A DNA stretch of 64,000 nucleotides from NCBI GenBank assembly GCA_015233675.1, contig JADFXH010000003.1, positions 89,279 to 153,278 on the forward strand, given 5' to 3'. The position numbers were made by a program, and so were the translations under genes. The notes beneath the pieces are model-generated. The model saw only the letters and a program-made list of their open reading frames with translations. It was not told the DNA's origin and made no database searches. Position 1 is the stretch's first letter, and the number at the start of each line of letters is the position of its first letter. The DNA is from Candidatus Omnitrophota bacterium. Lineage in GTDB: Bacteria > Omnitrophota > Gorgyraeia > Zapsychrales > Fredricksoniimonadaceae. Positions 1-64,000 of this stretch are shown here, one piece after another.

Positions 1-222
1 GCGGTAGACTGCCGTGATTTTGGACGTGTTGATTTTCGCGTGGATGAAGCCGGAAAGCCGTATGTGTTAGAAATTAATCCTTTACCGAATTTAAGTCCTG
101 ATGATGTGTTCGTAATTTTTGGCAAGGTCAAAGGGATGTCGTATAACCAGATTATTAATAGAATCATGGATGAAGCCCTGACGCGCTTAAGGGTTATACC
201 AGAGGAAGCCTGCAAAAAATGA
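1..222 (+). CDS. ATP-grasp ligase, C-terminal fragment (D-alanine--D-alanine ligase-like); 5' end lies outside the window
   Basis: Frame 1 is open from base 1. The translation AVDCRDFGRVDFRVDEAGKPYVLEINPLPNLSP fits the C-terminal RvDF...E(I/V)N.lP strand motifs of ATP-grasp enzymes. The stop overlaps the next start (ATGA at 219-222). Confidence 0.6.
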   Translation, partial: AVDCRDFGRVDFRVDEAGKPYVLEINPLPNLSPDDVFVIFGKVKGMSYNQIINRIMDEALTRLRVIPEEACKK

Positions 223-1406
223 ATCCTGTTACGGCGGTGATCAAAGAAGAAAAAACCACATCTTCCGGGGGGCCGAATATCCCGTTATCTGCCCAAGAAC
301 AACGGGTTATTAAACTCTTTGAAGGTGCAACTTTAGCTGATTGGGAAGATTGGCGTTGGCAGGTTAGGAATCGTTTCCGCACCCTTGGGCAGATATCCAT
401 GCTTATGAAATTAACACCGCATGAAGAAAGCGGGGTTAAGGGCACGGGGGACAAGTTGACCATGTCCATACCTCCTTATTTTGCCTCCCTTATTGATGAA
501 AATGATCCCGGATGCCCTATTCGTTTGCAATCGGTCCCTCTGGATTATGAATTTGAGACTGCTCCTGAAGAAATGCTCGATCCTTGCGGGGAAGACAAGA
601 GTTCCGTAGTGCATGGTCTGGTGCACCGTTATCCCGACCGGGTGCTTTTTTTAGTCAATGAAATGTGTGCGATGTACTGCCGTTATTGCACTCGTTCACG
701 CATGGTTGGCGATGACAACCATACGCTTAACACCTCAACCTATGACGCGGCGCTTAATTATATCCGTGCGCATAAAGAGGTCCGTGATGTATTAATTTCC
801 GGAGGGGATCCGTTGACCTTAGGAGACCGGATGCTGGAATATTTGATTTCTTCCGTTAAAGCCATACCCCATGTGGAATTTGTGCGTATCGGGACCCGTG
901 TCCCAGCGACCTTGCCCCAGAGGATAACTCCGGAATTGATCGCAATGTTAAAAAAATATTCACCGTTGTGGATGAGCGTCCATTTTAATCATGCCAAAGA
1001 AGTGACCCCGCGCGTTAAGCATGCTTGCGACATGATCGCTGATGCGGGCATTCCCATGGGCAGTCAGACGGTGCTTTTGCGCGGCATTAATGATTCTCCC
1101 TCAGTGATGAAAAAACTTTTTCATGAGCTTTTGAAAATCCGTATCAGGCCGTATTATATTTACCAGTGCGATCCTATAGTCGGCTCAAGGCATTTCCGTA
1201 CGACTGTTGAAACAGGTATTAATATCATTCAAAATCTGCGCGGTCATACTTCCGGCTATGCGGTGCCGACCTATGTGATTGACGGCCCCGGCGGCGGGGG
1301 GAAAATCCCTGTTAACCCGGACTATATGGTCTCCAAGGGAAATGGCAGGTATACGCTGCGTAATTTCGCGGGAGAATTATATACCTATATCGACCCTACG
1401 TATTAA
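219..1406 (+). CDS. kamA: KamA-family radical-SAM aminomutase (lysine 2,3-aminomutase-like)
   Basis: 395 aa. Carries the CxxxCxxC cluster motif CAMYCRYCTRS, ISGGDPLTL, and C-terminal VPTYVIDGPGGGGKIP typical of KamA/EpmB proteins. Translationally coupled to the upstream ATP-grasp gene. Confidence 0.8.
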   Translation: MNPVTAVIKEEKTTSSGGPNIPLSAQEQRVIKLFEGATLADWEDWRWQVRNRFRTLGQISMLMKLTPHEESGVKGTGDKLTMSIPPYFASLIDENDPGCPIRLQSVPLDYEFETAPEEMLDPCGEDKSSVVHGLVHRYPDRVLFLVNEMCAMYCRYCTRSRMVGDDNHTLNTSTYDAALNYIRAHKEVRDVLISGGDPLTLGDRMLEYLISSVKAIPHVEFVRIGTRVPATLPQRITPELIAMLKKYSPLWMSVHFNHAKEVTPRVKHACDMIADAGIPMGSQTVLLRGINDSPSVMKKLFHELLKIRIRPYYIYQCDPIVGSRHFRTTVETGINIIQNLRGHTSGYAVPTYVIDGPGGGGKIPVNPDYMVSKGNGRYTLRNFAGELYTYIDPTY

Positions 1407-1410
1407 AACG

Positions 1411-3966
1411 TTGTTTTTCGGGATAGCTTGGGCTGGACTTTGTACAACAGGCATGGCCCAAGACTATGGGACACTCACCACTCCCGACAGAACCGCTGTT
1501 ATCAATGCCGCTTTAAATTCAATAGAGTCCTCATCGGCTCAAACGGACCATCCTTCTTCACCTCAAGCGCTACCGCCGTCTGCGCCCCCAGTTTCACCGC
1601 CCTCTTCTTGGGACAATAATTTTAAGATCAGCGGGGATGCCCGCACCTCTATGGGGATTTATTCCAACGGGACCGCGGTATTTACCCGGGCCAACGCGGA
1701 TCTCAATGAGAAGAATTGGCGGGTACTTTCATCTGCCGGGCTTAACGACAACATCAATACCTATGACCCCGCGCTTTATTCCCGCTTGAAGGTGGTGATG
1801 GATGCGTCTGTCGCGGCAGCGGTGGTGTCCGTACATTTGAATATCAGTGTCGATCCGTGGAGTTATACGGGTAAAAGCAATACCCAGCTCGTCACTTCTG
1901 AATGGGGAGATACCGCTAAAATTCAATATTTATTTTGGGGCAATACCGGATATACGGTCAATTCCATTGTGAATACATTGGGATACGGAGGTTCCGTTGC
2001 CCTGCCTGAAGTAAAAACCAAAGGCAATAGGGTACCGGCGATCAGTGTTCCCAGCAGTATTCAAGATCCATGGGGAGATACGGACATATTCAATATTCCT
2101 GCTGCAAAAATAAATTATACCTTCCAGCCTGTGAGAGAAGCGTGGGTGGATCTTAAGCCTACGGATGAAATAAAGTTGCGTATTTTTCCGATGGGGTTTG
2201 AAGACCAGGCCTTGTCTACGGATGATCCTTTAAAACTTTCCAATAATAAGGAGTGGTATGCCGAAAGTCCATGGATTGACGGCTGGCAGGGGGGCAATTT
2301 AAATACAGGGGTCCCTCCCGTGACTTTTACCAAAGGCCAATGGGACAAGAGCCTGTCTTTTTTTACCAAAGATAGCGACGGTCAGCGTTTGACCTCCTTG
2401 AGGGGAGTGTCTTTGGAAGCACCACCCACCGATGAGACATCTCTTAAGGCAACCATTGCCGCTCCCAAGACCCTTTGGCAGGATTACGGGGACATCACAG
2501 CTTTACCGGCCAGTGCGCGGCTTAAGCAATTTATTGGAGATTTGTTTTATATAGGCACCGTGGCGGATGTTCATCAGGGTTATGTCAACGGGCAAAAAGA
2601 TGCCGAAAATTATACAGGCGGTGTGGACACAGGGTTTATGCCTATGAAATGGCTGAAAGCCAGCGCCGAATATGCCACGTCCAGAAGCCGTTATGATGAA
2701 ACCACTCCGGATTATGCCACTAAGTATAGCGGCAAAGCCTATTATGTGTCCCTGGAAGCGGCTTCGAATCCTGAGGGGATGCTCAAAAAAGATTATTACA
2801 ATTTTAACCCTATCGAGAAAACCGATATTTTTTTCAAGAGCAGGGTTTATTTTGCCAGGATGGACCAGGGTTTTGAGTCGAGCCTCTCTGATTATAATTC
2901 AACTCGTCAAGACAGTTTCTGGGGGGAACACTTGTCCTTTTATCCCTCAGAGTACCGCTATTTACCTGGTATCTCGCCCGGCATGTCCCAATATGATCTG
3001 GAACCGTTTAGTATAGGCAACGGCATTGATTATGGCCGTTCAGTCGTTGCTTGGCGGGGGGACACGAATTTGCTGGAGGGAAAACTTCATGGCCTTGCAG
3101 ATGCCAGGCATGTCGCGGACAATAATGATGATAATATAGAGAATGTCTTGCGCACGGCATGGACGCTTGAGCCGACCGATCAGTTGACCACAAAACTTCT
3201 TTTATTGTGGCATGACTTGCCTAAGACAACAGCAGGGGTGGATCCTTTTTTAATTGAGGACAATACCGCTGCAGAGCGCTTCGCTAATACCTCGGTTGAA
3301 GGAGGGAAAGACCCCAGTTTGACAACAGAATCTTTGGGGGCTCGCTATGCGCTTAGCCCATGGGCTGCGCTTAACGGTGTTTGGGAATTCACCAATGACG
3401 TGACTTTGGCTACTAATGATTTTCCTCAGGGGGATTTAAATAGCACCTATTTCTCTACCTATACCCAAAATGGAAAAATTTATACAACAGAGGTGCCTCA
3501 GCTTTACGACCAGAGCTATTTTGAGCAGGCGCCGTATCTCTACCATAATATTTTTAAAACCGGTTTGGAATTGACCCCGACACAAGCCTGGCATGTTTAT
3601 CTGGATTATACCCGCAACCCCAATAAATTCGCTGGAAATATTGATGATAATATGAGCCATTACGGCATTGAAACCAGTTATGTGCCTACTTCTAAAATAG
3701 GTTTTTTCGCACGTTATACATTCTCCGAGGGGTATGATACCAATCGTTTAGTTAATGATAAGGAGATGGATTATCGGGACTATAATAATTTCTTTTTTGA
3801 AACGCGCATGATTTTGCCTAAAGATGTGACGATGTCCATCCAGTACGGCGTGGGGTCGGCCTACAATATTATCACTTCTAATACGAATCCCAGCTTGACA
3901 TTTTATGCCACGACTGTCGTGGAAACCCAGCATGTTGTCCGCATTGTCTTTGATAAAAAGTTCTAG
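1411..3966 (+). CDS. Large secreted protein, putative outer-membrane beta-barrel
   Basis: The track ORF 1279-3966 overlaps kamA by 128 nt. A plausible start is TTG 1411 (or ATT 1402), giving (K)TLFFGIAWAGLCTTGMA/QD as a signal-like N-terminus. The C-terminal third has alternating aromatic/polar strands (YGIETSYVPT, GFFARYTFSEGY, MSIQYGVGSAY). It ends in ...VFDKKF; a terminal Phe is typical of OM barrels. No family recognised. Confidence 0.5.
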   Translation: MFFGIAWAGLCTTGMAQDYGTLTTPDRTAVINAALNSIESSSAQTDHPSSPQALPPSAPPVSPPSSWDNNFKISGDARTSMGIYSNGTAVFTRANADLNEKNWRVLSSAGLNDNINTYDPALYSRLKVVMDASVAAAVVSVHLNISVDPWSYTGKSNTQLVTSEWGDTAKIQYLFWGNTGYTVNSIVNTLGYGGSVALPEVKTKGNRVPAISVPSSIQDPWGDTDIFNIPAAKINYTFQPVREAWVDLKPTDEIKLRIFPMGFEDQALSTDDPLKLSNNKEWYAESPWIDGWQGGNLNTGVPPVTFTKGQWDKSLSFFTKDSDGQRLTSLRGVSLEAPPTDETSLKATIAAPKTLWQDYGDITALPASARLKQFIGDLFYIGTVADVHQGYVNGQKDAENYTGGVDTGFMPMKWLKASAEYATSRSRYDETTPDYATKYSGKAYYVSLEAASNPEGMLKKDYYNFNPIEKTDIFFKSRVYFARMDQGFESSLSDYNSTRQDSFWGEHLSFYPSEYRYLPGISPGMSQYDLEPFSIGNGIDYGRSVVAWRGDTNLLEGKLHGLADARHVADNNDDNIENVLRTAWTLEPTDQLTTKLLLLWHDLPKTTAGVDPFLIEDNTAAERFANTSVEGGKDPSLTTESLGARYALSPWAALNGVWEFTNDVTLATNDFPQGDLNSTYFSTYTQNGKIYTTEVPQLYDQSYFEQAPYLYHNIFKTGLELTPTQAWHVYLDYTRNPNKFAGNIDDNMSHYGIETSYVPTSKIGFFARYTFSEGYDTNRLVNDKEMDYRDYNNFFFETRMILPKDVTMSIQYGVGSAYNIITSNTNPSLTFYATTVVETQHVVRIVFDKKF

Positions 3967-3984
3967 CATCTAGCATTGAATTGT

Positions 3985-4012
3985 TTGACAATAATCAAAC
4001 ATATATTATAAT
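3985..4012 (+). promoter_or_regulatory. Sigma70-type promoter candidate for rpsU
   Basis: TTGACA (3985-3990), 16-nt spacer, TATAAT (4007-4012). An AAGGAG Shine-Dalgarno lies at 4047-4052. Confidence 0.55.
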
Positions 4013-4064
4013 ACAACCTTTCAAGCCAATGAAACCATTAAGGATTAAGGAGCAGTGATTAGTA

Positions 4065-4220
4065 ATGTTAGAAGTTAAGGTTAATGACAAGAACAGTTTT
4101 GAAAAAGCGATGCGCTTATTCAAGAAGCAGTGCCAAAAAGACGGATTTTTAGTCGAGCTTAAGGACCGCCGTTTTTATTGTAAGCCCTCTGAACGCAAAC
4201 GTAAAAAGGGCAAGAGGTAA
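4065..4220 (+). CDS. rpsU: 30S ribosomal protein S21
   Basis: 51-aa ORF below the track cutoff: MLEVKVNDKNSFEKAMRLFKKQCQKDGFLVELKDRRFYCKPSERKRKKGKR. It follows the S21 pattern (..V.V..n..fe.AlRrFKr.c.k.G.l.E.r.r.fY.KPsE.rr). Confidence 0.85.
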   Translation: MLEVKVNDKNSFEKAMRLFKKQCQKDGFLVELKDRRFYCKPSERKRKKGKR

Positions 4221-4292
4221 ATCGTTTTATTAAGTTTTAATGATTGCTTCGTCTTAAACAGCAGGCCTCGAAATGACAGAGGGATCGATTAA

Positions 4293-4320
4293 GACACCGT
4301 TCGCGGTGTCTTCTTTATTC
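4293..4320 (+). terminator. Rho-independent terminator after rpsU
   Basis: Stem GACACCG (4293-4299), loop TTCG, stem CGGTGTC (4304-4310), followed by TTCTTTATT. Confidence 0.6.
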
Positions 4321-4331
4321 CCTGGTTTGTT

Positions 4332-5891
4332 ATGATCAAAGTCAAACGCGCATTAATTTCCGTTTCCGACAAAACCGGCTTGGTAGAATTTGCCAAGGGT
4401 TTGCAGAAGCTGGGTGTAGAAATTATCTCTACCGGCGGCACCGCAGCGCTTTTACGTTCAGCCAACCTTAAGGTCCAGGAAGTTTCGGAGTATACCGGTT
4501 TTCCTGAAATGCTGGATGGCCGCGTTAAGACCCTGCATCCTAAAATCCACGCCGGTCTTCTGGCTTTGCGTGATAATCCCCAACACATGAAACAGATGGC
4601 CAGCCACGAGATCGGCCTGATTGATATGGTGGTGGTTAATCTTTATCCTTTCGAGAAGGCGATCCAGAAAAAGAACATCTCCCTGGAAGATGCCATTGAG
4701 AATATAGATATCGGCGGCCCTTCCATGCTGCGTTCGGCGGCCAAGAATTATAAAAATGTTGCGGTCATATGTGATCCTGAGCGTTATAACGAAGTGCTCA
4801 ATGAGCTTAATAATAATAGCGGCATTTTATCAGATAAGGTTCTGACTAAGCTGGCCATTGAGGTTTTTGAGCGTACTTGCCGCTATGACGCCGCTATTCA
4901 TGAGTTTTTGAATAACCGATTTAAGGCAGATAATTCTTTCTCCTCTTTCCCTAAAGAGTTTACTTTTTCTTTTAGTAAATTACAGGATTTGCGTTACGGC
5001 GAAAATCCTCATCAGGCCGCGGCTTTTTATAAGGACAGCACTGTGCAGCACGGCCTGGCAGGTCTTCAACAACTGCAGGGTAAGGAACTTTCCTTTAATA
5101 ACATTCTTGATCTGAATGCCGCCGTAGACATCATCCGTGAATTTGATGCGCCGGCGGCAGTCATTATTAAGCATAATAATCCCTGCGGCGTTGCCCAGGA
5201 TAAAAGTATCGATAAGGCGTATCATAAGGCATACAAATGCGATCCTCTTTCTGCTTTCGGCGGCATTATCGGGTTTAACCGCCCGGTGGACGCAAAAACC
5301 GCCGCCGCTGTCATTAAAAGCGGATTTATGGAATGCGTCATAGCTCCCGGGTTTGACGATGATGCGAAGGGGATTTTCTCAGTTAAGAAAAATTTGCGTT
5401 TACTTGTGTTGGATGTTTATGGAGAAGATCTGGAGCCTTTTGACTTTAAGAAAGTATCAGGCGGGCTATTATTGCAGGAAAAGGATAACCGCAGCCTTAA
5501 GCCGGAAGAATTAAAAATAGTCAGTAAGATCAAGCCTACTAAATTACAAATGGATGCTATGATTTTTGGATGGAAATTGATTAAGCATGTTAAAAGCAAT
5601 GCCATTGTCCTGATCAAAGGGACGCAGACTTTAGGTATTGGCTGTGGACAGACCAGTCGCGTGGATTCCGCGATCCATGCCATTCGTCGAGCGGGGAAAG
5701 CGGCTCAAGGGAGCGTTTTAATTTCCGACGCCTTTTTACCTAAGCCCGACACCGTCACTATTGCCGCGAAGGCAGGCATTAAAGCCATTATCCAGACCGG
5801 CGGCTCTATCATGGATGAAGCCGTTATTAAAGAAGCCGACAAAAAAAAGATAGCCATGGTTACAACAGGCATCAGGCACTTTAAACATTAA
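4332..5891 (+). CDS. purH: Bifunctional AICAR transformylase / IMP cyclohydrolase
   Basis: 519 aa. MGS-like N-terminus KRALISVSDKTGLVEFAKGL...STGGTA. Conserved ENPHQ and the C-terminal formyltransferase region QTGGSIMD...RHFKH. Confidence 0.93.
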   Translation: MIKVKRALISVSDKTGLVEFAKGLQKLGVEIISTGGTAALLRSANLKVQEVSEYTGFPEMLDGRVKTLHPKIHAGLLALRDNPQHMKQMASHEIGLIDMVVVNLYPFEKAIQKKNISLEDAIENIDIGGPSMLRSAAKNYKNVAVICDPERYNEVLNELNNNSGILSDKVLTKLAIEVFERTCRYDAAIHEFLNNRFKADNSFSSFPKEFTFSFSKLQDLRYGENPHQAAAFYKDSTVQHGLAGLQQLQGKELSFNNILDLNAAVDIIREFDAPAAVIIKHNNPCGVAQDKSIDKAYHKAYKCDPLSAFGGIIGFNRPVDAKTAAAVIKSGFMECVIAPGFDDDAKGIFSVKKNLRLLVLDVYGEDLEPFDFKKVSGGLLLQEKDNRSLKPEELKIVSKIKPTKLQMDAMIFGWKLIKHVKSNAIVLIKGTQTLGIGCGQTSRVDSAIHAIRRAGKAAQGSVLISDAFLPKPDTVTIAAKAGIKAIIQTGGSIMDEAVIKEADKKKIAMVTTGIRHFKH

Positions 5892-5931
5892 ATATTCCCT
5901 GCTCCTTAGGCCTTGGCAGGGTTGCCTCGAT

Positions 5932-7230
5932 ATGAACTCTTCAGAGGTGCATACTTATTTAAATTCTTTTACCAATTTTGAATCCCAGCTTCATAAACTG
6001 CTCCCCGAAGATTTTAATCTCAACCGCATCCAAAAATTTTTGGATTTAGCAGGTAACCCTGCAAAGAATTTAAAAATTATCCATGTGGCAGGCACTAAAG
6101 GTAAAGGTTCGACTTGTGCGTTTTTAGCCAGTATTTTGCAGGAGGCGGGCTTCAAAGTCGGGCTATACACATCGCCCCATCTGCACAGGGTCAATGAACG
6201 TATCCGTATTTTAAATACGGAAAATATCCGATCAAAAGATAATTTCAGCGGATCTATCGGCGAGGAGGAGTTAGCATGCGTGCTGACAGATTTGCGTCCT
6301 TTTGCTGCTGCCATCCAAAACGAAGGAAATATCCTTACTTTTTTTGAAGTCCTGACAGTGGCGGCCTTGTATTATTTTGCCAGAAGCCAAGTGGATATTG
6401 TTATTCTGGAAACCGGTTTGGGCGGACGACTGGATGCGACTAACGCAGTGGATTCTTCTATTGCTGTGATTACTCCGGTGAGTCTGGACCATGCCCGGAT
6501 TTTAGGTTCTACGTTGAGCCAAATAGCATCTGAGAAGGCCGGTATTATTAAGAATTCCAACCAGAAAGTCGTGATAGCTCCTCAAGAAAAGCAAGCGATG
6601 GATGTTATTCTCAACCGCTGCCGGGAATTTGGCATTCAGCCCATACTTGTGTGTCCGGATAAATATGAAAATTTAAGGATAGGACTCAAGGGCAAGCATC
6701 AAATGATGAACGCTGCGCTGGCCGTTGAAACGTTGACAGTTTTAAAAACGATGGGATTTAAAATCAGCGATGAAGCGGTGAGTGAAGGATTAAAGCATGT
6801 CCGTTGGCCCGGCAGGTTTGAATTGTTGCAAGAGAGTCCGGATGTGATTGTCGATTGTGCGCATAATGGGGCCTCCGCTCAAGCATTGTCCCGGGCCTTG
6901 AAGGAGGTTTATCATCATCGACGATTGATTTTAGTGCTGGGGATATCCCAGGACAAAGACATAGCGGCCATTTGTTATCATTTAAAAGACAATGCGGCAC
7001 GCATTATTTTGACCAAGGCCCAACATCCCCGGGCGCATCTGTTTACACAAGCAGAGTGTAATGATTATTTCGGTGATAAGCCTTTTGAAATCATAGAGAG
7101 TTTGTCTCAAGCCCTAAAAAAAGCTTTACAAATAGCCCACGTGCAGGATGTTGTTGTAGTGACGGGTTCAATTTTTGTAGTCGCAGAGGCCATTGATTGT
7201 TTAGTCAATAAAGAGCGCGGGCAGGGATAA
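5932..7230 (+). CDS. folC: Folylpolyglutamate synthase / dihydrofolate synthase
   Basis: 432 aa. Mur-ligase P-loop HVAGTKGKGST, LETGLGGRLDATN, and length typical of FolC. Confidence 0.88.
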   Translation: MNSSEVHTYLNSFTNFESQLHKLLPEDFNLNRIQKFLDLAGNPAKNLKIIHVAGTKGKGSTCAFLASILQEAGFKVGLYTSPHLHRVNERIRILNTENIRSKDNFSGSIGEEELACVLTDLRPFAAAIQNEGNILTFFEVLTVAALYYFARSQVDIVILETGLGGRLDATNAVDSSIAVITPVSLDHARILGSTLSQIASEKAGIIKNSNQKVVIAPQEKQAMDVILNRCREFGIQPILVCPDKYENLRIGLKGKHQMMNAALAVETLTVLKTMGFKISDEAVSEGLKHVRWPGRFELLQESPDVIVDCAHNGASAQALSRALKEVYHHRRLILVLGISQDKDIAAICYHLKDNAARIILTKAQHPRAHLFTQAECNDYFGDKPFEIIESLSQALKKALQIAHVQDVVVVTGSIFVVAEAIDCLVNKERGQG

Positions 7231-7493
7231 ATTTGGTCTTTGCGTTGACTCTGATTTGGCGCATTAGCATGGATGAACAGGTATTATGTATTCGGCACGG
7301 AATATTTTTGCCGTCTGCTTCGGTTTACGACAATTTTGTTCTAAAGATTCTCTTCATTTGGAACAAAATTGTCATAAATCCTCGCAGACTTTTGGCAAAA
7401 AATTCCCGAATGTGCCGAATACATAATACCTATTCATCCATGAAGCAACAAATCAGCCAGGAGCAAAAAGAATAAATTCATCCCTTATAATGC
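7224..7493 (+). repeat. Composite palindromic element: family-2 arms bracketing hairpin-family copy A
   Basis: The left arm gggataaatttggtcttt...ctgattt (7224-7257) is imperfectly complementary to the right arm aaatcagccaggagcaaaaagaataaattcatccc (7450-7484). The right arm plus cttataatgc matches the arms of the full family-2 palindrome at 26039-26276. The left arm overlaps the folC stop. Confidence 0.7.
7268..7442 (+). repeat. Long-hairpin intergenic element, copy A (family 1, subfamily with loop TAAAGATTCTCTTCATTTG)
   Basis: Outer arms catggatgaacaggtattatgtattcggcac / gtgccgaatacataatacctattcatccatg. Inner arms tacgacaattttgttc / gaacaaaattgtcata. The core ggaatatttttgccgtctgc pairs with gcagacttttggcaaaaaattcc. 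The track ORF 7233-7475 is a translation of this repeat. Confidence 0.9.
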
Positions 7494-7518
7494 ATTCATG
7501 CGCTAAGGAGTTGAAATT

Positions 7519-8916
7519 ATGTATCAGTATAAAGGCTTGGAAGACACGATCGCGGCGATTGCTACCCCGGCAGGACAAGGGGGTATTGGCATTGTGCGTA
7601 TCAGCGGCAAAGATGCTGTTACAGTGGCCGATGCGGTTCTTCGCCTTCAAGGCAAGAAGACATTAGTCCAAAGCAAAAGTCATACGCTGCAGCACGGATG
7701 GGTCATCAGTACTAAAAGCAAAGAAATCATTGACGAAGTCTTAGTGACGCTGATGCGGGAGCCTAAAAGTTACACTACCGAGGATGTCGTTGAAATTAAT
7801 TGTCATGGCGGTACGACTGTCTTGCGCGCGGTCCTCCATGCGGTGTTAGACGCGGGGGCCCGTCTGGCAACCCCCGGAGAATTTACCAAACGGGCATTCC
7901 TGCATGGCCGCATGGACTTGACCCAGGCGGAAGCGGTGATTGATGTCATCAATGCTAAGACAGAAACATTTTTACGTCAGAGCCATCATCAATTAAAAGG
8001 GGAATTGTCAGATGAGCTTAAAGCTATCCGGGAAGAGTTAATAAAAATATATATGATAATGGAAGCCTTGATTAACTTCCCGGAAGATGACATTGACGCT
8101 CAAGGCCGTCAGCAAATATTAGACCGCATCGGTAATCAAGAGAAGCTCGCAGCCAAACTTTTGGGGTCTTCTAAGAGCGGACGAATCCTTAAAGATGGAG
8201 TGCGTATTGTCTTATGCGGCAAGTCCAATGTCGGCAAGTCATCATTACTTAACGCATTGCTCAAAGAGCAGCGGGCCATTGTTACCGATATTGCCGGTAC
8301 CACCCGGGATGTGCTGGAAGAGTCAGCACAGCTTAAAGGCATCCCTGTTTCGTTGGTGGACACCGCAGGCATATTGGAACCAAGAGATTTGATTGAAGAG
8401 GAAGCGGTTAAGCGCAGTCATCTTTATATTAAAAGCGCTGATTTGGTGCTTTTAGTTTTGGACCATAGCCGTCCTTTAGAAGAGCTGGACATGCTGCTTT
8501 TGGAACAATTAAAATCTGCTCAAGTTTTAGCGGTGGTTAATAAAATGGATTTAGACGGGCAGATAGACATGTCAGTCCCTGAAGGGATATTTGGCAGGGA
8601 ACATGTTTTAAAAATTTCTGCGCTTGAAGCCAGATCAATTTCGCAACTGGAGGCAAAAATTGTTGACTTGATTTGCAAGGACAAAAATTTTGATGCTCAC
8701 GGCATTTTTATCAGCAATATCCGGCATATTAAGGCTTTAGAGGAAGCTCAAAAGAATTTGCAAGACGCCTGCCGTTTAATGATTGAAAATGTTTCCTGGG
8801 AATTCATTTCTGAAGAAATTAAAGCTGCAGTTAATCAAATGGACGCCATCACCGGCCGCAACATCGATGAAGACTTGTTAGACCGTATTTTTTCCGAATT
8901 TTGTATAGGCAAGTGA
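7519..8916 (+). CDS. mnmE: tRNA modification GTPase MnmE
   Basis: 465 aa. G-domain motifs GKSNVGKSSLLN, DTAG, NKMD. C-terminal ...FCIGK tetrapeptide characteristic of MnmE/TrmE. AAGGAG Shine-Dalgarno present. Confidence 0.93.
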   Translation: MYQYKGLEDTIAAIATPAGQGGIGIVRISGKDAVTVADAVLRLQGKKTLVQSKSHTLQHGWVISTKSKEIIDEVLVTLMREPKSYTTEDVVEINCHGGTTVLRAVLHAVLDAGARLATPGEFTKRAFLHGRMDLTQAEAVIDVINAKTETFLRQSHHQLKGELSDELKAIREELIKIYMIMEALINFPEDDIDAQGRQQILDRIGNQEKLAAKLLGSSKSGRILKDGVRIVLCGKSNVGKSSLLNALLKEQRAIVTDIAGTTRDVLEESAQLKGIPVSLVDTAGILEPRDLIEEEAVKRSHLYIKSADLVLLVLDHSRPLEELDMLLLEQLKSAQVLAVVNKMDLDGQIDMSVPEGIFGREHVLKISALEARSISQLEAKIVDLICKDKNFDAHGIFISNIRHIKALEEAQKNLQDACRLMIENVSWEFISEEIKAAVNQMDAITGRNIDEDLLDRIFSEFCIGK

Positions 8917-8945
8917 GCTTAATAGGACAGATAATCAGATTGGAT

Positions 8946-9098
8946 CCCCGCTTTCGCGGGGATGACGTAATAGATTCTGGGATGACGTAATAGATTCTGG
9001 GATGACGTAATAGATTCTGGGATGACGTAATAGATTTGGGTATGACGTAATAGATTCTGGGATGACGTAATAGATTCTGGGATGACAGAATAGATTTT
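8946..9098. repeat. REP-like hairpin followed by a 7-unit 20-bp tandem array
   Basis: Hairpin CCCCGC-tttc-GCGGGG (8946-8961). The unit gggatgacgtaatagattct then repeats head-to-tail from 8959 to 9098, with variants in units 4, 5 and 7. Lies between the convergent genes mnmE and the CvpA-like gene. Confidence 0.9.
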
Positions 9099-9102
9099 GT
9101 TA

Positions 9103-9801
9103 TTAATTAGCGGTTTTCTGCTGCGCTTGGCTTTTGTAGACAGCCATGACTTTTTTCATTGTTGCGGGGTCGCTCATGATTTGCTGGGTTAATTCCATCA
9201 TTTTGGGGTTGCGCATCAGTTTCACAAGGTCATGGTCTTCGATTTCTTTTTGGATTTCAGGGTCCTGCAGGATTTTTTGGAAACGGGGATCTTCTGCTAA
9301 TGTTTTTGTGTCAGGGGTTGGGGAACTTGTGTTTACAGAGGGGCTGTTTTTTAAGGGAGCAAAAAGAACATCTTCAAAGGGTTTAGAGAGAATGTAAGAC
9401 GCGGACTGCAGCACATCATTGTGTACGGCGGTCAATGTTTTTCCTGCAGGCGGTATTACAGACAATAGGATTAAGGATAAGATAATAAACACCCATCCCC
9501 AGATCAAAGTCAGGATGGACCCTGCCAGGCGGCTTAGGACAGTTGGTTTTATATCTGTATTGGTGATATCTGTCCACGTTTTTAGAAGAAATTTTAAAAG
9601 CAGATGCAAAAGTAAAGGGCCGATCAGTCCTATGGCCAGGCTTACTATCATGTTCTTGGTGCTTTGATAATAAATGATGCTGATGATAGTGGCAACTATA
9701 ATAGAGAAAGGACCTAATAGGGATTGCACAAAACCGCGTGAGGCCCCGCGGCTAAGCAAGAATAAACTTAGAAAAAATGTGATAAAGTCTGTTATAGCCA
9801 T
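9103..9801 (-). CDS. CvpA-family membrane protein with a charged helical C-terminal extension
   Basis: 232 aa. The N-terminus MAITDFITFFLSLFLLSRGASRGFVQSLLGPFSIIVA plus 4 hydrophobic segments fits CvpA. The C-terminal ~70 aa are soluble and repetitive (DPRFQKILQDPEIQKEIEDHDLVKLMRNPKMMELTQQIMSDPATMKKVM). Confidence 0.55.
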   Translation of the reverse strand: MAITDFITFFLSLFLLSRGASRGFVQSLLGPFSIIVATIISIIYYQSTKNMIVSLAIGLIGPLLLHLLLKFLLKTWTDITNTDIKPTVLSRLAGSILTLIWGWVFIILSLILLSVIPPAGKTLTAVHNDVLQSASYILSKPFEDVLFAPLKNSPSVNTSSPTPDTKTLAEDPRFQKILQDPEIQKEIEDHDLVKLMRNPKMMELTQQIMSDPATMKKVMAVYKSQAQQKTAN

Positions 9802-10005
9802 TTAATGTTCTGTCACAAAGCGCAGCTGTGCAAGATAATAGATAATAAGGAACACGCAATAGGCCAGAGGAATGATAAAACAGGCCTTGATGATCCATGG
9901 AAAACTTAGCTTAAGTTTAGACTTAGCTAATTTTTCCTTGATTTTGTTGTATTCTTCTATGGAAAGTTGCTTAGCTTTTTGGGAATTTTTAGTATTTTGC
10001 AACAT
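9802..10005 (-). CDS. Small single-pass membrane protein (hypothetical)
   Basis: 67 aa with a Lys-rich N-terminus then one TM segment (WIIKACFIIPLAYCVFLIIYYL). Its TAA stop abuts the ATG of the CvpA-like gene (9801/9802). Confidence 0.4.
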   Translation of the reverse strand: MLQNTKNSQKAKQLSIEEYNKIKEKLAKSKLKLSFPWIIKACFIIPLAYCVFLIIYYLAQLRFVTEH

Positions 10006-10330
10006 ATTGACGATAGTATAACATTGGTGTAAATAGGCTGCAATAAAAAGTAGACAAATTTTTACCTGATTTGGAGGAATTGGGTTAAAACATTGCCATT
10101 TTTAAGGTTTGGGCTATAATTTTGAGAGAAAGTTAATTGATCCTTTAGATGTTATTTATTTATAAATTTTTAATTAAAATTCGTTTTGTTTCATAAGTCT
10201 ATTGTTCTTCGTATTTTATGGTATTAAATAATTTCCTATTTTGATTTGATTTTTAGTAAATATGGTTTAAACTATTACTAGAGAAAGCGTTTTCATCTTG
10301 TAATCCTATATTAATCATAAACAATAAGGT

Positions 10331-10687
10331 ATGTGTATGAGTGCTGTTGTTAATCAACGTTCCGAACCCAGGCATAATTGTTTTGTTCCCATAGAAGGGA
10401 AAGACGGTTGCGAATTTGATCAAACAAAAACATTTGATATAAGCCGGCATGGGATTGGATTTCTTTCTTCGCATCCTATTGGCTTAAACCAGAAAATAGC
10501 TCTGGAAATTGTTCTAAAACCAAACACAGAGCCTGTTATGGTTATTGGGGTTGTGAAATGGGTGCGTAAGCTCGGAGTCTTGGAGCAATACCGTGTTGGC
10601 ATGGTTTTTTCAGAAATTATTTCAGGATCTCCCACTCGTCTGGATAAATATTTTAATTCAAAACGATGGGAAAGTAGTAGCTTTTGA
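10331..10687 (+). CDS. PilZ-domain protein (c-di-GMP receptor candidate)
   Basis: 118 aa. RxxxR motif (RSEPR) and D/NxSxxG motif (DISRHG) at PilZ-typical spacing. Confidence 0.7.
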   Translation: MCMSAVVNQRSEPRHNCFVPIEGKDGCEFDQTKTFDISRHGIGFLSSHPIGLNQKIALEIVLKPNTEPVMVIGVVKWVRKLGVLEQYRVGMVFSEIISGSPTRLDKYFNSKRWESSSF

Positions 10688-10708
10688 TCAAATGGATGGT
10701 GATCAGCT

Positions 10709-11059
10709 ATGTCAACGGCCGTAGAGACTACAGATGATCGAAGGGTATTTGAGCGGTTTTCAGCCCGTTTTCCTGTAAAGTTTAAGGACGCGCGTGAGGA
10801 TTACGGAACTGATGTGTTTTTACGTGACGCTTCCGCCGAAGGTGTGCGTATTTTAACTAAGGAACGATTCTTTTTAGATGATCAGCTTGCTTTGGAAGTC
10901 GAATTACCGGATGGCGGGGAACCGATGGTTTTAAGCGGTCGTGTAAGGTGGGTAAAATTCTTGGATTTATCTTTGTGGGACATAGGAGTTCAATTCCCTC
11001 AGGTGAAATTTCTAAAAATGCAACGTCTTTTTAAACTCACCGAAAATAGCGCCTTGTAA
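10709..11059 (+). CDS. PilZ-domain protein (c-di-GMP receptor candidate)
   Basis: 116 aa. RxxxR (RVFER) and DxSxxG (DASAEG) motifs. Paralogue of the preceding gene. Confidence 0.7.
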   Translation: MSTAVETTDDRRVFERFSARFPVKFKDAREDYGTDVFLRDASAEGVRILTKERFFLDDQLALEVELPDGGEPMVLSGRVRWVKFLDLSLWDIGVQFPQVKFLKMQRLFKLTENSAL

Positions 11060-11077
11060 ACACCAGCCAAAAGTTTT

Positions 11078-13780
11078 ATGTCCACTGATTTGTTTTATAA
11101 ATATCTAGCTGATGGAGTGAGTTTCTCCTCAAAGCAAGCGGCTGCCATCAGGACCATCTACGCGCCTTTATGCGGCACAGATGCCTCGAGTATTAAGTCT
11201 GCCATTACCCCTTTTTTAAGCGGGGACATTAAAATTGATAAATTTCATTATCTGACTAAACCTGCATCCCGCGAAGATTTGCGCGGCCCTTTGCGGGAAT
11301 TCTTTGTTTTTATAAAAGACAAAGGGGTTTTTAGCTTATCTCAGGAGTCTTCACCTGACTCAGCATCCGTCGAGATTGGGCCTCTGTGGCATAAACTCAG
11401 GCGTATTCATAAGGCGGCCGGACTGGAATTAACCGCAGTTAATTTTATTCCTGTCAGCGGTGAAAACGTTGAGCTGATGCAGGTGACAGTCAAAAATATT
11501 TCAAAAAAACCGGTCACATTTACGCCGACTTGCGCCATTGCCCTTTTTGGCCGTTCAAGAGACAACAAACATGACCATGAACATGTGACTGCTCTTTTAA
11601 ACCGGGTCAAGCAAATGCCTTTGGGCGTGATGATGCGGGCAACCATGGCTTTTAATGAAGAAGGCCATAAGACAAGCAATGCTGTTTATTATGTGTACGG
11701 CTGTCAGGACAAATCCGGCGGCGTTACGGGCTCTTTCCCCACAGTGGATAGTTTTTATGGCGACGGAGGTTCTTTGTTGTGTCCTGAGGCAGTCTTTGAA
11801 AATCGAAAACCGGTCATGCTGGGAATGCAGGCCATTAACGGCAAAGAAGTGACGGGAGCATTGCGTTTTAAAGAAACTTCTCTTAAGCCAGGGGAAAGCC
11901 GGTCTTTTGTGGTGGCCGTAGGTTTTGGGGCCGATGAAGTCCAAACTAAAGAAAATTTCAGCCATTTTAATTCTGTCGAGAAATTTAACAGGGCTTTAGA
12001 GGCAAATAAAAAATATTGGTCCGATAAGATTTCTGCCATTATGTTTAACACAAGTGATGAAAATTTTAATTCCTGGATGCGATGGGTCACCCTTCAGCCG
12101 GTTTTGCGCCGTATTTTTGGCTGTTCGTTTTTACCGGACCATGATTATGGCAGGGGTGGAAGAGGCTGGAGGGATATTTGGCAGGACCTTCTTTCGCTGA
12201 TACTCATTGAGCCTCACTTGGTCCGCCAGGATTTGATCAATAATTGCGCAGGTATTCGTATTGATGGCAGCAATGCCACCATCATTGGCGGCGGGGCCGG
12301 TGAATTTTTGGCGGACCGCAATGCCATTACTCGTGTGTGGATGGACCATGGGGCATGGCCTTTTTTGACCTTGCTGCTTTATATCGATCAAAGCGGCGAT
12401 TTTGATATTTTGCTGTATAAGCAAAGTTATTTCAGGGACCCGCAATTATCACGAACACAGAAGAAAGATATAGGCTGGGTCAGCCAGTACGGCAACAAGT
12501 TGCTGGATAAAAAAGGACACGTGTATGAAGGGACCATCATAGAACATTTGCTGGTGCAGCATTTGACCCAATTTTTTAATGTCGGGGAACACAATATCAT
12601 CCGCTTGGAAAGCGCTGACTGGAATGATGGTTTGGATATGGCATATTCCAAGGGCGAATCGGTGGCGTTTTCCTGCCTATATGGCGGGAATTTATTAAAG
12701 ATCGCGGATCTTCTTGAAAGCATGGCCGCCATCAAAGGGATAGATAAAATAAGGTTGGCAAAAGAGCTTTTGATCTTACTGGATACTATAGGTGAAAAAG
12801 TCAATTATGAGGATTATCAGTCCAAACACAATCATTTGTTTGGTAAATATTTTCATCGTGTGCAACCTGCCTTAAGCGGGGACACGGTTGAGGTGCCTGT
12901 TAAAGACCTGATAAACGATTTACGAATCAAGGGCCATTGGATATTCGCGCATATTCGTCGTCAGGAAAAAGTCCAATTTAAAGAGGGGGCCAAGACCTAC
13001 AAGTGGTTTAACGGGTACTATGATAATAAAGCCCGCTGTGTGGAAGGTTTTAAAGACAATAAAGTACGCATGACATTGACGGGGCAGGTGTTTTCTGTCA
13101 TGAGCGGGATGGCTTCTGGCAAAGAAGTTGAGGATATCATTAGCAGCGTTGACAAATATTTGAAAGACAAAAAATTAGGAGGCTATCGCCTGAATACGGA
13201 TTTTGGGGTTAGCCATTACCTGGATCTGGGCAGGGCTTTTGGATTTGCCTATGGGACTAAAGAAAATGGGGCTTTTTTTAGCCACATGAGCGTCATGTAC
13301 GCCGCGGCGCTTTATCAGCGCGGGTTTGCGCGGGCAGGTTATAAGGTGCTGCAATCCATTTATCGCATGGCTATCGACGGGGGCCGCAGCAAAATTTATC
13401 CGGGGATCCCGGAATATTTTGACTCAGAGGGCCGCGGCATGTATCATTATTTAACCGGTTCTGCCAGCTGGTTGGTTTTGACCCAGCTAAACCATGCTTT
13501 TGGCGTGCGTGGGTTTAGCGGAGATTTAATGCTGGCTCCTCAACTGGTCAAAGAAGAGTTTAATAAAAAGGGCATTGCCTCGGTATCCTGCCAATTTGCC
13601 GGCAGCCGGCTGACAGTTGAATACCATAATCCGAAAAAGTTAGACGCAGGTCATTATGCAATCAAGGATGTTTTGATAGACGGAAAATCTCCGGCCTTCA
13701 AGCGCACAGCTCAGGATAAAGTCACCATCCAAAGAGCCCTCATCGCCAAAGACGCTCTCATTAAAGTAACTCTTGGGTAA
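11078..13780 (+). CDS. GH94-like (alpha/alpha)6 glycoside phosphorylase/hydrolase (cellobiose-phosphorylase-like)
   Basis: 900 aa. GRGGRGWRDIWQD and ESADWNDGLDM resemble the catalytic-region motifs of GH94 phosphorylases (..DWND..). Size and context (sugar ABC system downstream) fit. Substrate unknown. Confidence 0.55.
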   Translation: MSTDLFYKYLADGVSFSSKQAAAIRTIYAPLCGTDASSIKSAITPFLSGDIKIDKFHYLTKPASREDLRGPLREFFVFIKDKGVFSLSQESSPDSASVEIGPLWHKLRRIHKAAGLELTAVNFIPVSGENVELMQVTVKNISKKPVTFTPTCAIALFGRSRDNKHDHEHVTALLNRVKQMPLGVMMRATMAFNEEGHKTSNAVYYVYGCQDKSGGVTGSFPTVDSFYGDGGSLLCPEAVFENRKPVMLGMQAINGKEVTGALRFKETSLKPGESRSFVVAVGFGADEVQTKENFSHFNSVEKFNRALEANKKYWSDKISAIMFNTSDENFNSWMRWVTLQPVLRRIFGCSFLPDHDYGRGGRGWRDIWQDLLSLILIEPHLVRQDLINNCAGIRIDGSNATIIGGGAGEFLADRNAITRVWMDHGAWPFLTLLLYIDQSGDFDILLYKQSYFRDPQLSRTQKKDIGWVSQYGNKLLDKKGHVYEGTIIEHLLVQHLTQFFNVGEHNIIRLESADWNDGLDMAYSKGESVAFSCLYGGNLLKIADLLESMAAIKGIDKIRLAKELLILLDTIGEKVNYEDYQSKHNHLFGKYFHRVQPALSGDTVEVPVKDLINDLRIKGHWIFAHIRRQEKVQFKEGAKTYKWFNGYYDNKARCVEGFKDNKVRMTLTGQVFSVMSGMASGKEVEDIISSVDKYLKDKKLGGYRLNTDFGVSHYLDLGRAFGFAYGTKENGAFFSHMSVMYAAALYQRGFARAGYKVLQSIYRMAIDGGRSKIYPGIPEYFDSEGRGMYHYLTGSASWLVLTQLNHAFGVRGFSGDLMLAPQLVKEEFNKKGIASVSCQFAGSRLTVEYHNPKKLDAGHYAIKDVLIDGKSPAFKRTAQDKVTIQRALIAKDALIKVTLG

Positions 13781-13823
13781 GAATGACAAGTAGCTATGTG
13801 TTTCCTGCATGAGGCCTAAGAAA

Positions 13824-14021
13824 CTGCAAACCAGGGAAGTATGGACAGCTATTATGTATTCGGCACGGGAATATTTTCGCCGTCTGCTACGGTGTACAGT
13901 TTGGATGCTATCGCGATAAGGCATACGCGGCATCCAAGCTGTAAAGCCTTGCAGACTTTTGGCGAAAAATTCCCAAATGTGCCGAATACATAATAGCTGT
14001 CCATGCTTCCCGCGATTGCAG
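13824..14021 (+). repeat. Long-hairpin intergenic element, copy B (family 1, subfamily with TATCGCGATA apical module)
   Basis: Arms ctgcaa..gggaagtatggacagctattatgtattcggcac / gtgccgaatacataatagctgtccatgcttccc..ttgcag. Same core (gaatattttcgccgtctgc / gcagacttttggcgaaaaattc). A different apex: tacagtttggatgc-tatcgcgataaggcatacgc-ggcatccaagctgta. Confidence 0.9.
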
Positions 14022-14131
14022 ACCGATGGCTTTTTTTCATTTGACCAACACTCTCGTCTGTGTTAAATTTTGGGTTCATGTAGTTGTGCCTTTTTACCGG
14101 GAATTAGGTATTTTTTAATTATGGAGAATGG

Positions 14132-15418
14132 ATGCACAAATTACTGACATTGTGTTCCTGTTTAATCCTGGTTGTTTTCGCTGGATGCTCCCAGCCTCCC
14201 CAGCCAAGTAATAAAATCCTGCTTTGGCATTGGATGACCGACCGTGACGGCACCTTTCAAAAACTCGCGCAACAGTATCAAAAGGAAACCGGAGTTGAAG
14301 TTACCATCCAGCTTTTTGCTCCTTCAGATTCTTATTCCCAGAAAATAATTGCCGCCGCACAAGCTAATGTTCTGCCGGATATTTATGGTATTCTTGATAA
14401 AAAATTTATAGTAGCGGATTTTATTAAAGCAGGATTGGTCACTGATCTAACTGATGAAATGAACGCCAATGACACAGCGTGGGCAAAGAGCTTGTTTGAT
14501 AAAGCCTTGGCGGACAATCGTTTTGAGGCAGGGAATACTTATGGGATAAAGCCCGGCATTTACGGCGTTCCTATTGATGTGACTAATGAGCAAATGCTTT
14601 ATAATAAAAAGCTTTTGGCTAAGGCCGGCATTACAACTGTTCCTCGAACTTATAAAGAGTTTATCATGGACTCTCAAGCCCTCAAACGTGTGGGGATCAC
14701 ACCTTTTGTCTCCGGTTGGGGTGAGCTGTGGATGCTTAATTGTTTTTCCTCCAATTATGCTTTTAATATTATGGGAGAAGAAAAAGTTTTTGCGACTTAC
14801 CGCGGGCAAGTCAAATATACGGACCCTGATTGGATAAAAGTTTTAAAAATATTTGCCGATTTGCGTGATAAAGGTGTTCTTATAGACGGAATTGTGACCA
14901 AGGGTAATAAATATGCCGAGCAGGATTTTGCTCTGGAGCGGGCGGCTTTTGCCTTTAACGGTTCATGGTGTGTCAATGTCTATCATGATATGAACCCGAA
15001 TTTGGATTATGGAGTATTTTCACCTGCGCCTATCAGCACGGAGTACCCGCTGAAGATTTGGGGAGGGGCCGGCTCTTCTTTTGTGGTTAACGCCGGTTCA
15101 CCCAATAAAGATAAAGCCATCGCCTTTTTGAAATGGCTGACAGCTAAAAAACAGCAAGTGGTATTGGCCCGGGAAACTAACAATTTGCCTTCCAACAGGG
15201 AAGCGTTATCGGCAGTGTCTGTGATATTGGCAGAATTTTCCATGGGCATGGACCAATCAACACATCCGTCCATATGGCCAGTGAACGAAGACCCGCTAGT
15301 CCTTGAAGCCTTTGAGAAGGGTATTCAGGCCATCATCATCGGCGAGAAAACCCCGGAGCAGGTGGGGCAGGACGTACAGAAGGTCAAGGACCGTCAGATG
15401 GCTGCGAAGAGGAATTAA
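14132..15418 (+). CDS. Sugar ABC transporter substrate-binding lipoprotein
   Basis: 428 aa. Signal peptide with lipobox LVVFAG/C. Family-1 extracellular solute-binding protein features. Followed by two permease genes. Confidence 0.8.
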   Translation: MHKLLTLCSCLILVVFAGCSQPPQPSNKILLWHWMTDRDGTFQKLAQQYQKETGVEVTIQLFAPSDSYSQKIIAAAQANVLPDIYGILDKKFIVADFIKAGLVTDLTDEMNANDTAWAKSLFDKALADNRFEAGNTYGIKPGIYGVPIDVTNEQMLYNKKLLAKAGITTVPRTYKEFIMDSQALKRVGITPFVSGWGELWMLNCFSSNYAFNIMGEEKVFATYRGQVKYTDPDWIKVLKIFADLRDKGVLIDGIVTKGNKYAEQDFALERAAFAFNGSWCVNVYHDMNPNLDYGVFSPAPISTEYPLKIWGGAGSSFVVNAGSPNKDKAIAFLKWLTAKKQQVVLARETNNLPSNREALSAVSVILAEFSMGMDQSTHPSIWPVNEDPLVLEAFEKGIQAIIIGEKTPEQVGQDVQKVKDRQMAAKRN

Positions 15419-15422
15419 CAGG

Positions 15423-16337
15423 ATGAACTCAAAAGCTAAAGCACAGGCAATTTTTAAGGACAATTTACAGAGTTTCTTTTTTATCCTTCCTGCTTTTGCT
15501 ATTTTTTGCGTTTTTTATATTTATCCTTTTTTGAACATGATTTTTTTGTCTTTCCACGAGTGGAGAGGGATAGGGCCAATGCATTTTATTGGTTTGCAGA
15601 ACTATAAAGAATTAATGGGAGACAATCTCTGGTGGGACTCCATGGTGCATGCCGGGTATATTACACTGATTGCCCTTACTTTCCAGAACGCTTTGGCCTT
15701 TGCTTTGGCTTTAGCTTGTGACCGGGAAATCCGTATGAAACGTTTTTACCGTGTCGTTTTTTTTATTCCGCCAGTCCTATCCGAAGTGGTGGTCGGGCTT
15801 GTCTGGAATTGGATTTTGAATCCCGAAATGCAAAACGGTCAGAATATCGGATTTTTAAATCATCTTTTATATACTTCAGGATTTCCCCAGATGGTTCACA
15901 ACTGGCTGGGGGACCCTAAAACAGCGCTGACAGTCATTGCTATCGTACACAGCTGGAAAGGATTTGGATGGGGTTTTATTATGCTGTTGGCGGGATTACA
16001 GACTATCGATAAACAGTTTTACGAAGCGGCCAAGGTGGACGGTGCTAATGCCTGGGAAACTTTTACGAATGTCACCATACCTATGATGCTGCCGGTGATA
16101 ACAGTGGTGGTGATTTTGACCATTTTGGGATCCATGCAAGTTTTTGTTTTAATCCTTTCTATGGTTAATGAGGGATTGGTTAATCATACGGATGTGCCGG
16201 TGACCCGTATCCTGTCATCTATGACGGAGACTAATCGTTTTGGCTACGCATGCGCAGAGGCGGTTATTTTTGGGATGATCCTCGTAGGTGTTTCTTTTAT
16301 CATGAAGAAATTATCTGATAAGGTAAAGCAGGCATGA
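15423..16337 (+). CDS. Sugar ABC transporter permease (MalF/UgpA-like)
   Basis: The track ORF starts at 15303 inside the binding-protein gene. The ATG at 15423 (MNSKAKAQAIF...), just after that gene's stop, is the sensible start. Six TM segments and EAA loop EAAKVDGANAWETFTNVTIPMM. Confidence 0.8.
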   Translation: MNSKAKAQAIFKDNLQSFFFILPAFAIFCVFYIYPFLNMIFLSFHEWRGIGPMHFIGLQNYKELMGDNLWWDSMVHAGYITLIALTFQNALAFALALACDREIRMKRFYRVVFFIPPVLSEVVVGLVWNWILNPEMQNGQNIGFLNHLLYTSGFPQMVHNWLGDPKTALTVIAIVHSWKGFGWGFIMLLAGLQTIDKQFYEAAKVDGANAWETFTNVTIPMMLPVITVVVILTILGSMQVFVLILSMVNEGLVNHTDVPVTRILSSMTETNRFGYACAEAVIFGMILVGVSFIMKKLSDKVKQA

Positions 16338-17179
16338 GAACGAACAAATATATTCTTTGGGGCATGACACAGTCAACTCTCATTCATGTTTTTTTGATGA
16401 GCGTTGCCATGACTTGTTTGTTTCCTATATTCTGGATGGTGAGGTGTGCTTTCATGACTAATGAAACTATTTTTGTCGACAAGGCGATCATCCCTCAGCA
16501 TTTAAATTTTAATAATTTTGCCATAGCATGGACAAAGGGAAATTTTGCCGTTTATTTTTTTAATAGCGCTATTTATACGGTGTGTGTCGTTTTAGGCATT
16601 GTTTTGATTGCCTCACTGGCTGCTTTTGCATTTTCGCGATTAAAATTTCCCGGCAAAGATATCATTTTTTATATGTTTGTGGCGGCAATGATGATTCCTT
16701 TGCCGGGGTCTTTTGTGGCCTTATTTGTGTTGATGAACAAATTACATTTGACCAATACCCGTTTTGGTTATATTTTGTGCATGATCAATGTTGGGCTTTC
16801 GATGAGCATTTTATTATTGAAGACCTTTTTTGATAAAATGCCCCGTGAGTTGGAAGATGCCGCGCGGATTGATGGCTGCGGTAAAATAAGTATTTGGTGG
16901 CATGTGGCTTTGCCGTTGGCGCGTCCGGCCATTGCCGTTATTGTCATATTTAATTCACTTAGCGTGTGGAATGAGTATATCCTGGCTACTTTACTATTAG
17001 GGGATTCTCAACTGATGCCGTTGCAAAGAGGGCTTATGGTTTTTCAGGGCGCGAATAGTACAGACTATCCGGTTTTGATGGCAGGCCTGACTATGGCGGC
17101 GATACCCATTATTGTGGTATACTTATGTATGCAAAAACATATTGTCAAAGGACTATCTTCAGGTTCGGTGGTGGGCTAA
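16334..17179 (+). CDS. Sugar ABC transporter permease (MalG/UgpE-like)
   Basis: 281 aa. ATGA overlap with the upstream permease. EAA loop EDAARIDGCGKISIWWHVALPLARP. Confidence 0.8.
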   Translation: MRTNKYILWGMTQSTLIHVFLMSVAMTCLFPIFWMVRCAFMTNETIFVDKAIIPQHLNFNNFAIAWTKGNFAVYFFNSAIYTVCVVLGIVLIASLAAFAFSRLKFPGKDIIFYMFVAAMMIPLPGSFVALFVLMNKLHLTNTRFGYILCMINVGLSMSILLLKTFFDKMPRELEDAARIDGCGKISIWWHVALPLARPAIAVIVIFNSLSVWNEYILATLLLGDSQLMPLQRGLMVFQGANSTDYPVLMAGLTMAAIPIIVVYLCMQKHIVKGLSSGSVVG

Positions 17180-19539
17180 TGCGCAATTTTACGAAGGTAA
17201 AGCAATTAGGCGGTTTGTCTGTTTTCTTTTTTTCTTTTTGTTTTATATTTTTAGGAACGCCGCTTTTGCGGGCACAGGATCCTTCCTCTGCGGCGGTGTC
17301 CGGTGCTGAAAGCCCAAGCCGTGACTCATCAGAAATAGTGCGCTTATCGTGGAAAGCCTCTAAAGAGGGGGACTTAAAAACCCTTTCTGCCTTAGGGGAC
17401 GAAATAGTAAAAACCTACGGGGACAGGGCCAATGCGTTGGCTTCCCAATTAAATAATTTTCCTTCTCGCAGCAAGGCCGGTGACTATAAAATCATGTCAG
17501 ATGTGGCGACCTGTTTGTTTATCAAAGCTGAAGCTTTCATGCACCAGGGGAAAAATGATGAAGCTATAGCGCAATTTAAGAATATTATTACCCAATATCC
17601 CTGGGCCCAGTGTTTTGATCCTAGCCGCGGAGCTTATTGGTCTGTGGCTGAAAAGGCCCAGGCTAGTATTGATGTGATACAAGGCAAAGCCCCCCAAAAT
17701 CCGGCTCCGGTCAAACAAGCGTCTAAAACTATTCTTGTTTTGAAGTTTCCCGGTAAAGAGGAAGTTGTTGATTGGGCCAAATACGGCAATTTCCTGAATG
17801 TAGGCACTAAGGATTATCATTATCAAATCATTGACCGGGATGGCTTAGAGGCAGCGCTGGGAGAAGGCATTTACCCTAACATAGCGGATGTTTATAAAGA
17901 CCCCTGCTATAAGAAAGCTTTAAGAGAGGGCCGTTTGCAAGGCAGCCATTGGGATTTTGTGAATACACCGGATTTACAGGCTGCTTTTTATAAATGGGTG
18001 ATGGCTCCTGAAGCATGGGGGGTTAAATTGTATTACATAGGTCAGGTCCTTGAAAAGGCAGGGTTGTATGCCCAGGCGATTAAGGCCTATGACTCTCTTA
18101 TTGTAAATTTCCCTTCGACTATTGCCTGGACATATTGGCAGACTCCGTGGTATCCGGCCCAGGCAGCGCTGGCCAAGATACATTACTTGATTCGTATTCA
18201 TCCGCAATTGCATATGGAATTCGTTGGGGCTAAAATTCATATTCTAAATACGGACGACCCTCATAATTATGTAACCAGCACTAAGCCGGGTATTGTTCGA
18301 AAATTAAGCGTTTTGGAAATTGCCAAACAAAAATTGAATTGGCAGCCTCTTAAAATGCCTTTGGGAAAACCGGTCTTTTATTCGGGGCAGGGAGATGTGC
18401 GTTTTGTCAAATATGAAAGCGGGCATTGGCAGTTATTGGTAGACAATAAACCTTTTTTTATCAAGGGAATGAGTTATATGCCCACTAAGGTCGGCCAAAG
18501 TCCCGATGATGGCACGATGGCCGACTGGATGCAGGAAGATGACAATCATGACGGCACGATTAGCGCTCCCTATGAAGCCTGGGTGGATAAGTATGGTGAT
18601 AATAAACGGCATGCTGATGAGCCGGTGGTTGGTGATCTTTTCTTGATGAAAGAGATGGGGGTCAATACATTGCGTATTTATTATCAGCCGGCGATGAAAG
18701 CTGATAAGGCCTTCTTAGAGAAAATGTATAAGGGGTATGGGTTTAAGGTGGCTATGAGTAATTTTTTGGGGAAATACGCGATCGGCTCCGGAGCCAGCTG
18801 GTCAGAAGGTACAGATTACGAAAATCCCGTGCATCAGAAAAATTTGATGGAATATGTCCGGCAAATGGTCATGGAATTCAAGGATGAACCGTATATACTC
18901 ATGTGGATTTTAGGCAATGAGAACAATTATGGCGTTGCTTCCAATGCGGACAAGAAGCCGGTCGCTTATTATAAATTTGTCAATGAAGTGGCTAAAATGA
19001 TTAAATCGATTGATCCTAATCATCCGGTGGCTATCTGCAATGGGGATACTTTATTTTTAAATAAATTTGGGCAATACGCTCCTGACGTGGATGCCTTCGG
19101 CGCCAATGTGTATCGCGGGGATTATGGTTTTGGCTCTTTCTGGGATGAGGTCGCAGAGCTGGCGGGGAAGCCTGCTTTTATTTCGGAATACGGGGCCCCG
19201 GCCTATGGCGGCGCCAGCATGAATTATGAGCAGGGCCAGCAGGCCCAGTCTGATTATCATAAAGGCAATTGGCTGGACATTCTTTATAACAGTGCCGGTT
19301 ATAAAGAAGGAGCTGGAAACTCTGTCGGTGGAATGGCTTTTGAATGGCTGGATGAATGGTGGAAGGACTATTCTCCTTCCATCCATGACACCAAGGCGGA
19401 TGCGGTGGGCCCCTTCCCGGGAGGTTATTATTTTGAGGAGTGGTTTGGTATATTTGGCCAGGGCGACGGTAGTCAAAGCCCATTCTTGCGCGAACCCAGG
19501 AAAGTGTATTATACTTACAAAGAGCTTTGGAAAGAATAA
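17179..19539 (+). CDS. Secreted clan GH-A (TIM-barrel, GH2/GH5-like) glycoside hydrolase with N-terminal TPR-like module
   Basis: The likely start is ATG 17179 (TAATG overlap with the permease stop), giving MRNFTKVKQLGGLSVFFFSFCFIFLGTPLLRAQD as signal peptide. Candidate acid/base WILGNENNYG and nucleophile FISEYGAP, as in clan GH-A. The N-terminal ~125 aa are homologous to the repeats of the next gene. Confidence 0.5.
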   Translation: MRNFTKVKQLGGLSVFFFSFCFIFLGTPLLRAQDPSSAAVSGAESPSRDSSEIVRLSWKASKEGDLKTLSALGDEIVKTYGDRANALASQLNNFPSRSKAGDYKIMSDVATCLFIKAEAFMHQGKNDEAIAQFKNIITQYPWAQCFDPSRGAYWSVAEKAQASIDVIQGKAPQNPAPVKQASKTILVLKFPGKEEVVDWAKYGNFLNVGTKDYHYQIIDRDGLEAALGEGIYPNIADVYKDPCYKKALREGRLQGSHWDFVNTPDLQAAFYKWVMAPEAWGVKLYYIGQVLEKAGLYAQAIKAYDSLIVNFPSTIAWTYWQTPWYPAQAALAKIHYLIRIHPQLHMEFVGAKIHILNTDDPHNYVTSTKPGIVRKLSVLEIAKQKLNWQPLKMPLGKPVFYSGQGDVRFVKYESGHWQLLVDNKPFFIKGMSYMPTKVGQSPDDGTMADWMQEDDNHDGTISAPYEAWVDKYGDNKRHADEPVVGDLFLMKEMGVNTLRIYYQPAMKADKAFLEKMYKGYGFKVAMSNFLGKYAIGSGASWSEGTDYENPVHQKNLMEYVRQMVMEFKDEPYILMWILGNENNYGVASNADKKPVAYYKFVNEVAKMIKSIDPNHPVAICNGDTLFLNKFGQYAPDVDAFGANVYRGDYGFGSFWDEVAELAGKPAFISEYGAPAYGGASMNYEQGQQAQSDYHKGNWLDILYNSAGYKEGAGNSVGGMAFEWLDEWWKDYSPSIHDTKADAVGPFPGGYYFEEWFGIFGQGDGSQSPFLREPRKVYYTYKELWKE

Positions 19540-19633
19540 GACAAGTAAAAGGGGTCTTGCCTGAAAAGGCAAGGTCAGAACAGTTCTTTATTAATCCTTC
19601 ACAATTGGTGAGGGCGTAACGAGGAGGAGTGTA

Positions 19634-20590
19634 ATGAAAAAATGGGTATGGTTTTTATTTATTGCAACATTTGGCTTTTGCGCGATGAATGTTTTCGCGG
19701 ACGACCAGGCCGCTGTTAGTGCCGCTAAAATGGCCGCGGAGAATCAACCGGCGCCAGTGCCAACAGGAAATCCTTCTAAGGGGCCTGCGGCAGGGGTTAA
19801 AGCTCCGATTAATTTTGGGGACTACCGCTCCACTACGCTTGTCGGCAAGGCATGGCAAGCATTGGCTCAAAATGATATTGAGTCTGTATTGGCGTACACC
19901 AATAAGTGTATCTCGCTTTATTCTGCTCAGGCCGGTAAGATGCAGGCAAGTTTGAAAGATTATGCCACCGGTACTAATGATGAGATCTTCAAATATTGGG
20001 CTCTTAATGACGTGGCGACCAGCTTTTATATTCAAGGGGAAGCTTATCGTAATGCCAATATGAAAGATGAAGCAAAAGAGGCTTATAATAAAGTAATTAG
20101 CGATTATTCTTTTGGTCAGACCTGGGATACAAAAGGCTGGTTTTGGAAGCCTTCCGCAGCAGCCAAGGAAAAGATTAGCATGCTCGCCGCCGGGGCGAAT
20201 TGGAATTTCGGCGATTATTCTTCCTCTCAGTTAGTGCAGAAGGCATGGGCAGGGCTGGCTGCAAACGATCTCGCGGCTGTGCAGGCTTATGTTAATAAAA
20301 CATTGGAATTATATGAGGGCAAAGCCAAGGACATGCAGGCATCTTTGAAAGAATATGCCTGGGAATCCAAGGATAAAATTTTTAGTTATTGGGCGCTTAA
20401 CGATGTTGGTACCGGATTGTTTGTTTTGGGCCAAGCCTATCAAAATGCCGGCAAGAAAGATGAAGCCGCTAAGACGTACAAGAGAATCATCAATGAGTTT
20501 CGTTTTGCGCAATGTTGGGATCCTAATGGCTGGTTCTGGAAACCTGCCGAAGCCGCCCAGCAGAAGTTAGCTGAATTGGATAATGTGTAA
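19634..20590 (+). CDS. Secreted protein made of two ~130-aa TPR-like repeats
   Basis: 318 aa, GAGGAGGA Shine-Dalgarno, signal peptide. Internal duplication (NFGDYRSTTLVGKAWQAL...GWFWKPSAAAKEKI versus NFGDYSSSQLVQKAWAGL...GWFWKPAEAAQQKL). Confidence 0.6.
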   Translation: MKKWVWFLFIATFGFCAMNVFADDQAAVSAAKMAAENQPAPVPTGNPSKGPAAGVKAPINFGDYRSTTLVGKAWQALAQNDIESVLAYTNKCISLYSAQAGKMQASLKDYATGTNDEIFKYWALNDVATSFYIQGEAYRNANMKDEAKEAYNKVISDYSFGQTWDTKGWFWKPSAAAKEKISMLAAGANWNFGDYSSSQLVQKAWAGLAANDLAAVQAYVNKTLELYEGKAKDMQASLKEYAWESKDKIFSYWALNDVGTGLFVLGQAYQNAGKKDEAAKTYKRIINEFRFAQCWDPNGWFWKPAEAAQQKLAELDNV

Positions 20591-20604
20591 TAAAAAATAC
20601 TGTC

Positions 20605-20864
20605 ATTTAAATTTGTTCTTTTTATTCGTGACGTAATATATTCCGTGATGGATGAACAGATATTATATATTCGGCACGGGATATTTTTGCCGTCTGCTTC
20701 GGTTTACATCAAAAATATTCTAAAGATTCTCTTCATTTGGAATATTTTTGATGTAAACCCTCGCAGACATTTGGCGAAAAATCCCCGAATGTATCGAATA
20801 TATAATATCTGTTCATCCTTGCGGATATGCTAAAGCACAGTCGCTTCAAATAACAAATTTAAAT
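20605..20864 (+). repeat. Composite palindromic element: family-2-type arms bracketing hairpin copy C
   Basis: atttaaatttgttcttttt (20605-20623) is complementary to aaataacaaatttaaat (20848-20864). The right flank gcacagtcgcttcaaataacaaattt matches the right arm of the 26039-26276 palindrome (gacacagtcgcttcaaagaacaaattc). Confidence 0.7.
20650..20818 (+). repeat. Long-hairpin intergenic element, copy C (family 1)
   Basis: Arms ggatgaacagatattatatattcggcac / gtatcgaatatataatatctgttcatcc. Inner arms tacatcaaaaatattc / gaatatttttgatgta (perfect). Apical loop identical to copy A. The track ORF 20645-20833 is a translation of the repeat. Confidence 0.9.
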
Positions 20865-20955
20865 AGCTATTTATCTATGCTAATGTGCCAATGAAATATG
20901 GCCTTCCTATATAAATCTTCTTCCTGCGGGAAATAGTATAAACAGAAAGATTATT

Positions 20956-21576
20956 ATGAAATTGAGCGGTTTTTTATTTGTTTTTTTAATTATTATTCCC
21001 ATAGCTTACGCTCAAGACAGCGATATGAACGGGGAGGGGCGTCCTAAATCCTTTAAGCCTTTAATTGTTTATCAAGACAAGGGCTTCTCAGCCAATCATT
21101 TTGTGCCTTCAGGGTACATGCCTACAGGCGAATGTATTAAAATGGACGACGCTTTCAAGGAAAATTGCCAGGAAGGTGAAAGCTGCATTAAAATTAGTTA
21201 TGATGTAGCCTGTTCATTAAAGGGCCGGCATTGGGCGGGGATTTACTGGCTTAATCCTGCTGATAATTGGGGCGACAGAAAAGGCGGTTATAATTTAACG
21301 GGTGCGAAAAAAATGGTTTTTTGGGCTCGGGGTGAAAATGGCGGCGAGAAAATTGCTGAATTCAGAATTGGCGGGGTAGGTCAAGGCAGGGAATATCCGG
21401 ATACGGATACGGCATCGATTGGGCCTGTGATTTTATCTAAACAATGGAAAGAATATGAAATTGATTTGCGTGATAAAGATTTGACTTATATCAGCGGGGG
21501 CTTTGCGTGGATCGCCAATGTTGATGATAATTCCTCATCGTGTACGTTTTATCTTGATAATATTCGTTACGAATAA
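20956..21576 (+). CDS. Secreted protein, possible carbohydrate-binding (CBM-like) beta-sandwich
   Basis: 206 aa with a signal peptide. Trp/Gly-rich pattern (HWAGIYWLNPADNWGD, FWARGENGGEKI) and a C-terminal YLDNIRYE reminiscent of CBM domains. No firm family match. Confidence 0.3.
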   Translation: MKLSGFLFVFLIIIPIAYAQDSDMNGEGRPKSFKPLIVYQDKGFSANHFVPSGYMPTGECIKMDDAFKENCQEGESCIKISYDVACSLKGRHWAGIYWLNPADNWGDRKGGYNLTGAKKMVFWARGENGGEKIAEFRIGGVGQGREYPDTDTASIGPVILSKQWKEYEIDLRDKDLTYISGGFAWIANVDDNSSSCTFYLDNIRYE

Positions 21577-21660
21577 TCAGTACACTTTTAAATCCAAACC
21601 TTTACGTCCTTTTTTACGTTAGATGATTTTTTAGAAGATATAAAATTTTTCCGAATTTTC

Positions 21661-21689
21661 TTGTATTGAGGCGTGCGCTTTGTTATATT
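21661..21689 (+). promoter_or_regulatory. Sigma70-type promoter candidate
   Basis: TTGTAT (21661-21666), 17-nt spacer, TATATT (21684-21689). AGGAGA Shine-Dalgarno before the ATG at 21726. Confidence 0.35.
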
Positions 21690-21725
21690 TTGTGTAATAG
21701 TAAAAATTAATTTAGGAGACATTAT

Positions 21726-23033
21726 ATGTCCATAGCTGTGCGTTTAAGTGTTGGGATTTTGGGAGTGCTTGTTGTCATTTGCGCGACGGTTTCGGTATTG
21801 GCCTTAGTGCAAAAGCAGGCACTGCAGGGACAGAACCAGAACTTGCAAAATGAAATTACCAGCGATGAGAGCAAGTTGGCGGATTTGACAACTAAAGCTA
21901 AAAAGTTGGAAGACGATGCAGACCGGTTAAATAATAAAATTTCCCAGGCACAGCAGGAAAAGACCCAGGCTCAAAGCCAATACGATGAACTGAAACACAA
22001 GTCCGATCAATTACAGTCGCAGATTGAACAGGCTAATACTGATCGGGATGATTGGAAAAATCGGGTTGATACGATAACCCGCGAACGTGATGATCTGATG
22101 GAAAAACTAAAAAATCAGCCTCCTAAGATTGTTTATAAAGAAAAAATCCAAAAGGTCTATATTCATGATGCCGCTCCGGCTGCCCCTGCGGCTGCTCCGG
22201 TCGAGGTGGCTTCACCGCAGGGAGATCAATATTGGGCCTCAGTGCTAAGGCAGAAGGCTGCTTTGCAGATAGAAATTTCAAAAGAGAAAGTCGCTTTGGA
22301 TAAGGCCGCTTTACAAGTAGTTGACTTGAAGAAACAGAATTCTGATTTAGCCCTGGAAGTCAAAAGGGTAAACAATGAGAAAGATGAAATTAGCCAAAAA
22401 ATCAAATATGGCCAGGATTTATCGGATAACCTTTCCATTGACTTGGCCCGTTCACGCAATGACCAGAAAGCAGTCAATGATCGCGCGGATAAACTCAAAG
22501 AAGAGAATTTGACATTACAATCTCAAATTAGGGAATTGAGTTCGACCAAGCTTGATCTCGAGCGAACTATTGCCCGTCTGACTGATGATAAAGATGCGAT
22601 GCAGAAAAAATTGATTGAGACGGAAAGCGTCATTCAAAGCCGTATCGATGATATTTGGAAAATAAAAGAAAGTTTGGACAAAAAACTTTCTGAAAATGGC
22701 ACATCAACATCTTCTACGGGCAGCATGGAATTGCCTCCGATTATTGTTAATGCCCCTAATAATCAGCAGCAGGCGACAGAGATTAGGCCAGCACCAGCTG
22801 CGGCCGGTAGGACACGAGGTTCCATTATAAGTATTAATCAGCCTAATAATTTTGTTATTGTTGATTTAGGGCAGCAGAATAGCCCTATCAGCGTAGGCAA
22901 CACGCTGAAGGTCTTTCGTGATTCAACAGAAATAGCTTCTTTGGAGGTCATTCAGGTTCGTCGAGATATCTGTGCCGCAGATATTAAAGACAAATCGAGT
23001 GAGCTTAAAGTGGGAGATGCTGTAAAACTTTAA
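21726..23033 (+). CDS. Membrane-anchored coiled-coil protein with small C-terminal beta domain
   Basis: 435 aa. N-terminal TM (LSVGILGVLVVICATVSVLALV), about 300 aa of heptad-rich Q/E/K/L sequence interrupted by a PAAPAAAP linker, and a C-terminal ...FVIVDLGQQNSPISVGNTLKVFR...VIQVRRDICAADI. No family recognised. Confidence 0.4.
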   Translation: MSIAVRLSVGILGVLVVICATVSVLALVQKQALQGQNQNLQNEITSDESKLADLTTKAKKLEDDADRLNNKISQAQQEKTQAQSQYDELKHKSDQLQSQIEQANTDRDDWKNRVDTITRERDDLMEKLKNQPPKIVYKEKIQKVYIHDAAPAAPAAAPVEVASPQGDQYWASVLRQKAALQIEISKEKVALDKAALQVVDLKKQNSDLALEVKRVNNEKDEISQKIKYGQDLSDNLSIDLARSRNDQKAVNDRADKLKEENLTLQSQIRELSSTKLDLERTIARLTDDKDAMQKKLIETESVIQSRIDDIWKIKESLDKKLSENGTSTSSTGSMELPPIIVNAPNNQQQATEIRPAPAAAGRTRGSIISINQPNNFVIVDLGQQNSPISVGNTLKVFRDSTEIASLEVIQVRRDICAADIKDKSSELKVGDAVKL

Positions 23034-23069
23034 TTAAGTTTAACCTATTATCCTTCGTTTTACCATAAC

Positions 23070-24077
23070 GTGGTTGAAAAAAGAATAAGTATAACTGATG
23101 TTGCCCGAAGGGCTAATGTATCGATCACCACCGTCTCCCGTGTTCTTAACAAAGTTCCTACGGTCAACAAAAAAATCGCCCAGCGTGTAGAACTGGCCAT
23201 AAACGAGCTAAAGTTTAAGCCTAACCCGACTGCCCAGCGCTTGGCTAAAGGAACACAAAACACCGCTATCGGTTTTGTCATTCCGGGTTATCCGGGCATA
23301 TTCCATTCTTTTTACGCAGTGGAGTTGATGCGCGGCATCGGCCATGGCTGCGAAACTCTAAGGCTGGATTTAATTTTTCATATTACAGACGGGAGCAATC
23401 CTTTAAGATCAAATTTTGCCGGCGGTCTTATTTTTGCGGATATCATTGAGAATTTTCCTCAAGTAGAGACCGCAGTGCGCGAGGATACTCCATGCCTGGT
23501 CATTAATCACATTGTTAAAGACCTGGATGTCAGCTATATCGCGGTGGATAATATCAAAGGCGGATTTACGGCCGCAGAATATTTAATCAGTTTAGGCCAT
23601 AAACGTATAGCTACCGTCACCGGGAATATACAGACACAGGCGGGGATAGAGAGGCTTGAGGGGTTTCAAAAAGCGTTGAAGCAGCACGGCATTGATTGTC
23701 CTTCAGACTATGTCTATAAAGGTGATTATTCCCGTCGATCTGCCCGGCATGCTTCGGAACGTTTTTTTTCTTTAGACAATCCTCCGACAGCTGTTTTTGC
23801 CGCCAGTGATGATATGGCCCTTGAGATTATTTCAGTGGCCATGGAAAATGGCATTAAAGTGCCGGAAGATATTTCTGTTATCGGGTTTGATGATAACCCT
23901 GCGGGCCTATTTGGTCCTGTAGGTTTGACCACGATTAAGCAACCGTTGTTTGCTATGGGAGAAGAAGCCGTACGCATTATTTATGACATAATGACAGGTA
24001 ATGAAAAAAGTTTAGTCCACAAAGTGCTTGCCCCAGATTTAATTGTGCGCGAATCCTGCGCACAACCTTCCGCTTAA
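23070..24077 (+). CDS. LacI-family transcriptional regulator
   Basis: 335 aa, GTG start. N-terminal HTH ITDVARRANVSITTVSRVLN followed by a periplasmic-binding-protein-like sugar-binding fold. Confidence 0.85.
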   Translation: MVEKRISITDVARRANVSITTVSRVLNKVPTVNKKIAQRVELAINELKFKPNPTAQRLAKGTQNTAIGFVIPGYPGIFHSFYAVELMRGIGHGCETLRLDLIFHITDGSNPLRSNFAGGLIFADIIENFPQVETAVREDTPCLVINHIVKDLDVSYIAVDNIKGGFTAAEYLISLGHKRIATVTGNIQTQAGIERLEGFQKALKQHGIDCPSDYVYKGDYSRRSARHASERFFSLDNPPTAVFAASDDMALEIISVAMENGIKVPEDISVIGFDDNPAGLFGPVGLTTIKQPLFAMGEEAVRIIYDIMTGNEKSLVHKVLAPDLIVRESCAQPSA

Positions 24078-24136
24078 ATCAGCTTCCAGACATTCCTGAA
24101 TTGGAAGAATATATAGCTTGACTTTTTATTCCAAAT

Positions 24137-24152
24137 TGATACATATGTATCA
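24137..24152. promoter_or_regulatory. Perfect 16-bp palindrome TGATACATATGTATCA upstream of mntH (Fur-family-like box candidate)
   Basis: Perfect inverted repeat 42 nt upstream of the mntH ATG and 14 nt downstream of a TTGACT hexamer (24118-24123). The outer TGATA/TATCA half-sites resemble the Fur-type TGATAAT-N-ATTATCA repeat. Confidence 0.4.
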
Positions 24153-24193
24153 TATGTCAAAATCAGTCCCCAACATCAGGGTCGATATAGAAC

Positions 24194-25567
24194 ATGGAAC
24201 CATTAGTTGGCAATAATCCACAAGAGCCTAAATCGTTAAAAGGCTGGAAAAATGAGGTAACTCATCCAAGCCTGCGTGAGGTGCATGCCTCGATACCGGT
24301 ATTTGCCAACGCGAGTGTTTGGCGAAAGATCCTTGCTTTTGTGGGCCCTGGATTTATGGTTGCGGTTGGTTATGTAGATCCGGGTAACTGGGCAACCGAT
24401 ATTGCAGGCGGTGCTAAATATGGATACGCCCTACTTTCGGTGATTTTAATTTCAAATTTTATGGCTATACTCCTTCAGTATCTAGCCTTAAAGTTAGGAA
24501 TTGTCACAGGCCGTGACTTAGCCCAGGCTTGCCGCGACCATTATTCTAAACCAGCCGCTATTTTCCTGTGGATTATGTGTGAAATTGCCATTGCCGCCAC
24601 TGATTTGGCTGAGGTCATAGGTTCTGCCATTGCGCTTAATTTATTATTTAAAATCCCCTTAGTTGTTGGTGTTTTGATCACGGCTTTTGACGTAATGCTT
24701 TTTTTATTTTTGCAGCATAAAGGCTTCAGGGTTTTGGAAGGCATAGTGATAGTTCTTATTACTACCATGGGAGTTTGTTTTGCCTATGAGCTTACTCTTT
24801 CACATCCGGCTTGGGGATTAATGATGGGGAATTTGCTGCCTAAACCGGAATTAGTGACGGATCCGGGCATGCTTTATATTTCTATGGGGATTATTGGCGC
24901 AACGGTAATGCCGCATAATTTGTATTTGCATTCCAGTATTGCCCAGACCAGGGCCTTTGAGCGCAACGACCAAGGAAAGGCCATGGCCATTCGCTATGCG
25001 AATTTCGACTCTACCTTTGCTTTATTCGGAGCCTTTTTTGTCAATGCATCTATTTTAGTTTTGGCCGCTGATCTTTTTCATGGGACGGGACATCAAAATG
25101 TTGCTGATATTAACACGGCGTATCAATTATTGACCCCTCTTTTGGGCACTTCGTCTGCGGCTATTGTGTTTGCCGTAGCGTTATTAGCTTCCGGTCAAAA
25201 CTCAACATTAACAGGCACCTTGGCAGGGCAAATTGTCATGGAAGGGTTTTTAGATTTACGTCTCCGTCCCTGGGTGCGTCGATTGATGACACGTTTGATA
25301 GCGATCGTTCCGGCTGTTATTATAATAATGCTGTATGGAAGCAAGGGCATGGGGAATCTGTTAATTTTTAGCCAGGTGATCTTATCCATACAATTGGGTT
25401 TTGCGGTGTTTCCTCTTGTTCTTTTTACCAGTGATCCAAGAAAAATGGGCCGTTTTGTTAACGGTTCCTGGCTGAAAGCAATGGCATGGGTTGTTACTGG
25501 TTTTATCATTATATTGAATGCCTACTTATTGATTGTGACCATAGTCTCATGGTTTAAAGGAGGGTAA
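24194..25567 (+). CDS. mntH: Nramp-family divalent metal (Mn2+/Fe2+) transporter
   Basis: 457 aa, about 11 TM segments. Nramp signatures DPGNWATDIAGG and MPHNLYLHS. Confidence 0.9.
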   Translation: MEPLVGNNPQEPKSLKGWKNEVTHPSLREVHASIPVFANASVWRKILAFVGPGFMVAVGYVDPGNWATDIAGGAKYGYALLSVILISNFMAILLQYLALKLGIVTGRDLAQACRDHYSKPAAIFLWIMCEIAIAATDLAEVIGSAIALNLLFKIPLVVGVLITAFDVMLFLFLQHKGFRVLEGIVIVLITTMGVCFAYELTLSHPAWGLMMGNLLPKPELVTDPGMLYISMGIIGATVMPHNLYLHSSIAQTRAFERNDQGKAMAIRYANFDSTFALFGAFFVNASILVLAADLFHGTGHQNVADINTAYQLLTPLLGTSSAAIVFAVALLASGQNSTLTGTLAGQIVMEGFLDLRLRPWVRRLMTRLIAIVPAVIIIMLYGSKGMGNLLIFSQVILSIQLGFAVFPLVLFTSDPRKMGRFVNGSWLKAMAWVVTGFIIILNAYLLIVTIVSWFKGG

Positions 25568-25572
25568 ATTTA

Positions 25573-26004
25573 ATGTATCATAAAATTCTCATTCCTTTAG
25601 ATAATTCACCGACGGACAAGGCCATTCTAGACCACATTCGTCCTTTAGCCAGAATGACTAAGGCGGATTTGATTTTAGTTCATGTGGCCGATGGTTTTGT
25701 GGCACGTTTACAAGATCAATTAAATTTGGCGGATTCTGAAGAAATTAAAAAGGACAAATTCTATTTGGATGCATGTTCTCAAGAATTAACCAAAGAGGGT
25801 TTTAATGTTAAAGCGATCCTGGCACAGGGCAAAGAGCCCGCGGACGGTATTTTAGACATAGCCCAAGTCGAAAATTGTGATTTGATCGCCATGGCAACTC
25901 ACGGGCATGGACCTGTACAGGATTTTATTTTAGGCAGTGTCGCCGACACGTTAAGGCACCGCACAGATATCCCTATTCTAATGATCCGCTCAGCGAATAA
26001 ATGA
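25573..26004 (+). CDS. Universal stress protein (UspA family)
   Basis: 143 aa. MYHKILIPLDNS... and the C-terminal ATP-binding motif ATHGHGPVQDFILGSVA. Confidence 0.8.
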   Translation: MYHKILIPLDNSPTDKAILDHIRPLARMTKADLILVHVADGFVARLQDQLNLADSEEIKKDKFYLDACSQELTKEGFNVKAILAQGKEPADGILDIAQVENCDLIAMATHGHGPVQDFILGSVADTLRHRTDIPILMIRSANK

Positions 26005-26038
26005 AAGCATTGTGATCCTCCGAAGTTGTTTCCCGCAA

Positions 26039-26276
26039 GCGAGCATTATAAGGGATGAATTTGTTCTTTTTGCTCCTGGCGTCATTTTCTTAACGCCAAA
26101 AATTCTTATGATGACGCGGTGGTCAAACAACTCGTCCCGACGATTTCTGTTCGTCGGGACTCAAACATGTTTGACCATTTAAGACTGAGGTCGTAAATGC
26201 CCTCGTCATCATAAGTTTTTTGGCTAAAAATGACACAGTCGCTTCAAAGAACAAATTCATTCCTTATAATGCTCGC
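26039..26276. repeat. 238-bp family-2 palindrome with nested internal hairpins
   Basis: Outer arms gcgagcattataagggatgaatttgttcttt / aaagaacaaattcattccttataatgctcgc. Nested pairs cttatgatgacg/cgtcatcataag, ggtcaaaca/tgtttgacc, gtcccgacg/cgtcgggac. Confidence 0.85.
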
Positions 26277-26311
26277 ACCAATAGGCAAATTGTTTCTTCG
26301 GACACACTTAA

Positions 26312-26485
26312 GAAGGATGAACAGCTATTATGTATTCGGCACATTTGGGAATTTTTCGCCAAAAGTCTGCAAGGCTTTACAGATTGGATGCCGTGAATGA
26401 TTTATCGCGATAGCAGCCAATGTGTAAACCGTAGCAGACGGCGAAAATATTCCCGTGCCGAATACATAATAGCTGTTCATCCTTC
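26312..26485 (-). repeat. Long-hairpin intergenic element, copy D (family 1, TATCGCGATA subfamily, inverted relative to copy B)
   Basis: 31-bp perfect outer arms gaaggatgaacagctattatgtattcggcac / gtgccgaatacataatagctgttcatccttc. The core and apex are the reverse complement of copy B's. Confidence 0.9.
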
Positions 26486-26545
26486 ATGCATGGATGGGCG
26501 CGTTGGTGTTGACAATCGTCGTAATTAGAGGTATTTTAATCGCCT

Positions 26546-28402
26546 ATGAATTCATTTGATTGCATAGTTATAGGTGCCGGGCATGCCGGAGTTGAGGCGG
26601 CTTTGGCAGTGGCCCGCATGGGCCTTAAGACAGCCATGGTTACCTTCTCTAAAGAGACCATAGGACAGATGAGCTGTAATCCGGCTATCGGCGGGGTGGG
26701 CAAAGGGCAGCTGGTTAAAGAAATCGATGCTTTAGGCGGTGAGATGGGTTTGGCTGCTGACCAAACGGGCATCCAGTTTCGCCAGCTAAATGCTTCCAAA
26801 GGACAGGCCGTTCGCTCCTCGCGCTGCCAGTCTGACCGAAAGCAATACCGGTTGTATATGAAGCAAGTGGTTTTAAATCAGCCGAATTTGACCGTCATTG
26901 AAGATAAGGCCAGTGAATTGCTGGTGCTTCAAGGAACGATCCAGGGAATCAAGACTGCCGGTGGGGTAACCTTAAAAGCTCCGACGGTTGTCATCGCCAC
27001 GGGCACTTTTTTAGACGGGCGCATCCATATCGGGCCACAGATCACCCCCGGCGGGCGAATTGGCGAGCAGGCATCTCATCGGTTGGCCCAATCCATCCGT
27101 GATCTGGGCTTTGAGGTCCTAATGTTTAAGACAGGGACCCCTCCGCGGCTCGACGGGCGTACCATTGATTTTAATAATATGGAGCGCCAGGATTCGGATG
27201 ATCCCATTTTGCCGTTTTCTTTCAGGACGCCGTTTATTCCTAAAGACCGAAAACTATTGCCTTGTTATATTACGCGCACGACCGAACGTACGCACGAGAT
27301 CATCAGGGCCAATTTCCATTTATCACCGATGTATTCCGGCCAGATTAAAGCGACGGGTGTGCGTTATTGCCCTTCCATCGAAGATAAATTAAAAAAATTT
27401 GCGCATAGGCCGTCTCATCATGTTTTCCTGGAGCCTGAAGGGCTGGATACTTTTGAATGTTATCCTAACGGGATATCGACGGGGCTTCCGGCCCATGTGC
27501 AGGAAGAAATGGTCCATTCCATCCCCGGCCTTGAGAAGGCCGTGATGGTGCGCCCCGGGTATTCTATCGAGCATGGGGTGGTGCCGGCGACAGAATTAAA
27601 GCTGACATTGGAGACAAAGAAAATAAAAGGTTTATTCTTAGCAGGGCAGATCAATGGTACAACCGGCTATGAGGAAGCTGCGGCCCAGGGCCTTGTCGCG
27701 GGTATTAACGCCGCTTTGAACGTTCAAGGTAAAGAGCCTTTTATTTTAGGCCGGCATGAATCCTATATCGGAGTATTGATCGATGATTTGACCACCAAAG
27801 GTACCGAGGAGCCTTACCGCATGTTTACCTCGAGGGTGGAGTATCGTCTGATCGTACGTGAGGATAACGCGGATAAGCGGCTGGCACAACAGGGGCATCG
27901 ATTAGGACTTTTGTGTTCCCAGGATTATGATAAGGTCATTGAAAAATACGCGGCTATTGAGAGACAGATCGAGCATTTACGAACGAAAAGAGTCCCGCCG
28001 GGGACTCCATTGGATGGAATCCTGGAGAATGCCGCGAGCGCACCTTTAAAGCAGTCGATCTCCTTATATGATTTGCTTAAAAGACCGGAGATCAATTATG
28101 ACATGATTTTGGGATTTGACGGGGCTCTTAAAGATTTAGGCCGCCAGGTGATAGCTCAGGTCGAATATGAAATCAAGTATGAAGGATTTATCCGCCGTCA
28201 GAAAAAGGAAGTGGAGAAATTCCGGCACATCGAATATATCCGTATACCTGAAGGGTTTGATTTTAACGGGATCCCGGGGCTTTCCAGAGAGATCATAGAG
28301 AAGCTAAAGCGTTTTAATCCTGTCACATTGGGTCAGGCTAACCGTATTTCCGGAATGACTCCGGCGGCCATCACCATTTTGATGATTTATTTAAGAAAAT
28401 AA
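26546..28402 (+). CDS. mnmG: tRNA uridine 5-carboxymethylaminomethyl modification enzyme MnmG (GidA)
   Basis: 618 aa. N-terminal FAD-binding DCIVIGAGHAGVEAA, GQMSCNPAIGG, and length and C-terminal helical domain typical of MnmG. Confidence 0.93.
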   Translation: MNSFDCIVIGAGHAGVEAALAVARMGLKTAMVTFSKETIGQMSCNPAIGGVGKGQLVKEIDALGGEMGLAADQTGIQFRQLNASKGQAVRSSRCQSDRKQYRLYMKQVVLNQPNLTVIEDKASELLVLQGTIQGIKTAGGVTLKAPTVVIATGTFLDGRIHIGPQITPGGRIGEQASHRLAQSIRDLGFEVLMFKTGTPPRLDGRTIDFNNMERQDSDDPILPFSFRTPFIPKDRKLLPCYITRTTERTHEIIRANFHLSPMYSGQIKATGVRYCPSIEDKLKKFAHRPSHHVFLEPEGLDTFECYPNGISTGLPAHVQEEMVHSIPGLEKAVMVRPGYSIEHGVVPATELKLTLETKKIKGLFLAGQINGTTGYEEAAAQGLVAGINAALNVQGKEPFILGRHESYIGVLIDDLTTKGTEEPYRMFTSRVEYRLIVREDNADKRLAQQGHRLGLLCSQDYDKVIEKYAAIERQIEHLRTKRVPPGTPLDGILENAASAPLKQSISLYDLLKRPEINYDMILGFDGALKDLGRQVIAQVEYEIKYEGFIRRQKKEVEKFRHIEYIRIPEGFDFNGIPGLSREIIEKLKRFNPVTLGQANRISGMTPAAITILMIYLRK

Positions 28403-28530
28403 ATTATTTTCGATTTTTTTGGAGTTTTTCTATATCCTTTATGTACAATAGAGCGGAAATGTAGATTTGACCGAAGAATGCCATGAGGTATTCTGATAGG
28501 AAATCATTATAACTAAACCAAGGGGGAAGT

Positions 28531-28914
28531 ATGAAAGGGATCAAGACAGGGGTGGTATTGGCAGGGTTAATCGTGCTGGCCGTAGCCGTGCCGAGGTCAT
28601 TTGCACAGACGCCACCGTCGCCGCCACCGGCATCGGGAGATGTCAAACAGGACACGCAGGATATTAAGAAGGACAGAGGTGAAGTCAAAGAAGAGGATGC
28701 CACAATCAGGGCGGACCGTCAGTCGCTCAGGGAAGCCAGGGCTTCCGGCGATCAGGCTAAGATCAAGACAGCCAGGGCACAATTGCGTAAGGATAAAAAA
28801 GCGCGGCATGCGGATAAGAAGGATTTAAAAAAGGACAAGCGTGAGCGTCGTCATGACAGGCGACAAGGAAAAGCGGACCAAACGACTCCAGCAAGTCAGC
28901 GTGCCGGCCAGTAA
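28531..28914 (+). CDS. Secreted, highly charged low-complexity protein (hypothetical)
   Basis: 127 aa. Signal peptide ...AVPRSFA/QT, then a K/R/D/E-rich sequence (KKDLKKDKRERRHDRRQGK). GGGGAAG Shine-Dalgarno present. Confidence 0.4.
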   Translation: MKGIKTGVVLAGLIVLAVAVPRSFAQTPPSPPPASGDVKQDTQDIKKDRGEVKEEDATIRADRQSLREARASGDQAKIKTARAQLRKDKKARHADKKDLKKDKRERRHDRRQGKADQTTPASQRAGQ

Positions 28915-28938
28915 TATTTTTGTCATATATTCCATGAT

Positions 28939-28976
28939 AAAACCCTCGTGGTCATTGGCCACGGGGGTTTTTTTCA
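28939..28976. terminator. Bidirectional hairpin terminator between convergent genes (overlaps the thiF 3' end)
   Basis: aaaaccctcgtgg (28939-28951) / ccacgggggtttt (28959-28971), flanked by an A-tract and a T-tract. Confidence 0.5.
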
Positions 28977-29584
28977 GGATTCAAGCCAAGGCTTACGTCC
29001 AGGATGATTTCCGCCATCATCGCGGCGCATTGGGTTACCCGGGGAGCCATGGGGGGATGGCCTTGGGCACTGTCGGTTGTGCCGTCGCCGCATATATAAA
29101 CATTGCCTATTTTTTTGACGGTCATGGGTTCTTTTTCCTTTAAGCCTGCCATGCCTACCCCGCTGACAATTACCCTGGCGCGAGGCGCGTAATATTGCAC
29201 AAATCGGCATTTGAAATCTGCCGCATCAAAAGCTTCGACAATAAAATCGTATCCTTTAAAGAAATTTTCCGCATTGCCTTCATGCCAATTGGTCTGGTGA
29301 ATGAGTATATTAGCATCGGGATTAATATCCAAGAGGCGTTTTTTGAGCACCTCTACTTTAGGCAACCCTATTTCAGCGGTGTAATATTGCTGGCGGTTCA
29401 AATTGGAGGCTTCGATAAGGTCCTTGTCGATGATTTCCAGATTCTTAAAACCTGAGCGCACAAGAACCACCGCACAATTGGAGCCCAAGCCTCCGGCGCC
29501 GCCGATACCCGTTTTTTTGGATTGGATCAGGGCTAGTTGTTCAGGTTTTAGATACCTTAAGAGTCCTTGTTCAAATATATTCAT
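28952..29584 (-). CDS. thiF: ThiS adenylyltransferase (ThiF/MoeB family E1-like)
   Basis: 210 aa. Nucleotide-binding loop GIGGAGGLGSN. ATGA overlap with thiH. Sits in the thiSGHF cluster. Confidence 0.8.
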   Translation of the reverse strand: MNIFEQGLLRYLKPEQLALIQSKKTGIGGAGGLGSNCAVVLVRSGFKNLEIIDKDLIEASNLNRQQYYTAEIGLPKVEVLKKRLLDINPDANILIHQTNWHEGNAENFFKGYDFIVEAFDAADFKCRFVQYYAPRARVIVSGVGMAGLKEKEPMTVKKIGNVYICGDGTTDSAQGHPPMAPRVTQCAAMMAEIILDVSLGLNPEKNPRGQ

Positions 29585-30597
29585 AAGCCGTTTTCAATGT
29601 GCCGCCAGTCAGTGAATACCGGGTCAAAGTTTCGGGATTTCAGTGACTTAACAATTTCATCGACGGATCGTCCATCCTTGGTATCAAATTGAGGGTCTTG
29701 CGCTTTTTTTTCGAGCAGGGTATAGCCGCCAACAGAAGTGTTGGATCCGGCGGACATACGGGTGATGCCGATTTCCAAGAGGTGATCACGTAATTTAGGT
29801 TCTTCTCGGGTGGAAAGATTAATGCCCATCCGGGGGAACAGCAGGCGCGTTAATGCAATGATTTTTACAAACTGCACATCATTGACATCACAGCTTGCTA
29901 AGCTTGCAGTCTTTACGGTGCGAAGCCTGGGAAAAGACACGCTGTATTCTACGCCCGGAAAAGATTTTTCCAGTTCTCTTAAATGTTGATAAAGGGCAAA
30001 GGTATCATATACGGGATCACTTAGACCCAAAAGAATGCCTAAGGAAATGTGACGCATGCCTGCTTCCGCTGCCCGATAGGCAGTGGCATAGCGAAAGTCA
30101 TAATCTTTTTTGCGGCCGGATAAATGCACTTGGGCGTAACGGGCGCGGTCATAGGTTTCCTGATAAACGGCAATACCATCCACACCTGCAGTAAATAGTT
30201 CTTTATATTCAAAAGTTTCCATGGGATGCGCCTCAAGGGCGATGCCTTGAAAATATTCCGAGGCTATAAGGGCCGCTTCTTTTAAATAGGACACGGGTGT
30301 ATGTTTATAGGATTCGCCGGTCAGCATCAAAATATTACGTAAGCCCTGCGCATGGATAAACTGCATTTCATTGCGGTATTGATGGGGGGCAAGTTTTATC
30401 CGTTCGATTTTATGATGACTGTTAAAACCGCAATAGGTACAATGGCTCGAGCAGAAATTGGATAAATACAAAGGGCCATAGAGACTGATGGCCCCCCCAA
30501 ATTGACGGCGGGAGAGCTTTGCCGCTTCCTGGGCCAAATCCTCAACGGATTGGGGGGTATTATCGTTCAGGATATTTTTAATTTGCTGGAATGTCAT
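29581..30597 (-). CDS. thiH: 2-iminoacetate synthase (radical SAM, ThiH)
   Basis: 338 aa. Radical-SAM [10 protein letters not shown]. Position between thiG and thiF. Confidence 0.75.
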
Positions 30598-31366
30598 TAT
30601 ACAAAAATCCGGTCAGGGGTGAGGATGCTTGAGACAGCGAAAGTTGCAGGGGCAGCCCGCTTAAAAAGCCCAATCGTCCGGCCTCAATGGCTAAAGCAAA
30701 AGCACGGGCCAGAACAGCAGGATTTTGGGCAGTGGCGACTGCGGTATTTGCCAACACAGCCTCCGCGCCTATTTCCATGGCCTGGGCCGCCTGCGAAGGA
30801 GTTCCTATTCCTGCATCCACGATGATGGGCAGGTCGATTTCGTTGATTAAAACCCGGATAAATTCTTTTGTTTTCAAGCCCTGATTGCTGCCTATAAAAG
30901 AACCCAAAGGCATGACGGCAGCAGCGCCAGCTTTGACCAAGGCCCGGGCAGCATACAGGTCCGGCGAAATATACGGCAAGACCACGAACCCCTCAGCGCT
31001 TAGAATTTCGGCAGCCTTTATGGTTTCTTGATTGTCCGGCAGTAAATATTTGCTGTCATTGATCACTTCAATCTTGACCCAGTTGCCGCAGCCTGAAGCT
31101 TTTGCCAGACGGGCGATGCGCACCGCTTCCCGGGCGTTCCGGGCGCCGGATGTATTGGTTAATAGTGTCACATGAGCAGGAATGTATTCAAGGATATTTT
31201 CTTCATGACGCTCCAGGTCAATGCGGCGCAGGGCAACAGTGACGATTTCACTTTTAGAAGAGACAATGCTGTCAGTTAAATCTTTTTTATTTTTAAATTT
31301 GCCGGTGCCTAAAAGAAAACGGCTGGAAAATGATTTCCCTGCAATCACCAATGGGGTATCGGTCAT
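30578..31366 (-). CDS. thiG: Thiazole synthase
   Basis: The track start (31381) is a TTG inside thiS. The ATG at 31366 gives [24 protein letters not shown], the canonical ThiG N-terminus, 1 nt after the thiS stop. Confidence 0.9.
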
Positions 31367-31367
31367 T

Positions 31368-31568
31368 TTAACCACCGCCAACGAAGGTGACTAGTTCTAG
31401 TGTGTCACCGTCTTTAAGGGATGTTTGGCCCCATTGTTCAGGAGGTATAATACAGCCGTTGAGCTCAGCGATCACATGCCTGGATTGTTTGCAATATGCG
31501 CTGACAATATCAGATAAATTTCTTGTTGAATTTAATTGCCGGGATGTCCCGTTGATGATGATGTTCAT
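31368..31568 (-). CDS. thiS: Sulfur-carrier protein ThiS
   Basis: 66 aa, ubiquitin-like size, with the C-terminal ...VGGG diglycine end. Confidence 0.85.
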
Positions 31569-31799
31569 AATGCACCTATTTAATATTGATATTTCATTCT
31601 AATTTATTTGACCCAAAAAAGCAAATTTTAGCAGGCGCATAATTTTATAAATTTATTATTTACAGGCTCAATTTTGTTATAAAATACTTAAGTTTCAATA
31701 TTTGGGCGGATAAAAAATATTTCTTTTATTTGGGGTTATTATTTGTATAATACTGCGTTTATATTGAATGACCAAAGCGCAAAAAAGGACGGCCAATAA

Positions 31800-32219
31800 A
31801 TGAGCAAATCCGCGGTTTTCGGCTACGAACTTCTGCTTGACCTTTATGAATGCAAGCCGGGCGTATGTGACGATTTAACGTTGTGCTATAGTTTTCTTGA
31901 CGAGATTGTAGGCTTTTTGGGTATGGAAAAACAAGCCCCTCCGTCTATTTTTAGGTCTGATGCGACCCGTTTCCCCGATAAGGCAGGACTTTCGGGATGG
32001 GTGCCTTTGATCGAAAGTTCCATTGTCATCCATACGCTCTCCCCTAAAGATTTTATAACCGTTGATATTTATTGTTGCCGTGCTTTTGACCGCAAGAAAG
32101 CGGAAGAATTTTGCCGACGGTTTTTTGCTCCTAAAAAGGTGCAAGCGCAATTTATTGAACGCGGATTGAGTTATTATCAGGAAAATGTCACTCCTGTCAA
32201 AGAGTTAGCGCACAAGTGA
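31800..32219 (+). CDS. speD: S-adenosylmethionine decarboxylase proenzyme (small bacterial type)
   Basis: 139 aa. LLLDLYEC..., a self-cleavage-site-like IESSIVIHT, and DIYCC, matching the ES(H/S)..IHT / D.Y.C pattern of class-1 AdoMetDC. Confidence 0.7.
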   Translation: MSKSAVFGYELLLDLYECKPGVCDDLTLCYSFLDEIVGFLGMEKQAPPSIFRSDATRFPDKAGLSGWVPLIESSIVIHTLSPKDFITVDIYCCRAFDRKKAEEFCRRFFAPKKVQAQFIERGLSYYQENVTPVKELAHK

Positions 32220-32279
32220 CGGTGCTGTAAGTCCAAAGCCATCCTTAAGCCAACAGGCGAAGGATTTTAAAAGAATCTT

Positions 32280-32317
32280 AAGGGGATCGGGGAAAACTGA
32301 TCCCCTTTGTTATTTTT
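32280..32317 (+). terminator. Rho-independent terminator after speD
   Basis: aaggggatc (32280-32288), 10-nt loop, gatcccctt (32299-32307), then TGTTATTTTTG. Confidence 0.65.
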
Positions 32318-32329
32318 GTCGAGGCAAAG

Positions 32330-34822
32330 ATGCCGTATACCACCAATGATATAAAAAATATTGAAAGCAAATGGCAGAAGTTTTGGGATGACCGCCGGAT
32401 CTTTCATGTCCAAATTGACCCCATGATTCCTAAATACTACGTGCTGGAAATGTTCCCGTACCCTTCAGGAAAAATCCACATGGGGCATGTTCGCAATTAT
32501 ACGATTGCAGATGTAATTGCCCGTTATAAGATGATGAGAGGATTTAATGTCCTGCATCCTATCGGCTATGATGCTTTTGGACAGCCGGCGGAAAACGCAG
32601 CCATCAAAAATAAAACCAGTCCCGCACAATGGACAGGCCGCTGTATTTCACAGATGCACGATGAATTAAAGAAAATGGGTTTTTCCTATGATTGGGACCG
32701 GGAGCTTTCCACGTGTGACGCCGAATATTACAAATGGAATCAATGGGTTTTCATCAAGATGTTTGAACGCGGTCTTGCTTATAAAAAGGCCTCATCGGTA
32801 AATTGGTGCCCTGACTGTGAGACAACCCTCGCTAATGAAGAAGTCATCAATGGAGCCTGTTGGCGCTGCAAGACAACAGTAGTACAAAAAGACCTCGAGC
32901 AATGGTATTTAAAGATCACACAATATGCGCCCAGCCTCCTGGAAGACCTGAAAAAATTAGAGCAGTGGCCTTCGCGCGTGCGCGCTATGCAAGAGAATTG
33001 GATCGGGAAAAGTTATGGCGTGGAAATCCATTTTAAAGTCAAAGATTTTGCAGAGACGATCAGTGTTTTTACAACGAGACCTGACACCATTTTTGGGGCA
33101 ACCTATGTGGTTTTGGCTCCCGAGCATCCGTTGGTCAAAAAGTTGACCGCCGGGACTTCACAAGAAAAAGAAGTGACGGGTTTTATTGAAAAAGCGGCCA
33201 ATAAAAGCAAGTCTTTCCGTATGTCAGGCGACCAGCGCAAGGAGGGTGTTTTTATCGGACGCTTCGCGGTCAATCCTGTCAATGGAGAAGATATCCCCAT
33301 TTTTATCGGTGATTATGTTTTGATGGAATACGGGACAGGGGCCATCATGGCGGTCCCCACTCATGACCAGCGTGATTTTGAATTTGCCAAACATCATAAG
33401 TTGCCGATGCGCATAGTTATTGAGGACCCTAAAAATCCTTCAGCCTCCGTTGAGGAGATGGGCCAGGCCTATGAAGAAGCGGGCCAGCTTATTAATTCCG
33501 GAGCGTTTGACAGGATATCCAATGAAGAGGCCAAGAATAAAATCGCTGAGTGGATGCAAGTCAGGGGCTTAGGCAAGATCAGCATTCATTGGCGTTTGCG
33601 CGATTGGCTGATTTCCCGTCAGCGTTATTGGGGCACGCCTATACCCATGATTTACTGTGCTAGTTGCGGTATTGTTCCTGTGCCTTACGAGCAATTGCCC
33701 GTTGAGTTGCCTAAGGACGTCAAGATCACCGGTGAAGGCGGTTCCCCTTTGGCCGGGGTACGCGCTTTTGTTGAGTGTTCCTGTCCCAAATGCGGTAAGC
33801 CCGCCCGGCGGGAAACTGATACCATGGCGACTTTCTTTGATTCGTCTTGGTATTTCCTGCGGTTCTGTTCAGCTCATCATATTGAAGAAATATTTGATAA
33901 AAAGGACGTCAAATACTGGATGCCGGTGGACCAGTATATCGGCGGCATTGAGCATGCGATTTTGCATTTATTGTATGCGAGATTTTTTACAAAATTTCTT
34001 AAGGATTTAGAGCTATTAGATACAGATGAGCCTTTTATCCGGCTTTTGACCCAGGGGATGGTCCTCAAGGACGGGGAAGTGATGTCTAAATCCCGCGGCA
34101 ATACAGTCGATCCTGATGAAGTTTTGTCTCAGTACGGGGCTGATACGCTGCGCCTGTTCATTTTGTTTGCCGCACCCCCTGAAGATCAGCTGGAATGGAA
34201 CAGCGACGGACTTGAAGGCGCATGGCGTTTTTTAAACAGGGTGTATCAGATGGTCGAAAAGCGTTATCAACAGCCGGCCGTTCTTAAGCCCAAGGGCGAA
34301 GAGTCCCAGAAAAAAGACGATGCCGACGCCTCTTTAGAACGCGAAAGAAACAATTCCGTCAAAAGAGTGACACAGTCATTTGAAGAAGGCTATAAATTCA
34401 ATACTGCCATTAGTCACCTGATGGTTTTGGCCAATGCGGTCGATAAATATAAAGTAGATAATGGCAACGCCGCCAAACAAAATTTATTAAATCAGGCCAT
34501 AGAAACCCTGGTGCTGTTATTAGCTCCTTTTGTCCCGCATGTTGCCGAAGAGATGTGGCAGATGATGGGCAAGAATGAAGCCACCATCGCCCGTGTGGCC
34601 TGGCCCTCCTTTGATGAAAACGCGCTTAAAACAAGCACCATCGTGATAGCAGTGCAGGTCAATGGCCGTATCCGTGCACAAATACAAGTCACTCCTGATA
34701 AGCCTCCGGAAGAATTGCGTAGAATTTGTTTGGCTGACCAGGGTGTCGCCAAATATGTACAAGAATCCGCTATTAAAAAGTTTATTGTGGTGCCCAATAA
34801 ACTTGTAAGTATTGTAGTCTGA
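32330..34822 (+). CDS. leuS: Leucyl-tRNA synthetase
   Basis: 830 aa. HIGH-type motif [17 protein letters not shown]-type VMSKSRGN, and the CP1 editing insertion. Confidence 0.95.
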
Positions 34823-34841
34823 TATTTGCTATACTAAGGTT

Positions 34842-36128
34842 ATGAAATTCCTCGCAGACCTGCATGTCCATTCCAAATATTCCCGTGCTACCGCCAAGAA
34901 TCTGGACCTTGAAAATCTTTACCTTTGGGCCCAGTATAAAGGCATTCACATCGTCGGCACCGGAGATTTTGTGCATCCGCAATGGTTTAAGGAATTAGAA
35001 GATAAGCTTGAGAGCGCTGAAAACGGTTTATTTAAACTCAAAGATAAATTTGCAGACCCCCTTGATGCGCAAATTCCGGAAAGCTGCAGGGCAGATGTGC
35101 GTTTTGTGCTCACGGTTGAGATTTCCAATATCTACAAGCGGCATGATAAAGTGCGCAAGGTGCATAATTTGATATTGTCGCCATCCCTGCAAGCCGCAGG
35201 TAAAATCCAAGCCAAGCTCGGCTCAATAGGAAACATTTCATCTGATGGGCGACCTATTCTGGGACTGGACTCGTATGACCTGCTTGATATAACGCTCGAT
35301 GCCGATGCTAAAAATTTATTTATTCCGGCGCATATTTGGACACCGTGGTTCTCGGCGCTGGGCTCCATGGGCGGGTTTGACAGTATGGTTGAAGCATTTG
35401 GAGACCTGACCAAACATATTTTTGCCGTCGAAACAGGCTTGTCGTCAGATCCGGCAATGAATTGGCGGCTCAAACAACTGGATGATTTTATCCTGGTATC
35501 TAATTCGGACGCGCATTCGCCCTCTAAGCTCGGCCGTGAGGCCAATGTTTTTGACACGGATTTTTCTTATGACGGTATTTATAAAGCTTTGAGTGATAAG
35601 GATGATAAAGGCCTTGTCTCTACCCTGGAATTTTTTCCCGAAGAAGGCAAGTATCATTTTGACGGCCACCGCAACTGTCAGGTTAGATGGCATCCCAAGG
35701 AAACTATCAAGCATAAAGGCATTTGCCCTGCCTGCGGCAAGCCGGTGACTGTCGGTGTCGCCAACCGCGTCGAAATATTGGCTGACCGGCTGGAGGGAGG
35801 CAAGTCCAGACGCTGGCGGCCGTATCAAAATATTGTGCCGCTTGTCGAATTGATAGCTGAAGTTAAAAATACGGGCACTGCCGGTAAAGCGGTCCAGGAA
35901 GCCTATATGAATATTTTGGCAAAATTGGGCAATGAGTTTTATATCCTTTTAGAATGTCCTATTGATGATATCAAGCAAGCCGCCGGCCTTGTGCTGGCCG
36001 AAGGCGTTAACCGCATGCGCCAAGGTAAAGTTGAAATTGCCGCAGGTTATGACGGAGAATTCGGTACCATCAAAATTTTTAACTCCGGTGAGCGTGAGCA
36101 TATTGAACAGCAAATGTCGCTGTTTTAG
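34842..36128 (+). CDS. PHP-domain protein resembling endonuclease Q
   Basis: 428 aa. N-terminal PHP metal motif DLHVHSKYSRA...GTGDFVHPQW, mid-protein NSDAHS, and Zn-ribbon CPACGKPVTVGV, as I recall for EndoQ-family proteins. Assignment is from memory of family motifs only. Confidence 0.55.
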   Translation: MKFLADLHVHSKYSRATAKNLDLENLYLWAQYKGIHIVGTGDFVHPQWFKELEDKLESAENGLFKLKDKFADPLDAQIPESCRADVRFVLTVEISNIYKRHDKVRKVHNLILSPSLQAAGKIQAKLGSIGNISSDGRPILGLDSYDLLDITLDADAKNLFIPAHIWTPWFSALGSMGGFDSMVEAFGDLTKHIFAVETGLSSDPAMNWRLKQLDDFILVSNSDAHSPSKLGREANVFDTDFSYDGIYKALSDKDDKGLVSTLEFFPEEGKYHFDGHRNCQVRWHPKETIKHKGICPACGKPVTVGVANRVEILADRLEGGKSRRWRPYQNIVPLVELIAEVKNTGTAGKAVQEAYMNILAKLGNEFYILLECPIDDIKQAAGLVLAEGVNRMRQGKVEIAAGYDGEFGTIKIFNSGEREHIEQQMSLF

Positions 36129-36169
36129 TTTTTATTTATTGTTATTTTGTCGTGCATTCTAACATGTAT

Positions 36170-36346
36170 GCTTAGATGACCGGCTATTATGTATGCGGCA
36201 CATTCGGGAATTTTTTGCCAAATGTCTGCAAGGATTTATGACGAAAATGTTCCAAATGAAGAGAGTCTTTAGAACAGTTTCGTCATAAACCGTAGCAGAC
36301 GGCAAAAATATTCCGTGCCGCATACATAATAGCCGGTCATCTAAGC
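36170..36346 (-). repeat. Long-hairpin intergenic element, copy E (family 1, inverted)
   Basis: 32-bp perfect outer arms gcttagatgaccggctattatgtatgcggcac / gtgccgcatacataatagccggtcatctaagc. The apical loop is the reverse complement of copy A's with one substitution. The track ORF 36159-36383 (-) is a translation of the repeat. Confidence 0.9.
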
Positions 36347-36377
36347 TCACGTACTTAGGCATAAATACTATTATCCT

Positions 36378-37829
36378 ATGCAACGACCCAACGACTTAAA
36401 CGAATCCCAGTGGCAGGCGGTGTGTCATCAGGGATCGCATTTGTTGATCAGCGCGGGGCCCGGCACAGGCAAGACGCATGCCCTTACCCGCCGTATCGCG
36501 CAGGTAATTCCGTTTTTAAAATCCGGCGAGAAAATTCTTGCCGTTACTTTTACCAATAAAGCTGCCTGTCAAATGCAGGACAGGTTGACGGCTTTGGGCG
36601 TAAGACAGTCGCAGGTGTTTATCGGGACCTTTCATGGCTTTTGTTTGAAATTATTACGTGATTATTTTGAGCATACGGCTTTGCCCAAGGATTTTAAGGT
36701 GGCAACGCCAGAAGACATCACAGGCTTTGGGAAAGAAACACTCGAGCGGATATCTCACATGAAATCATCCCAATTAGCCATTGATCCTGACGAGGAGTAT
36801 AAGTCCTACCAGCGTTATCTGCGGCAAAACCTCTGGATTGATTTCGACGATATTTTACGGGAGGCCCTGCTTCTTTTGGAAGATGAAAATATTGCGGGGC
36901 TTTTGCGCCGGCAATACCGATATGTTTTTGTGGATGAGTACCAGGACATCAACATTGTCCAGAATGTTTTACTTAAAATATTGGCCCGTGAAGGTGTTTT
37001 ATTGACGGCTATCGGGGATGCCAACCAGTCAATTTACGGCTTTCGCGGCAGCCGGGTGGAATTATTCCATCGTTTTAAGGAAGATTTTCCTCCATCGGAG
37101 GTCTTGACACTGCGGGAAAATTACCGTTCTGCCTCCAGCCTTTTAGCCGCCTCAGGTCAGGTCATGGGAGGCGTTGAACTTACCGCAAAACTTAACACCG
37201 AAGGTAAGCTGGTGATGCATGCGGCGGTGAGTGACCGCGCAGAAGCAGATTATGTGGCACAACAGATAGAAAAATTGATCGGCGGGCTGGATATGACAAC
37301 CAGCCGCCGGGCCCGGCACAGTTTGGGAGACATAGTTGTTTTATACCGGCTTAATGCCCAGCGTCATGTTTTGGGCAAGGCATTGGAATATCTGGGGATT
37401 CCCTATCAAATTGCCCAAAAACCTAAAAGGGCTGATGTTTATTCTGATGAAGATGTGTTGGGGCATAATGAAGAACAGGTAGATTATAATGTTGAGAAAG
37501 TTTCTCTGATGACCTTGCATGCGGCCAAAGGGCTGGAATTTCCGGTCGTGTTTATCGTTGGTTGCGAGGACAATTTATTCCCATTGGATTTAATTGGAAT
37601 GAAAAGCGATTCCCCGGAAGAACGGCGATTGTTTTATGTAGGCATGACCCGGGCTAAAGAACATTTATATTTGACCTATGCCCGCCGCCGGCAATTGTTC
37701 GGCCAAACACTCATGCAAAATCCTTCGCCGTATCTGTCAGACATTGCCGAAGAATTAAAGGCCTATGAAGCCGAAAAGCGGCGTGCGACCAAAAAAGACC
37801 CGGACGCGGCACAGATGAAATTGTTTTGA
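36378..37829 (+). CDS. Short UvrD/PcrA/Rep-family SF1 DNA helicase
   Basis: 483 aa. Walker A AGPGTGKTH, motif II VDEYQD, TLHAAKGLEFPVVF and YVGMTRAK. Considerably shorter than canonical UvrD (~720 aa). Confidence 0.8.
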   Translation: MQRPNDLNESQWQAVCHQGSHLLISAGPGTGKTHALTRRIAQVIPFLKSGEKILAVTFTNKAACQMQDRLTALGVRQSQVFIGTFHGFCLKLLRDYFEHTALPKDFKVATPEDITGFGKETLERISHMKSSQLAIDPDEEYKSYQRYLRQNLWIDFDDILREALLLLEDENIAGLLRRQYRYVFVDEYQDINIVQNVLLKILAREGVLLTAIGDANQSIYGFRGSRVELFHRFKEDFPPSEVLTLRENYRSASSLLAASGQVMGGVELTAKLNTEGKLVMHAAVSDRAEADYVAQQIEKLIGGLDMTTSRRARHSLGDIVVLYRLNAQRHVLGKALEYLGIPYQIAQKPKRADVYSDEDVLGHNEEQVDYNVEKVSLMTLHAAKGLEFPVVFIVGCEDNLFPLDLIGMKSDSPEERRLFYVGMTRAKEHLYLTYARRRQLFGQTLMQNPSPYLSDIAEELKAYEAEKRRATKKDPDAAQMKLF

Positions 37830-37913
37830 TTTCATAAGAATTTTGTTATAATAAATTTACTGCTCCTTCCCCATGGAGCATTTTTAATTAATCCCCCCAA
37901 CCAGTATTTTTTC

Positions 37914-38237
37914 ATGTTTTATTTAACCCCGCAGGAACGCAAATTCATTGCGACCATCATTATTATTTTTATTGCCGGTGCCAGTGTGCAGTTGCTTTTT
38001 AAGCGGGACATCGCACCCGTGCGCTGGTTTAAATCCGTGCGTAGTTTCAAGATCAATATAAATAGCGCCAGGGCAGACCAGCTTCAAATGCTTCCCGGTA
38101 TTGGCGTTAAATTAGCCGGAAGAATCATCGATTATAGGAACCAAAGCGGCCCTTTCAAATCACTGGAAGATTTAGAAAATGTCGATGGCCTTACAGCCAA
38201 GCGTTTTGAGCATATTAAGGGGCTTATAGAATTATGA
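37914..38237 (+). CDS. comEA: ComEA-like helix-hairpin-helix DNA-binding protein
   Basis: 107 aa. N-terminal TM then an HhH region NINSARADQLQMLPGIGVKLAGRIIDYR...GPFKSLEDLENVDGL. Confidence 0.8.
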   Translation: MFYLTPQERKFIATIIIIFIAGASVQLLFKRDIAPVRWFKSVRSFKININSARADQLQMLPGIGVKLAGRIIDYRNQSGPFKSLEDLENVDGLTAKRFEHIKGLIEL

Positions 38238-39262
38238 ACAGCGCTCACAGGCCATGCTGCTGGTTGACACTGTTTTTAGCATCAGGTATTCTCATAGGCC
38301 ATTTTTTGCCCGTTGCTTTACTCTTCTGGTTGTGGATTTCATCGGCACTGATTTTAGTTTTTTTGTTTCGTCCTAAAATTTGGCCGATTTACGCAAGTGT
38401 ATTTTGTTTAGGGGCGGCGCTGATCCACGTCGCACACCCTCCGGCCATGGATATCCTGCAGGACTGGCGAGGACAATTGAAGTGGTCTCTTTATCATTAT
38501 CTTGACGGTGAGGAAGCAGGGACAATGTCGGCTATCGTGCTGGGTGACCGGGGGCATATACCTAAAGAGATTAATATGCTTTTTCGGCATACCGGTACCG
38601 GGCATATTTTAGTGATTGCGGGGCTGCACATGGCTATGATGACAGCAATGATTCTTTTTATTTTAAAACTGATAAGAATTCCCCGTTGCCTGCAAATGGG
38701 GGGCAGCATTTTGTTTTTATTCATTTTTGCCATTTTGACCGGCGGTTCAGTCCCGGTAATGCGAGCGGTATTTATGGCCTCAGTGGTTCTGGCCTCATTT
38801 TCTTTTGAACATGAAAGCGACTCCTTAAATTCTTTGGCCTTGGCCGCGCTGATTTTATTGTTAATGGATGCGCATAATTTATTCGACACAGGTTTTCAGC
38901 TTTCTTTTGCGGCAGTTGCCGCCATTGTTATTCTGTATGGGCATATAGAAAAGCGATTGTCATTTTGCCCCCGATGGCTGGCTTCGACTTTGTCAGTGTC
39001 AACTTCCGCATGGATCGGGATTACACCATTGCAAATATGGCATTTTGGCACCATTACGCCGGTAGCTTTGATAGCCAATATTTTTATTGTCCCCTTACTG
39101 GATTTAACAGTCGCTTTAGGGTTACCTTTGGCTCTGGCGGGATTGTGGGCGCCTTCAGCGGCTTGGGCCATGGCCGGATGCCTGAAAGTAGTTTTTAATT
39201 TGATGGTCGTCATAGCCTACTGGTTCTCCCTTGTTCCATTCGGGTATATTCAACTAGGCTGA
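38234..39262 (+). CDS. comEC: ComEC/Rec2-family competence channel protein (competence domain only)
   Basis: 342 aa polytopic membrane protein with an ATGA overlap with comEA. AIVLGDRGHIP...FRHTGTGHILVIAGLHM fits the ComEC competence domain. The OB-fold and metallo-beta-lactamase domains of full-length ComEC are absent. Confidence 0.65.
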   Translation: MNSAHRPCCWLTLFLASGILIGHFLPVALLFWLWISSALILVFLFRPKIWPIYASVFCLGAALIHVAHPPAMDILQDWRGQLKWSLYHYLDGEEAGTMSAIVLGDRGHIPKEINMLFRHTGTGHILVIAGLHMAMMTAMILFILKLIRIPRCLQMGGSILFLFIFAILTGGSVPVMRAVFMASVVLASFSFEHESDSLNSLALAALILLLMDAHNLFDTGFQLSFAAVAAIVILYGHIEKRLSFCPRWLASTLSVSTSAWIGITPLQIWHFGTITPVALIANIFIVPLLDLTVALGLPLALAGLWAPSAAWAMAGCLKVVFNLMVVIAYWFSLVPFGYIQLG

Positions 39263-39316
39263 GCACGGCTGCCTAGTTAGCATATCTTTGATTTATATGG
39301 TATCTTTTAAATAACA

Positions 39317-42300
39317 ATGAAAAAGGCGTTTTGTATACTGACCCTCTTGTGCTTTTTGGTCACAAGCATCTTGGGGCCGAGCCCTGTTTTCGCTCAGTCT
39401 GCCTTGCCGGCAGGCAGTGATATTCGTTTGCCTGCACCAGGGCAAAGGGTCCATTTAAGCCAGCCATTTAATCCCCCAATCCTTAAAGGGATCAAAATCC
39501 ATCCTAATAATCCTTTCCGTTTTGATTTTATTCTGGACAAAGGAGATCTAGAGACGCCATTAATGGCGTCTCTACAAAATGAATCAACGAAATTAATCAA
39601 ATATTTCCTGGCCAGTTTAACCATCCCCGAAAAAGACCTGTGGGTAAACTTATCCCCGTATGAAAAAGACAGTATAGTCCCGCAGTCTTTTGGTCAAACA
39701 GAGATGGGGAGAGATCTGTTGGCTGAAGATTACATTCTTAAGCAAATAACAGCATCGCTTATTTATCCTGAAGATGAGGTTGGTAAGAAATTCTGGAAGC
39801 GGGTATATGAAGAAGCAGCTAAAAGATTTGGATCGACAAATATTCCGGTCAATACTTTTAATAAAGTTTGGATAGTTCCAGCAAAAGCGGTGGTTTACGA
39901 GAATGTTGAAGCGAAAACAGCATATGTGGTTGAATCGAAATTGAAAGTAATGCTTGAGCAGGATTATTTAGCTTTGTCAAAAAATCAAATGCAAACCAGT
40001 GGCCGCCAACCAGGGGACATGTTCAATATAGAACAACAAAAGAACGTGTCCCCAAGCACGCTGCCAAACGAATTAGGGCTGAATGTGAAAGCTCCCCCAG
40101 GGCAACATTCCAACGATTTACAAGGCGTCAATGAATTAGGCTCCAAAATCGTCAGGGAAATCGTCATTCCCGAACTAACCAAAGAAGTCAACGAAGACAA
40201 GAATTTTTCACAACTTCGTCAAGTCTACAATTCATTGATTCTAGCGACATGGTACAAAAAGAAAATTAAAGACAGCATCCTGGCACAGGTGTATATAGAT
40301 AAGAAAAAGGTTTTGGGCGCAGGTTATGAGCTAAGTATTATCCCAGAGTTGCCGACCAGGGGACGTGTCCCCGCTTTTGGGGACGTGTCCCCAAGCTGTA
40401 CGCCAAGCAGCAAAGGGCTGAATGTGAAAGCGACCCAGAGGAACAAGCCTAACGATGTGGAACTTATCTACCAACGCTACCTCCAAGCTTTTAAAAAAGG
40501 CGTTTACAATTATATCAAAGAGGAAATTGACCCTGCCACTGATGAAACGATACCGAGAAAGTATTTTTCGGGAGGATTTGATGCAACAGATTTTGCTCAA
40601 CTAACCTTAGAAACAGTAAATACAATTGATTACGCTCAGTTAGGGGATTTGACCCACATGGTTAAGATTTCTGCCGGAATTAATGTGGTTGATAAGGCCA
40701 TGATAAGTAATGAGCAGATGAATGCAAAATTGATCGATGCTTATCAAGGCCCTTCTGATGAAGAAATGGTGGATTTGACCCCGTGGTTTGGAGAAAGCGC
40801 TCTAAAAGAGGGATTCTTGAAAAATTCTTTTATTTTACCCAATGGTAAGACTTGGGGGCGGCAGGTGTACATGAGAGTTGGGGGGGGGTTAAGAAAAGTG
40901 GAAGTCATTGTTCATAAGAAAAATAGGGAGGTAACAGGCATTACATTAGTAGGCTATAAAGGGGATGAAGTGAGCAGCCAAAGCCAATGGATATGGGATG
41001 GGGAAAAATTTAATTATAAAGTCCCGGAAGATAAAATTATCCAACAGCAGATAGAAAATAAGGTAACGCAAGAGTTAATGGATGCCTATAATAATGGCCC
41101 TGACGGTGTAGAGGTAAAACTAACCGAGTGGATTGGAGAAGTTCCCTTGAGAAAAGGATATATGAAAGCATCTTTTATTTTACCAAACGGGGAATTTTTG
41201 GGACGAAATATGGGTTTGGGGCTCATGAATTTGACACAAGTTAAAGCAGTTATTCATAAGAAAGGAGGCAAAGTTGAAGGGATAACTTTAGTTGGTTATA
41301 GGGAAGAGAAAGAGGTTGTAAGAAATAAATGGGAATGGGATGGGAATAACCTGAACTATCCAAAACAGCAGATAGAGGACAAGGTAAAACGGGAATTAGT
41401 CAATGCTTATGAGAGCGGGCCGGACGGAACCCTTGTAGATATAACTGATTTTATTGGGAAAAGCTCATTAGATTTTGGACTCATGAAATCATCGTTTATT
41501 TTGCCTGATGGAGATACATGGGGCCGGCAGGAATCGATGAGGGTTAAAACTAAATTGACAAAAGTAAAAGTTGTTATTCATAAGAAAAAAGGAGAGGTTT
41601 CAGGAACAACTTTTATTGGTTATAAAGGAGATAAAGAAGCAGGGCGCAGTGAATGGCAATGGGATGGAAAGAAATTTATTTATCAAGAAAATAAAGTAAA
41701 ACAAGAATTAATAAATGCCTATGAAAACGGGCAGGACGAAACGACGGTAGATATAACTGATTTGTTGGGAGAAAGAAAATTGAAAGACGGGGTCTTGGGT
41801 ATGTCATTTATTTTACCAAGTGGTAAAACCTGGGGCATTGAAGAAGCGATGAAAGTGGGGGTTAATTTAACGTCAAGTAAAGTGGTTATACATAAAAAAG
41901 AGGGAAAAATCGTTGGAATAACTTTGATTGGTTATAGAGGCGAAAAAGAATGGGGCCGCAGTGAATGGACATGGGATGGGAAGAAGTTTAGCAGTTATTC
42001 TCAAACTAAGCAACGTCAGGTAGGGGATAAGGAAATGGAAGAGGTAGTAAATGCTTATCGGGATGGGCCTGATGGGAAAATAATAGATTTGACCGACTGG
42101 CTTAAAGGAAGCTCTTTGGAATCAGGCACTATGAGAGGGGCATTCATCTTACCTAATGGTGATATTTGGCATGGCTATGAGTATATGAAAGTAGGGATAA
42201 ATTTAACACAAGCTAAAATAGTTGTTCATAAAAATGAACAAAATGTTACAGGTATTACTTTTATTGGGTACAGAGGAGACAAAGAAATAGGGCGAAGTGA

Positions 42301-45300
42301 ATGGGTATGGCATGAAAATAAGTTTAATTATCATGCCCCAGCAGATAAAGCAAGGCAGCAAGAGGCCGGGGATAGGGTAAGGCAGGAATTAATTAGCGCT
42401 TATCAGAATGGTCCGGATGGGACAACAATTGATTTAACTGATTGGCTAGGAAAGGCCTATTTGAAAAATGCTCTATTAAGGAATACGTTTATTTTACCTG
42501 ATGGGAATACTATGGGAAAATCAGGAAATGAAACAAGAACAAAAATTGGAGCTGTCAATTTAACACGAATGAAGGTGATCATTCATAAGAAGGCAGACAA
42601 TGTTGAGGGACTTACTTTTGTTGGTTATAGGGGCGATAACGGAATTGAGAAGGAAGTTGGGCGTAGTGAATGGCAATGGGTGGGGGGAAATTTAAATTAT
42701 CAAGCCTCAGAGGATAAAATGAAGCAGCAGCAGATAGGGGATAACGTCAAGCAAAGATTAATGAGGGCTTACCGCGAAGGCCCTGATGGGAAAGAAGTGG
42801 ATTTGACGGATTGGCTGCAAGAAGAAAATTTAAAAAGAGGAGTCATAAAGAATACATTTATTTTGCCCAATGGCGCGAACTGGAGAAATAGAGAAAATAA
42901 TTATATGAAGGTAGGCATAAATTTAACCCAGGCGAGCGTTGTTATCCACAAGAACGATAATAAGGTGGAGTCAATAAGTTTTGTGGGTTATAAAGATGGA
43001 CAGGAATCAGGCCGAAGCCAATGGTTATGGGATGGCACAGAATTTATTTATCAAAACAATGTGCTTAAAAATCATCCTGATGTTCAAGAAGCCATTGCAT
43101 CAATAACGAAGAATTTAGATGAAATATTCCTAAATAATCTTGGAGAATTGACGGGGCGTTATGTAGTGGATATAAAGAATTTGTTATGGGGATTAGCAGG
43201 GCATCAATTAAAAGGCAAGTACGATGAAGAAACAATCAGGAAGCTGATTGATAATCAACTTAGGGAGTTATTTGAAGAAGAGGAAGGTCTTCAATCCATT
43301 GATACAGTTGATATCAAAGAACAGGGCAAAGAGGAGTCTCCTGGATTTTTAGAAGAGCCCAATCTAACGCAGGAAGAGATTTCAGCCTTTGGACGGGCAG
43401 TTGAAGAACATCTTAAGAATTTAGAGCAGGATGAAGGTTTACGGAACATTGTACGGGATCAGGCCAAGAACTTTATCCGTAAATTAGAGGAAAAATATTT
43501 TTTCAGGCAATATTATCGGGATTTCCCGCAAGATTTATTAGGCCAGGAAGTGTCGGTGATGCTGGATCTGGCTATTGAAGAAGAAAAAGGAAGTATTACC
43601 AAAGAGGTTTTAGGGGATATATTACAAGAAGTCAAAGAAGCGCTGGCATACCAGGAAAAATTAGTAAAACTTGGCGTTAAGACACCGATGAATTTATATC
43701 AATTGTTAACCATGAAGAAAGTTTTAGATTTAAAAGGGATAGTCTTGGCTGATGAAATGGGCCTCGGCAAGACGCTTCAAGCACTGGCTTCTTTTTTACT
43801 AAGCGGGAAAGAGGAGATGTTGGTTTTAGGGCCCAAATCTGTCTTGAGCCGGTGGATGGATGATATGGGCAAGCACCTTGATACGCCGTTGGAACTTGTT
43901 ATTTTAGGTGAGTTTGATCCGTTGCTAATTTTATCTGAGAATCCGAAAATAAAGATTACGGTAGTCAGGAAAGAGGACAGGTTTAATTATATTTTAAATC
44001 CCCGGCCCCCCGCAACAGAAGGGCACAAGCGAGTAGTCTTAATGAATTATGAATTATTGCCGAATATGCAGAACTATCGACATAAGAATCAATTGCCGGC
44101 CATCCACACAGATTTTCTTGCCCTTGATGAAGCTCATTTATTAAAAAACCGTTACACAGACACTTCCAAAGCTGTGTATGGAGATTCACAAGGCCAGGGA
44201 TATATCGAAGCTGAATATAAAATGGTGATGACAGGAACGCCGCTGGAAAACAGGCCGCAGGACATGTATGCGCCGTTACAATATTTGGCAAGAGGCGGCA
44301 CGAGCGATGAGGAGAAGTTTTTTGCCGGTTTAACTGCCCGCCAATTTGCCGCTAACTTTGCCAAAGAGAGACTAGACCGTTTGTCGATGTTACATAGCTA
44401 TATATCGTCCCGCATGGTTCGTCGATATAAAGAGGATGTTTTAACAGGATTGCCCCAAAAGGAAGAAAAGATCGTAAAATTAGACCCTTTGCGCAGAGTG
44501 ATGAAAATAGGAGACAGAGAAATCCCGCTTGCGGGCAATTACCAGCAGCAAATGAGTTTATACGAGAAAGCTTACAGTGCGCCGGGATACTTTGATCGTA
44601 AGTATATTCAATTTGATGACGAAGAAGACATTAGTGAGACACCGGAATCAGAAGTCACGGAAGAAAAAAGTTCCCGGAGTCGGCATGGGATACAATTGAT
44701 TCGGATGGAGCAAGCGGCTTTAAGTCCGGATTTTTTTGAAGAAGGCGCTGATTCGATCAAGTTTGATGCCGCTAAAATGCTTGTTAAAGAAAGAGTGGCC
44801 CAGGGCAAATCGGTAATTATTTTTTCAAATTACCGTCAGCCTTTAGGGAAATTGCGCAGTGAAATAAGCCAAATGATCGGTGAAGATCAAGTGGCCTATG
44901 TGGATGGTACGGTAGTTGATAATGATCGTCAGAAACAAATAGACCTTTTTCAGGCAGGCCAAGCTAAGGTTATGGTGGCGACTATCGCCACTTTAGGGCT
45001 AGGGATTGAGTTGACCCAAGCGGATTCAATAATTTTTTTAAATTACCCCTGGAAGCCATCTACATTTAAGCAAGCCATTGACCGGGCTCATCGACGGGAT
45101 GATCAGCGTAATATGCCCGGCAAGAAACTGGAGATCATAAGCCTTGAGTACGATGCTCCCATGTCTATAGATCATGAAAAGGCAAAAGTATTAAAACGCA
45201 AGAACATCCTGGCTGAGATGATCATAGAAGGAAATTTGACTCCGGAGGTTTTACGAGCGTTTCGGGATGTTGATAAACGGCTGGTCGATAGTTTAAAAAA

Positions 45301-46834
45301 GTCATCGGATAGCATGGTGCTAATGGATCCTTTTGAATTATCATTGTTGCAGGAAGTAAGGCTGATCATCGGACAGATCGCCCATACCAATGATATGGAA
45401 AAGCGTCGACAATTATGGGACAAAACAGCTCAATTATATACTATAACTTTAGAGCACAGCGCTTCCTTTTATGCAAATTTAGCAGGTTTGGACTACTTAA
45501 GCAGTGATGCCTTTCCTGAATTAAAAGGATATGAAATTAAGGCTTTGGATCTTGCCTCGGGCCCGTCGACATTATACCGGGCATATGAACGGGGGGGGGC
45601 ACATTTGCGGCAAAATGGCTTAAATTTGGATATAACAGACTATGATGCGAATGTCATGATGTTACGGCTGGGACAATACCGCGAGGGCCAACAAATGGCA
45701 GGTCACATGGATGATTTGGGCAAAGCCATGGATGAAGGGAAACTCAAGGAAGGTCAATATGGACTTGTTAATATGTCATACGCTTTAAAATATACTGATC
45801 ATCCGGCAGCGCTGATGAAGAATATTCACCGGCTATTAAAAGAGGGAGGGGTGTTCTCTTTAATTTTACCGGATACTCATATTATCCCGCCTTCTTTTAT
45901 AGAAGCTATGCAGGCATTGGGGTTTGAGTTAAAACCGGGAGCAAAATTGATTTCCAGTTTGGATGATGAAACTTATAAATCCCTGGTGGAGGAGTATGGG
46001 GAGGGGTTTGCGCAAGATGTCCGCACTCAAACTCAAGGCAGTTTTACCTATTTAGTGGCAAGGAAAGCGGCTGAAACAGAATTGGCGGGGGTTGTGACGG
46101 ATAAAGATTTTCTGATGAGCCGAAAGGTCCCCATTGAATGGGGCAGGGATAAGGTAGAAAAGATGTTAGGCTATGAATCGAAGATGAAAATCATCCCTGA
46201 GACAGTCATGGTCCGTGGTGATGTTGTTTTTACAGAAGACTTATTAACTGATCTGCTTATGCCTCCCGCAGAAGAAACTGATTTAATGAAAATCAACAAA
46301 ATATTACGGCAGCCATTACGGTTGATATCCCAACTATCAATTTATAGTCATCAATGGGCAGAGAATCGCAGCTCAAGGCTTAAACAGGAACTTCTCAACG
46401 AGAAATTGATCGCATTGTCCGGTGATTTAACAGACTGGATAAGCGAACATGGCAGAGATTTAGATAGGGACCAAAAAGAACAATTGAGATTACGGATTGA
46501 ATCCTTAACATCTGTAGATAGAGTAAGGCAGTGGTTTATCCGGCATTTGGAAATTATTCAGGAATTACGCAGTGCCTTAGATGCGGCTATGAGCACAAGT
46601 TTAGTCAATACTCAAGCAGATAAAGGCGGGATTGATTTAACATCTGATAAGGTATTTTCTATCCAAAATAACGGCCAAGGCATTAAATTCCAAATTGATC
46701 CCGTTATGCTTCGACAGTTGCAAAACGCCTCGGGCTTTGTGCCTGTGATTATCGATATCCAGCCGATGACGGATTTACGGAAATTTTTAGGTCTGCAGGA
46801 AAATGCGGCCAGTACGCCCAGCATCGCCACTTGA
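39317..46834 (+). CDS. Giant exported multidomain protein: signal peptide + unknown N-module + 7 tandem repeats + SNF2 helicase + SAM-methyltransferase-like domain + unknown C-module
   Basis: 2505-aa uninterrupted ORF. The N-terminus MKKAFCILTLLCFLVTSILGPSPVFA/QS looks like a Sec signal. SNF2 motifs LADEMGLGKTLQALA (I), LALDEAHLLKN (II, DEAH), MTGTPLENRPQDMY (III), VMVATIATLGLGIELTQADSIIFL (V), KQAIDRAHRRDDQ (VI). Methyltransferase-like ALDLASGPSTL ... LVNMSYALKY ... LLKEGGVFSLILP. Confidence 0.85.
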   Translation: MKKAFCILTLLCFLVTSILGPSPVFAQSALPAGSDIRLPAPGQRVHLSQPFNPPILKGIKIHPNNPFRFDFILDKGDLETPLMASLQNESTKLIKYFLASLTIPEKDLWVNLSPYEKDSIVPQSFGQTEMGRDLLAEDYILKQITASLIYPEDEVGKKFWKRVYEEAAKRFGSTNIPVNTFNKVWIVPAKAVVYENVEAKTAYVVESKLKVMLEQDYLALSKNQMQTSGRQPGDMFNIEQQKNVSPSTLPNELGLNVKAPPGQHSNDLQGVNELGSKIVREIVIPELTKEVNEDKNFSQLRQVYNSLILATWYKKKIKDSILAQVYIDKKKVLGAGYELSIIPELPTRGRVPAFGDVSPSCTPSSKGLNVKATQRNKPNDVELIYQRYLQAFKKGVYNYIKEEIDPATDETIPRKYFSGGFDATDFAQLTLETVNTIDYAQLGDLTHMVKISAGINVVDKAMISNEQMNAKLIDAYQGPSDEEMVDLTPWFGESALKEGFLKNSFILPNGKTWGRQVYMRVGGGLRKVEVIVHKKNREVTGITLVGYKGDEVSSQSQWIWDGEKFNYKVPEDKIIQQQIENKVTQELMDAYNNGPDGVEVKLTEWIGEVPLRKGYMKASFILPNGEFLGRNMGLGLMNLTQVKAVIHKKGGKVEGITLVGYREEKEVVRNKWEWDGNNLNYPKQQIEDKVKRELVNAYESGPDGTLVDITDFIGKSSLDFGLMKSSFILPDGDTWGRQESMRVKTKLTKVKVVIHKKKGEVSGTTFIGYKGDKEAGRSEWQWDGKKFIYQENKVKQELINAYENGQDETTVDITDLLGERKLKDGVLGMSFILPSGKTWGIEEAMKVGVNLTSSKVVIHKKEGKIVGITLIGYRGEKEWGRSEWTWDGKKFSSYSQTKQRQVGDKEMEEVVNAYRDGPDGKIIDLTDWLKGSSLESGTMRGAFILPNGDIWHGYEYMKVGINLTQAKIVVHKNEQNVTGITFIGYRGDKEIGRSEWVWHENKFNYHAPADKARQQEAGDRVRQELISAYQNGPDGTTIDLTDWLGKAYLKNALLRNTFILPDGNTMGKSGNETRTKIGAVNLTRMKVIIHKKADNVEGLTFVGYRGDNGIEKEVGRSEWQWVGGNLNYQASEDKMKQQQIGDNVKQRLMRAYREGPDGKEVDLTDWLQEENLKRGVIKNTFILPNGANWRNRENNYMKVGINLTQASVVIHKNDNKVESISFVGYKDGQESGRSQWLWDGTEFIYQNNVLKNHPDVQEAIASITKNLDEIFLNNLGELTGRYVVDIKNLLWGLAGHQLKGKYDEETIRKLIDNQLRELFEEEEGLQSIDTVDIKEQGKEESPGFLEEPNLTQEEISAFGRAVEEHLKNLEQDEGLRNIVRDQAKNFIRKLEEKYFFRQYYRDFPQDLLGQEVSVMLDLAIEEEKGSITKEVLGDILQEVKEALAYQEKLVKLGVKTPMNLYQLLTMKKVLDLKGIVLADEMGLGKTLQALASFLLSGKEEMLVLGPKSVLSRWMDDMGKHLDTPLELVILGEFDPLLILSENPKIKITVVRKEDRFNYILNPRPPATEGHKRVVLMNYELLPNMQNYRHKNQLPAIHTDFLALDEAHLLKNRYTDTSKAVYGDSQGQGYIEAEYKMVMTGTPLENRPQDMYAPLQYLARGGTSDEEKFFAGLTARQFAANFAKERLDRLSMLHSYISSRMVRRYKEDVLTGLPQKEEKIVKLDPLRRVMKIGDREIPLAGNYQQQMSLYEKAYSAPGYFDRKYIQFDDEEDISETPESEVTEEKSSRSRHGIQLIRMEQAALSPDFFEEGADSIKFDAAKMLVKERVAQGKSVIIFSNYRQPLGKLRSEISQMIGEDQVAYVDGTVVDNDRQKQIDLFQAGQAKVMVATIATLGLGIELTQADSIIFLNYPWKPSTFKQAIDRAHRRDDQRNMPGKKLEIISLEYDAPMSIDHEKAKVLKRKNILAEMIIEGNLTPEVLRAFRDVDKRLVDSLKKSSDSMVLMDPFELSLLQEVRLIIGQIAHTNDMEKRRQLWDKTAQLYTITLEHSASFYANLAGLDYLSSDAFPELKGYEIKALDLASGPSTLYRAYERGGAHLRQNGLNLDITDYDANVMMLRLGQYREGQQMAGHMDDLGKAMDEGKLKEGQYGLVNMSYALKYTDHPAALMKNIHRLLKEGGVFSLILPDTHIIPPSFIEAMQALGFELKPGAKLISSLDDETYKSLVEEYGEGFAQDVRTQTQGSFTYLVARKAAETELAGVVTDKDFLMSRKVPIEWGRDKVEKMLGYESKMKIIPETVMVRGDVVFTEDLLTDLLMPPAEETDLMKINKILRQPLRLISQLSIYSHQWAENRSSRLKQELLNEKLIALSGDLTDWISEHGRDLDRDQKEQLRLRIESLTSVDRVRQWFIRHLEIIQELRSALDAAMSTSLVNTQADKGGIDLTSDKVFSIQNNGQGIKFQIDPVMLRQLQNASGFVPVIIDIQPMTDLRKFLGLQENAASTPSIAT
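40703..43051 (+). repeat. Seven tandem ~105-123-aa protein repeats inside the giant ORF
   Basis: Unit consensus: L..AY..GPDG..VDLTDWLG...L..G.....FILPNG..WG......MKVG.NLTQ.KVVIHKK...V.GIT..GY.G.KE.GRSEW.WDG..FNY. Unit ends fall at 41017, 41359, 41683, 41998, 42331, 42700 and 43051. Confidence 0.85.
43690..45110 (+). other. SNF2-family helicase/translocase core (domain of the giant ORF)
   Basis: GLGKT at about 43760-43774, the DEAH box at 44125-44136, and helicase-C motifs through IDRAHRRDDQ at about 45080-45110. Confidence 0.8.
45480..46070 (+). other. Class-I SAM-dependent methyltransferase-like domain (domain of the giant ORF)
   Basis: Motif I-like LDLASGPS, an acidic post-I residue (ITDYD), and motif III-like LLKEGGVFSLILP. 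No (D/N/S)PP(Y/F/W) DNA amino-methyltransferase motif is seen in this domain. Confidence 0.5.
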
Positions 46835-46858
46835 CAAACTAAAAAAATGTGCTATATT
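46831..46858 (+). promoter_or_regulatory. Sigma70-type promoter of the hsp20-clpB unit
   Basis: TTGACA (46831-46836, overlapping the giant-ORF stop), 16-nt spacer, TATATT (46853-46858). Runs straight into a CIRCE operator. Confidence 0.6.
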
Positions 46859-46883
46859 AGCACTTAGGGGTTGAGAGTGCCAA
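46857..46883. promoter_or_regulatory. CIRCE operator 1 (HrcA binding site)
   Basis: TTAGCACTT-aggggttga-GAGTGCCAA, against the consensus TTAGCACTC-N9-GAGTGCTAA. Confidence 0.8.
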
Positions 46884-46914
46884 CATTCTTCAGCTCCTTT
46901 TTAAAGGTCTTTAA

Positions 46915-46941
46915 TTAGCAGACGCATAATGAGAGTGCTAA
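46915..46941. promoter_or_regulatory. CIRCE operator 2 (HrcA binding site)
   Basis: TTAGCAGAC-gcataatga-GAGTGCTAA. Same left-arm variant (GAC) as the hrcA operator at 50194. Confidence 0.75.
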
Positions 46942-46953
46942 TAATAAATGGAT

Positions 46954-47044
46954 TCCCGCTTTTGCGGGAATGACAAAGGATTGGAAAAGGGAATGACAAA
47001 GGATTGGAAAAGGGAATGACAAAAGATTAGAAAAAGAAATGACA
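46954..47044 (+). repeat. REP-like hairpin followed by a 23-bp tandem array (~3.4 units) running into the hsp20 start codon
   Basis: Hairpin TCCCGC-tttt-GCGGGA (46954-46969). Units gggaatgacaaaggattggaaaa at 46966, 46989 and 47012 (variant), plus a partial fourth unit agaaATGACA that contains the hsp20 ATG (47039). Confidence 0.9.
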
Positions 47045-47350
47045 ATTGAAGAAAAGGAGCAGTATATCCTTAAGGCAGATCTTCCCGGCATAAAGAAGGA
47101 AGATATTAAGGTTTCGGTGGAAAACGGTGTTTTGACCATTGAAGGCGAACGCAAAACGGAAGCAGAACATAAGGACAAACATATCCATCGTTTTGAAAGA
47201 AGCTATGGGCGTTTTGTGCGCACTTTGAATTTGGGGACTAGCGTTGACCAAAGTAAAATCCGCGCCAATTATAAAGATGGCGTTTTGGAACTCGTTGTGC
47301 CAAAATCTGAGGCAGCGAAACCAAAAGCGATTGATATTCAAGTCAATTAA
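47039..47350 (+). CDS. Small heat-shock protein (Hsp20/alpha-crystallin domain) lacking an N-terminal arm
   Basis: 103 aa. The alpha-crystallin domain begins at about residue 5 (YILKADLPGIKKEDIKVSVENGVLTIEGER...RFERSYGRFVRTLNL...ANYKDGVLELVVPK). An in-frame stop at 46994-46996 limits any N-terminal extension to under 15 codons. Confidence 0.8.
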   Translation: MTIEEKEQYILKADLPGIKKEDIKVSVENGVLTIEGERKTEAEHKDKHIHRFERSYGRFVRTLNLGTSVDQSKIRANYKDGVLELVVPKSEAAKPKAIDIQVN

Positions 47351-47369
47351 GAGAGGAGCTAACCTCTGT

Positions 47370-47540
47370 CATTGGAATGAAGCGGGAAAGTTACGGAGGG
47401 AGGCTCGGAATTGATGTTTAGGGCGGACGGTAAGTGATGTTAGGGCGAATAAGGGAAACTACCGTTCTATAAGGCTTCTGTAAACGGATTTGAACCAGGA
47501 GCACCTAAACATCAAGGCCGAGACAGGCCCCGCCGCTGGA
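47370..47540 (+). promoter_or_regulatory. Conserved structured leader, copy 1 (upstream of clpB)
   Basis: Arms ctcggaattgatgtttagg (47404-47422) / cctaaacatcaaggccgag (47504-47522) enclose ~80 nt. Followed by the conserved gacaggccccgc and ctggattaat. Paralogous to 53755-53917. Confidence 0.4.
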
Positions 47541-47574
47541 TTAATGGCCTATAAATGACACGACATTAAAATTT

Positions 47575-50160
47575 ATGTTTGATATCAATAAATTTACACA
47601 TAAGAGCCAGGAAACGATAGAGAAGTCAGTTCATTTGGCCCAGGATTTTCATCATCAGGCCATTGAGCCTGAGCATCTGGCATTGAGTTTGACGGAAGAT
47701 CAAAATGGACTGATTCCCGGGATTTTAAAAAATTTGGAGGTTGATCTTCAAGACCTCAACAATCCTTTACGGCGGTATTTGCAGGATAAGCCTTCAGTAG
47801 AAACATCTTCCGGGCAATCTCCTCATTTATCCTTGCGCTTAAATACGGTTCTAAATAAGGCTCAGGATTTAGCCAAATCAATGAAAGACCAGTATGTTGC
47901 CCAGGAACATTTATTTTTAAGTTTGAATCATGAGAAAGAAGGCGTTGTCGCGCAAGTTTTGGGCAAACGCGGTATTCACGAGCGTGATTTGTTAAAAATT
48001 TTAGAAACCATTCGCAAAGGACAAAGAGTCATGGACCAAAACCCCGAAGAAAAGTATCAGGCATTAGAGAAATATGGCAGGGATTTGACGGACTTGGCCG
48101 CTAAGGACAAATTAGACCCGGTGATCGGCCGCGATGAGGAAATTCGCCGTGTCATTCAAGTGCTCTCGCGGCGTACCAAAAATAATCCGGTCTTGATCGG
48201 GGAGCCCGGAGTGGGCAAGACCGCCATTGTCGAGGGTTTGGCCCAACGGATTTTCCGGGGCGATGTCCCGGAGGGCCTTAAGAACAAGCGTGTCATTGTC
48301 CTGGATATGGGGGCTTTGGTAGCCGGATCCAAATTTAGAGGAGAATTTGAAGACCGCCTTAAGGCGGTATTAAAAGAAGTTGAGGACCAAAATGGGGCCG
48401 TTATTTTATTCATTGATGAGTTACATACGATTGTCGGGGCAGGACGTGCGGAAGGCTCGATGGATGCCTCCAATATGCTAAAACCGGCTTTGGCGCGCGG
48501 GGCTTTGCACTGCATCGGGGCAACCACCCTTGATGAATACCGTCAGCATATTGAAAAAGACGCAGCGCTTGAAAGGCGCTTTGCGCAAGTTTTAGTCAAT
48601 GAGCCAAGCGTGGAGGACACCATTGCTATTTTGCGCGGGCTTAAAGAAAAATATGAAGTGCATCACGGTGTTCGTATTCAGGACTCGGCCATTGTAGCCG
48701 CGGCCATGATGAGCCAGCGTTATATCACGGACCGCTTTTTGCCGGATAAGGCCATTGATCTGATTGATGAGGCTGCCTCCCGCCTGCGTATTGAAATTGA
48801 CAGTATGCCTCAGGAGCTTGATGTTAATGAACGAGATATCCGTCGTCTGGAAATCGAACGCCAGGCACTTAAAAAAGAAACAGACATGCCATCCAAAGAA
48901 CGTCTTAAAAAAATTGATGAGGAGTTAAACCGTCTTAAGGAAACAAATAAGGTCATGCGCCTGCGCTGGCAGAATGAGAAAGCGGTGATTGACCGCATCC
49001 GTAACATTAAAGCGCAAATTGAAGAAAAGAAATCAGAGGAGATAAAGGCTGAAAAAGTAGGCGATCTTAATAAAGTCGCGGAGATCCGTTACGGAACCAT
49101 GGTTGAGCTTAATAAAAAATTAGAAGCCGGCAATAAGGAGATGTCCAAGCTGCAAAAAGACGGCGGATTGCTTAAAGAAGAAGTGGATGACCGGGATATC
49201 GTTGAGATCATTGCCAAGTGGACCAAGATCCCTTTGTCTAAGTTGATGCAGGCGGAGACGGAAAAATTGATCCACATGGAAGATGCGCTGAAGAAACGTG
49301 TCGTCGGGCAGGATCAGGCCATTGAGGCCGTTGCCTCGTGCATCCGCCGTTCGCGCACGGGACTTTCCGACCCAAACCGTCCGTCGGGTTCTTTTATTTT
49401 TGTGGGGCCCACAGGTGTGGGGAAAACGGAATTGGCCAAATCCCTGGCATGGTTTTTGTTTGACGATGAAAATGCCATGGTGCGTATTGACATGAGCGAA
49501 TATATGGAGAAACATGCGGTGGCGCGCCTGATCGGTGCACCGCCGGGGTATGTAGGCTACGAAGAAGGCGGGCAGCTGACAGAGGCCGTACGCCGCAAAC
49601 CGTATGCAGTGGTGCTGTTTGATGAAATTGAAAAAGCACATCCGGATGTTTTTAACGTGCTTTTGCAGCTGCTTGATGATGGGCGTTTGACCGACAGTCA
49701 GGGAAGGGTGGTCAATTTTAAAAATACTATTGTGATCATGACCTCTAATATCGGTACTGCGCAGACGGCGGTATTGGATGATCAAAAAGAGATCGATAAC
49801 CGTATCCAGGATGCCTTACGCCGTCATTTTCGTCCGGAATTTTTAAACCGTGTTGATGAGATCATTGTTTTTCACCGTTTAGGCATCAAAGAATTAAAGA
49901 AGGTCGTGGACATACAAGCTGCAATTTTAACTGAGAGGCTGAAAGACAAAGGCATAGTTTTAAAATTAAGCGAAAAGGCCAAAGATCTTTTGGGCCGGCA
50001 GGGCTATGATCCCGTGTACGGCGCCCGGCCGCTTAAACGTGTCATCCAGAAATTATTGCAAGACCCCATTGCCCTGCGTATCCTGCAGGGGGAATTAAAA
50101 GAGGGACAGACAGTCAAAGTTGATGTGCAAAGCAATGATTTGGTCATAGATACAGATTGA
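47575..50160 (+). CDS. clpB: ATP-dependent disaggregase ClpB
   Basis: 861 aa. Two AAA+ modules (GEPGVGKT and GPTGVGKT Walker A motifs) separated by the long coiled-coil M-domain. N-terminal Clp repeat domain. Confidence 0.95.
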
Positions 50161-50164
50161 TAAC

Positions 50165-50192
50165 TTGACAAACATTATGTTTTTGTTATACT
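50165..50192 (+). promoter_or_regulatory. Sigma70-type promoter of the hrcA-grpE-dnaK-dnaJ unit
   Basis: TTGACA (50165-50170), 16-nt spacer, TATACT (50187-50192), immediately followed by CIRCE. Confidence 0.6.
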
Positions 50193-50193
50193 T

Positions 50194-50220
50194 TTAGCAG
50201 ACGGGCATTGAGAGTGCTAA
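50194..50220. promoter_or_regulatory. CIRCE operator 3 (HrcA binding site)
   Basis: TTAGCAGAC-gggcattga-GAGTGCTAA, 28 nt upstream of the hrcA ATG. Confidence 0.8.
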
Positions 50221-50247
50221 TCCGGGAATATATTTAAGGGCTTTAAT

Positions 50248-50979
50248 ATGGCAGCTAAACAATCGGACATACAGATACGCAAAGACCGCATTTTGGCGAT
50301 CGTGATCAGCCGGTATATTAAGACTGTCTCGCCCGTAGGATCGCAATATATTACGGAAGAACATGATCTTGATGTATCACCCGCGACGGTGCGCAATATC
50401 CTGGCGGATCTGGAAGAAGAAGGGTATTTGTCGCATCCTCATACCTCGGCCGGCCGCATGCCGACCGAGCGGGGTTATCGCTATTATGTGGACCATTTGA
50501 TGGATGAGATCCAGCTTCTGGAAGAAGAAAAAAGGAGAATCTCTCAGGAATACAAGCGCCATGCGCGCCAGCTTGAAGACTTGATGGAAAAAACATCGCA
50601 GGTGATCTCTGACCTGACCCATTATACCAGCATCGTCTCATTGGATGATGACAATGAACATAAGATCATCTGCAAGGGGACTAGTTATGTGGTGGGCTAT
50701 CCGGATAACACAGACATTTTAAAGATCCAGGCTATTTTAAAGCTTCTCGAGGAAAAAGAACGGCTCATGGAATTGATCAACCGTACCCTTGAGGAAAAAA
50801 TTAAAATTTATATAGGCCATGAAATGGCCCTTAAGGACATGGAAAGCTGTTCCCTGGCAATTTCCCGTTTTGAAAAAAATGGGGTCAAGGGGCGTATCGC
50901 GGTGTTAGGCCCCACGCGCATGCAGTATGATCGCGTGGTTTCAACCCTCGAGTATATCTCGCAGATGCTAAGCCATTAA
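50248..50979 (+). CDS. hrcA: Heat-inducible transcription repressor HrcA (short form)
   Basis: 243 aa. N-terminal winged helix ...VGSQYITEEHDLDVSPATVRNILADLEEEGYLSHPHTSAGRMPTERGYRYYVD. Shorter than the ~340 aa typical of HrcA. Sits directly upstream of grpE-dnaK-dnaJ. Confidence 0.8.
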   Translation: MAAKQSDIQIRKDRILAIVISRYIKTVSPVGSQYITEEHDLDVSPATVRNILADLEEEGYLSHPHTSAGRMPTERGYRYYVDHLMDEIQLLEEEKRRISQEYKRHARQLEDLMEKTSQVISDLTHYTSIVSLDDDNEHKIICKGTSYVVGYPDNTDILKIQAILKLLEEKERLMELINRTLEEKIKIYIGHEMALKDMESCSLAISRFEKNGVKGRIAVLGPTRMQYDRVVSTLEYISQMLSH

Positions 50980-51017
50980 TAGCTGCCTGAAGAACAAGCT
51001 TTTATTAAACTAAAATT

Positions 51018-51533
51018 ATGGACGATAATAGCCTAAACCCTCAAGAAGAAATTTTGTCTCAAGAGCTGCCAGTCCAACCCGTTGCAAAAGCCGCGGATGA
51101 GGGGCTGGATTATAAAGATAAGTATATGAGGCTTTTGGCAGAATTTGATAATATGCGCAAGCGACATGAACGCCAGCGCTGTGATTTGATCAAATATGCG
51201 CATGAGGAAGTCATCATTGAGTGTTTGAAGTTGTATGATGATCTGGAAAGATCGCTGTCGGCGTTTAAATCAAAAGAAGGGACCGATGTGAATCTAATCA
51301 AAGGTCTTGAGATGGTTTATAATAATATGAAGGAATTGATGGGCAAATATGAAGTTAAGCCCATTGAAGCAAAAGGCAAGCCGTTTGACCATAACACTCA
51401 GGAAGTTTTAATGCAGCAGGAAACCGCGGATTTTCCTGACGGAGTTGTGATGGAAGAATTGGAAAAAGGATACACTTTAGGCGGCAAGGTAGTGCGCACG
51501 GTTAAGGTGAAGGTGGCAAAGAATAATAATTGA
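51018..51533 (+). CDS. grpE: Nucleotide exchange factor GrpE
   Basis: 171 aa. YMRLLAEFDNMRKRHERQ, a long helix, then a C-terminal beta domain FDHNTQEVLMQ...GYTLGGKVVRTVKVKV. Confidence 0.9.
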   Translation: MDDNSLNPQEEILSQELPVQPVAKAADEGLDYKDKYMRLLAEFDNMRKRHERQRCDLIKYAHEEVIIECLKLYDDLERSLSAFKSKEGTDVNLIKGLEMVYNNMKELMGKYEVKPIEAKGKPFDHNTQEVLMQQETADFPDGVVMEELEKGYTLGGKVVRTVKVKVAKNNN

Positions 51534-51545
51534 ATATTAATGAAT

Positions 51546-51618
51546 GTCATCCCCTTGACAAGCGGGGATCCTATTCAGAATTAGTTCTGACTTAGATTCC
51601 CGCTTTTGCGGGAATGAC
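51546..51618. repeat. Pair of inverted REP-like hairpins (BIME-like) between grpE and dnaK
   Basis: gtcATCCCC-ttgacaagc-GGGGATcc (51546-51571) and gATTCCCGC-tttt-GCGGGAATgac (51595-51618) lie in opposite orientation. Confidence 0.8.
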
Positions 51619-51640
51619 AAAGGACATGGAGGATATTTAT

Positions 51641-53560
51641 ATGGCACGCGTTATTGGAATCGATTTAGGCACGTCAAACTCGGCAGCCGCCGCCATGGAG
51701 GGCGGTCGTCCGGTGATCATCCCTTCAGCCGAAGGGGCAGGAGTATCTTCGGGTAAAGCATTCCCGTCGTTTGTGGCTTTCACCAAGGATGGGCAACTGT
51801 TGGTCGGTGAACCAGCCCGTCGACAGGCGCCGATTAATTCGGAGGGGACTATTTATGCCTCCAAGCGCAAGATGGGGACGGATTTTAAATTCAAGGTGTT
51901 TGGCAAGGAGTATACGCCCCAGCAGGTCGGTTCATTCATCCTGCAGAAAATCAAATCCGATGCCGAGAAATTTTTAGGCGAAACGGTCGATAGCGCCGTT
52001 ATTACAGTGCCGGCATATTTTAATGATAACCAGCGTCAGGCAACCAGGGATGCAGGGGAAATCGCAGGTCTTAAAGTTTCCCGTATCATCAATGAACCGA
52101 CCGCGGCCTGTCTGGCGTATGGTTTAGATAAAGCCGGAAAAGAACAGAAGGTCATGGTTTTTGACTTGGGCGGAGGAACGCTCGATGTGACTATTTTGGA
52201 AATGGGCTGGGATGCGGCCGCTAAGGCTGCAACTTTTGAAGTTTTGTCCACTTCCGGTGATACTCAATTAGGCGGAACGGACATGGACAATGCCTTGATT
52301 GACTATATCACCACGGAATTCAAGAAAGAGTCCGGCATTGATTTGCGCAATGACAAAATGTCATTTCAGCGCCTGCGTGAAGCCGCGGAAAAAGCCAAGG
52401 TGGAGCTTTCCAGCACGGTGGCGACCGATGTTAATTTGCCGTATATCACGGCAGATGCAACGGGCCCCAAGCATTTAACCATGAAAATTGAACGGGCCAA
52501 GCTCGAAAGTCTTGTGGCCCCGTTGATTGACCGCTGCCGCGGCCCGGTACGTCAGGCCATTAAAGATGCGTCGGCTAAATTAGGCGCAGATGTTAAAATT
52601 GACCGTGTAGTTTTAGTCGGAGGGCCTACCCGCATGCCGATTGTTCAGCAATTCCTGGAAAAGGAAGTTGGCCAGAAAATCGAAGGCGGCATTGACCCCA
52701 TGGAATGCGTTGCTTTAGGAGCTGCCGTTCAAGGGGCCATCATCACGGGTGACGCCAAGGAAGTTTTGTTGCTCGACGTGACGCCGTTGTCCCTGGGGAT
52801 TGAAACCATGGGCGCTGTGTTTACCAAATTAATTGATCGCAACACTACTATCCCCACCAAGAAAAGCCAGGTTTTTTCAACAGCGGAGGACAATCAAACA
52901 GCGGTGACAATCCGGGTTTTACAGGGTGAACGTCAAATGGCCAATGATAATACAGAACTTGGCCGTTTTGATTTAGTCGGCATTCCCTCGGCACCGCGCG
53001 GCATACCGCAAATCGAGGTGACCTTTGATATTGATGCTAACGGCATCGTGCACGTCACGGCTAAGGACAAGGCCACGGGTAAAGAACAAAAAATCCAAAT
53101 CACGGCCAAGACTAAACTTTCAGAGGCTGAAATAGAGAAAATGGTCAAAGAAGCGGAGAAATATGCCGAAGAGGACAAAAAGCGCCGTGAGGAAGCTGAG
53201 CTTCTCAACCAGGCAAACACGCTGCTTTATTCGACGGAAAAATCTTTGAAAGATTTTGGCGACAAAGTGTCCGCACAGGAAAAAGAAGCGGTGGAAAAAG
53301 AATTAACGGCCCTAAGAGACGCCATCAAGGACAAGAATCATGAGAAAATCAAGTCCAGCATGGAGAGTTTGCAAAAGGTCAGTCATAAATTAGCGGAAGA
53401 AATGTACAAAGCAAGCGCGGCCCAGCAGCAGGCACCAGGGGCCAATCCGCAGGCTGAAGAACCCAAACCAGAGGGCGCAGAGAACCAGTCTCAAGCGCCT
53501 AAAGATAAGGGCAAGGACGACGTTATCGACGCTGATTTTAAGGCTAGTTCGGATAAGTAA
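51641..53560 (+). CDS. dnaK: Chaperone DnaK (Hsp70)
   Basis: The track start 51614 (MTKDMEDIY...) lies in the REP element (gaATGACAaagg). ATG 51641 gives the canonical [14 protein letters not shown], with a GGAGGA Shine-Dalgarno 7 nt upstream. DLGGGTLDV and the C-terminal lid are present. Confidence 0.95.
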
Positions 53561-53570
53561 ATACGCGCAG

Positions 53571-53747
53571 GGCCGCGAGTAAAAATATATTACTTTCCAC
53601 ACGGAATATTTTCGCCGTCTGCTTCGGTTTACAACAAAAATGTTCTAAAGATTCTCTTCATTTGGAACATTTTTGTTGTAAAACCTTGCAGACATTTGGC
53701 GAAAAATTCCTTAATGTGTGGAAAGTAATATATCTTTACTCACGGCC
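53571..53747 (+). repeat. Long-hairpin intergenic element, copy F (family 1, divergent outer stem)
   Basis: Outer arms ggccgcgagtaaaaatatattactttccacac / gtgtggaaagtaatatatctttactcacggcc. Inner arms tacaacaaaaatgttc / gaacatttttgttgta (perfect). Core and apical loop as in copies A and C. Confidence 0.9.
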
Positions 53748-53754
53748 ACTAGTG

Positions 53755-53917
53755 CATTGAATTATGGTGGTATTAGCGGGTGTCATTAGCCTCGATATTA
53801 AGGCGCGCACGGCACCTGCACAAGTGGGCGGTTTAGGGGGCACTATCGTCGGTGCTGCTGTTAAGGTTGCCCTCGCTTGAGGAGCACCTTAATGTTGAGG
53901 CTAATGACAGGCCCCGC
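53755..53917 (+). promoter_or_regulatory. Conserved structured leader, copy 2 (upstream of dnaJ)
   Basis: Arms gtcattagcctcgatattaagg (53782-53803) / ccttaatgttgaggctaatgac (53887-53908) enclose ~83 nt. Followed by gacaggccccgc (53906-53917) and ctggatctaat. Paralogous to 47370-47540. Confidence 0.4.
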
Positions 53918-53960
53918 GTAAACGGCATATCTCTGGATCTAATTTGGAAAGTTATATCTT

Positions 53961-55097
53961 ATGAAAAAAGACTATTACGAGATTTTAGGGGTGTCCAGGG
54001 ATGCCACACTGGCGGATATCAAGAAGGTTTATCGTTCTTTGGCGTTGAAATACCATCCGGATCGTGTTCAGGAATCCGAGAAAAAGGCTGCCGAGGAAAA
54101 ATTTAAGGAAATTTCCGAAGCTTACGGCGTGCTTTCCGATCCGCAGAAAAAGCAAACGTATGATCAATTCGGCCATCAGGGGATTGATCAGAATTATACG
54201 TCGGAAGATATTTTCCGTGGAGCTGATTTTTCCAGTATTTTTGGCGGAGAATCTGATCTGGGAGATATTTTGGGGCGCATGTTCGGCTCCCAGTTCGATT
54301 TTGGAGGAGCAACATCCGGCGCAGGCAGACGATCGCGCGGCCATGATATTCAATACGAGGTCGAATTGACGCTTGAGGAAGCATATAGAGGGATCAAGAA
54401 GGAGATTAAATTCCCGCGTCATGAGCATTGTAAGAAATGTGACGGTACCGGGGCAAAATCCGGCACGTCTTTGAAAACATGCCATTCCTGCGGCGGGCAA
54501 GGGCAGGTGGTCATGGCTAACGGATTTTTCCGTATGGCCCAAACGTGCCCTAAATGCCGCGGTTCGGGGAAGATTATTACTGAGTTTTGCCCGGAATGCA
54601 CCGGACGGGGAGTTGTGAGGATTGTCCGTACCGTTGAGATTAAGGTCCCTTCGGGTGTTGATAACGATTCTCAGTTGCGCGTACGCGGTGAAGGAGAATC
54701 CGGCAGCGGCGGTAATGGGGATTTGTTTTTGTTCATTAAAGTGAAAGAACATCCTGTTTTCCAGCGGCAGGCTCAAGATTTAAAGATGGATTTGCCGGTT
54801 TCTTTTGCCAAAGCCGCTTTAGGCGGTGAGGAAAAAATAAAAACCCTTAAAGAAGAAGTGGTAATGAAGATACCTGAGGGAACGCAAAGCGGCAAGGTCT
54901 TTCGTATGCGCGGTCAGGGGATGCCGGATGTCCATGGAGGGCACGAATTTGGTGATTTATATGTACGCGTAATGTTAGCGGTGCCTGATAGCTTGACCGG
55001 CCGCCAGCGTGAATTGATGGAAGAGCTGAGCCGTGAATTGGGAGAAAGCAACACTAAAACTACGTTTAAAGATAAATTCAAAAAAGCTTTCAAATGA
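53961..55097 (+). CDS. dnaJ: Co-chaperone DnaJ (Hsp40)
   Basis: 378 aa. J-domain with the HPD motif (KYHPDR), a G/F-rich linker, and four CxxCxGxG zinc motifs (CKKCDGTG, CHSCGGQG, CPKCRGSG, CPECTGRG). Confidence 0.95.
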   Translation: MKKDYYEILGVSRDATLADIKKVYRSLALKYHPDRVQESEKKAAEEKFKEISEAYGVLSDPQKKQTYDQFGHQGIDQNYTSEDIFRGADFSSIFGGESDLGDILGRMFGSQFDFGGATSGAGRRSRGHDIQYEVELTLEEAYRGIKKEIKFPRHEHCKKCDGTGAKSGTSLKTCHSCGGQGQVVMANGFFRMAQTCPKCRGSGKIITEFCPECTGRGVVRIVRTVEIKVPSGVDNDSQLRVRGEGESGSGGNGDLFLFIKVKEHPVFQRQAQDLKMDLPVSFAKAALGGEEKIKTLKEEVVMKIPEGTQSGKVFRMRGQGMPDVHGGHEFGDLYVRVMLAVPDSLTGRQRELMEELSRELGESNTKTTFKDKFKKAFK

Positions 55098-55115
55098 CCA
55101 ATTTTAGGAGATTTT

Positions 55116-55400
55116 ATGCCAACCTATGAATATGAATGCCAGGCCTGTGGACATGTATTTGAAGAACTTCAAGCCATGACGGCCCCTAAATTGACCCTGT
55201 GCCCGCAATGTCATAAAAAAAAATTGACGCGCCTGATCGGCCGCGGCTCCGGTATGATTTTTAAAGGGTCCGGCTTCTACGAAACCGATTATAAAAAAAA
55301 ATCCCTCTCAGCCGCTGAAAAAAAAGAGGCTTCCAAGCCTGCCAGCACATCTTCACCCCAAGGCTCACCCTGCAATGGTTGCCCCTGCAAGGGGAAGTAG
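55116..55400 (+). CDS. FmdB-family zinc-ribbon protein
   Basis: 94 aa. MPTYEYECQACGHVFEELQ...CPQCH, the standard FmdB/CxxC-CxxC ribbon. AGGAG Shine-Dalgarno present. Confidence 0.7.
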   Translation: MPTYEYECQACGHVFEELQAMTAPKLTLCPQCHKKKLTRLIGRGSGMIFKGSGFYETDYKKKSLSAAEKKEASKPASTSSPQGSPCNGCPCKGK

Positions 55401-55402
55401 AC

Positions 55403-55474
55403 CTGTTGATAAATAGTATTGTACACACCGGATTTGCTTGTTATAATGCAAAACTTATATTCATTTATCAACAG
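55403..55474 (+). promoter_or_regulatory. Promoter candidate bracketed by a perfect 12-bp inverted repeat
   Basis: IR CTGTTGATAAAT (55403-55414) / ATTTATCAACAG (55463-55474). Inside it: TTGTAC (55419-55424), 17-nt spacer, TATAAT (55442-55447). Lies upstream of the MFS gene. Confidence 0.45.
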
Positions 55475-55524
55475 AAAATTGTCTATTTTAAATAAAGAAC
55501 CAGAAGAATCTACGGAGGTAGTGA

Positions 55525-57000
55525 ATGGAACAAGCCATGGAGCAGCCAAGCCACCATACGACAGCCCGCGAAGACCGCATTCCGGTTTTTCAGAAAATCG
55601 TTTACGGTATAGGGTCATTCGTTAATCAATTTCAAGCCGCTGCTATCGGCCAGCTGATCACTGTTTTGAACCTCGGGCTCGGCGTGAATCCCGTTTTAGT
55701 CGGCTGGATCGGCGCTGTTCCCCGTTTTATCGATGCTTTTTCAGACCCCTTAATCGGGTACAGTTCAGATAATACCAGGACCCGGTATGGGCGGCGCAGG
55801 CCTTGGATACTTTTTGGAGCTATTGCTTCAGGGATTTTGTTAGCTTTGATGTTTCAACTTTATAAAGGGTATAACGAGAATTTTTATTTTTGGTATGTCC
55901 TGGCGATCCAATGTCTTTTTGTCATCGCCTTTGCCTGCTACTCGATCCCCTGGATCGCGCTTGGTTATGAAATGACGCCTGACTATCATGAACGCACACG
56001 GCTGCAGGCGTTTGCCAATTTCCTTGCCCAGCCTGTCTGGATGATAGCGCCTTGGTTCTTTTCTATTATGAACAATAAGGCCATCTTCCCGGATCTTGTG
56101 TCGGGCGCAAGGACCCTTGCGATCGTTGTCGGAGGGTTTATCCTGGTAGGCGGCATCCTGCCTGCAATTTTTAATAAGGAACATTTCGGAAACTTACCGC
56201 GGCCTGAGAAGAAAAAGGGGGCAGGGAATGTCATCAAGGACCTTTGGCATAATTGCGCAACATCTTTCAAATGCCTTCCTTTTGTTAAACTTATCGCGGT
56301 CACATTTTTGATCTTCAACGGGTTCATGCTGGCCTCAAGTTTTACGGCTTATGTGATCTTCTTTTATGTCTTTGGCGGCTCGCACGCCCAAGGAGCCATG
56401 TCTGCCCAGGATGTCATGTATCATAACGGAGGCACCTTACTCGGCATGTTCGGGACGTTCAGTTCTGTTTGCACTCTCTGCGCTATTTCTTTAACTGCTT
56501 GGATCTCCTCAAAGATCGGCAAGAGGAATACTTTTTTGATCACCATGTTATTTGCGATTATTGGTTATGCTTTAAAGTGGATCGGTTATAACCCCGGCCA
56601 CCCCTATCTACTGCTGATAGCGGCACCATTTATGGCGTTTCATTTAGGAGCGCTCTTTACCATAGTTCCCTCCATGGTTGCCGATGTTTGTGACTATGAC
56701 GAATTGCAGACCGGTACGCGCAGGGAGGGCATGTTCAGCGGGATCTATTGGTGGATCCAGAAATTGGGGATGGCAGGGGCATCGATCTTGGGCGGCTATC
56801 TCCTTAATTGGACCGGTTTTAATATAGCATTAGGTATAAATCAGTCAGCTAAAGCTTTATTGCTTATGAGGCTTTGCGATATCGGAATACCGATTGTGAC
56901 CACATTAGTTGCTATTTATATCATCGCGACATTTGAGGTCTCAGAAGACAAGGCTTACGCCATTCGTAAACAGCTGGAAGAAAAAAGAGGGAAATCGTAA
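55525..57000 (+). CDS. MFS transporter, glycoside-pentoside-hexuronide (GPH):cation symporter family
   Basis: 491 aa, about 12 TM segments. GPH-type motif IDAFSDPLIGYSSDN in loop 2-3. GGAGGT Shine-Dalgarno present. Confidence 0.7.
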   Translation: MEQAMEQPSHHTTAREDRIPVFQKIVYGIGSFVNQFQAAAIGQLITVLNLGLGVNPVLVGWIGAVPRFIDAFSDPLIGYSSDNTRTRYGRRRPWILFGAIASGILLALMFQLYKGYNENFYFWYVLAIQCLFVIAFACYSIPWIALGYEMTPDYHERTRLQAFANFLAQPVWMIAPWFFSIMNNKAIFPDLVSGARTLAIVVGGFILVGGILPAIFNKEHFGNLPRPEKKKGAGNVIKDLWHNCATSFKCLPFVKLIAVTFLIFNGFMLASSFTAYVIFFYVFGGSHAQGAMSAQDVMYHNGGTLLGMFGTFSSVCTLCAISLTAWISSKIGKRNTFLITMLFAIIGYALKWIGYNPGHPYLLLIAAPFMAFHLGALFTIVPSMVADVCDYDELQTGTRREGMFSGIYWWIQKLGMAGASILGGYLLNWTGFNIALGINQSAKALLLMRLCDIGIPIVTTLVAIYIIATFEVSEDKAYAIRKQLEEKRGKS

Positions 57001-57047
57001 TATAAGCCTCAATTGAACTAAGCGGTACTACAGAATCAGGTTTTCTT

Positions 57048-58007
57048 ATGAGCCAGAAAAAAGAAGTGGTAAAAGAACTTAACGATAAAAGTATAAATTC
57101 AAAGCCTGTAATTATTTTCCCATACCTGGGATATGAGAATAATAAAAAGTGTGAGTGGTATTTTTGGTGGACAGTTGACAGGTGTAAAGAAATTGATCCC
57201 AAACCAATTGTTATGCTGCCCCGGGATACTGTCATAAGGCAGGATGCCGCTTCTTTTATAAAGGATGAAAGGTACAAGACCCTTGAAGTTGTGCAAACCT
57301 GGTCTGTTGATTCATGCCAGACATGGCTTGCCGGTTGGGGCCATGTGCTTGATAACTATCCCCAAGCAGAGAGAATTGTACAAATACCGGGTGATATTGA
57401 TTTCGTTGAAGAAGATGTCGAATTCTATGATAATCTCAGCGCCTTTATTGAAACAACAAGTTCAGATATTGCTATAGGAGATTTTAGAACGGGGGACCAG
57501 TACAGCGCAAAAAGTTTGGTTGATACTTATGGAACGTACTCACTTCTGGCAAACTGGTTTCCGGAGATCTCGCGAAGCATAAGGTCGCTGCCTCTTAACA
57601 GGCCTAGATCTGAATTCCTTAACATCAAAACATCTGTTTTGCGTGATCTTTTAATCAATAACAGAAATTTTGCTTATGAACAGACGCTAAACTTTCTCAT
57701 CAAGTGCTGGAATTATGAGGAAACAAAATGGAAATATGATATATCTATATCTCTTTTGGGGACATTATCTGACAATAAGTCTTTCAGGAACTACAGGGCA
57801 TCAATTGACCAGATAGAGAGAATTGAAAGAATGCTTTCTTTACTATGGCGGGAGATCAAGGCGCCCAAAAAGAGGGGCAGTATAAGCGATAAAGAGTTCG
57901 AAGAAAAATATACCGTGTTTAGTAATGAATATGACAAGCTCTACACTAAATCAAAAGGTATTATGGAAACCGCTAGAACTACTCTAAGAGCTCTCCTGGG
58001 TGTATAA
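57048..58007 (+). CDS. Hypothetical protein (no recognisable family; AT-richer than its neighbours)
   Basis: 319-aa ORF, soluble, Trp/Asp/Glu/Lys-rich. A possible DxD-like IPGDIDF is the only motif-like feature. Two 60-nt samples I counted (27% and 37% GC) are clearly below a sample of the preceding gene (53%). Confidence 0.35.
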   Translation: MSQKKEVVKELNDKSINSKPVIIFPYLGYENNKKCEWYFWWTVDRCKEIDPKPIVMLPRDTVIRQDAASFIKDERYKTLEVVQTWSVDSCQTWLAGWGHVLDNYPQAERIVQIPGDIDFVEEDVEFYDNLSAFIETTSSDIAIGDFRTGDQYSAKSLVDTYGTYSLLANWFPEISRSIRSLPLNRPRSEFLNIKTSVLRDLLINNRNFAYEQTLNFLIKCWNYEETKWKYDISISLLGTLSDNKSFRNYRASIDQIERIERMLSLLWREIKAPKKRGSISDKEFEEKYTVFSNEYDKLYTKSKGIMETARTTLRALLGV

Positions 58008-58139
58008 ATCGGAAGCAGAACGCCAGACTTTGTCTTCCTTTAATATGTTTTTATGATATAATTAATCTTTTGTAGATTTAAAGTAGAGATGTATCTTATT
58101 ATTTAACAACAGTATAAAAAATAAGAGAGGGCATTGTTC

Positions 58140-59405
58140 ATGTCAGCGCTTAAGCCATTTGCGGCAGTCTTTTATAATAAGGAAAAAGTCGACAATCTTT
58201 CCAACGTCTTCTGCCCGCCGTATGATATTATTTCCAAAGAACAACAAGAAGAATATTATAAACAAGACCCTCATAATTTTATCCGTTTGGAGTTAACAAA
58301 AGAAACCCCTAAAGATGATGATAAGGACAACAAATACACGCGGGCACGTAAAACTTATGAGGAATGGTTTAAAAAGGGCATATTAAAGCAGGATGAAACC
58401 CCTTGTATATATTATTATAAACAGGATTATAAATATCAAGGGCAAAAATACACCCGTACGGGTTTTTTGGGACTGTTAAAAATCAACGAAGATTCGGGTG
58501 TGCGTATTTTACCGCATGAGCATACTCATGCTGCAGCCAAAACCGACCGATTGACTCTCTGGAGCGCTTTAAAATCAAATTTGAGTTCGATATTTGTAGG
58601 TTACGCAGATAAAGGCGGGAAGATCGACAGGGTCTTTTTTAAGGAATTGGCCAGCCAAAAGCCTTATTTGGAGGCGGTAGACCATGACAAGGTCAGGCAT
58701 ATGATCTGGAGGCTTGATAATCCGGATAGAATTCAGGAAATCGTTAACGTCATTGATGGGCAGAATTTATTTATCTGCGATGGGCATCATCGTTTTGAGG
58801 TGGCCAACCAGATCCGCCGCGAAGCTTTAAAGAAAGCAAAAAAGATCACGGGGGAAGAATCGTATAATTATGTGATGACCTATTTTACAAATATGGATTC
58901 CAAAGATTTGCAGATATTCCCCATCCATCGCATTGTAAAGAAATTTCCCATCAGTGTTAATTTATTAGAACAGTATTTTCGTATTGATAAAGTTAAAACG
59001 AAGGTTGATTGGCTGGTTTTGCTGGCCCGCGCAGGACAGAATGAGCATGCTTTTGGTTTCTACAATAAACAGGGTATGTTTTTACTTCGTTTAAAGAATA
59101 AAACGCTTGTTGATAAAATGGTCAAGGATGGGTCCAAAGATTACCGGAGCCTGGATGCGGCAATCTTGAAAGCATTTATTTTAGATCAGGTGGGGGTGGC
59201 TGACGAGGACATTGTTTATTCCAAAGATCCTGATGAAGTGATGCAATCGGTCAATGATGGCGGGGCCGAGGCCGGTTTTATTCTTAATCCCGTACAGGTC
59301 GCGCAATTGCGTTCTATTGCTCTTAACGATGAGCGGATGCCTCCTAAGACCACCTATTTCTATCCTAAGGTACTGTCGGGGTTGACAATTTACAAAATGG
59401 ATTAA
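58140..59405 (+). CDS. DUF1015-family protein
   Basis: The track start 58134 is a TTG. ATG 58140 (MSALKPFAAVFYN...VFCPPYDIIS) follows an AGAGAGG Shine-Dalgarno. The N-terminal KPF.A..Y...V..PPYD.I motif is the DUF1015 hallmark. Confidence 0.7.
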   Translation: MSALKPFAAVFYNKEKVDNLSNVFCPPYDIISKEQQEEYYKQDPHNFIRLELTKETPKDDDKDNKYTRARKTYEEWFKKGILKQDETPCIYYYKQDYKYQGQKYTRTGFLGLLKINEDSGVRILPHEHTHAAAKTDRLTLWSALKSNLSSIFVGYADKGGKIDRVFFKELASQKPYLEAVDHDKVRHMIWRLDNPDRIQEIVNVIDGQNLFICDGHHRFEVANQIRREALKKAKKITGEESYNYVMTYFTNMDSKDLQIFPIHRIVKKFPISVNLLEQYFRIDKVKTKVDWLVLLARAGQNEHAFGFYNKQGMFLLRLKNKTLVDKMVKDGSKDYRSLDAAILKAFILDQVGVADEDIVYSKDPDEVMQSVNDGGAEAGFILNPVQVAQLRSIALNDERMPPKTTYFYPKVLSGLTIYKMD

Positions 59406-59430
59406 ATCATGCTAAGGCCGATACGAGGTT

Positions 59431-60288
59431 ATGTATTGGCCGTCTATTGATATGTCACTATTCGGAAAATCAAATTACACCTTTATTAAAGTTAAACGCA
59501 AAGATATCCCCATTGGCGTATGGACTAAATGTCCCGGCTGTGAGTCCCCCGCCTATTCCAAAGAATTAAAGAACAATTTGAATGTATGCCCCAAGTGCGG
59601 TTTTCATTTGAGCTTAACCGCCCGCGAACGCATCGAGCATCTGATTGACGACGGGACATTTGTTGAGCATGACGCAGAGATGGTTTCCGCAGATCCGTTA
59701 AAATTCCAAGGCCCTAAATCCTACAAGGAAAAAATTAAAGCGGATCAGGATTTGACAGATCTTAAAGATGCCGTTATTACCGGTCACGGTGAGCTTGAGG
59801 GTAAAAAAGCGGGGATAGCGGTGACAGATTCGCGGTTTATCATGGGTTCCATGGGTTCAGTCGTTGGTGAAAAAATAACCCGTTTGGTTGAGTACTCTAC
59901 CAAAGAACAGCTGCCGTTGATCATTGTTTCAGGGTCCGGCGGAGGGGCCCGCATGTATGAAGGGGCCATTTCTTTGATGCAGATGGCCAAGACCTGTGCG
60001 GCCCTGCAGCGTCACTCTGAGGCAGGATTACTGTATGTTTCTTTATTAACGAACCCTACCATGGGCGGGATCATGGCTTCTTTCGCGGGGGTGGGGGATG
60101 TTATCATTGCTGAGCCCAAGGCTTTGATCGGTTTTGCAGGACCTCGAGTGGTGGAGCAGACCATACGTCAGAAATTGCCTGCCGGTTTTCAACGTTCAGA
60201 ATTCTTATTAGCCCATGGCATGGTTGACATGATCGTTGAGCGTCAAGACTTAAAGGGCGTTTTGGTGCATACCATTAGTTACTGTTAA
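59431..60288 (+). CDS. accD: Acetyl-CoA carboxylase carboxyltransferase beta subunit
   Basis: 285 aa. N-terminal zinc ribbon CPGC...CPKC, then the carboxyltransferase fold (GSMGSVVGEK, SGSGGGARMYEG). An alternative start exists at ATG 59452. Confidence 0.9.
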   Translation: MYWPSIDMSLFGKSNYTFIKVKRKDIPIGVWTKCPGCESPAYSKELKNNLNVCPKCGFHLSLTARERIEHLIDDGTFVEHDAEMVSADPLKFQGPKSYKEKIKADQDLTDLKDAVITGHGELEGKKAGIAVTDSRFIMGSMGSVVGEKITRLVEYSTKEQLPLIIVSGSGGGARMYEGAISLMQMAKTCAALQRHSEAGLLYVSLLTNPTMGGIMASFAGVGDVIIAEPKALIGFAGPRVVEQTIRQKLPAGFQRSEFLLAHGMVDMIVERQDLKGVLVHTISYC

Positions 60289-60296
60289 GACTAATT

Positions 60297-61400
60297 ATGG
60301 CCAATATCCGGATCAAAAATCTTTGTAAAAGTTATAGAAGCGATTCCAAAGCTGTCGATGATTTTAATTTAGAAATCGGCGATAAGGAGTTTTTAGTACT
60401 CGTTGGTCCTTCAGGCTGCGGGAAATCCACTACCTTGCGCATGATTGCCGGCCTGGAAGACATCACTTCCGGCGAGATCTGGATTAATGACCGTTTGGTC
60501 AATGATGTCCCTGCCAAAGATCGTAATATAGCCATGGTGTTTCAAAATGGCGCCCTTTATCCGCACATGAGCGTGTTCGAGAATATGGCTTTTGGTTTGA
60601 AATTACGCAATTATCCTAAAGCCGAAATTCAAAAACGGGTATATGAAGCCGCTGAAATTTTAGGGATCAAACAATATTTAGAACGACGCCCGCGGGAACT
60701 TTCCGGAGGGGAACACCAGCGCGTTGCGCTGGGCCGTGCCATTGTACGTAAGCCGGTAGTGTTCCTTTTTGATGAACCCCTCTCTAACCTGGATGCTAAG
60801 ATGCGCGTGCATATGCGCACTGAAATTTATAAATTGCGCATGCGTTTGCAGACGACTTTCATCTATGTTACACATGATCAGACCGAAGCCATGACCATGG
60901 GCGACCGTATTGTGGTCATGAATAAGGGGGTCATTTTGCAATGTGCTGATCCCATGACTGTGTATAACAGGCCGGTCAATAAATTTGTAGCCTCTTTTAT
61001 AGGATCGCCTCCCATCAACCTTATGTCCGGGAAAATTATTAAGAAGGACCTTAAATATTTCTTTGATGAGGGGAAATTTAGGGTTAAAATATCAGATCCG
61101 ATGTGCCCTAAGATCGCTTCGTATAATGGCCAAGAGGTCATCTTGGGTATTCGTTCAGAGGATATTTATGATAAACTTTTTGTCTCTGAAGCTTCTTCTG
61201 AAAATACCGTACGGGCTATCTGTGAAGTCGTAGAGCCCCTGGGCTCTGAGGTTTATCTGTACCTGACGACCGGCAAGCATAGTTTTATCGCACGGGTCGG
61301 GACGCATGACAGGTCGGATGTCAATCGTGACATGGACCTGGTGTTTGACATGAGTAAGGTGCACTTCTTTGATTCGAAAACAGAAGAAACCATTATCTAG
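60297..61400 (+). CDS. Sugar ABC transporter ATP-binding protein (MalK/UgpC/MsmX type), not adjacent to any permease
   Basis: 367 aa. Walker A GPSGCGKST, signature LSGGEHQR, Walker B VFLFDEPLS, and a C-terminal MalK-like regulatory/TOBE domain. Confidence 0.88.
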   Translation: MANIRIKNLCKSYRSDSKAVDDFNLEIGDKEFLVLVGPSGCGKSTTLRMIAGLEDITSGEIWINDRLVNDVPAKDRNIAMVFQNGALYPHMSVFENMAFGLKLRNYPKAEIQKRVYEAAEILGIKQYLERRPRELSGGEHQRVALGRAIVRKPVVFLFDEPLSNLDAKMRVHMRTEIYKLRMRLQTTFIYVTHDQTEAMTMGDRIVVMNKGVILQCADPMTVYNRPVNKFVASFIGSPPINLMSGKIIKKDLKYFFDEGKFRVKISDPMCPKIASYNGQEVILGIRSEDIYDKLFVSEASSENTVRAICEVVEPLGSEVYLYLTTGKHSFIARVGTHDRSDVNRDMDLVFDMSKVHFFDSKTEETII

Positions 61401-62661
61401 GCTTTATTTCCTCGTTATATTCTCCTTTTTTGTGCCTTTAGCGGGATTTTTTGTTTACGCTACCAGAAATCCTGCGGCGTATTTTTTCCTGGTTGTGGCT
61501 CTTTTAGCGGATATTTTTCTTTTGGCCGCTTTTCATGGCCGCCTGCAAAAAAAACAGTCGCAAATCGCTATTTTGAAAGAAGAGTATTTTGAAAAAGCAA
61601 ATTTGCTTAAAGCTGAGCTGCAGCATGAATGGGAAACCATTGCATCATTACGCTTGAAGATCATTAATTATTCGCAATTAAAAGACCTGACCGAGAAATT
61701 GAGCCTTTGTTTAAGCCTGGAAGATACCTCCAATACCTTATCCGTCGAAGTGTCCAGGCTTTTTGGCCATAAAGACGTTACCGTGATTTTGTATTTATTC
61801 CATTCCGCCACCGGTGAATTGGGCATCTCTTCATCGCAAAAGGGGCAGATGCAGGTCAATCTCAAGGCTAAAAAGGGCGATATCTTTGACCACTTTGTCG
61901 TCAAAACGATGCATCCATTGCTCGTCGAAGACGTTCAGACGGATTTTCGTTTTGATTTAAGTAAAATGGATGCGGAAGACAATCGTCAGATCAGGTCCCT
62001 TATTTCGACGCCTTTGATTGTCGGTGAGAAAACATTGGGGATCTTGCGTGTGGACAGTGCCCTGGCACATCAGTTTTCAACTGATGATTTACGGTTTTTA
62101 CGGACTATCTCGGATTTGACTTCGATTGCTATTGAAAACGCGCAATTATACGAACATTTGGAGACGATGGCTATTAAAGACGGGTTGACCGGATTGTTCC
62201 TGCGCCGCTACATGATGGAGCGGCTTGGCGAAGAAGTTTCCCGGGAAATGCGTCTGGGTGAGGAATTGAGTTTTTTAATGATTGATTTAGATTATTTTAA
62301 GCAATACAACGATTCTTTCGGCCATATGGCGGGGGACATCGTCCTTAAGACCATTTCCCAGATATTAGAAGAGCATTTTAACCACCCCGGAGAGTTGGTC
62401 TGCCGCTATGGAGGAGAAGAATTTTGTGTTTTATTGCCCGGTTGCTCAAAAACAAAAGCCGTGCAGATGGCCGATGAGTACAGGAAGAAAATCGAAAAAC
62501 GTGAAGTTATTTTGAGGCGACAAAAGACCCATGTGACGGTATCTGTCGGAGTGGCCTCTTTTCCCAAGGACGCGCCGGGCGGGGATGAATTGATTTTTAA
62601 AGCGGATGAAGCCCTGTATCGGGCTAAAGAAACGGGACGCAACAAGGTGTGTGCCGCATGA
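61369..62661 (+). CDS. Membrane-anchored GAF-GGDEF diguanylate cyclase
   Basis: 430 aa. Two N-terminal TM segments, a GAF-like middle, and GGDEF with an intact active site RYGGEEF. The ATG start overlaps the ABC ATPase gene by 32 nt; GTG 61432 is an alternative. Confidence 0.8.
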   Translation: MIRKQKKPLSRLYFLVIFSFFVPLAGFFVYATRNPAAYFFLVVALLADIFLLAAFHGRLQKKQSQIAILKEEYFEKANLLKAELQHEWETIASLRLKIINYSQLKDLTEKLSLCLSLEDTSNTLSVEVSRLFGHKDVTVILYLFHSATGELGISSSQKGQMQVNLKAKKGDIFDHFVVKTMHPLLVEDVQTDFRFDLSKMDAEDNRQIRSLISTPLIVGEKTLGILRVDSALAHQFSTDDLRFLRTISDLTSIAIENAQLYEHLETMAIKDGLTGLFLRRYMMERLGEEVSREMRLGEELSFLMIDLDYFKQYNDSFGHMAGDIVLKTISQILEEHFNHPGELVCRYGGEEFCVLLPGCSKTKAVQMADEYRKKIEKREVILRRQKTHVTVSVGVASFPKDAPGGDELIFKADEALYRAKETGRNKVCAA

Positions 62662-63677
62662 TGTATATTTTAATTATTTTAACTGTTATTTTTGTGGGTG
62701 TGGTTTTTTATTTAGCCAAGCTGGTGGTCTTAGGCCTCGAACAGCGTGCCGATGAAGATGTTCTGGGGGCCAAGGATGTTTTTGGAAAGATTATCGAGCA
62801 AAAAGATAAAGCTCATGCGCAGAAAGCAAATCTTGAGCATGAAGCGATGCAAATATTTACTCTTTATGATATGACCAAAGAGATCACCCGGCATTCCAAT
62901 GAGCAAGAAGCTTTTAATATATTTCGCAGGAAATTAAAAGAGAACGTAGTTATAGAGGACTGCCAATTGGCCCAGGATATCGGCGAAAGTTTTAAAGGAG
63001 GGGTCTTACCCGGCGAATATACGGCGTTTGTCCTCAAGAGCAAAGAAAAGAAATTGGGAGTATTGCTGTACAAGGGGCTTGACTCCAAGGACAAGGAGAA
63101 GTTTGCGATTTTGGCACATCAGTTTGCTTTGGCACTGAGGCGCCTGAAATTGTACAAAGATATTGAAACCCTGGCCATAACTGACGGATTAACCGGTGTT
63201 TATACCCGTCGTTATTTTCTTGAACGTTTTGAAGAGGAAATTAAACGGGCCTCTCTTCGCAAGAGCAGTCTTTCTTTTTTAATGATTGACGCGGATCATT
63301 TTAAATTGGTCAATGATCAGTACGGGCATTTGGCTGGAGACTTGGTCCTCAAAGAGATTTCTAATATTATTCAGGAAAATGTGCGCGAGATTGATATTGT
63401 GGGGCGTTTCGGGGGAGAGGAGTTTTGTGTGATTTTGCCGGATACTGATCTGGAAGGATCCCGTGTGGTGGCAGAACGTATCCGTAAATCTGCCCAGAAA
63501 CGTCTAATTAAGGCGTATGACAGTACTCTACGCGTGACCTTGAGTATAGGGCTCGCTGTTTATCCGTCTGACGGAACCCTTTTAGAGGAACTGATGGACA
63601 AAGCGGATTGGGCGTTGTATCGTGCTAAATCACAGGGACGCAACTGTGTGGTAGCTTTCGGGCTTTATAAGGATTAG
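62658..63677 (+). CDS. Membrane-anchored GGDEF diguanylate cyclase
   Basis: The track start 62649 is a GTG. ATG 62658 overlaps the upstream TGA (ATGATG). One TM, a GAF-like/unknown sensor region, and a GGDEF domain with RFGGEEF. Confidence 0.8.
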   Translation: MMYILIILTVIFVGVVFYLAKLVVLGLEQRADEDVLGAKDVFGKIIEQKDKAHAQKANLEHEAMQIFTLYDMTKEITRHSNEQEAFNIFRRKLKENVVIEDCQLAQDIGESFKGGVLPGEYTAFVLKSKEKKLGVLLYKGLDSKDKEKFAILAHQFALALRRLKLYKDIETLAITDGLTGVYTRRYFLERFEEEIKRASLRKSSLSFLMIDADHFKLVNDQYGHLAGDLVLKEISNIIQENVREIDIVGRFGGEEFCVILPDTDLEGSRVVAERIRKSAQKRLIKAYDSTLRVTLSIGLAVYPSDGTLLEELMDKADWALYRAKSQGRNCVVAFGLYKD

Positions 63678-63715
63678 GGAGAATGGTGTGTGGCCGTTTT
63701 GGGCTTCTATTAAAA

Positions 63716-64000
63716 ATGAAAACAACTTCTAAAATATTTATTTTGGTTTTATTGCTGCTGGCTTTTTTAGCCAGCTTGGCCTGGGTGGGCGTAAGGCATT
63801 TAGCTGATATCCTCCACGAATTTGATCACGTGGCCCAGGTCGACTTGGTATTGATGGAAACAGCAACGAAACTTAATGATCTTCAATTGGAAAAAGAAAT
63901 AATTTTCGCTAAACTTTCCTCATCCTCTGAAGAGTTGGCTTTTGGTCAGGTCAATGCTTCCCGTGAGCAATATTTAGAGGATTATGTTAAAGGGCTTGGG
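63716..64000 (+). CDS. Membrane sensor protein, N-terminal fragment (3' end outside the window)
   Basis: The open frame MKTTSKIFILVLLLLAFLASLAWVGVRHLADILHEFDHVAQVDLVLMETATKLNDLQLEKE... runs to the window edge. An in-frame ATG also occurs at 63683. One TM then a helical sensor-like region; function not assignable. Confidence 0.35.
   Translation, partial: MKTTSKIFILVLLLLAFLASLAWVGVRHLADILHEFDHVAQVDLVLMETATKLNDLQLEKEIIFAKLSSSSEELAFGQVNASREQYLEDYVKGLG

Follow-up and report, generated by a model that had tools for sequence, protein, structure and literature searches.

What are the long hairpins that recur between the genes of this Omnitrophota contig, is their fold maintained in RNA or in DNA, and do they serve the host or themselves? 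A first-pass annotation of the 64,000-nucleotide stretch analysed here, referred to throughout as the window, had singled out six intergenic copies of one hairpin family with a conserved core, a conserved apical loop and stems that change in pairs. We examined the anatomy of these copies, collected their relatives from other genomes and metagenomes, and weighed the structural, genomic and comparative evidence for what they are.

Six hairpins of one family in the window

All six copies lie at the positions originally reported, with the limits of copy C now set at 20648-20821 and the hairpin of copy F extended to 53553-53765, of which 53571-53747 is the family-conserved part. When the window was searched with the 19-nt core pattern TTTTYGCCGTCTGCTWCGG at up to three mismatches, six matches were found, compared with 0.05 expected. 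As had been proposed, each copy forms a single end-to-end hairpin, with minimum free energies (MFE) between -93 and -128 kcal/mol and z scores between -15 and -19 against dinucleotide shuffles. The six hairpins measure 174-213 nt, and both strands fold equally well. Their positions, together with the anatomy of copy A, are as follows.

7268-7442, + strand: copy A, whole hairpin of 175 nt; MFE -97.3, z -15.1
7268-7298, + strand: copy A, 5' arm of the outer stem, family OS1 GATGAACAGSTATTATGTATTCGGCAC; 31 nt, 97% paired with 7412-7442
7299-7318, + strand: copy A, 5' core GGAATATTTTTGCCGTCTGC, with an A bulge at 7304
7319-7327, + strand: copy A, conserved TTC-GGTTTA junction, made up of the 3x2 internal loop (its 5' side) and the GG/CC and TTTA/TAAA pairs that follow; consensus pairs 97-165, 98-164 and 100-161 among others
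7328-7341, + strand: copy A, 5' arm of the variable inner stem; 10 of the 14 pairs of helix 8 changed on both sides
7342-7360, + strand: copy A, apical module type I (TAAAGATTCTCTTCATTTG), folding to a 6-nt loop
7361-7383, + strand: copy A, 3' arm of the inner stem and TAAA-N-CC-TY junction
7384-7406, + strand: copy A, 3' core GCAGAC-TTTT-GGCAAAAAATTCC, with the 4-nt WTTT bulge at 7390-7393
7407-7411, + strand: copy A, conserved 5-nt bulge; CGAAT in this copy, YKAWT in the family
7412-7442, + strand: copy A, 3' arm of the outer stem, partner of 7268-7298
13824-14021, + strand: copy B, apical module type II; hairpin reaching 198 nt; z -18.2
20648-20821, + strand: copy C; z -16.7
26312-26485, - strand: copy D, antisense to usp/mnmG; apical module type II; arms of 31 nt at 100% pairing
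36170-36346, - strand: copy E, antisense to its flanking genes; arms of 32 nt at 100% pairing; z -19.3
53553-53765, + strand: copy F, in the dnaK/dnaJ intergenic region; outer stem of family OS2 (...TTTCCACAC); z -17.3

The inner-stem pairings quoted for individual window copies proved correct. Two statements of the first-pass annotation needed amendment. The core had been described as conserved in every copy; it is indeed present in all six, but copy C has GGGAT.../...ATCCC in place of GGAAT.../...ATTCC, a compensated change, and copies B and D carry one extra G. Likewise, the 19-nt apical loop is a conserved module as claimed, but it is not open, as it folds on to the 6-nt loop TTCTCT. Copies B and D, which are 93-94% identical, have an apical module different from that of the other window copies, and copy F differs in its outer-stem family. 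We also detected conserved asymmetries that had not been listed earlier, namely the 5-nt YKAWT bulge between core and outer stem, the 1-nt A bulge and the 3x2 internal loop. With nhmmer, copy A scores 193 in the forward and 78 in the reverse direction, and the family as a whole about 190 and about 77 bits; since the forward score lies far above the reverse score, the element has an intrinsic orientation.

On a separate point of annotation, the element creates spurious open reading frames, for example the one at 7233-7475 in the window.

Internal cores and reassorting stems

Conservation was assessed in a MAFFT alignment of 106 copies. Most core columns in this alignment are invariant or at least 90% conserved, although the loci had been gathered by exact core patterns, a procedure to which diverged cores are invisible and which partly builds core invariance in. 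Each core was, however, recovered in loci picked on the other one. Of the 152 loci picked by their 3' core alone, 130 have the 5' core upstream within one mismatch; conversely, all 25 full copies from loci picked by their 5' core alone contain the 3' core, with four single-base variants among them. Core conservation is thus not only a matter of ascertainment. The spacing of the two cores is similarly constrained, with a start-to-start distance of 74 nt in 99 of 130 copies and of 72-77 nt in 126 of 130, in hairpins with a median span of 179 nt.

Family conservation ends about 31-33 nt outside the core. The element is least conserved at its termini, and its invariant sequence lies inside. We distinguish at least six families of outer stem and five types of apical module, with type I found in 77 of the 106 copies; these occur in many combinations, indicating that the modules reassort. 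Conserved across the family are the unpaired elements: the A, WTTT and YKAWT bulges and the 3x2 loop.

Distribution of the family

The hairpins are a real, previously undescribed repeat family of an uncultured Omnitrophota group. The first-pass annotation had not recognised the family, and we likewise obtained no match in Rfam or in the other libraries and literature searched. Rfam returned no match at the gathering threshold and, at E<=10, only generic miRNA-precursor hairpin models scoring 14-28 bits against thresholds of 58-195; with nothing meaningful at either setting, a known RNA family was rejected as the identity of the element. No similarity was found in plasmids, phages or viral contigs, and blastn gave no match in 5,426 E. 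coli genomes (28 Gb).

Pattern scans yielded more than 140 further loci, and among the matches listed all belong to metagenome-assembled genomes (MAGs) of Candidatus Omnitrophota or to wetland or peat metagenomes. The exact 23-mer of the 5' core marks 24 loci in eight MAGs, which are labelled either as Candidatus Omnitrophota or as (uncultured) Planctomycetales. Under either name there are loci that share their gene order with the window or with loci assigned to Omnitrophota, the nucleotide identity being 72-84%. A metagenome scan with the 3' core added at least 120 more loci, which we take, from their contig series, to come from peat, bog and wetland samples. Across all loci, a profile search gave 159 matches, about 129 of them near full length and 110 unique. 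We also considered an origin in Neisseria, hinted at by the motif GCCGTCTG and by dRS3-like ATTCCC-N8-GGGAAT repeats, and discarded it because every match of the genome scan is an Omnitrophota- or Planctomycetales-labelled MAG. Copy density differs between genomes, with six copies per 64 kb in the window compared with five exact-core matches on about 1.7 Mb of contigs of MAG CAVYLG.

Gene context and search for a partner enzyme

The earlier observation that all six window copies sit between same-strand genes was borne out. The flanking genes are folC-like/mnmE for copy A, GH94/SBP (solute-binding protein) for B, TPR/unknown for C, usp/mnmG for D, unknown/uvrD for E and dnaK/dnaJ for F; all of them are on the + strand, opposite to copies D and E, which thus run antisense to the genes around them. 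Judging from this gene order, the copies may be co-transcribed with their neighbours and may have a side effect on the mRNA.

In agreement with the reported absence of a transposase, a Pfam search of the 43 window ORFs detected neither transposase nor recombinase. No partner gene was found beside paired, inverted or half copies of the element, whose neighbours are housekeeping genes only (scpA-ruvB, hisB, panC, folK and moxR/bat). A clustering screen of the flanks (902 ORFs, about 1 Mb) revealed no recurrent partner family that stood out, and no RAYT (Y1/HUH transposase) flanked by repeats was seen in the window or near the elements in about 1 Mb of loci. An extra 1.4 kb at the site of copy E in locus L077 was considered as a partner locus and turned out to consist of three unrelated genes.

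Pairing is selected and looks to be maintained in DNA

At the 49 consensus pairs of the alignment, 96.1% of cells are paired, compared with 81.9% after shuffling and 39-52% with slid partners. More than half of these pairs (26 of 49) have changed on both sides, and the covariation score of 0.366 compares with 0.118 in shuffles and 0.04-0.10 with slid partners. The core position next to GCC, in a stretch that does not otherwise vary, takes all four Watson-Crick pairs (UA 61, CG 22, GC 19, AU 1). The description of stems that vary yet stay complementary through paired changes, next to conserved bulges, therefore stands, with values far above both the shuffled and the slid controls. Pairing is selected.

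Paired changes could also arise at once if one arm were copied on to the other, but near-identical copies differ mainly by single changes. Among copy pairs at least 97% identical, we counted six single changes and one compensated change, and among those 94-97% identical, 91 single and 33 compensated; below 85% identity, 68% of the differing pairs are compensated. Arm-to-arm copying would in addition erase the bulges, which are conserved, making such copying unlikely. Instant copying is thus probably not the source of the paired changes. The gradient from single to compensated changes is what a master-copy model predicts, in which copied lineages must fold and inserted copies decay by single changes.

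The level at which the fold matters was addressed through mismatches. Over the 49 consensus pairs, G·T (41 cases, 0.8% of cells) is less common than A·C (76). The imbalance is similar in copies sense to their neighbours (22 vs 38) and in antisense copies (8 vs 19), and hence follows the element rather than the transcribed strand. Antisense copies account for 28 of the 86 copies between co-directional genes (33%); the resulting 58:28 bias toward sense has p = 0.0016, uncorrected for shared ancestry, and could reflect a constraint at the RNA level or one linked to replication, or equally an insertion preference tied to replication. The first-pass annotation had left the choice between an RNA and a protein-recognised DNA hairpin open. 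With G·T rarer than A·C and a third of the copies antisense, the RNA alternative has no specific support and the DNA alternative is favoured; the pairing looks to be maintained in DNA rather than RNA.

A cis-acting structured RNA, that is, a co-transcribed hairpin read by an RNA-binding protein or by RNase III/E and setting mRNA stability or the expression of flanking genes, would fit several of these observations. Nearly all copies lie between co-directional genes, some of them in tight operons (dnaK/dnaJ, moxR/DUF58 and the ruvB junction in locus L111); the orientation is biased toward sense; covariation is strong and unpaired motifs are conserved; and ERIC and Correia elements offer precedents for such effects on mRNA. 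Selection on an RNA predicts the opposite of the 22:38 ratio of G·T to A·C in sense copies, however, and transcripts of the antisense third would be another RNA altogether, its bulges lying on the opposite arm. Sites are also freely gained and lost between related species, as detailed below, and Rfam offered only generic hairpin models far below threshold. We consider this explanation unlikely.

Gain, loss and replacement of copies

About 11 pairs of filled and empty sites were identified between related species whose flanks are 75-85% identical. One such empty site lies in the window.

29581-29591 (at 29585): empty site; thiF-like and BATS/radical-SAM ORFs overlap (ATGA), 6-nt gap; the corresponding site in locus L091 holds an OS2-type copy

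Conversely, the site of copy C is filled in loci L007, L058 and L062, whereas L091 has no element there. Copies 97-99% identical occur at unlinked loci, namely L011 and L021 in one MAG and L078 and L096 in one assembly. Copies at orthologous sites are 0.67-0.93 alike, which does not exceed the likeness of pairs taken at random (median 0.74); 7 of about 17 comparisons show a flipped copy, and the copies often belong to another outer-stem family. At the site of copy E, the L059 copy is flipped and of another outer-stem family, and the same is true of the L036 and L063 copies at the site of copy F. Vertical inheritance of the copies at orthologous sites was accordingly rejected, their likeness being no greater than random and their subfamily and orientation differing. 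The element repeatedly shares mosaic intergenic nests with CGTC-type REPs and two further families of long-hairpin repeats, and many copies lie at contig ends.

No target-site duplication was detected. The best flanking direct repeats average 3.31 nt, compared with 3.33 nt in controls, a comparison whose resolution lies above a 2-nt duplication. Single-strand transposition of the IS200/IS605 or REPIN type leaves no target-site duplication.

The first-pass annotation had taken the pattern of conserved loops and pairwise-changing stems as an argument against a selfish repeat. That argument finds no support here, as the copies are polymorphic for presence, near-identical at unlinked loci, replaced, flipped, shuffled and nested. 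Mobile hairpins that need their fold also show paired changes (PMC3116915), so the covariation is compatible with a selfish repeat.

One familiar kind of selfish repeat is the classical MITE, here an internally deleted DDE-type insertion sequence (IS) moved by cut-and-paste through its terminal inverted repeats (TIRs), the hairpin being a by-product of long TIRs. The element is short, non-coding and multi-copy, has inverted-repeat ends and insertion polymorphism, falls into several subfamilies and nests with other repeats, all as a MITE would. Its termini, however, fall into at least six outer-stem families and are less conserved than any other part, the invariant sequence being internal. Complementarity runs along the whole element, beyond its ends; no target-site duplication is detectable (a 2-nt TA duplication being below resolution); and no IS with matching ends was found in about 1 Mb. 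A classical MITE is therefore an unlikely identity.

Alternatively, the core might be a host-domesticated DNA site bound by a chromosomal protein that acts in DNA uptake, in replication or repair, in supercoiling or in organising the nucleoid, with copies retained for the sake of that function. Several species have an element at the same intergenic sites, and the core stays invariant across copies whose neighbouring genes share only about 75-80% identity. The GCCGTCTG motif is similar to the uptake sequence of Neisseria, and ComEA and ComEC are encoded at 37914-39262. Set against this, filled/empty polymorphism is common, copy density varies greatly between genomes, and copies cluster with other selfish-looking repeats. 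The 9-mer GCCGTCTGC occurs eight times in 64 kb, six of them inside elements, far below the density of an uptake signal. Uptake sequences are expected genome-wide at about one per kb, coding DNA included; the 9-mer is not enriched outside the elements, and a DNA uptake sequence was rejected on this ground. From these sequence features, a domesticated host site would seem highly unlikely.

Scarcely plausible is an inverton, in which an invertase would recombine the outer inverted repeats and flip an asymmetric, promoter-bearing core: opposite orientations do occur (A vs L076, E vs L059, F vs L036 and L063, and L017 vs L034 at 93% identity), but no sigma70-like promoter is conserved in either orientation (best about 8/12 matches in at most 40 of 81 copies), the window contains no recombinase, the flipped copies mostly belong to other subfamilies, which indicates replacement rather than switching, and the pairs with 100%-identical flanks all share one orientation, although these are duplicate assemblies. 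A candidate promoter, TTGCCA-N16-TATGAC on the reverse strand of copy A, was dismissed as unconserved across 81 copies.

Comparison with known repeat systems

The closest functional analogue of the element is the REPIN. REPINs consist of two invariant inverted 16-mers 71 bp apart, separated by a spacer in which compensatory changes are common; these REP doublets form hairpins and are mobilised by RAYT transposases (Bertels and Rainey 2011, PMC3116915). Shared with them are two near-invariant inverted units a constant distance apart (71 bp for REPINs, 74 nt for this element) within one hairpin, and a less conserved intervening sequence whose changes are compensatory and keep the hairpin. Both are extragenic, reach tens of copies or more, persist and turn over within a lineage, and are free of target-site duplications. 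Unlike those of REPINs, the units of the Omnitrophota element are internal, about 31 nt inside a variable outer stem, and differ from each other by conserved bulges; no RAYT was found near the copies, and the host phylum is Omnitrophota.

The building block of the REPIN also differs. A REP is a palindrome of 20-40 nt tagged with GTAG or CGTC at one end (PMC3733652). By contrast, the core regions described here do not fold alone (z -1.1 to +0.26), and CGTC occurs inside GCCGTCTGC with no stem of 8-9 bp after it; a terminal GTAG or CGTC tag is absent.

ERIC (IRU) sequences of Enterobacteriaceae are imperfect palindromes of about 127 bp (PMC3184786). They resemble the Omnitrophota element as long imperfect palindromes that lie in transcribed intergenic regions in both orientations and are variably present at orthologous sites. 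The two have no sequence similarity, however; reports on ERIC-type elements describe TIRs, duplicated targets and flanking TA, whereas no duplication is detectable around the Omnitrophota element, which also differs in its invariant, bulged internal core and its modular stems. To our knowledge, no cognate transposase has been established for ERIC, and none was found for the Omnitrophota element either.

Correia (CREE, NEMIS) elements of Neisseria carry promoters, an IHF site and flanking TA (PMC2649163). At 100-160 bp, they too are intergenic and co-transcribed, with inverted-repeat ends, a conserved core and mobility evident from filled and empty sites, in genomes that also carry dRS3-type (CGTC) REPs. 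Unlike them, the element described here has no conserved promoter and is self-complementary over its whole length. The 26-bp Correia TIR had no match in the window at up to three mismatches.

As a functional analogy only, the element also recalls integron attC sites and the end hairpins of IS200/IS605, in which stems matter for structure alone and conserved bulged bases give polarity. It differs from these in forming no cassette arrays, in having no adjacent integrase or TnpA, in lying in both orientations among housekeeping genes, in being much longer, and in its unrelated core sequence.

A probable mobile hairpin, proposed to be recognised through its bulged core

We estimate a probability of roughly 60% that the element is a non-autonomous mobile palindromic DNA hairpin, REPIN-like, that is mobilised in trans via its bulged core. 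Support comes from its anatomy, the covariation, the lack of an RNA-specific signature, sites that have gained or lost copies, and flanks free of target-site duplications. Running counter to a REPIN-like reading, the cores, unlike REPs, are not palindromes and are set about 31 nt in from the ends. The sense bias of 58:28 and the lack of any partner enzyme among the ORFs screened also weigh against it.

In the mechanism that we propose, two inverted recognition cores of about 20 nt, GGAAT(A)TTTTNGCC-(0 or 4 nt)-GTCTGC, would be held at the fixed 74-nt spacing within a hairpin of about 179 nt. In folded DNA, either a single strand or a cruciform, both cores would join in one imperfect duplex, to which the extrahelical bases (the A, WTTT and YKAWT bulges and the 3x2 loop) would give polarity. 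A putative protein supplied in trans would recognise this bulged core and mobilise the element without target-site duplication. If copying is restricted to lineages whose hairpin still folds, both the outer and the inner stem would drift in pairs and inserted copies would slowly gain single mismatches. The repeated occupation of the same intergenic sites could also reflect retention of the element by the host.

More tentatively, the core may be the site of the putative enzyme on folded single-stranded DNA. The whole could then be a vertically inherited system of the REPIN-RAYT type, independent of the GTAG/CGTC REPs and with a site architecture that is new, in which the core is internal, variable stems flank it and extrahelical bases set polarity. 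We regard this more specific version as possible.

Implications

Omnitrophota are uncultured and known almost only from MAGs, and their mobile DNA has been described as IS and recombinase genes. One Omnitrophota genome survey whose text was searched makes no mention of MITEs, palindromes, hairpins or intergenic repeats. The family described here is a new repeat family, not a new kind of biology. It indicates that long-hairpin replicators with REPIN-like population behaviour exist beyond the Proteobacteria and Cyanobacteria, where such elements were studied, and its architecture falls outside the definitions of both MITEs and REPs.

There are practical consequences as well. The element breaks short-read assemblies, as seen from the many copies at contig ends, and it could be used as a lineage marker. 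For the interpretation of conserved hairpins in general, strong covariation alone is no proof of RNA, and the asymmetry between G·U and A·C relative to transcription provides a cheap discriminator. Identification of the partner enzyme would make the bulged core a new, well-defined substrate for studying how hairpin DNA is recognised.

Other palindromic repeats adjoining the long-hairpin element

The main element, a mobile long hairpin of ~175 bp, shares its surroundings with three other types of palindromic repeat. R2, a second family of long-hairpin repeats with a length of about 240 nt and a folding z of -15.4, is represented in the window by one full copy and one solo end, located 36 nt from copy D and 14 nt from copy A of the main element, respectively. 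R2 also adjoins the main element in at least nine further loci (L011, L064, L106, L107, L122, L143, L100, L110, and L033). A third family, R3 (...GTAGTAGAAGGCTGMTTTGGCTGGTCCCCGARCGTTCAG...), lies in the 3′ flanks of the main element in four loci (L025, L116, L137, and L135). The window additionally contains small REP-type hairpins tagged with CGTC (for example, CGTC-ATCCCCGC-GAAA-GCGGGGAT on the minus strand), which adjoin the main element in L042 and L111.

R2 and CGTC-tagged hairpins in the window
26039-26276: R2, full copy, ends GTAAGGGATRAATTTGTTCTTT.../...AAAGAACAAATTYATYCCTTAY
7456-7502: R2, solo end
8943-9119: CGTC-type hairpins, then a tandem array of 7 copies (20-nt or 23-nt units)
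46951-47045: CGTC-type hairpins, then a tandem array of 3 copies (20-nt or 23-nt units)
51595-51624: CGTC-tagged hairpin
25635-25664: CGTC-tagged hairpin, weaker

The CGTC-tagged REP class includes dRS3 of Neisseria, and the layout of REP-type hairpins followed by a tandem array is reminiscent, here in an Omnitrophota genome, of Neisseria NIME mosaics.

The core 9-mer and the competence genes

Eight bases of the 9-mer GCCGTCTGC within the main-element core are shared by GCCGTCTGAA, the DNA uptake sequence of Neisseria.

Occurrences of the core 9-mer in the window
Inside elements: 7310, 13879, 20689, 53614 (+); 26434, 36295 (-)
Outside elements: 1575 (+); 49761 (-)

Because only two of the eight occurrences lie outside elements, the window gives no sign of an uptake-signal distribution for this motif. 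Competence proteins are encoded in the window; ComEA (37914-38237) and a ComEC-like ORF (38234-39262) are directly followed by a large ORF.

39317-46834 (+): 2,505-aa ORF

Internal repeats at 40826-43060 make up some seven tandem units in this ORF, each spanning roughly 330 nt (about 110 aa); SNF2 helicase and methyltransferase domains come after them.

Variation within element copies and at their insertion sites

The ruvB frame of L111 is prolonged into an inserted copy of the main element, so that its C-terminus differs from that of L106, where the allele is empty. Copy A is traversed by an 80-aa ORF with a TTG start (7233-7475, +), which is likely a repeat artefact.

In L072, L117, L074, and L056, the cores are kept, while the insert at the apex is wholly different or much longer and itself palindromic; that of L072 is a near-perfect 60-nt palindrome. 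These few copies thus show an apex that tolerates cargo or nested insertions. At the site that carries copy C in the window, the orthologous stretch of L091 (11597-11745) holds a short, GC-rich, unrelated hairpin (GGGGTCAACTCC...GGAGTTGACCCC), behind which the sequence is T-rich. The same intergenic site thus holds different hairpin elements in different species.

Follow-up and report, generated by a model that had tools for sequence, protein, structure and literature searches.

ERIC (IRU) and Correia (NEMIS) elements are imperfect palindromes of 100–250 bp found in transcribed intergenic regions; ERIC size variants are internal insertions or deletions at fixed sites, and Correia elements end with -10-like hexamers. 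IS1397 and ISKpn1 insert into the loops of REP/PU sequences. REPINs are REP doublets that form hairpins and are mobilised by RAYT transposases (Bertels & Rainey, 2011; PMC3116915), and they are known to evolve in a way that preserves the hairpin (PMC3116915). Pneumococcal BOX, RUP and SPRITE and the BIMEs of E. coli are mosaic interspersed repeats, and BOX, RUP and SPRITE insert into one another (PMC10969869). In Coxiella, IS1111 inserts into QMITE2, a palindromic repeat of 3'-UTRs (PMC5896051). We found no published work on repeats of Omnitrophota, an uncultivated group, in the literature.

In the 64-kb stretch of Omnitrophota DNA that we analysed (the window), we found that positions 26039–26276, between usp (25573–26004) and mnmG (26546–28402), form a 238-nt palindrome, and that the three further nested pairs described in an earlier note on this DNA are indeed present within it. 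The second hairpin that the note had placed just outside is also there, beginning 35 nt beyond the palindrome. We refer to the palindrome as a copy of family-2 and to its neighbour as copy D of family-1, which is a covarying rod of ~175 nt. Family-2 arms are of two types, distinguished by their internal loop (R, GCGACTG; L, CAGGAGC), and we call the strand that reads from the R arm to the L arm the forward strand. The features of the locus are:

26039–26276, minus strand: full-length family-2 element, starting 35 nt past the usp stop codon; minus is the better-folding forward strand
26039–26069: L-type half of outer stem P1, partner of 26246–26276
26246–26276: R-type half of outer stem P1, including TATAAT
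26072–26079, minus strand: invariant internal-loop motif in helix 2, reading CCAGGAGC on the forward strand and forming tandem G.A with 26236–26242 (invariant columns C197–A208)
26236–26242, minus strand: partner motif of the internal loop, GCGACTG on the forward strand (invariant G33 and G35–G39)
26099–26221, minus strand: interior, with two stems and a side hairpin at about 26177–26199
26134–26160, minus strand: apical hairpin (helix 6) with a freely varying 10-bp stem, compensatory changes in 11 of 13 pairs
26312–26485, minus strand: family-1 copy D, 5' partner of the family-2 copy in a fixed-polarity dimer

The outer arms are 31 nt long and 97% complementary, with one mismatch. Inside them lie 26099–26119/26201–26221 (21 nt, 86% complementary, with an exact 12-nt core), 26120–26129/26168–26177 and 26134–26143/26151–26160 (10 nt and 100% complementary in both cases). 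Fold prediction for the palindrome showed that both RNA strands and single-stranded DNA are far more stable than shuffled sequence: -120.9 kcal/mol for the plus strand (z -16.1), -124.0 kcal/mol for the minus strand (z -16.1) and -78.9 for ssDNA (z -15.8). The apical loop reads ACAGAAA in this copy and CCAGAGA in most family-2 copies. In the window, the genes and the G-rich leading strand are on plus and the forward strand of the palindrome is on minus.

The right arm contains a promoter-like TTCAAA-16-TATAAT (26243–26270) that faces outwards on the plus strand and scores 10/12. We rejected the arms as promoters: the family consensus has only a -10-like TACAAT and a poor -35. The true mnmG promoter, TTGACA-17-TATTTT at 26509–26537, lies downstream of the arm and of the repeats and is conserved in L002 and L006, which indicates that the organism uses canonical sigma-70-type promoters. 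Outward promoter activity of the arms is thus at most a possible side effect. A small ORF in the arm (MNLFFLLLASFS) was also rejected, since most copies lack the ATG (GGGATAAAT). A plus-strand scan of 25900–26600 and 7150–7560 for intrinsic terminators found none. We also observed that the Nramp and Usp pair (24194–26004) lies between LacI and mnmG in the window and that Nramp is likewise between LacI and mnmG in L012; in the L002 and L006 lineages mnmG follows LacI directly.

A scan of metagenomes with the arm motif AGGAGCAAAAAGARYAAATT returned 88 loci (given here as L numbers). In about 50 of them, which come mainly from peat and bog samples, the motif lies in an extended context, with AAAAACGATTCC before it and TATCCCTTACAATGC after it. 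Several loci are syntenic with the window at 75–91% protein identity, and we compared syntenic contigs from two lineages with it; the nearest relatives of the window genome have an MnmG identity of at most 89%. In about 750 kb of examined loci, there are 34 near-full family-2 copies of ~240 nt. Family-2 is thus of MITE size, dispersed and present in many copies, and it has no conserved ORF. Its terminal inverted repeats are the 31-nt arms, and in relatives the pairing extends to GCRYGCATTGTAAGGGAT. Arms-only derivatives also occur (90–133 nt as extracted, or 71–101 nt between arm cores), one of whose deletion junctions is common to three loci, as do variants with small additional inserts. The latter were seen in L043 (3528–3789), L036 (1668–1800) and L023 (3614–3866) at fixed internal points; L043 and L036 have a 30-nt insert in common (GGTCCTCATACCGGACACTC...), and the L023 insert is an 18-nt GC hairpin. 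These inserts are nesting at a smaller scale. Many metagenome contigs terminate within a family-2 copy, as expected of a high-copy element.

Searches further afield gave nothing comparable. An outer-arm 20-mer had a single chance match, in Paenibacillus, among the contigs of GTDB representative genomes; the viral contigs, plasmids and phages searched had no family-2 match; and the window had no Rfam 15 match at the gathering threshold, with E-value mode returning only generic miRNA-hairpin matches far under threshold. In the P0009 lineage, we found no family-2 copy in 22 kb of syntenic DNA.

To quantify how strongly the fold is kept, we aligned 27 well-aligned family-2 copies over 65 pairs and used 500 shuffles and slid alignments as controls. 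The consensus fold is a rod with a side hairpin, and the values were:

cells paired: observed 95.1%, shuffled 83.0%, slid 38–49%
pairs of 65 with compensatory double changes: observed 36, shuffled 24.0, slid 12–20
covariation score: observed 0.371, shuffled 0.151, slid 0.06–0.09

None of the 500 shuffles reached the observed pairing and covariation values. A profile of the 27 copies detected the window palindrome at E 3e-52 on the minus strand and 6e-09 on the plus strand (nhmmer). As in REPINs, the hairpin is kept through compensatory substitutions. The stems vary freely: the 10-bp apical stem occurs with many unrelated sequences, P1 (helix 1) has compensatory changes in 14 of 24 pairs, and the outermost 12 bp, in the most variable stem of the element, fall into at least five sequence classes that covary. 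We rejected this outermost stem as an independent small palindrome family or target, as there are no free-standing copies of it. Several unpaired positions do not vary. An invariant 2x2 tandem G.A is formed by GC-GA-CTG opposite CAG-GA-GC, a second such motif (C-GA-G/C-GA-G) is found in the side hairpin of most copies, and GAGTTGTT, CACCG and the apical loop CCAGAGA are also invariant. Thus, each layer of the rod is kept by compensatory change, and the bulges and apical loop are constant.

The two strands are not equivalent. The forward strand is the more stable in 26 of 27 copies (means -115.6 versus -102.5 kcal/mol), RNAalifold gives -71.4 for forward and -58.7 for reverse, and there are 77 G:U against 20 A:C, or 25 against 12 when only the pairs predicted for both strands are counted. 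The L-arm end of family-2 is typically 3–10 nt from the stop codon of a gene that runs into the copy. Among the 24 fully scored cases, 15 have flanking genes opposite to the forward strand and 3 have them on that strand. In the window, the better-folding strand is on the lagging strand, that is, on the leading-strand template. IS200/IS605-derived PATEs have subterminal hairpins and lack terminal inverted repeats, and their active strand is on the lagging-strand template; family-2 differs from them in its strand as well as in having ends that pair with each other. An antisense better-folding strand is predicted neither by a 3'-UTR role nor by an IS200/IS605-type ssDNA model.

We then examined gain and loss at orthologous sites:

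TPR|hyp206: window, composite C; L002, L006 and L012, nothing
LacI|next gene (Nramp): window, empty; L012, family-2
MJ0043_C|uvrD: window, family-1 E; L002, full family-2; L006, empty
w11078|w14132: window, family-1 B; L066, empty
dnaK|dnaJ: window, family-1 F; L075, family-2

A gene-end site common to four genomes has family-2 copies of different subfamilies. The earlier note had proposed to look for empty sites: several orthologous sites are empty in relatives, and no empty recipient was found for composites A and C. In the examined DNA there was none for the composite type of A and L016, and none at strain level for A, C or the palindrome at 26 kb, the nearest relative being at 89% MnmG identity. 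Both flanks of about 35 family-2 copies were inspected and have no direct repeats and no defined cut sites. We found no transposase or autonomous parent in the window or the examined metagenome loci, and no RAYT (Y1 HUH) gene among the ORFs scanned in the 64-kb window. In the examined loci, the members of an arm pair are never further apart than 456 nt, and no neighbouring ORF recurs. Family-2 is a single complex rod and not two inverted REPs with a spacer, and its arms differ from the CGTC REP-like hairpins nearby.

Taken together, these data show that family-2 is a previously undescribed, structurally constrained, dispersed non-coding repeat of an Omnitrophota clade, gained and lost between related genomes and usually located a few bases past a stop codon. 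We think that family-2 and family-1 are probably structure-dependent, non-autonomous interspersed repeats of the MITE/REPIN kind that form mosaics and nest at hairpin tips. Family-2 would then be a non-autonomous mobile element that is copied or retained through a protein, encoded elsewhere in the genome, that recognises its folded forward strand with the tandem G.A, and family-1 would be another such element. Any influence on genes, through stop codons, mRNA 3' ends or possibly an outward -10 box, would be secondary. Several observations count against a mobile element: target-site duplications, defined cut sites and a transposase or autonomous parent were not found in the DNA examined, nor were strain-level empty sites for A, C and the 26-kb copy; the better-folding strand is usually antisense to the neighbouring genes; the termini of MITEs are normally their most conserved part and here the outermost stem is the most variable; and the covariation, invariant G.A motifs and constant loop fit a functional RNA equally well.

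The strongest competitor, which we nevertheless judge unlikely, is that family-2, with or without family-1, is a multicopy structured RNA that the host selects at each locus, dispersal being secondary. It could act in cis at gene ends, or be an independent ncRNA gene of ~240–430 nt whose forward-strand transcription converges with that of the upstream gene. Such an RNA would account for covariation in all helices, for the invariant unpaired motifs with two 2x2 tandem G.A loops and a constant CCAGAGA, for the clear strand preference, for the fixed location beside stop codons and for the occupation of the same gene-end sites in several genomes. However, there is no convincing promoter into the forward strand and no terminator after it; a paired outermost stem would need full transcription; arms-only derivatives without the whole interior persist at several loci; orthologous sites have different subfamilies or are empty; the P0009 lineage has no copy in its 22 kb of syntenic DNA; and there is no Rfam match.

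A more far-reaching form of the mobile-element reading, which we put forward as improbable and yet worth stating, is that these elements are defined by structure and not by sequence. A protein would recognise the folded forward strand through tandem G.A and CCAGAGA, and copies would integrate at the apices of hairpins already present, either at gene ends or in other copies, accreting shell by shell like a Russian doll. If true, this would account for outermost stems that vary and yet covary, for shuffled shells, for nested composites and for the post-stop position, and such transposition, or RNA- or ssDNA-templated copying, is not known to have been described for bacterial repeats.

The mosaics themselves take two forms. 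In the first, family-1 and family-2 lie side by side: family-1 is within 80 nt of the R-arm end at 10 of 32 family-2 copies, in identical orientation in 10/10, and on the L-arm side in 0/32. These dimers are at different loci, and the palindrome with copy D at 26 kb is one of the ten. In the second, family-1 is nested. Along with the 26-kb pair, the window contains the following features. Together the two families number seven copies in its 64 kb, and at this density such repeats probably shape operon boundaries.

7224–7267, plus strand: R-type family-2 arm remnant of composite A, overlapping the folC stop codon
7268–7442, plus strand: family-1 copy A, nested between family-2 arms
7443–7493, plus strand: L-type family-2 arm of composite A (profile E 4e-08; TATAAT at 7484–7489)
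13824–14021, plus strand: family-1 copy B, which has its own additional outer shell; L066 lacks it at the orthologous site
20604–20646, minus strand: degenerate L-type arm of composite C
20647–20821, plus strand: family-1 copy C, nested, in orientation opposite to the enclosing arms
20822–20866, minus strand: R-type arm of composite C, kept through TTTAGC
36134–36346, minus strand: family-1 copy E (36170–36346) with a degenerate arm-like left flank
53571–53747, plus strand: family-1 copy F (53580–53738) at a hairpin apex, downstream of dnaK

Dimers together with the nested composites A, C and L016 make these mosaic clusters of the BIME and BOX/RUP/SPRITE type.

Copy F is direct evidence that family-1 enters at a hairpin tip, and it is one clear apex insertion. 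It lies at the apex of the hairpin GGCCGCGAG/CTCACGGCC, whose halves are at 53571–53579 and 53739–53747, and in L075 the hairpin GGCCGCGAGCAATCGCGGCC is uninterrupted directly past the dnaK stop codon. The reconstructed empty site matches L075 with a score of 15.5 (shuffles 4.9 ± 2.2, maximum 13); site F has no target-site duplication. We also observed that the split hairpin is a member of a further group ('family-4'), which consists of GGCCGCGAGCAATCGCGGCC with about 90 nt downstream and follows unrelated genes at L075 691–800, L016 9796–9891 and L071 2623–2723. A tRNA-like sequence is present on the minus strand of L075 at about 850–930, between the dnaK-end hairpin and family-2.

In the composites, family-2 arms of ~45 nt surround family-1. 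Judged by arm type, composite C is oriented like the 26-kb copy, and composite A runs the opposite way. The left arm of A overlaps the folC stop, as first noted: the folC ORF ends at 7230, with TAA at 7228–7230 within the arm motif GGGATAAATTTGG, and folC terminates within the outer arm in L080 as well. The TATAAT of composite A is ~30 nt upstream of the mnmE ATG (7519). On its R side, A is similar to the arms-only derivative found in L020. A third composite, L016, is at a non-orthologous locus downstream of an epimerase gene. Its inner junction, GCATTAG, is that of A, and the family-1 cores of the two (CAGGTATTATG type) are nearly identical, but the core is flipped relative to the arms. The proposal that the same arms carry different cargo thus holds: they enclose a standard interior of ~150 nt in the 34 near-full copies, next to nothing in the arms-only derivatives, family-1 in A, C and L016, and a third element in L002. 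The two explanations that the earlier note had offered for this are each partly right, since copy F shows a palindrome within the loop of another and the dimers found at 10 of 32 family-2 copies, all in one order and polarity, show a modular structured element. Whether composites are single ancestral units, which the note had named as a refutation, comes out differently by composite: the common junction of A and L016 speaks for it, and the other junctions of C against.

Under the mobile-element reading, mosaics would arise in two ways, by the fixed-polarity side-by-side dimer seen at 26 kb and by family-1 occupying a hairpin apex. The host hairpin would be a simple one at a gene end in the case of copy F and a family-2 copy emptied of its interior in A, C and L016, and nesting would most likely come about by integration, or break repair, at the hairpin tip. 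A composite, once formed, could itself persist and spread; the common junction and core of A and L016 suggest that this composite type probably does also spread or descend as a unit.

It is doubtful, in our view, that the composites arose instead without insertion, through an interior swap (recombination or gene conversion) between a family-1 and a family-2 copy lying near each other, or from one ancestral composite that spread. The GCATTAG junction and core that A and L016 have in common despite their different loci are consistent with this, as are the folC site, where L080 has a full family-2 followed by family-1 and the window has family-1 within the arms, and the shuffling of outer-shell classes and interior subfamilies among copies. 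However, C differs in its junctions and in how much of the arms is left, with more of the R arm kept than in A; family-1 occurs in both orientations relative to the arms; and copy F is a family-1 that entered a hairpin outside family-2.

The recurrence of family-2 arms around copies A and C is itself well established, with a chance expectation of about 0. The arm similarities were measured against a chance background, as the earlier note had asked of its own claim. In the window, AAAGAACAAATTCATCCCTTATAATGC at up to 3 mismatches matches only 7467–7493, 26043–26069 (minus) and 26246–26272, GCCAGGAGCAAAAAGAACAAATT only 7456–7478 and 26058–26080 (minus), and CACAGTCGCTTCAAAGAACAAATT only 20836–20859 and 26234–26257, each of these three long patterns with 0.00 matches expected. 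That palindrome and arms are a coincidence of AT-rich intergenic sequence has practically no chance of being right and is already refuted, since only the left arm of A (7225–7241, 2 mismatches in 17, in the right place and register) is weak alone, at 0.43 matches expected, against 0.00 for the other arm patterns, a fold z of about -16 and dozens of homologous copies in other genomes.

Other repeats are present in the same DNA. GC-rich hairpins of the form GATTCCCGC-N4-GCGGGAATGAC (CGTC or TGTC plus ATTCCCGC... on the other strand) are found in the window at 8938–9119, 46951–47045 and 51595–51624 and resemble CGTC-tagged REPs; at 8958–9119 and 46966–47045, the 3' half of the hairpin and its flank are tandemly repeated in units of 20 nt and 23 nt. 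There are 25 such hairpins in the examined DNA, some adjoining family-2, and we rejected them as a fixed third module because they adjoin only 5 of 32 family-2 copies. A 119-nt palindrome at 47404–47522, between hsp20 and the next gene (47575–50160), has homologues of about 70% identity in L073, L016 and L075 and represents another interspersed hairpin family. A 129-nt palindrome (53781–53909) with 26-nt arms (88%) occupies part of the interval from family-1 copy F to dnaJ; we found no homologue of it in the examined DNA. A 'family-3' (start ATTCGGCCATTGTATTTCCTTCTCAGGCAC) occurs in L002 at 9651–9815 and 12896–13145, once alone upstream of mnmG and once within family-2-like arms, and also in L003–L005, L053 and L094; a 76-nt indel in mid-element distinguishes strains L002 and L003, and in L021 a family-3 fragment is fused to an L arm. 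Apart from the hairpins, 39317–46834 is an ORF of 2505 aa with at least 7 tandem repeats of about 110 aa (312–369-nt period, 60–79% DNA identity).

These Omnitrophota repeats supply stop codons, as at folC, and demonstrably break metagenome assemblies, and profiles of the families would aid the annotation and binning of Omnitrophota MAGs. The families are dispersed like MITEs and at the same time show RNA-like covariation in layers, with invariant non-Watson-Crick motifs. These traits are normally apart, and their union makes the families a good system in which to study the selection of small bacterial repeats as folded single strands and hairpin tips as integration sites.

Among the described systems, REPINs resemble family-2 in being non-coding, high-copy and extragenic, in having a long hairpin as the unit with pairing kept by compensatory change, and in forming populations that persist within a lineage while the gene that mobilises them lies elsewhere in the genome. 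These genomes also contain CGTC-tagged REP-like hairpins (for tag classes, see PMC3733652). In contrast to REPINs, which are about 70–110 nt long, family-2 is about 240 nt and has a multi-branched interior, invariant G.A loops and a constant apical loop; its arms are not REP sequences, and it forms a fixed-polarity dimer with a second family. BOX, RUP, SPRITE and BIMEs are similar in that several small structured families cluster downstream of genes, are modular and insert into one another. They differ in sequence and host phylum, the Omnitrophota units are much longer rods, and in Omnitrophota the nesting is specifically at the apex and the order and polarity are strict (10/10 dimers). ERIC/IRU and Correia elements have the palindromic form, internal size variants and -10-like hexamers at their ends in common with family-2; however, family-2 has no TA target duplication or conserved termini, its covariation is much stronger and layered, and its strand preference is antisense to genes. 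With QMITE2 and IS1111, and with IS1397 and ISKpn1, it is likewise the palindrome itself that is the preferred target of another mobile element, but there the incoming element is a transposase-encoding IS, whereas in Omnitrophota both partners are non-coding hairpins. Thus, the nesting and clustering of small repeats (BIMEs, BOX/RUP/SPRITE, QMITE2) and hairpin-preserving evolution (REPINs) are already known; what is new is the host phylum, the size and layering of the rod, the invariant G.A motifs, the strict polarity of the dimer and apical nesting in which both hairpins are non-coding.

Follow-up and report, generated by a model that had tools for sequence, protein, structure and literature searches.

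The ERIC or IRU repeats of Enterobacteriaceae are imperfect palindromes of more than 100 nt located in intergenic transcribed regions between housekeeping genes, where they occur in both orientations, are conserved well past the species level, show size variants through insertions at fixed internal sites and vary greatly in copy number. What defines MITEs, such as Correia-, ERIC- or RUP-like elements, is a pair of conserved terminal inverted repeats, recognised by a transposase, together with a target-site duplication, and the ends of IS200/IS605 elements and their miniature derivatives comprise two subterminal hairpins on one strand, associated with a Y1 tnpA and with insertion beside a fixed tetra- or pentanucleotide. 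Finally, REPINs and REP-BIMEs are associated with RAYT transposases (Bertels & Rainey 2011, PMC3116915; Di Nocera et al. 2013, PMC3733652), and the REP unit itself is a 20–40-bp imperfect palindrome with an unpaired GTAG or CGTC tag at one end (PMC3733652).

The hairpin repeats described here were found in a 64,000-nt stretch of a Candidatus Omnitrophota genome (assembly GCA_015233675.1, contig JADFXH010000003.1, positions 89,279 to 153,278), the whole of which is referred to as the window. It carries six copies, A to F, and the analysis centres on copy F. Omnitrophota is a widespread, uncultivated phylum with very small cells and compact genomes, and to our knowledge its non-coding DNA is essentially uncharted. 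Searching the literature on Omnitrophota or Omnitrophica for palindromic repeats, structured RNA, MITE, REPIN and RAYT gave no description of this hairpin family, which is apparently undescribed so far. It is a variant of interspersed palindromic repeats and belongs to no named family.

Copy F is flanked by genes encoding DnaK (HSP70, E = 9e-219) and DnaJ, the latter being 100% identical to a protein named DnaJ in a Candidatus Omnitrophica MAG. The whole hairpin element covers 177 nt (53571..53747; E = 3e-45 in nhmmer with the family profile) and is listed on the (-) strand because its stem is fully paired on the minus strand only; the core-carrying strand of F is the plus strand. The outer stem, P1, consists of a left arm at 53571..53602 (GGCCGCGAGTAAAAATATATTACTTTCCACAC) and a right arm at 53716..53747 (GTGTGGAAAGTAATATATCTTTACTCACGGCC) that are complementary at 30/32 positions. 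The first-pass annotation had placed the element and both arm sequences exactly. Yet it had counted one mismatch and a one-nt bulge on each side, where the arms instead contain two transition mismatches, C53576·A53742 and A53584·C53734, and zero bulges. On the minus strand, each of these mismatches becomes a G·U pair, which makes the stem 32/32 paired. The predicted fold has a free energy of -105.7 kcal/mol on the minus strand (z = -16.5) and -100.7 kcal/mol on the plus strand (z = -16.7), with 0/200 shuffles as stable in either case.

Inside P1, the conserved core begins with the left half of P2 at 53603..53616 (GGAATATTTTCGCC), followed by the left half of P3 (GTCTGC, 53617..53622) and the left side of an internal loop (TTC, 53623..53625), the middle base of which co-varies with a right-side loop base across the family. 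P4 (GGTTTAC / GTAAAACC) and a type-1 apical hairpin with a conserved loop occupy 53626..53685. On the way back, the right side of the loop (TT, 53686..53687) precedes the right half of P3 (GCAGAC, 53688..53693), a one-sided bulge, ATTT (53694..53697), at which other genomes carry inserts of ~16–20 nt, the right half of P2 (GGCGAAAAATTCC, 53698..53710), and a one-sided 5-nt bulge, TTAAT (53711..53715), which reads nnAAT or nGATT across the family. In general, family members are ~165–200 nt long with a P1 of 24–32 bp, and the core anatomy is constant, i.e., an A/T-rich P2 ending in GCC/GGC, P3 (GTCTGC/GCAGAC), the asymmetric internal loop, and P4 (GGTTTAC/GTAAAnCC). The core is topped by an apical domain of few conserved types, and the two bulges lie on the right side only. 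The loop base combination is T:C in 34 copies, A:T in 29, T:T in 2 and A:C in none, copy F being one of the two T:T exceptions.

Copy F truly belongs to this hairpin-repeat family, whose units of ~170 bases are scattered in Omnitrophota genomes. Family membership was defined by two criteria. The left core, TTTTYGCCGTCTGCTWCGG, and then the right core, CCTYGCAGAC...GCCRAAAA, are both present in copy F. A P1 of at least ~22 bp abutting the core, together with the right-side bulges, is represented by the 32-bp P1, ATTT and TTAAT. The junction between stem and core also keeps the family form, in that CAC abuts GGAATA on the left side, and on the right side AATTCC leads through the 5-nt bulge to GTG. 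Compared with copies A–E, the core of F is 0.88–0.91 identical whereas P1 is 0.35–0.55 identical, and its apex is 0.82–0.91 identical to those of A, C and E. All 26 of 26 core pairs are the same as in copy D. Among the 27 P1 pairs aligned between F and D, 11 are identical, 15 are changed on both sides and still paired, one carries a one-sided change (G·U), and none is broken. Thus, the earlier description of copy F as a consensus interior and apex within outer arms that differ yet pair is borne out.

The other window copies are given on the strand bearing TTTTYGCCGTCTGC. Copy A (7268..7442, (+), type-1 apex) is centred in a degenerate palindrome of a second palindromic family, family 2, an intact copy of which lies at 26039-26276. 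Copy C (20650..20818, (+), type-1 apex) is nested within family-2 arms (20605-20621 / 20848-20864), and copy B (13840..14005, (+), type-2 apex) is centred in an imperfect palindrome of ~16 bp (13824-13839 / 14006-14021). Copy D (26312..26485, (-), type-2 apex) has the family consensus as its arms and pairs perfectly over 31 bp, and copy E (36170..36346, (-), type-1 apex) has a perfect 32-bp stem. The core 19-mer TTTTYGCCGTCTGCTWCGG occurs exactly six times in the window, once per copy, on the plus strand in A, B, C and F and on the minus strand in D and E. The consensus arm GATGAACAGCTATTATGTATTCGGCAC, counted with its variants, is found as both arms in four of the copies A–E and as one arm in the fifth, with 0 expected by chance. 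The flanks of A–E are copy-specific inverted rather than direct repeats (CATG/CATG, GAAG/CTTC, GCTTA/TAAGC), those of D and E being 4–5 bp long; no direct target-site duplication is visible at the flanks of the window copies, and the flanks compared share no fixed motif. Modules assort independently, as the P1 of the A–E type is combined with two unrelated apex types (A, C and E versus B and D), and the type-1 apex in turn occurs with two P1 types. Hence, the copies are mosaics, and this genome does show elements being inserted at, or exchanged around, the tips of hairpins. The genes adjoining window copies are housekeeping genes (e.g., Mur ligase/MnmE, universal stress protein/MnmG, and DnaK/DnaJ).

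For a census of the family, one genome per species was scanned for the core 19-mer, combining regular expressions and nhmmer with a MAFFT alignment; this gave at least 110 loci, a sample biased towards intact cores since the exact 19-mer was required. Including the window, at least 71 complete copies were obtained from more than 40 Omnitrophota assemblies. Among the matches listed, and with taxon labels as in the records, the 19-mer with a matching right half occurs only in MAGs or single-cell genomes labelled Omnitrophota/Omnitrophica or Planctomycetales/Planctomycetia, the latter labels being a few and attached to third-party assemblies. Where the core matched in Clostridia, Rhizobium, Vibrio and other taxa, the right half is missing and the match is a coincidence within coding sequence. 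Likewise, three IMG/VR matches to the core 19-mer have no right half and are chance matches, giving no indication of a viral origin, and no copies are present in the viral contigs of IMG/VR. With Rfam 15 at gathering thresholds, the window has no matches and 18 element-bearing loci have matches to tRNAs only; in E-value mode, the F region returns only sub-threshold microRNA-hairpin models. Counting against a mobile-DNA reading, the core is conserved over the whole phylum more strongly than is common among MITEs or REPs, as would equally be expected of a functional RNA.

Contrary to the core, the closing helix is highly variable. With P1 compared in an ungapped register anchored on the core, over the 24 inner positions of at least 71 copies, single-linkage clustering at 75% identity or more separates the arms into at least 43 classes. 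The mean identity between left arms of different copies is 0.35, and a left arm matches the partner arm of another copy at 0.31 but its own partner at 0.80; the shortfall from full self-pairing is mostly due to an internal loop kept in many stem classes. All four Watson-Crick pair types are seen at nearly every P1 position. For an alignment of 15 sequences (A4), drawn from the clade nearest the window, RNAalifold gives 64 predicted pairs, and 38 of these show double changes. Pairing is kept in 94.0% of cells, compared to 79.0% in shuffles and 37–47% with slid partners, and 0/500 shuffles reach any of the five measures counted. In the outer helix, 21/22 pairs show changes on both sides, while in the core none of the six P3 pairs varies, nor do most P2 pairs.

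These results bear on several claims of the first-pass annotation. The statement that the outer arms do not form a fixed terminal inverted repeat is upheld, and P1 is a structural module rather than a fixed terminal repeat. The suggested look for distinct stem classes and intermediates revealed, besides the classes above, a graded series from 25 down to 4 of 27 pairs identical to copy D, i.e., 22–25 in A–E, L013, L036 and L058, 18 in L115, 16 in L032, 13 in L031, 11 in F, 10–11 in L011/L072, and 4 in L001. Copy F had also been presented as the most extreme paired change. Its stem is indeed the most divergent in the window, yet it is ordinary within the family, where paired change is the rule and not the exception.

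The history of copy F can be followed at the hrcA-grpE-dnaK-dnaJ locus, which was compared in seven relatives with a DnaJ identity of 84–88%. The dnaK-dnaJ spacer is empty in L111 and L117 (5 nt), holds an unrelated GT-rich palindrome in L113 (88 nt) and a small hairpin in L116 (83 nt), and in L114 (347 nt) contains a terminator-like hairpin and a minus-strand tRNA gene. A family copy with a different P1 (GGCTGGGCAGGTATTCTATTTTCGGCAC) starts 9 nt past the dnaK stop in L115 (~500 nt). Finally, the spacer of L112 (1451 nt) contains a tRNA gene, an extra ORF and an ortholog of F. This ortholog shares with F the arms, the first 9 nt of P2, the right core, and orthologous, similar flanks, while another small palindrome has taken the place of its left core and apex; its stem is still 30/32 paired despite the wrecked core. 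In a scan of the metagenome collection, the F-type arm was found only on the L112 contig, and no second copy of the F lineage was found. As F-type arms occur only at the dnaK-dnaJ locus, in F and in L112, they represent a single-locus lineage older than the split of the two organisms. Relatives also carry a GGGCCGC...GCGACCC hairpin just past dnaK, resembling the outermost GGCCGCG / CACGGCC of F.

Each arm is 29/32 (91%) identical between F and L112, while third codon positions of the two organisms are only 0.565 identical in dnaJ and 0.588 in dnaK. The arms of F have thus stayed nearly constant while silent sites approached saturation and are inherited and constrained, not freely rewritten. 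The six arm substitutions between F and L112 include one compensated pair (C-G versus T-A), and the other four are one-sided, each giving A·C on the plus strand and thus G·U on the minus strand. This pattern fits a stem under selection against single changes, with double changes arising only rarely. Accordingly, the earlier interpretation was half right. Its term "rewritten" does not hold, as F is not derived from an arm of the A–E type and the same F-type arms are present at the orthologous L112 site, and its conclusion that only the helix matters, and not the sequence, goes too far given the near-constant arms and the single compensated pair among six substitutions.

Comparing the family with the systems introduced above reveals likeness to several and identity with none. 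Like REPINs, these are abundant, non-coding intergenic hairpin repeats with two inverted conserved halves, which are long-lived in lineages, occur in either orientation and form mosaics with other palindromic units, and REPINs are likewise thought to act as folded single strands. Unlike in REPs, the two core halves pair with each other and are not self-palindromic, CGTC lies within the paired P2/P3, and only the A:T loop variant has GTAG, carried on the other strand. Moreover, the conserved halves are situated inside a long variable closing stem and not at the ends, the core is phylum-wide rather than species-specific, and no cognate RAYT was found in the window or the 117 loci searched. With ERIC, the family shares the palindrome form, the gene setting, conservation well past the species level, both orientations, size variants due to internal inserts and the differences in copy number, yet there is no sequence similarity, and ERIC is conserved over its full length including the ends whereas the hairpin family is variable at the ends and invariant inside. 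Correia elements (CREE/NEMIS) and other MITEs are similarly small, non-coding, multicopy and polymorphic in insertion, fold into long hairpins if transcribed, and nest in other repeats; the termini of the hairpin family vary, in contrast, and no duplication was seen. Overall, the family inverts the usual layout of miniature mobile elements, with a conserved interior, variable termini, and textbook paired change in the stems.

In logic, the family resembles integron attC sites, in which a folded single strand is recognised, the sequence of the stem is free and only structure and a few unpaired bases matter; strand selectivity and length (attC 57–141 nt) are similar as well. Unlike attC, the copies show no R/L boxes (GTTRRRY) at the stem ends, no cassette array and no integrase nearby, stand singly between housekeeping genes, and have a long, strictly conserved interior. 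Compared to IS200/IS605 ends, there is a single long hairpin instead of two subterminal ones, no tnpA nearby and no fixed motif in the flanks. Further candidates were rejected by eye. These include CIRCE, the HrcA operator (half-sites in the wrong order and with the wrong spacing), the Neisseria uptake sequence GCCGTCTGAA (an 8-nt resemblance only, inside a far larger conserved structure), dif/Xer sites (AT-rich resemblance only, with arms that are not conserved), and the cores of hammerhead and other small ribozymes (motifs absent).

Several features suggest that the family behaves as small non-autonomous mobile DNA. A search with the family profile found six copies in the 64-kb window versus two in 116.6 kb of syntenic DNA from the seven relatives, both of them in the dnaK-dnaJ spacer. 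Copies are present or absent at orthologous sites, the dnaK-dnaJ spacer being empty in some relatives and the site of copy E in L114 and L116. In addition, 64 of 73 copies are cleanly intergenic, in both orientations, and truncated or interrupted copies occur, e.g., L010, L090, L103 and the interior of L112. Since the spacers of the relatives (~85% DnaJ identity) no longer align, none of them provides a filled and empty pair near enough to fix the exact ends, and a strain-level look-up gave no record with the exact DnaJ and GrpE sequences. Neither a transposase nor any other partner protein was found. A single Y1/RAYT-like gene, in L113, was seen and rejected as partner, being flanked by hairpins of a different repeat (GGTGACAGTCACC); tblastn with its protein gave no match in the window or in 117 loci (E up to 1e-3). 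Nor was there an autonomous parent in the form of a copy with its halves separated by cargo. Copy F itself looks like small mobile DNA in character rather than a dedicated regulator of dnaJ, no promoter-like or terminator-like site was found in or around it, and we infer that it has no dedicated role for dnaJ.

The remaining imperfections of the stems are distributed unevenly between the strands. When isolated P1 transition mismatches with at least three matches on each side and unique contexts were counted, 25 were G·U on the strand complementary to TTTTYGCCGTCTGC and 5 on the other strand (binomial p = 3e-4). The core strand is on the G-rich strand in 48/73 copies (48:25, GC skew), and compositional skew would therefore predict the opposite of this bias, which argues that pairing is selected on one strand. 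For copy F, the pairing-selected strand is antisense to dnaK-dnaJ. In the family, the core strand is co-directional with the flanking genes in 34/51 copies (34:17), and the favoured strand is antisense to them in two thirds of cases. Counting against the mobile reading, these orientation biases (34:17 and 48:25) are modest and run opposite to that known for IS200/IS605 elements. Overall, G·U pairs occupy 16/960 cells and Watson-Crick pairs 886/960. In nearest-neighbour behaviour, G·T is only mildly tolerated in DNA hairpins, and the rarity of G·U thus fits DNA more than RNA helices. We would therefore favour a single-stranded DNA form over RNA as the state in which pairing matters.

With slightly better than even confidence, we read copy F as an old resident copy of a structure-dependent, non-autonomous repeat, probably acting as a single strand, and copies A–E as a recent burst of another lineage. 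Such a repeat would be mobilised by an enzyme reading the nearly invariant core (P2, P3, the asymmetric loop, P4 and the two one-sided bulges) in a sequence-specific manner. The apical domain, with its few conserved types, constitutes a second module and the closing helix P1 a third, which would travel with its lineage and have to pair. Selection for pairing on the complement of the TTTTYGCCGTCTGC strand would be explained most simply if the element acts as a folded single strand. Copies A–E may have arisen from one master lineage, and copy F from another that probably settled in the dnaK-dnaJ spacer before its organism and that of L112 diverged; a separate old lineage would account for arms that differ from A–E at most positions and yet pair. 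A different origin would be a chimera, in which a family-1 core was inserted, onion-like, at the tip of a palindrome already present in the spacer (a terminator hairpin, for instance, or some other palindromic element); this palindrome would have become the outer stem of F, and its paired change would owe nothing to compensatory evolution. Because nesting at hairpin tips and exchange of modules are common here, this scenario has to be weighed. Palindrome centres house A and C (family-2 arms) and B (the ~16 bp palindrome), D and E have inverted flanks, P1 and apex types assort independently, and the L112 ortholog shows such a replacement in its left core and apex. In addition, the arms of F are unique to the dnaK-dnaJ locus, and the hairpin past dnaK in relatives resembles its outermost stem. 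However, in L112 that hairpin is present alongside, and distinct from, the F ortholog, every F-type arm found was accompanied by parts of the family-1 core, and copy F keeps the family junction on both sides. Furthermore, A–E show P1 being carried along with the core, and nearly every copy in the family has its own P1, in at least 43 classes that form a graded series and include stems as divergent as that of F (L011/L072, L001). A chimeric origin is, thus, unlikely.

It could also be speculated that the arms are kept complementary without selection, as template switching or gene conversion within a hairpin may erase one-arm mutations or copy them to the other arm. Quasi-palindrome correction is an established mutational mechanism, and it would agree with stems that are almost purely Watson-Crick (886/960 cells), with the exact double changes that make up most differences among A–E, and with the 30/32 paired stem around the wrecked core of L112. 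Yet a neutral process predicts no strand bias in the leftover mismatches, where the bias is 25:5, and one-sided bulges and loops are conserved instead of being symmetrised; correction alone would also give no account of at least 43 unrelated arm classes around one core, and we consider it improbable as the explanation. Alternatively, the element might be a structured RNA, encoded by a small RNA gene or acting in cis within an mRNA (as a stabiliser, processing site or terminator), with P1 as a closing helix under RNA-level selection. This reading draws on the conserved core with covarying helices (38/64 pairs with double changes, 0/500 shuffles), the strand-specific G·U asymmetry, and the conservation of unpaired positions and co-variation of loop bases. 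The majority-type loops are also purine-rich on the favoured strand and could be drawn as tandem G·A pairs. On several grounds, a folded DNA strand is more likely than a stand-alone RNA gene or an mRNA element. Neither end is preceded by a conserved promoter outside the variable stem, and nothing promoter- or terminator-like was found around F; in two thirds of cases the favoured strand runs antisense to its neighbouring genes; G·U pairs are very rare for an RNA helix; and copy number is very different between close relatives, with copies truncated or interrupted. Together with the lack of an Rfam match, this renders the RNA reading distinctly unlikely. Finally, the family may represent a structure-defined class of element, in which the core is read in one folded strand by a dedicated enzyme and the mobilised unit is delimited by the extent of the hairpin and not by its termini. 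Insertion at hairpin tips would then add new outer layers and yield stems that are variable but always paired. This possibility, taken together with the related one that the core is a functional RNA or ribozyme-like fold spread as a repeat, is regarded as doubtful.

If the mobilised unit of the preferred, structure-dependent repeat were indeed defined by its structure, this would be a new way for DNA to move, and phylogenetic profiling would offer a handle on the enzyme responsible. Independently of their origin, hairpins of 100 kcal/mol within operons such as dnaK-dnaJ probably influence transcription read-through, the processing of mRNA and the quality of assemblies, and copies of the repeat are best masked in searches for regulatory RNA. 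The family, more than copy F alone, is the object worth following. At the outer end of P1, most copies of the close clade begin with a GATG-type start that is not present in F, and a short terminal motif may matter still.

A branched structure of ~140 nt is conserved directly upstream of two heat-shock genes, as seen in the window for dnaJ (53775–53920) and clpB (47395–47535), and directly upstream of dnaJ in L112 (9800–9975), one of the relatives' hrcA-grpE-dnaK-dnaJ loci. The structures at these sites have the motifs TTGAT.TT.AGG.GCG.ACGG and CAGGAGCACCT.AA in common, the long-range stem displays compensated changes, and the fold has a z-score of -5.3. The structure has no match in Rfam and was not found in the remaining loci. 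It may function as a heat-shock leader or an RNA thermosensor. Its presence at dnaJ suggests that this gene in the window has its own regulatory leader, positioned downstream of copy F, the family-1 hairpin repeat in the dnaK-dnaJ spacer (53571–53747).

Other elements occupy this spacer in related bacteria. Two relatives carry tRNA genes within it, both on the minus strand, namely Ala-GGC in L112 (8687–8761) and Val-AAC in L114 (9816–9891), and the left flank of these genes repeats part of the anticodon arm. These tRNA genes show that the dnaK-dnaJ spacer has taken up a large amount of foreign material. In L113, the spacer is occupied by GGTGACACACAC palindromes (9920–9990) related to the GGTGACAGTCACC hairpins that flank a RAYT-like Y1 transposase gene (PF01797; 780–1397). 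The Y1 gene, its hairpins, and the related palindromes make up a REP-type system of their own in this close relative.

Within the family-1 core, the internal-loop bases between helices P3 and P4 co-vary across the family, with T:C in 34 copies, A:T in 29, and A:C in none; in copy F, these bases lie at 53624 and 53687. On the favoured strand, the complement of the core strand, T:C reads G·A and A:T reads A-U. This covariation could reflect a tertiary or non-canonical contact, or merely two old sub-lineages. Above P4, at the base of the apical domain, majority-type copies (e.g., L008, L003, and L026) have a segment that is pyrimidine-rich on both sides on the core strand and purine-rich on the opposite strand. 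On the opposite strand, the segment can be drawn as Watson-Crick pairs with interrupting tandem G·A/A·G pairs, which further favours that strand as the folded one.

Family-1 copies also vary in size. In L002, L003, L008, L014, L015, L019, L024, L040, and L083, a variable insert of 16–20 nt takes the place of the 4-nt bulge on the right side between P3 and P2. These inserts are related within one genome and different across genomes. L099 and L109 have another small hairpin element inserted at this bulge. L103 contains a half-element (~4480–4580) whose left arm and left core run straight into the complement of that arm, an arrangement that resembles a deletion derivative with its paired stem preserved.

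A second palindromic family, with the arm sequence GGGATGAATTTGTTCTTTTTGCTCC, is represented in the window by an intact copy of ~240 nt (26039–26276) and by arms at ~7224–7266/7445–7492 and 20605–20621/20848–20864, where family-1 copies A and C occupy the centre of the palindromes. Its right arm contains an outward-facing, promoter-like TTCAAA-16-TATAAT (26243–26270), and the GGATGAA at its outer edge is similar to the terminus of the family-1 stem of the type found in copies A–E. Elsewhere in the window, a giant ORF of 2505 amino acids (39317–46834) lies in a region where both GC skew and AT skew are unusually strong, the former reaching 0.33 at 40–44 kb.
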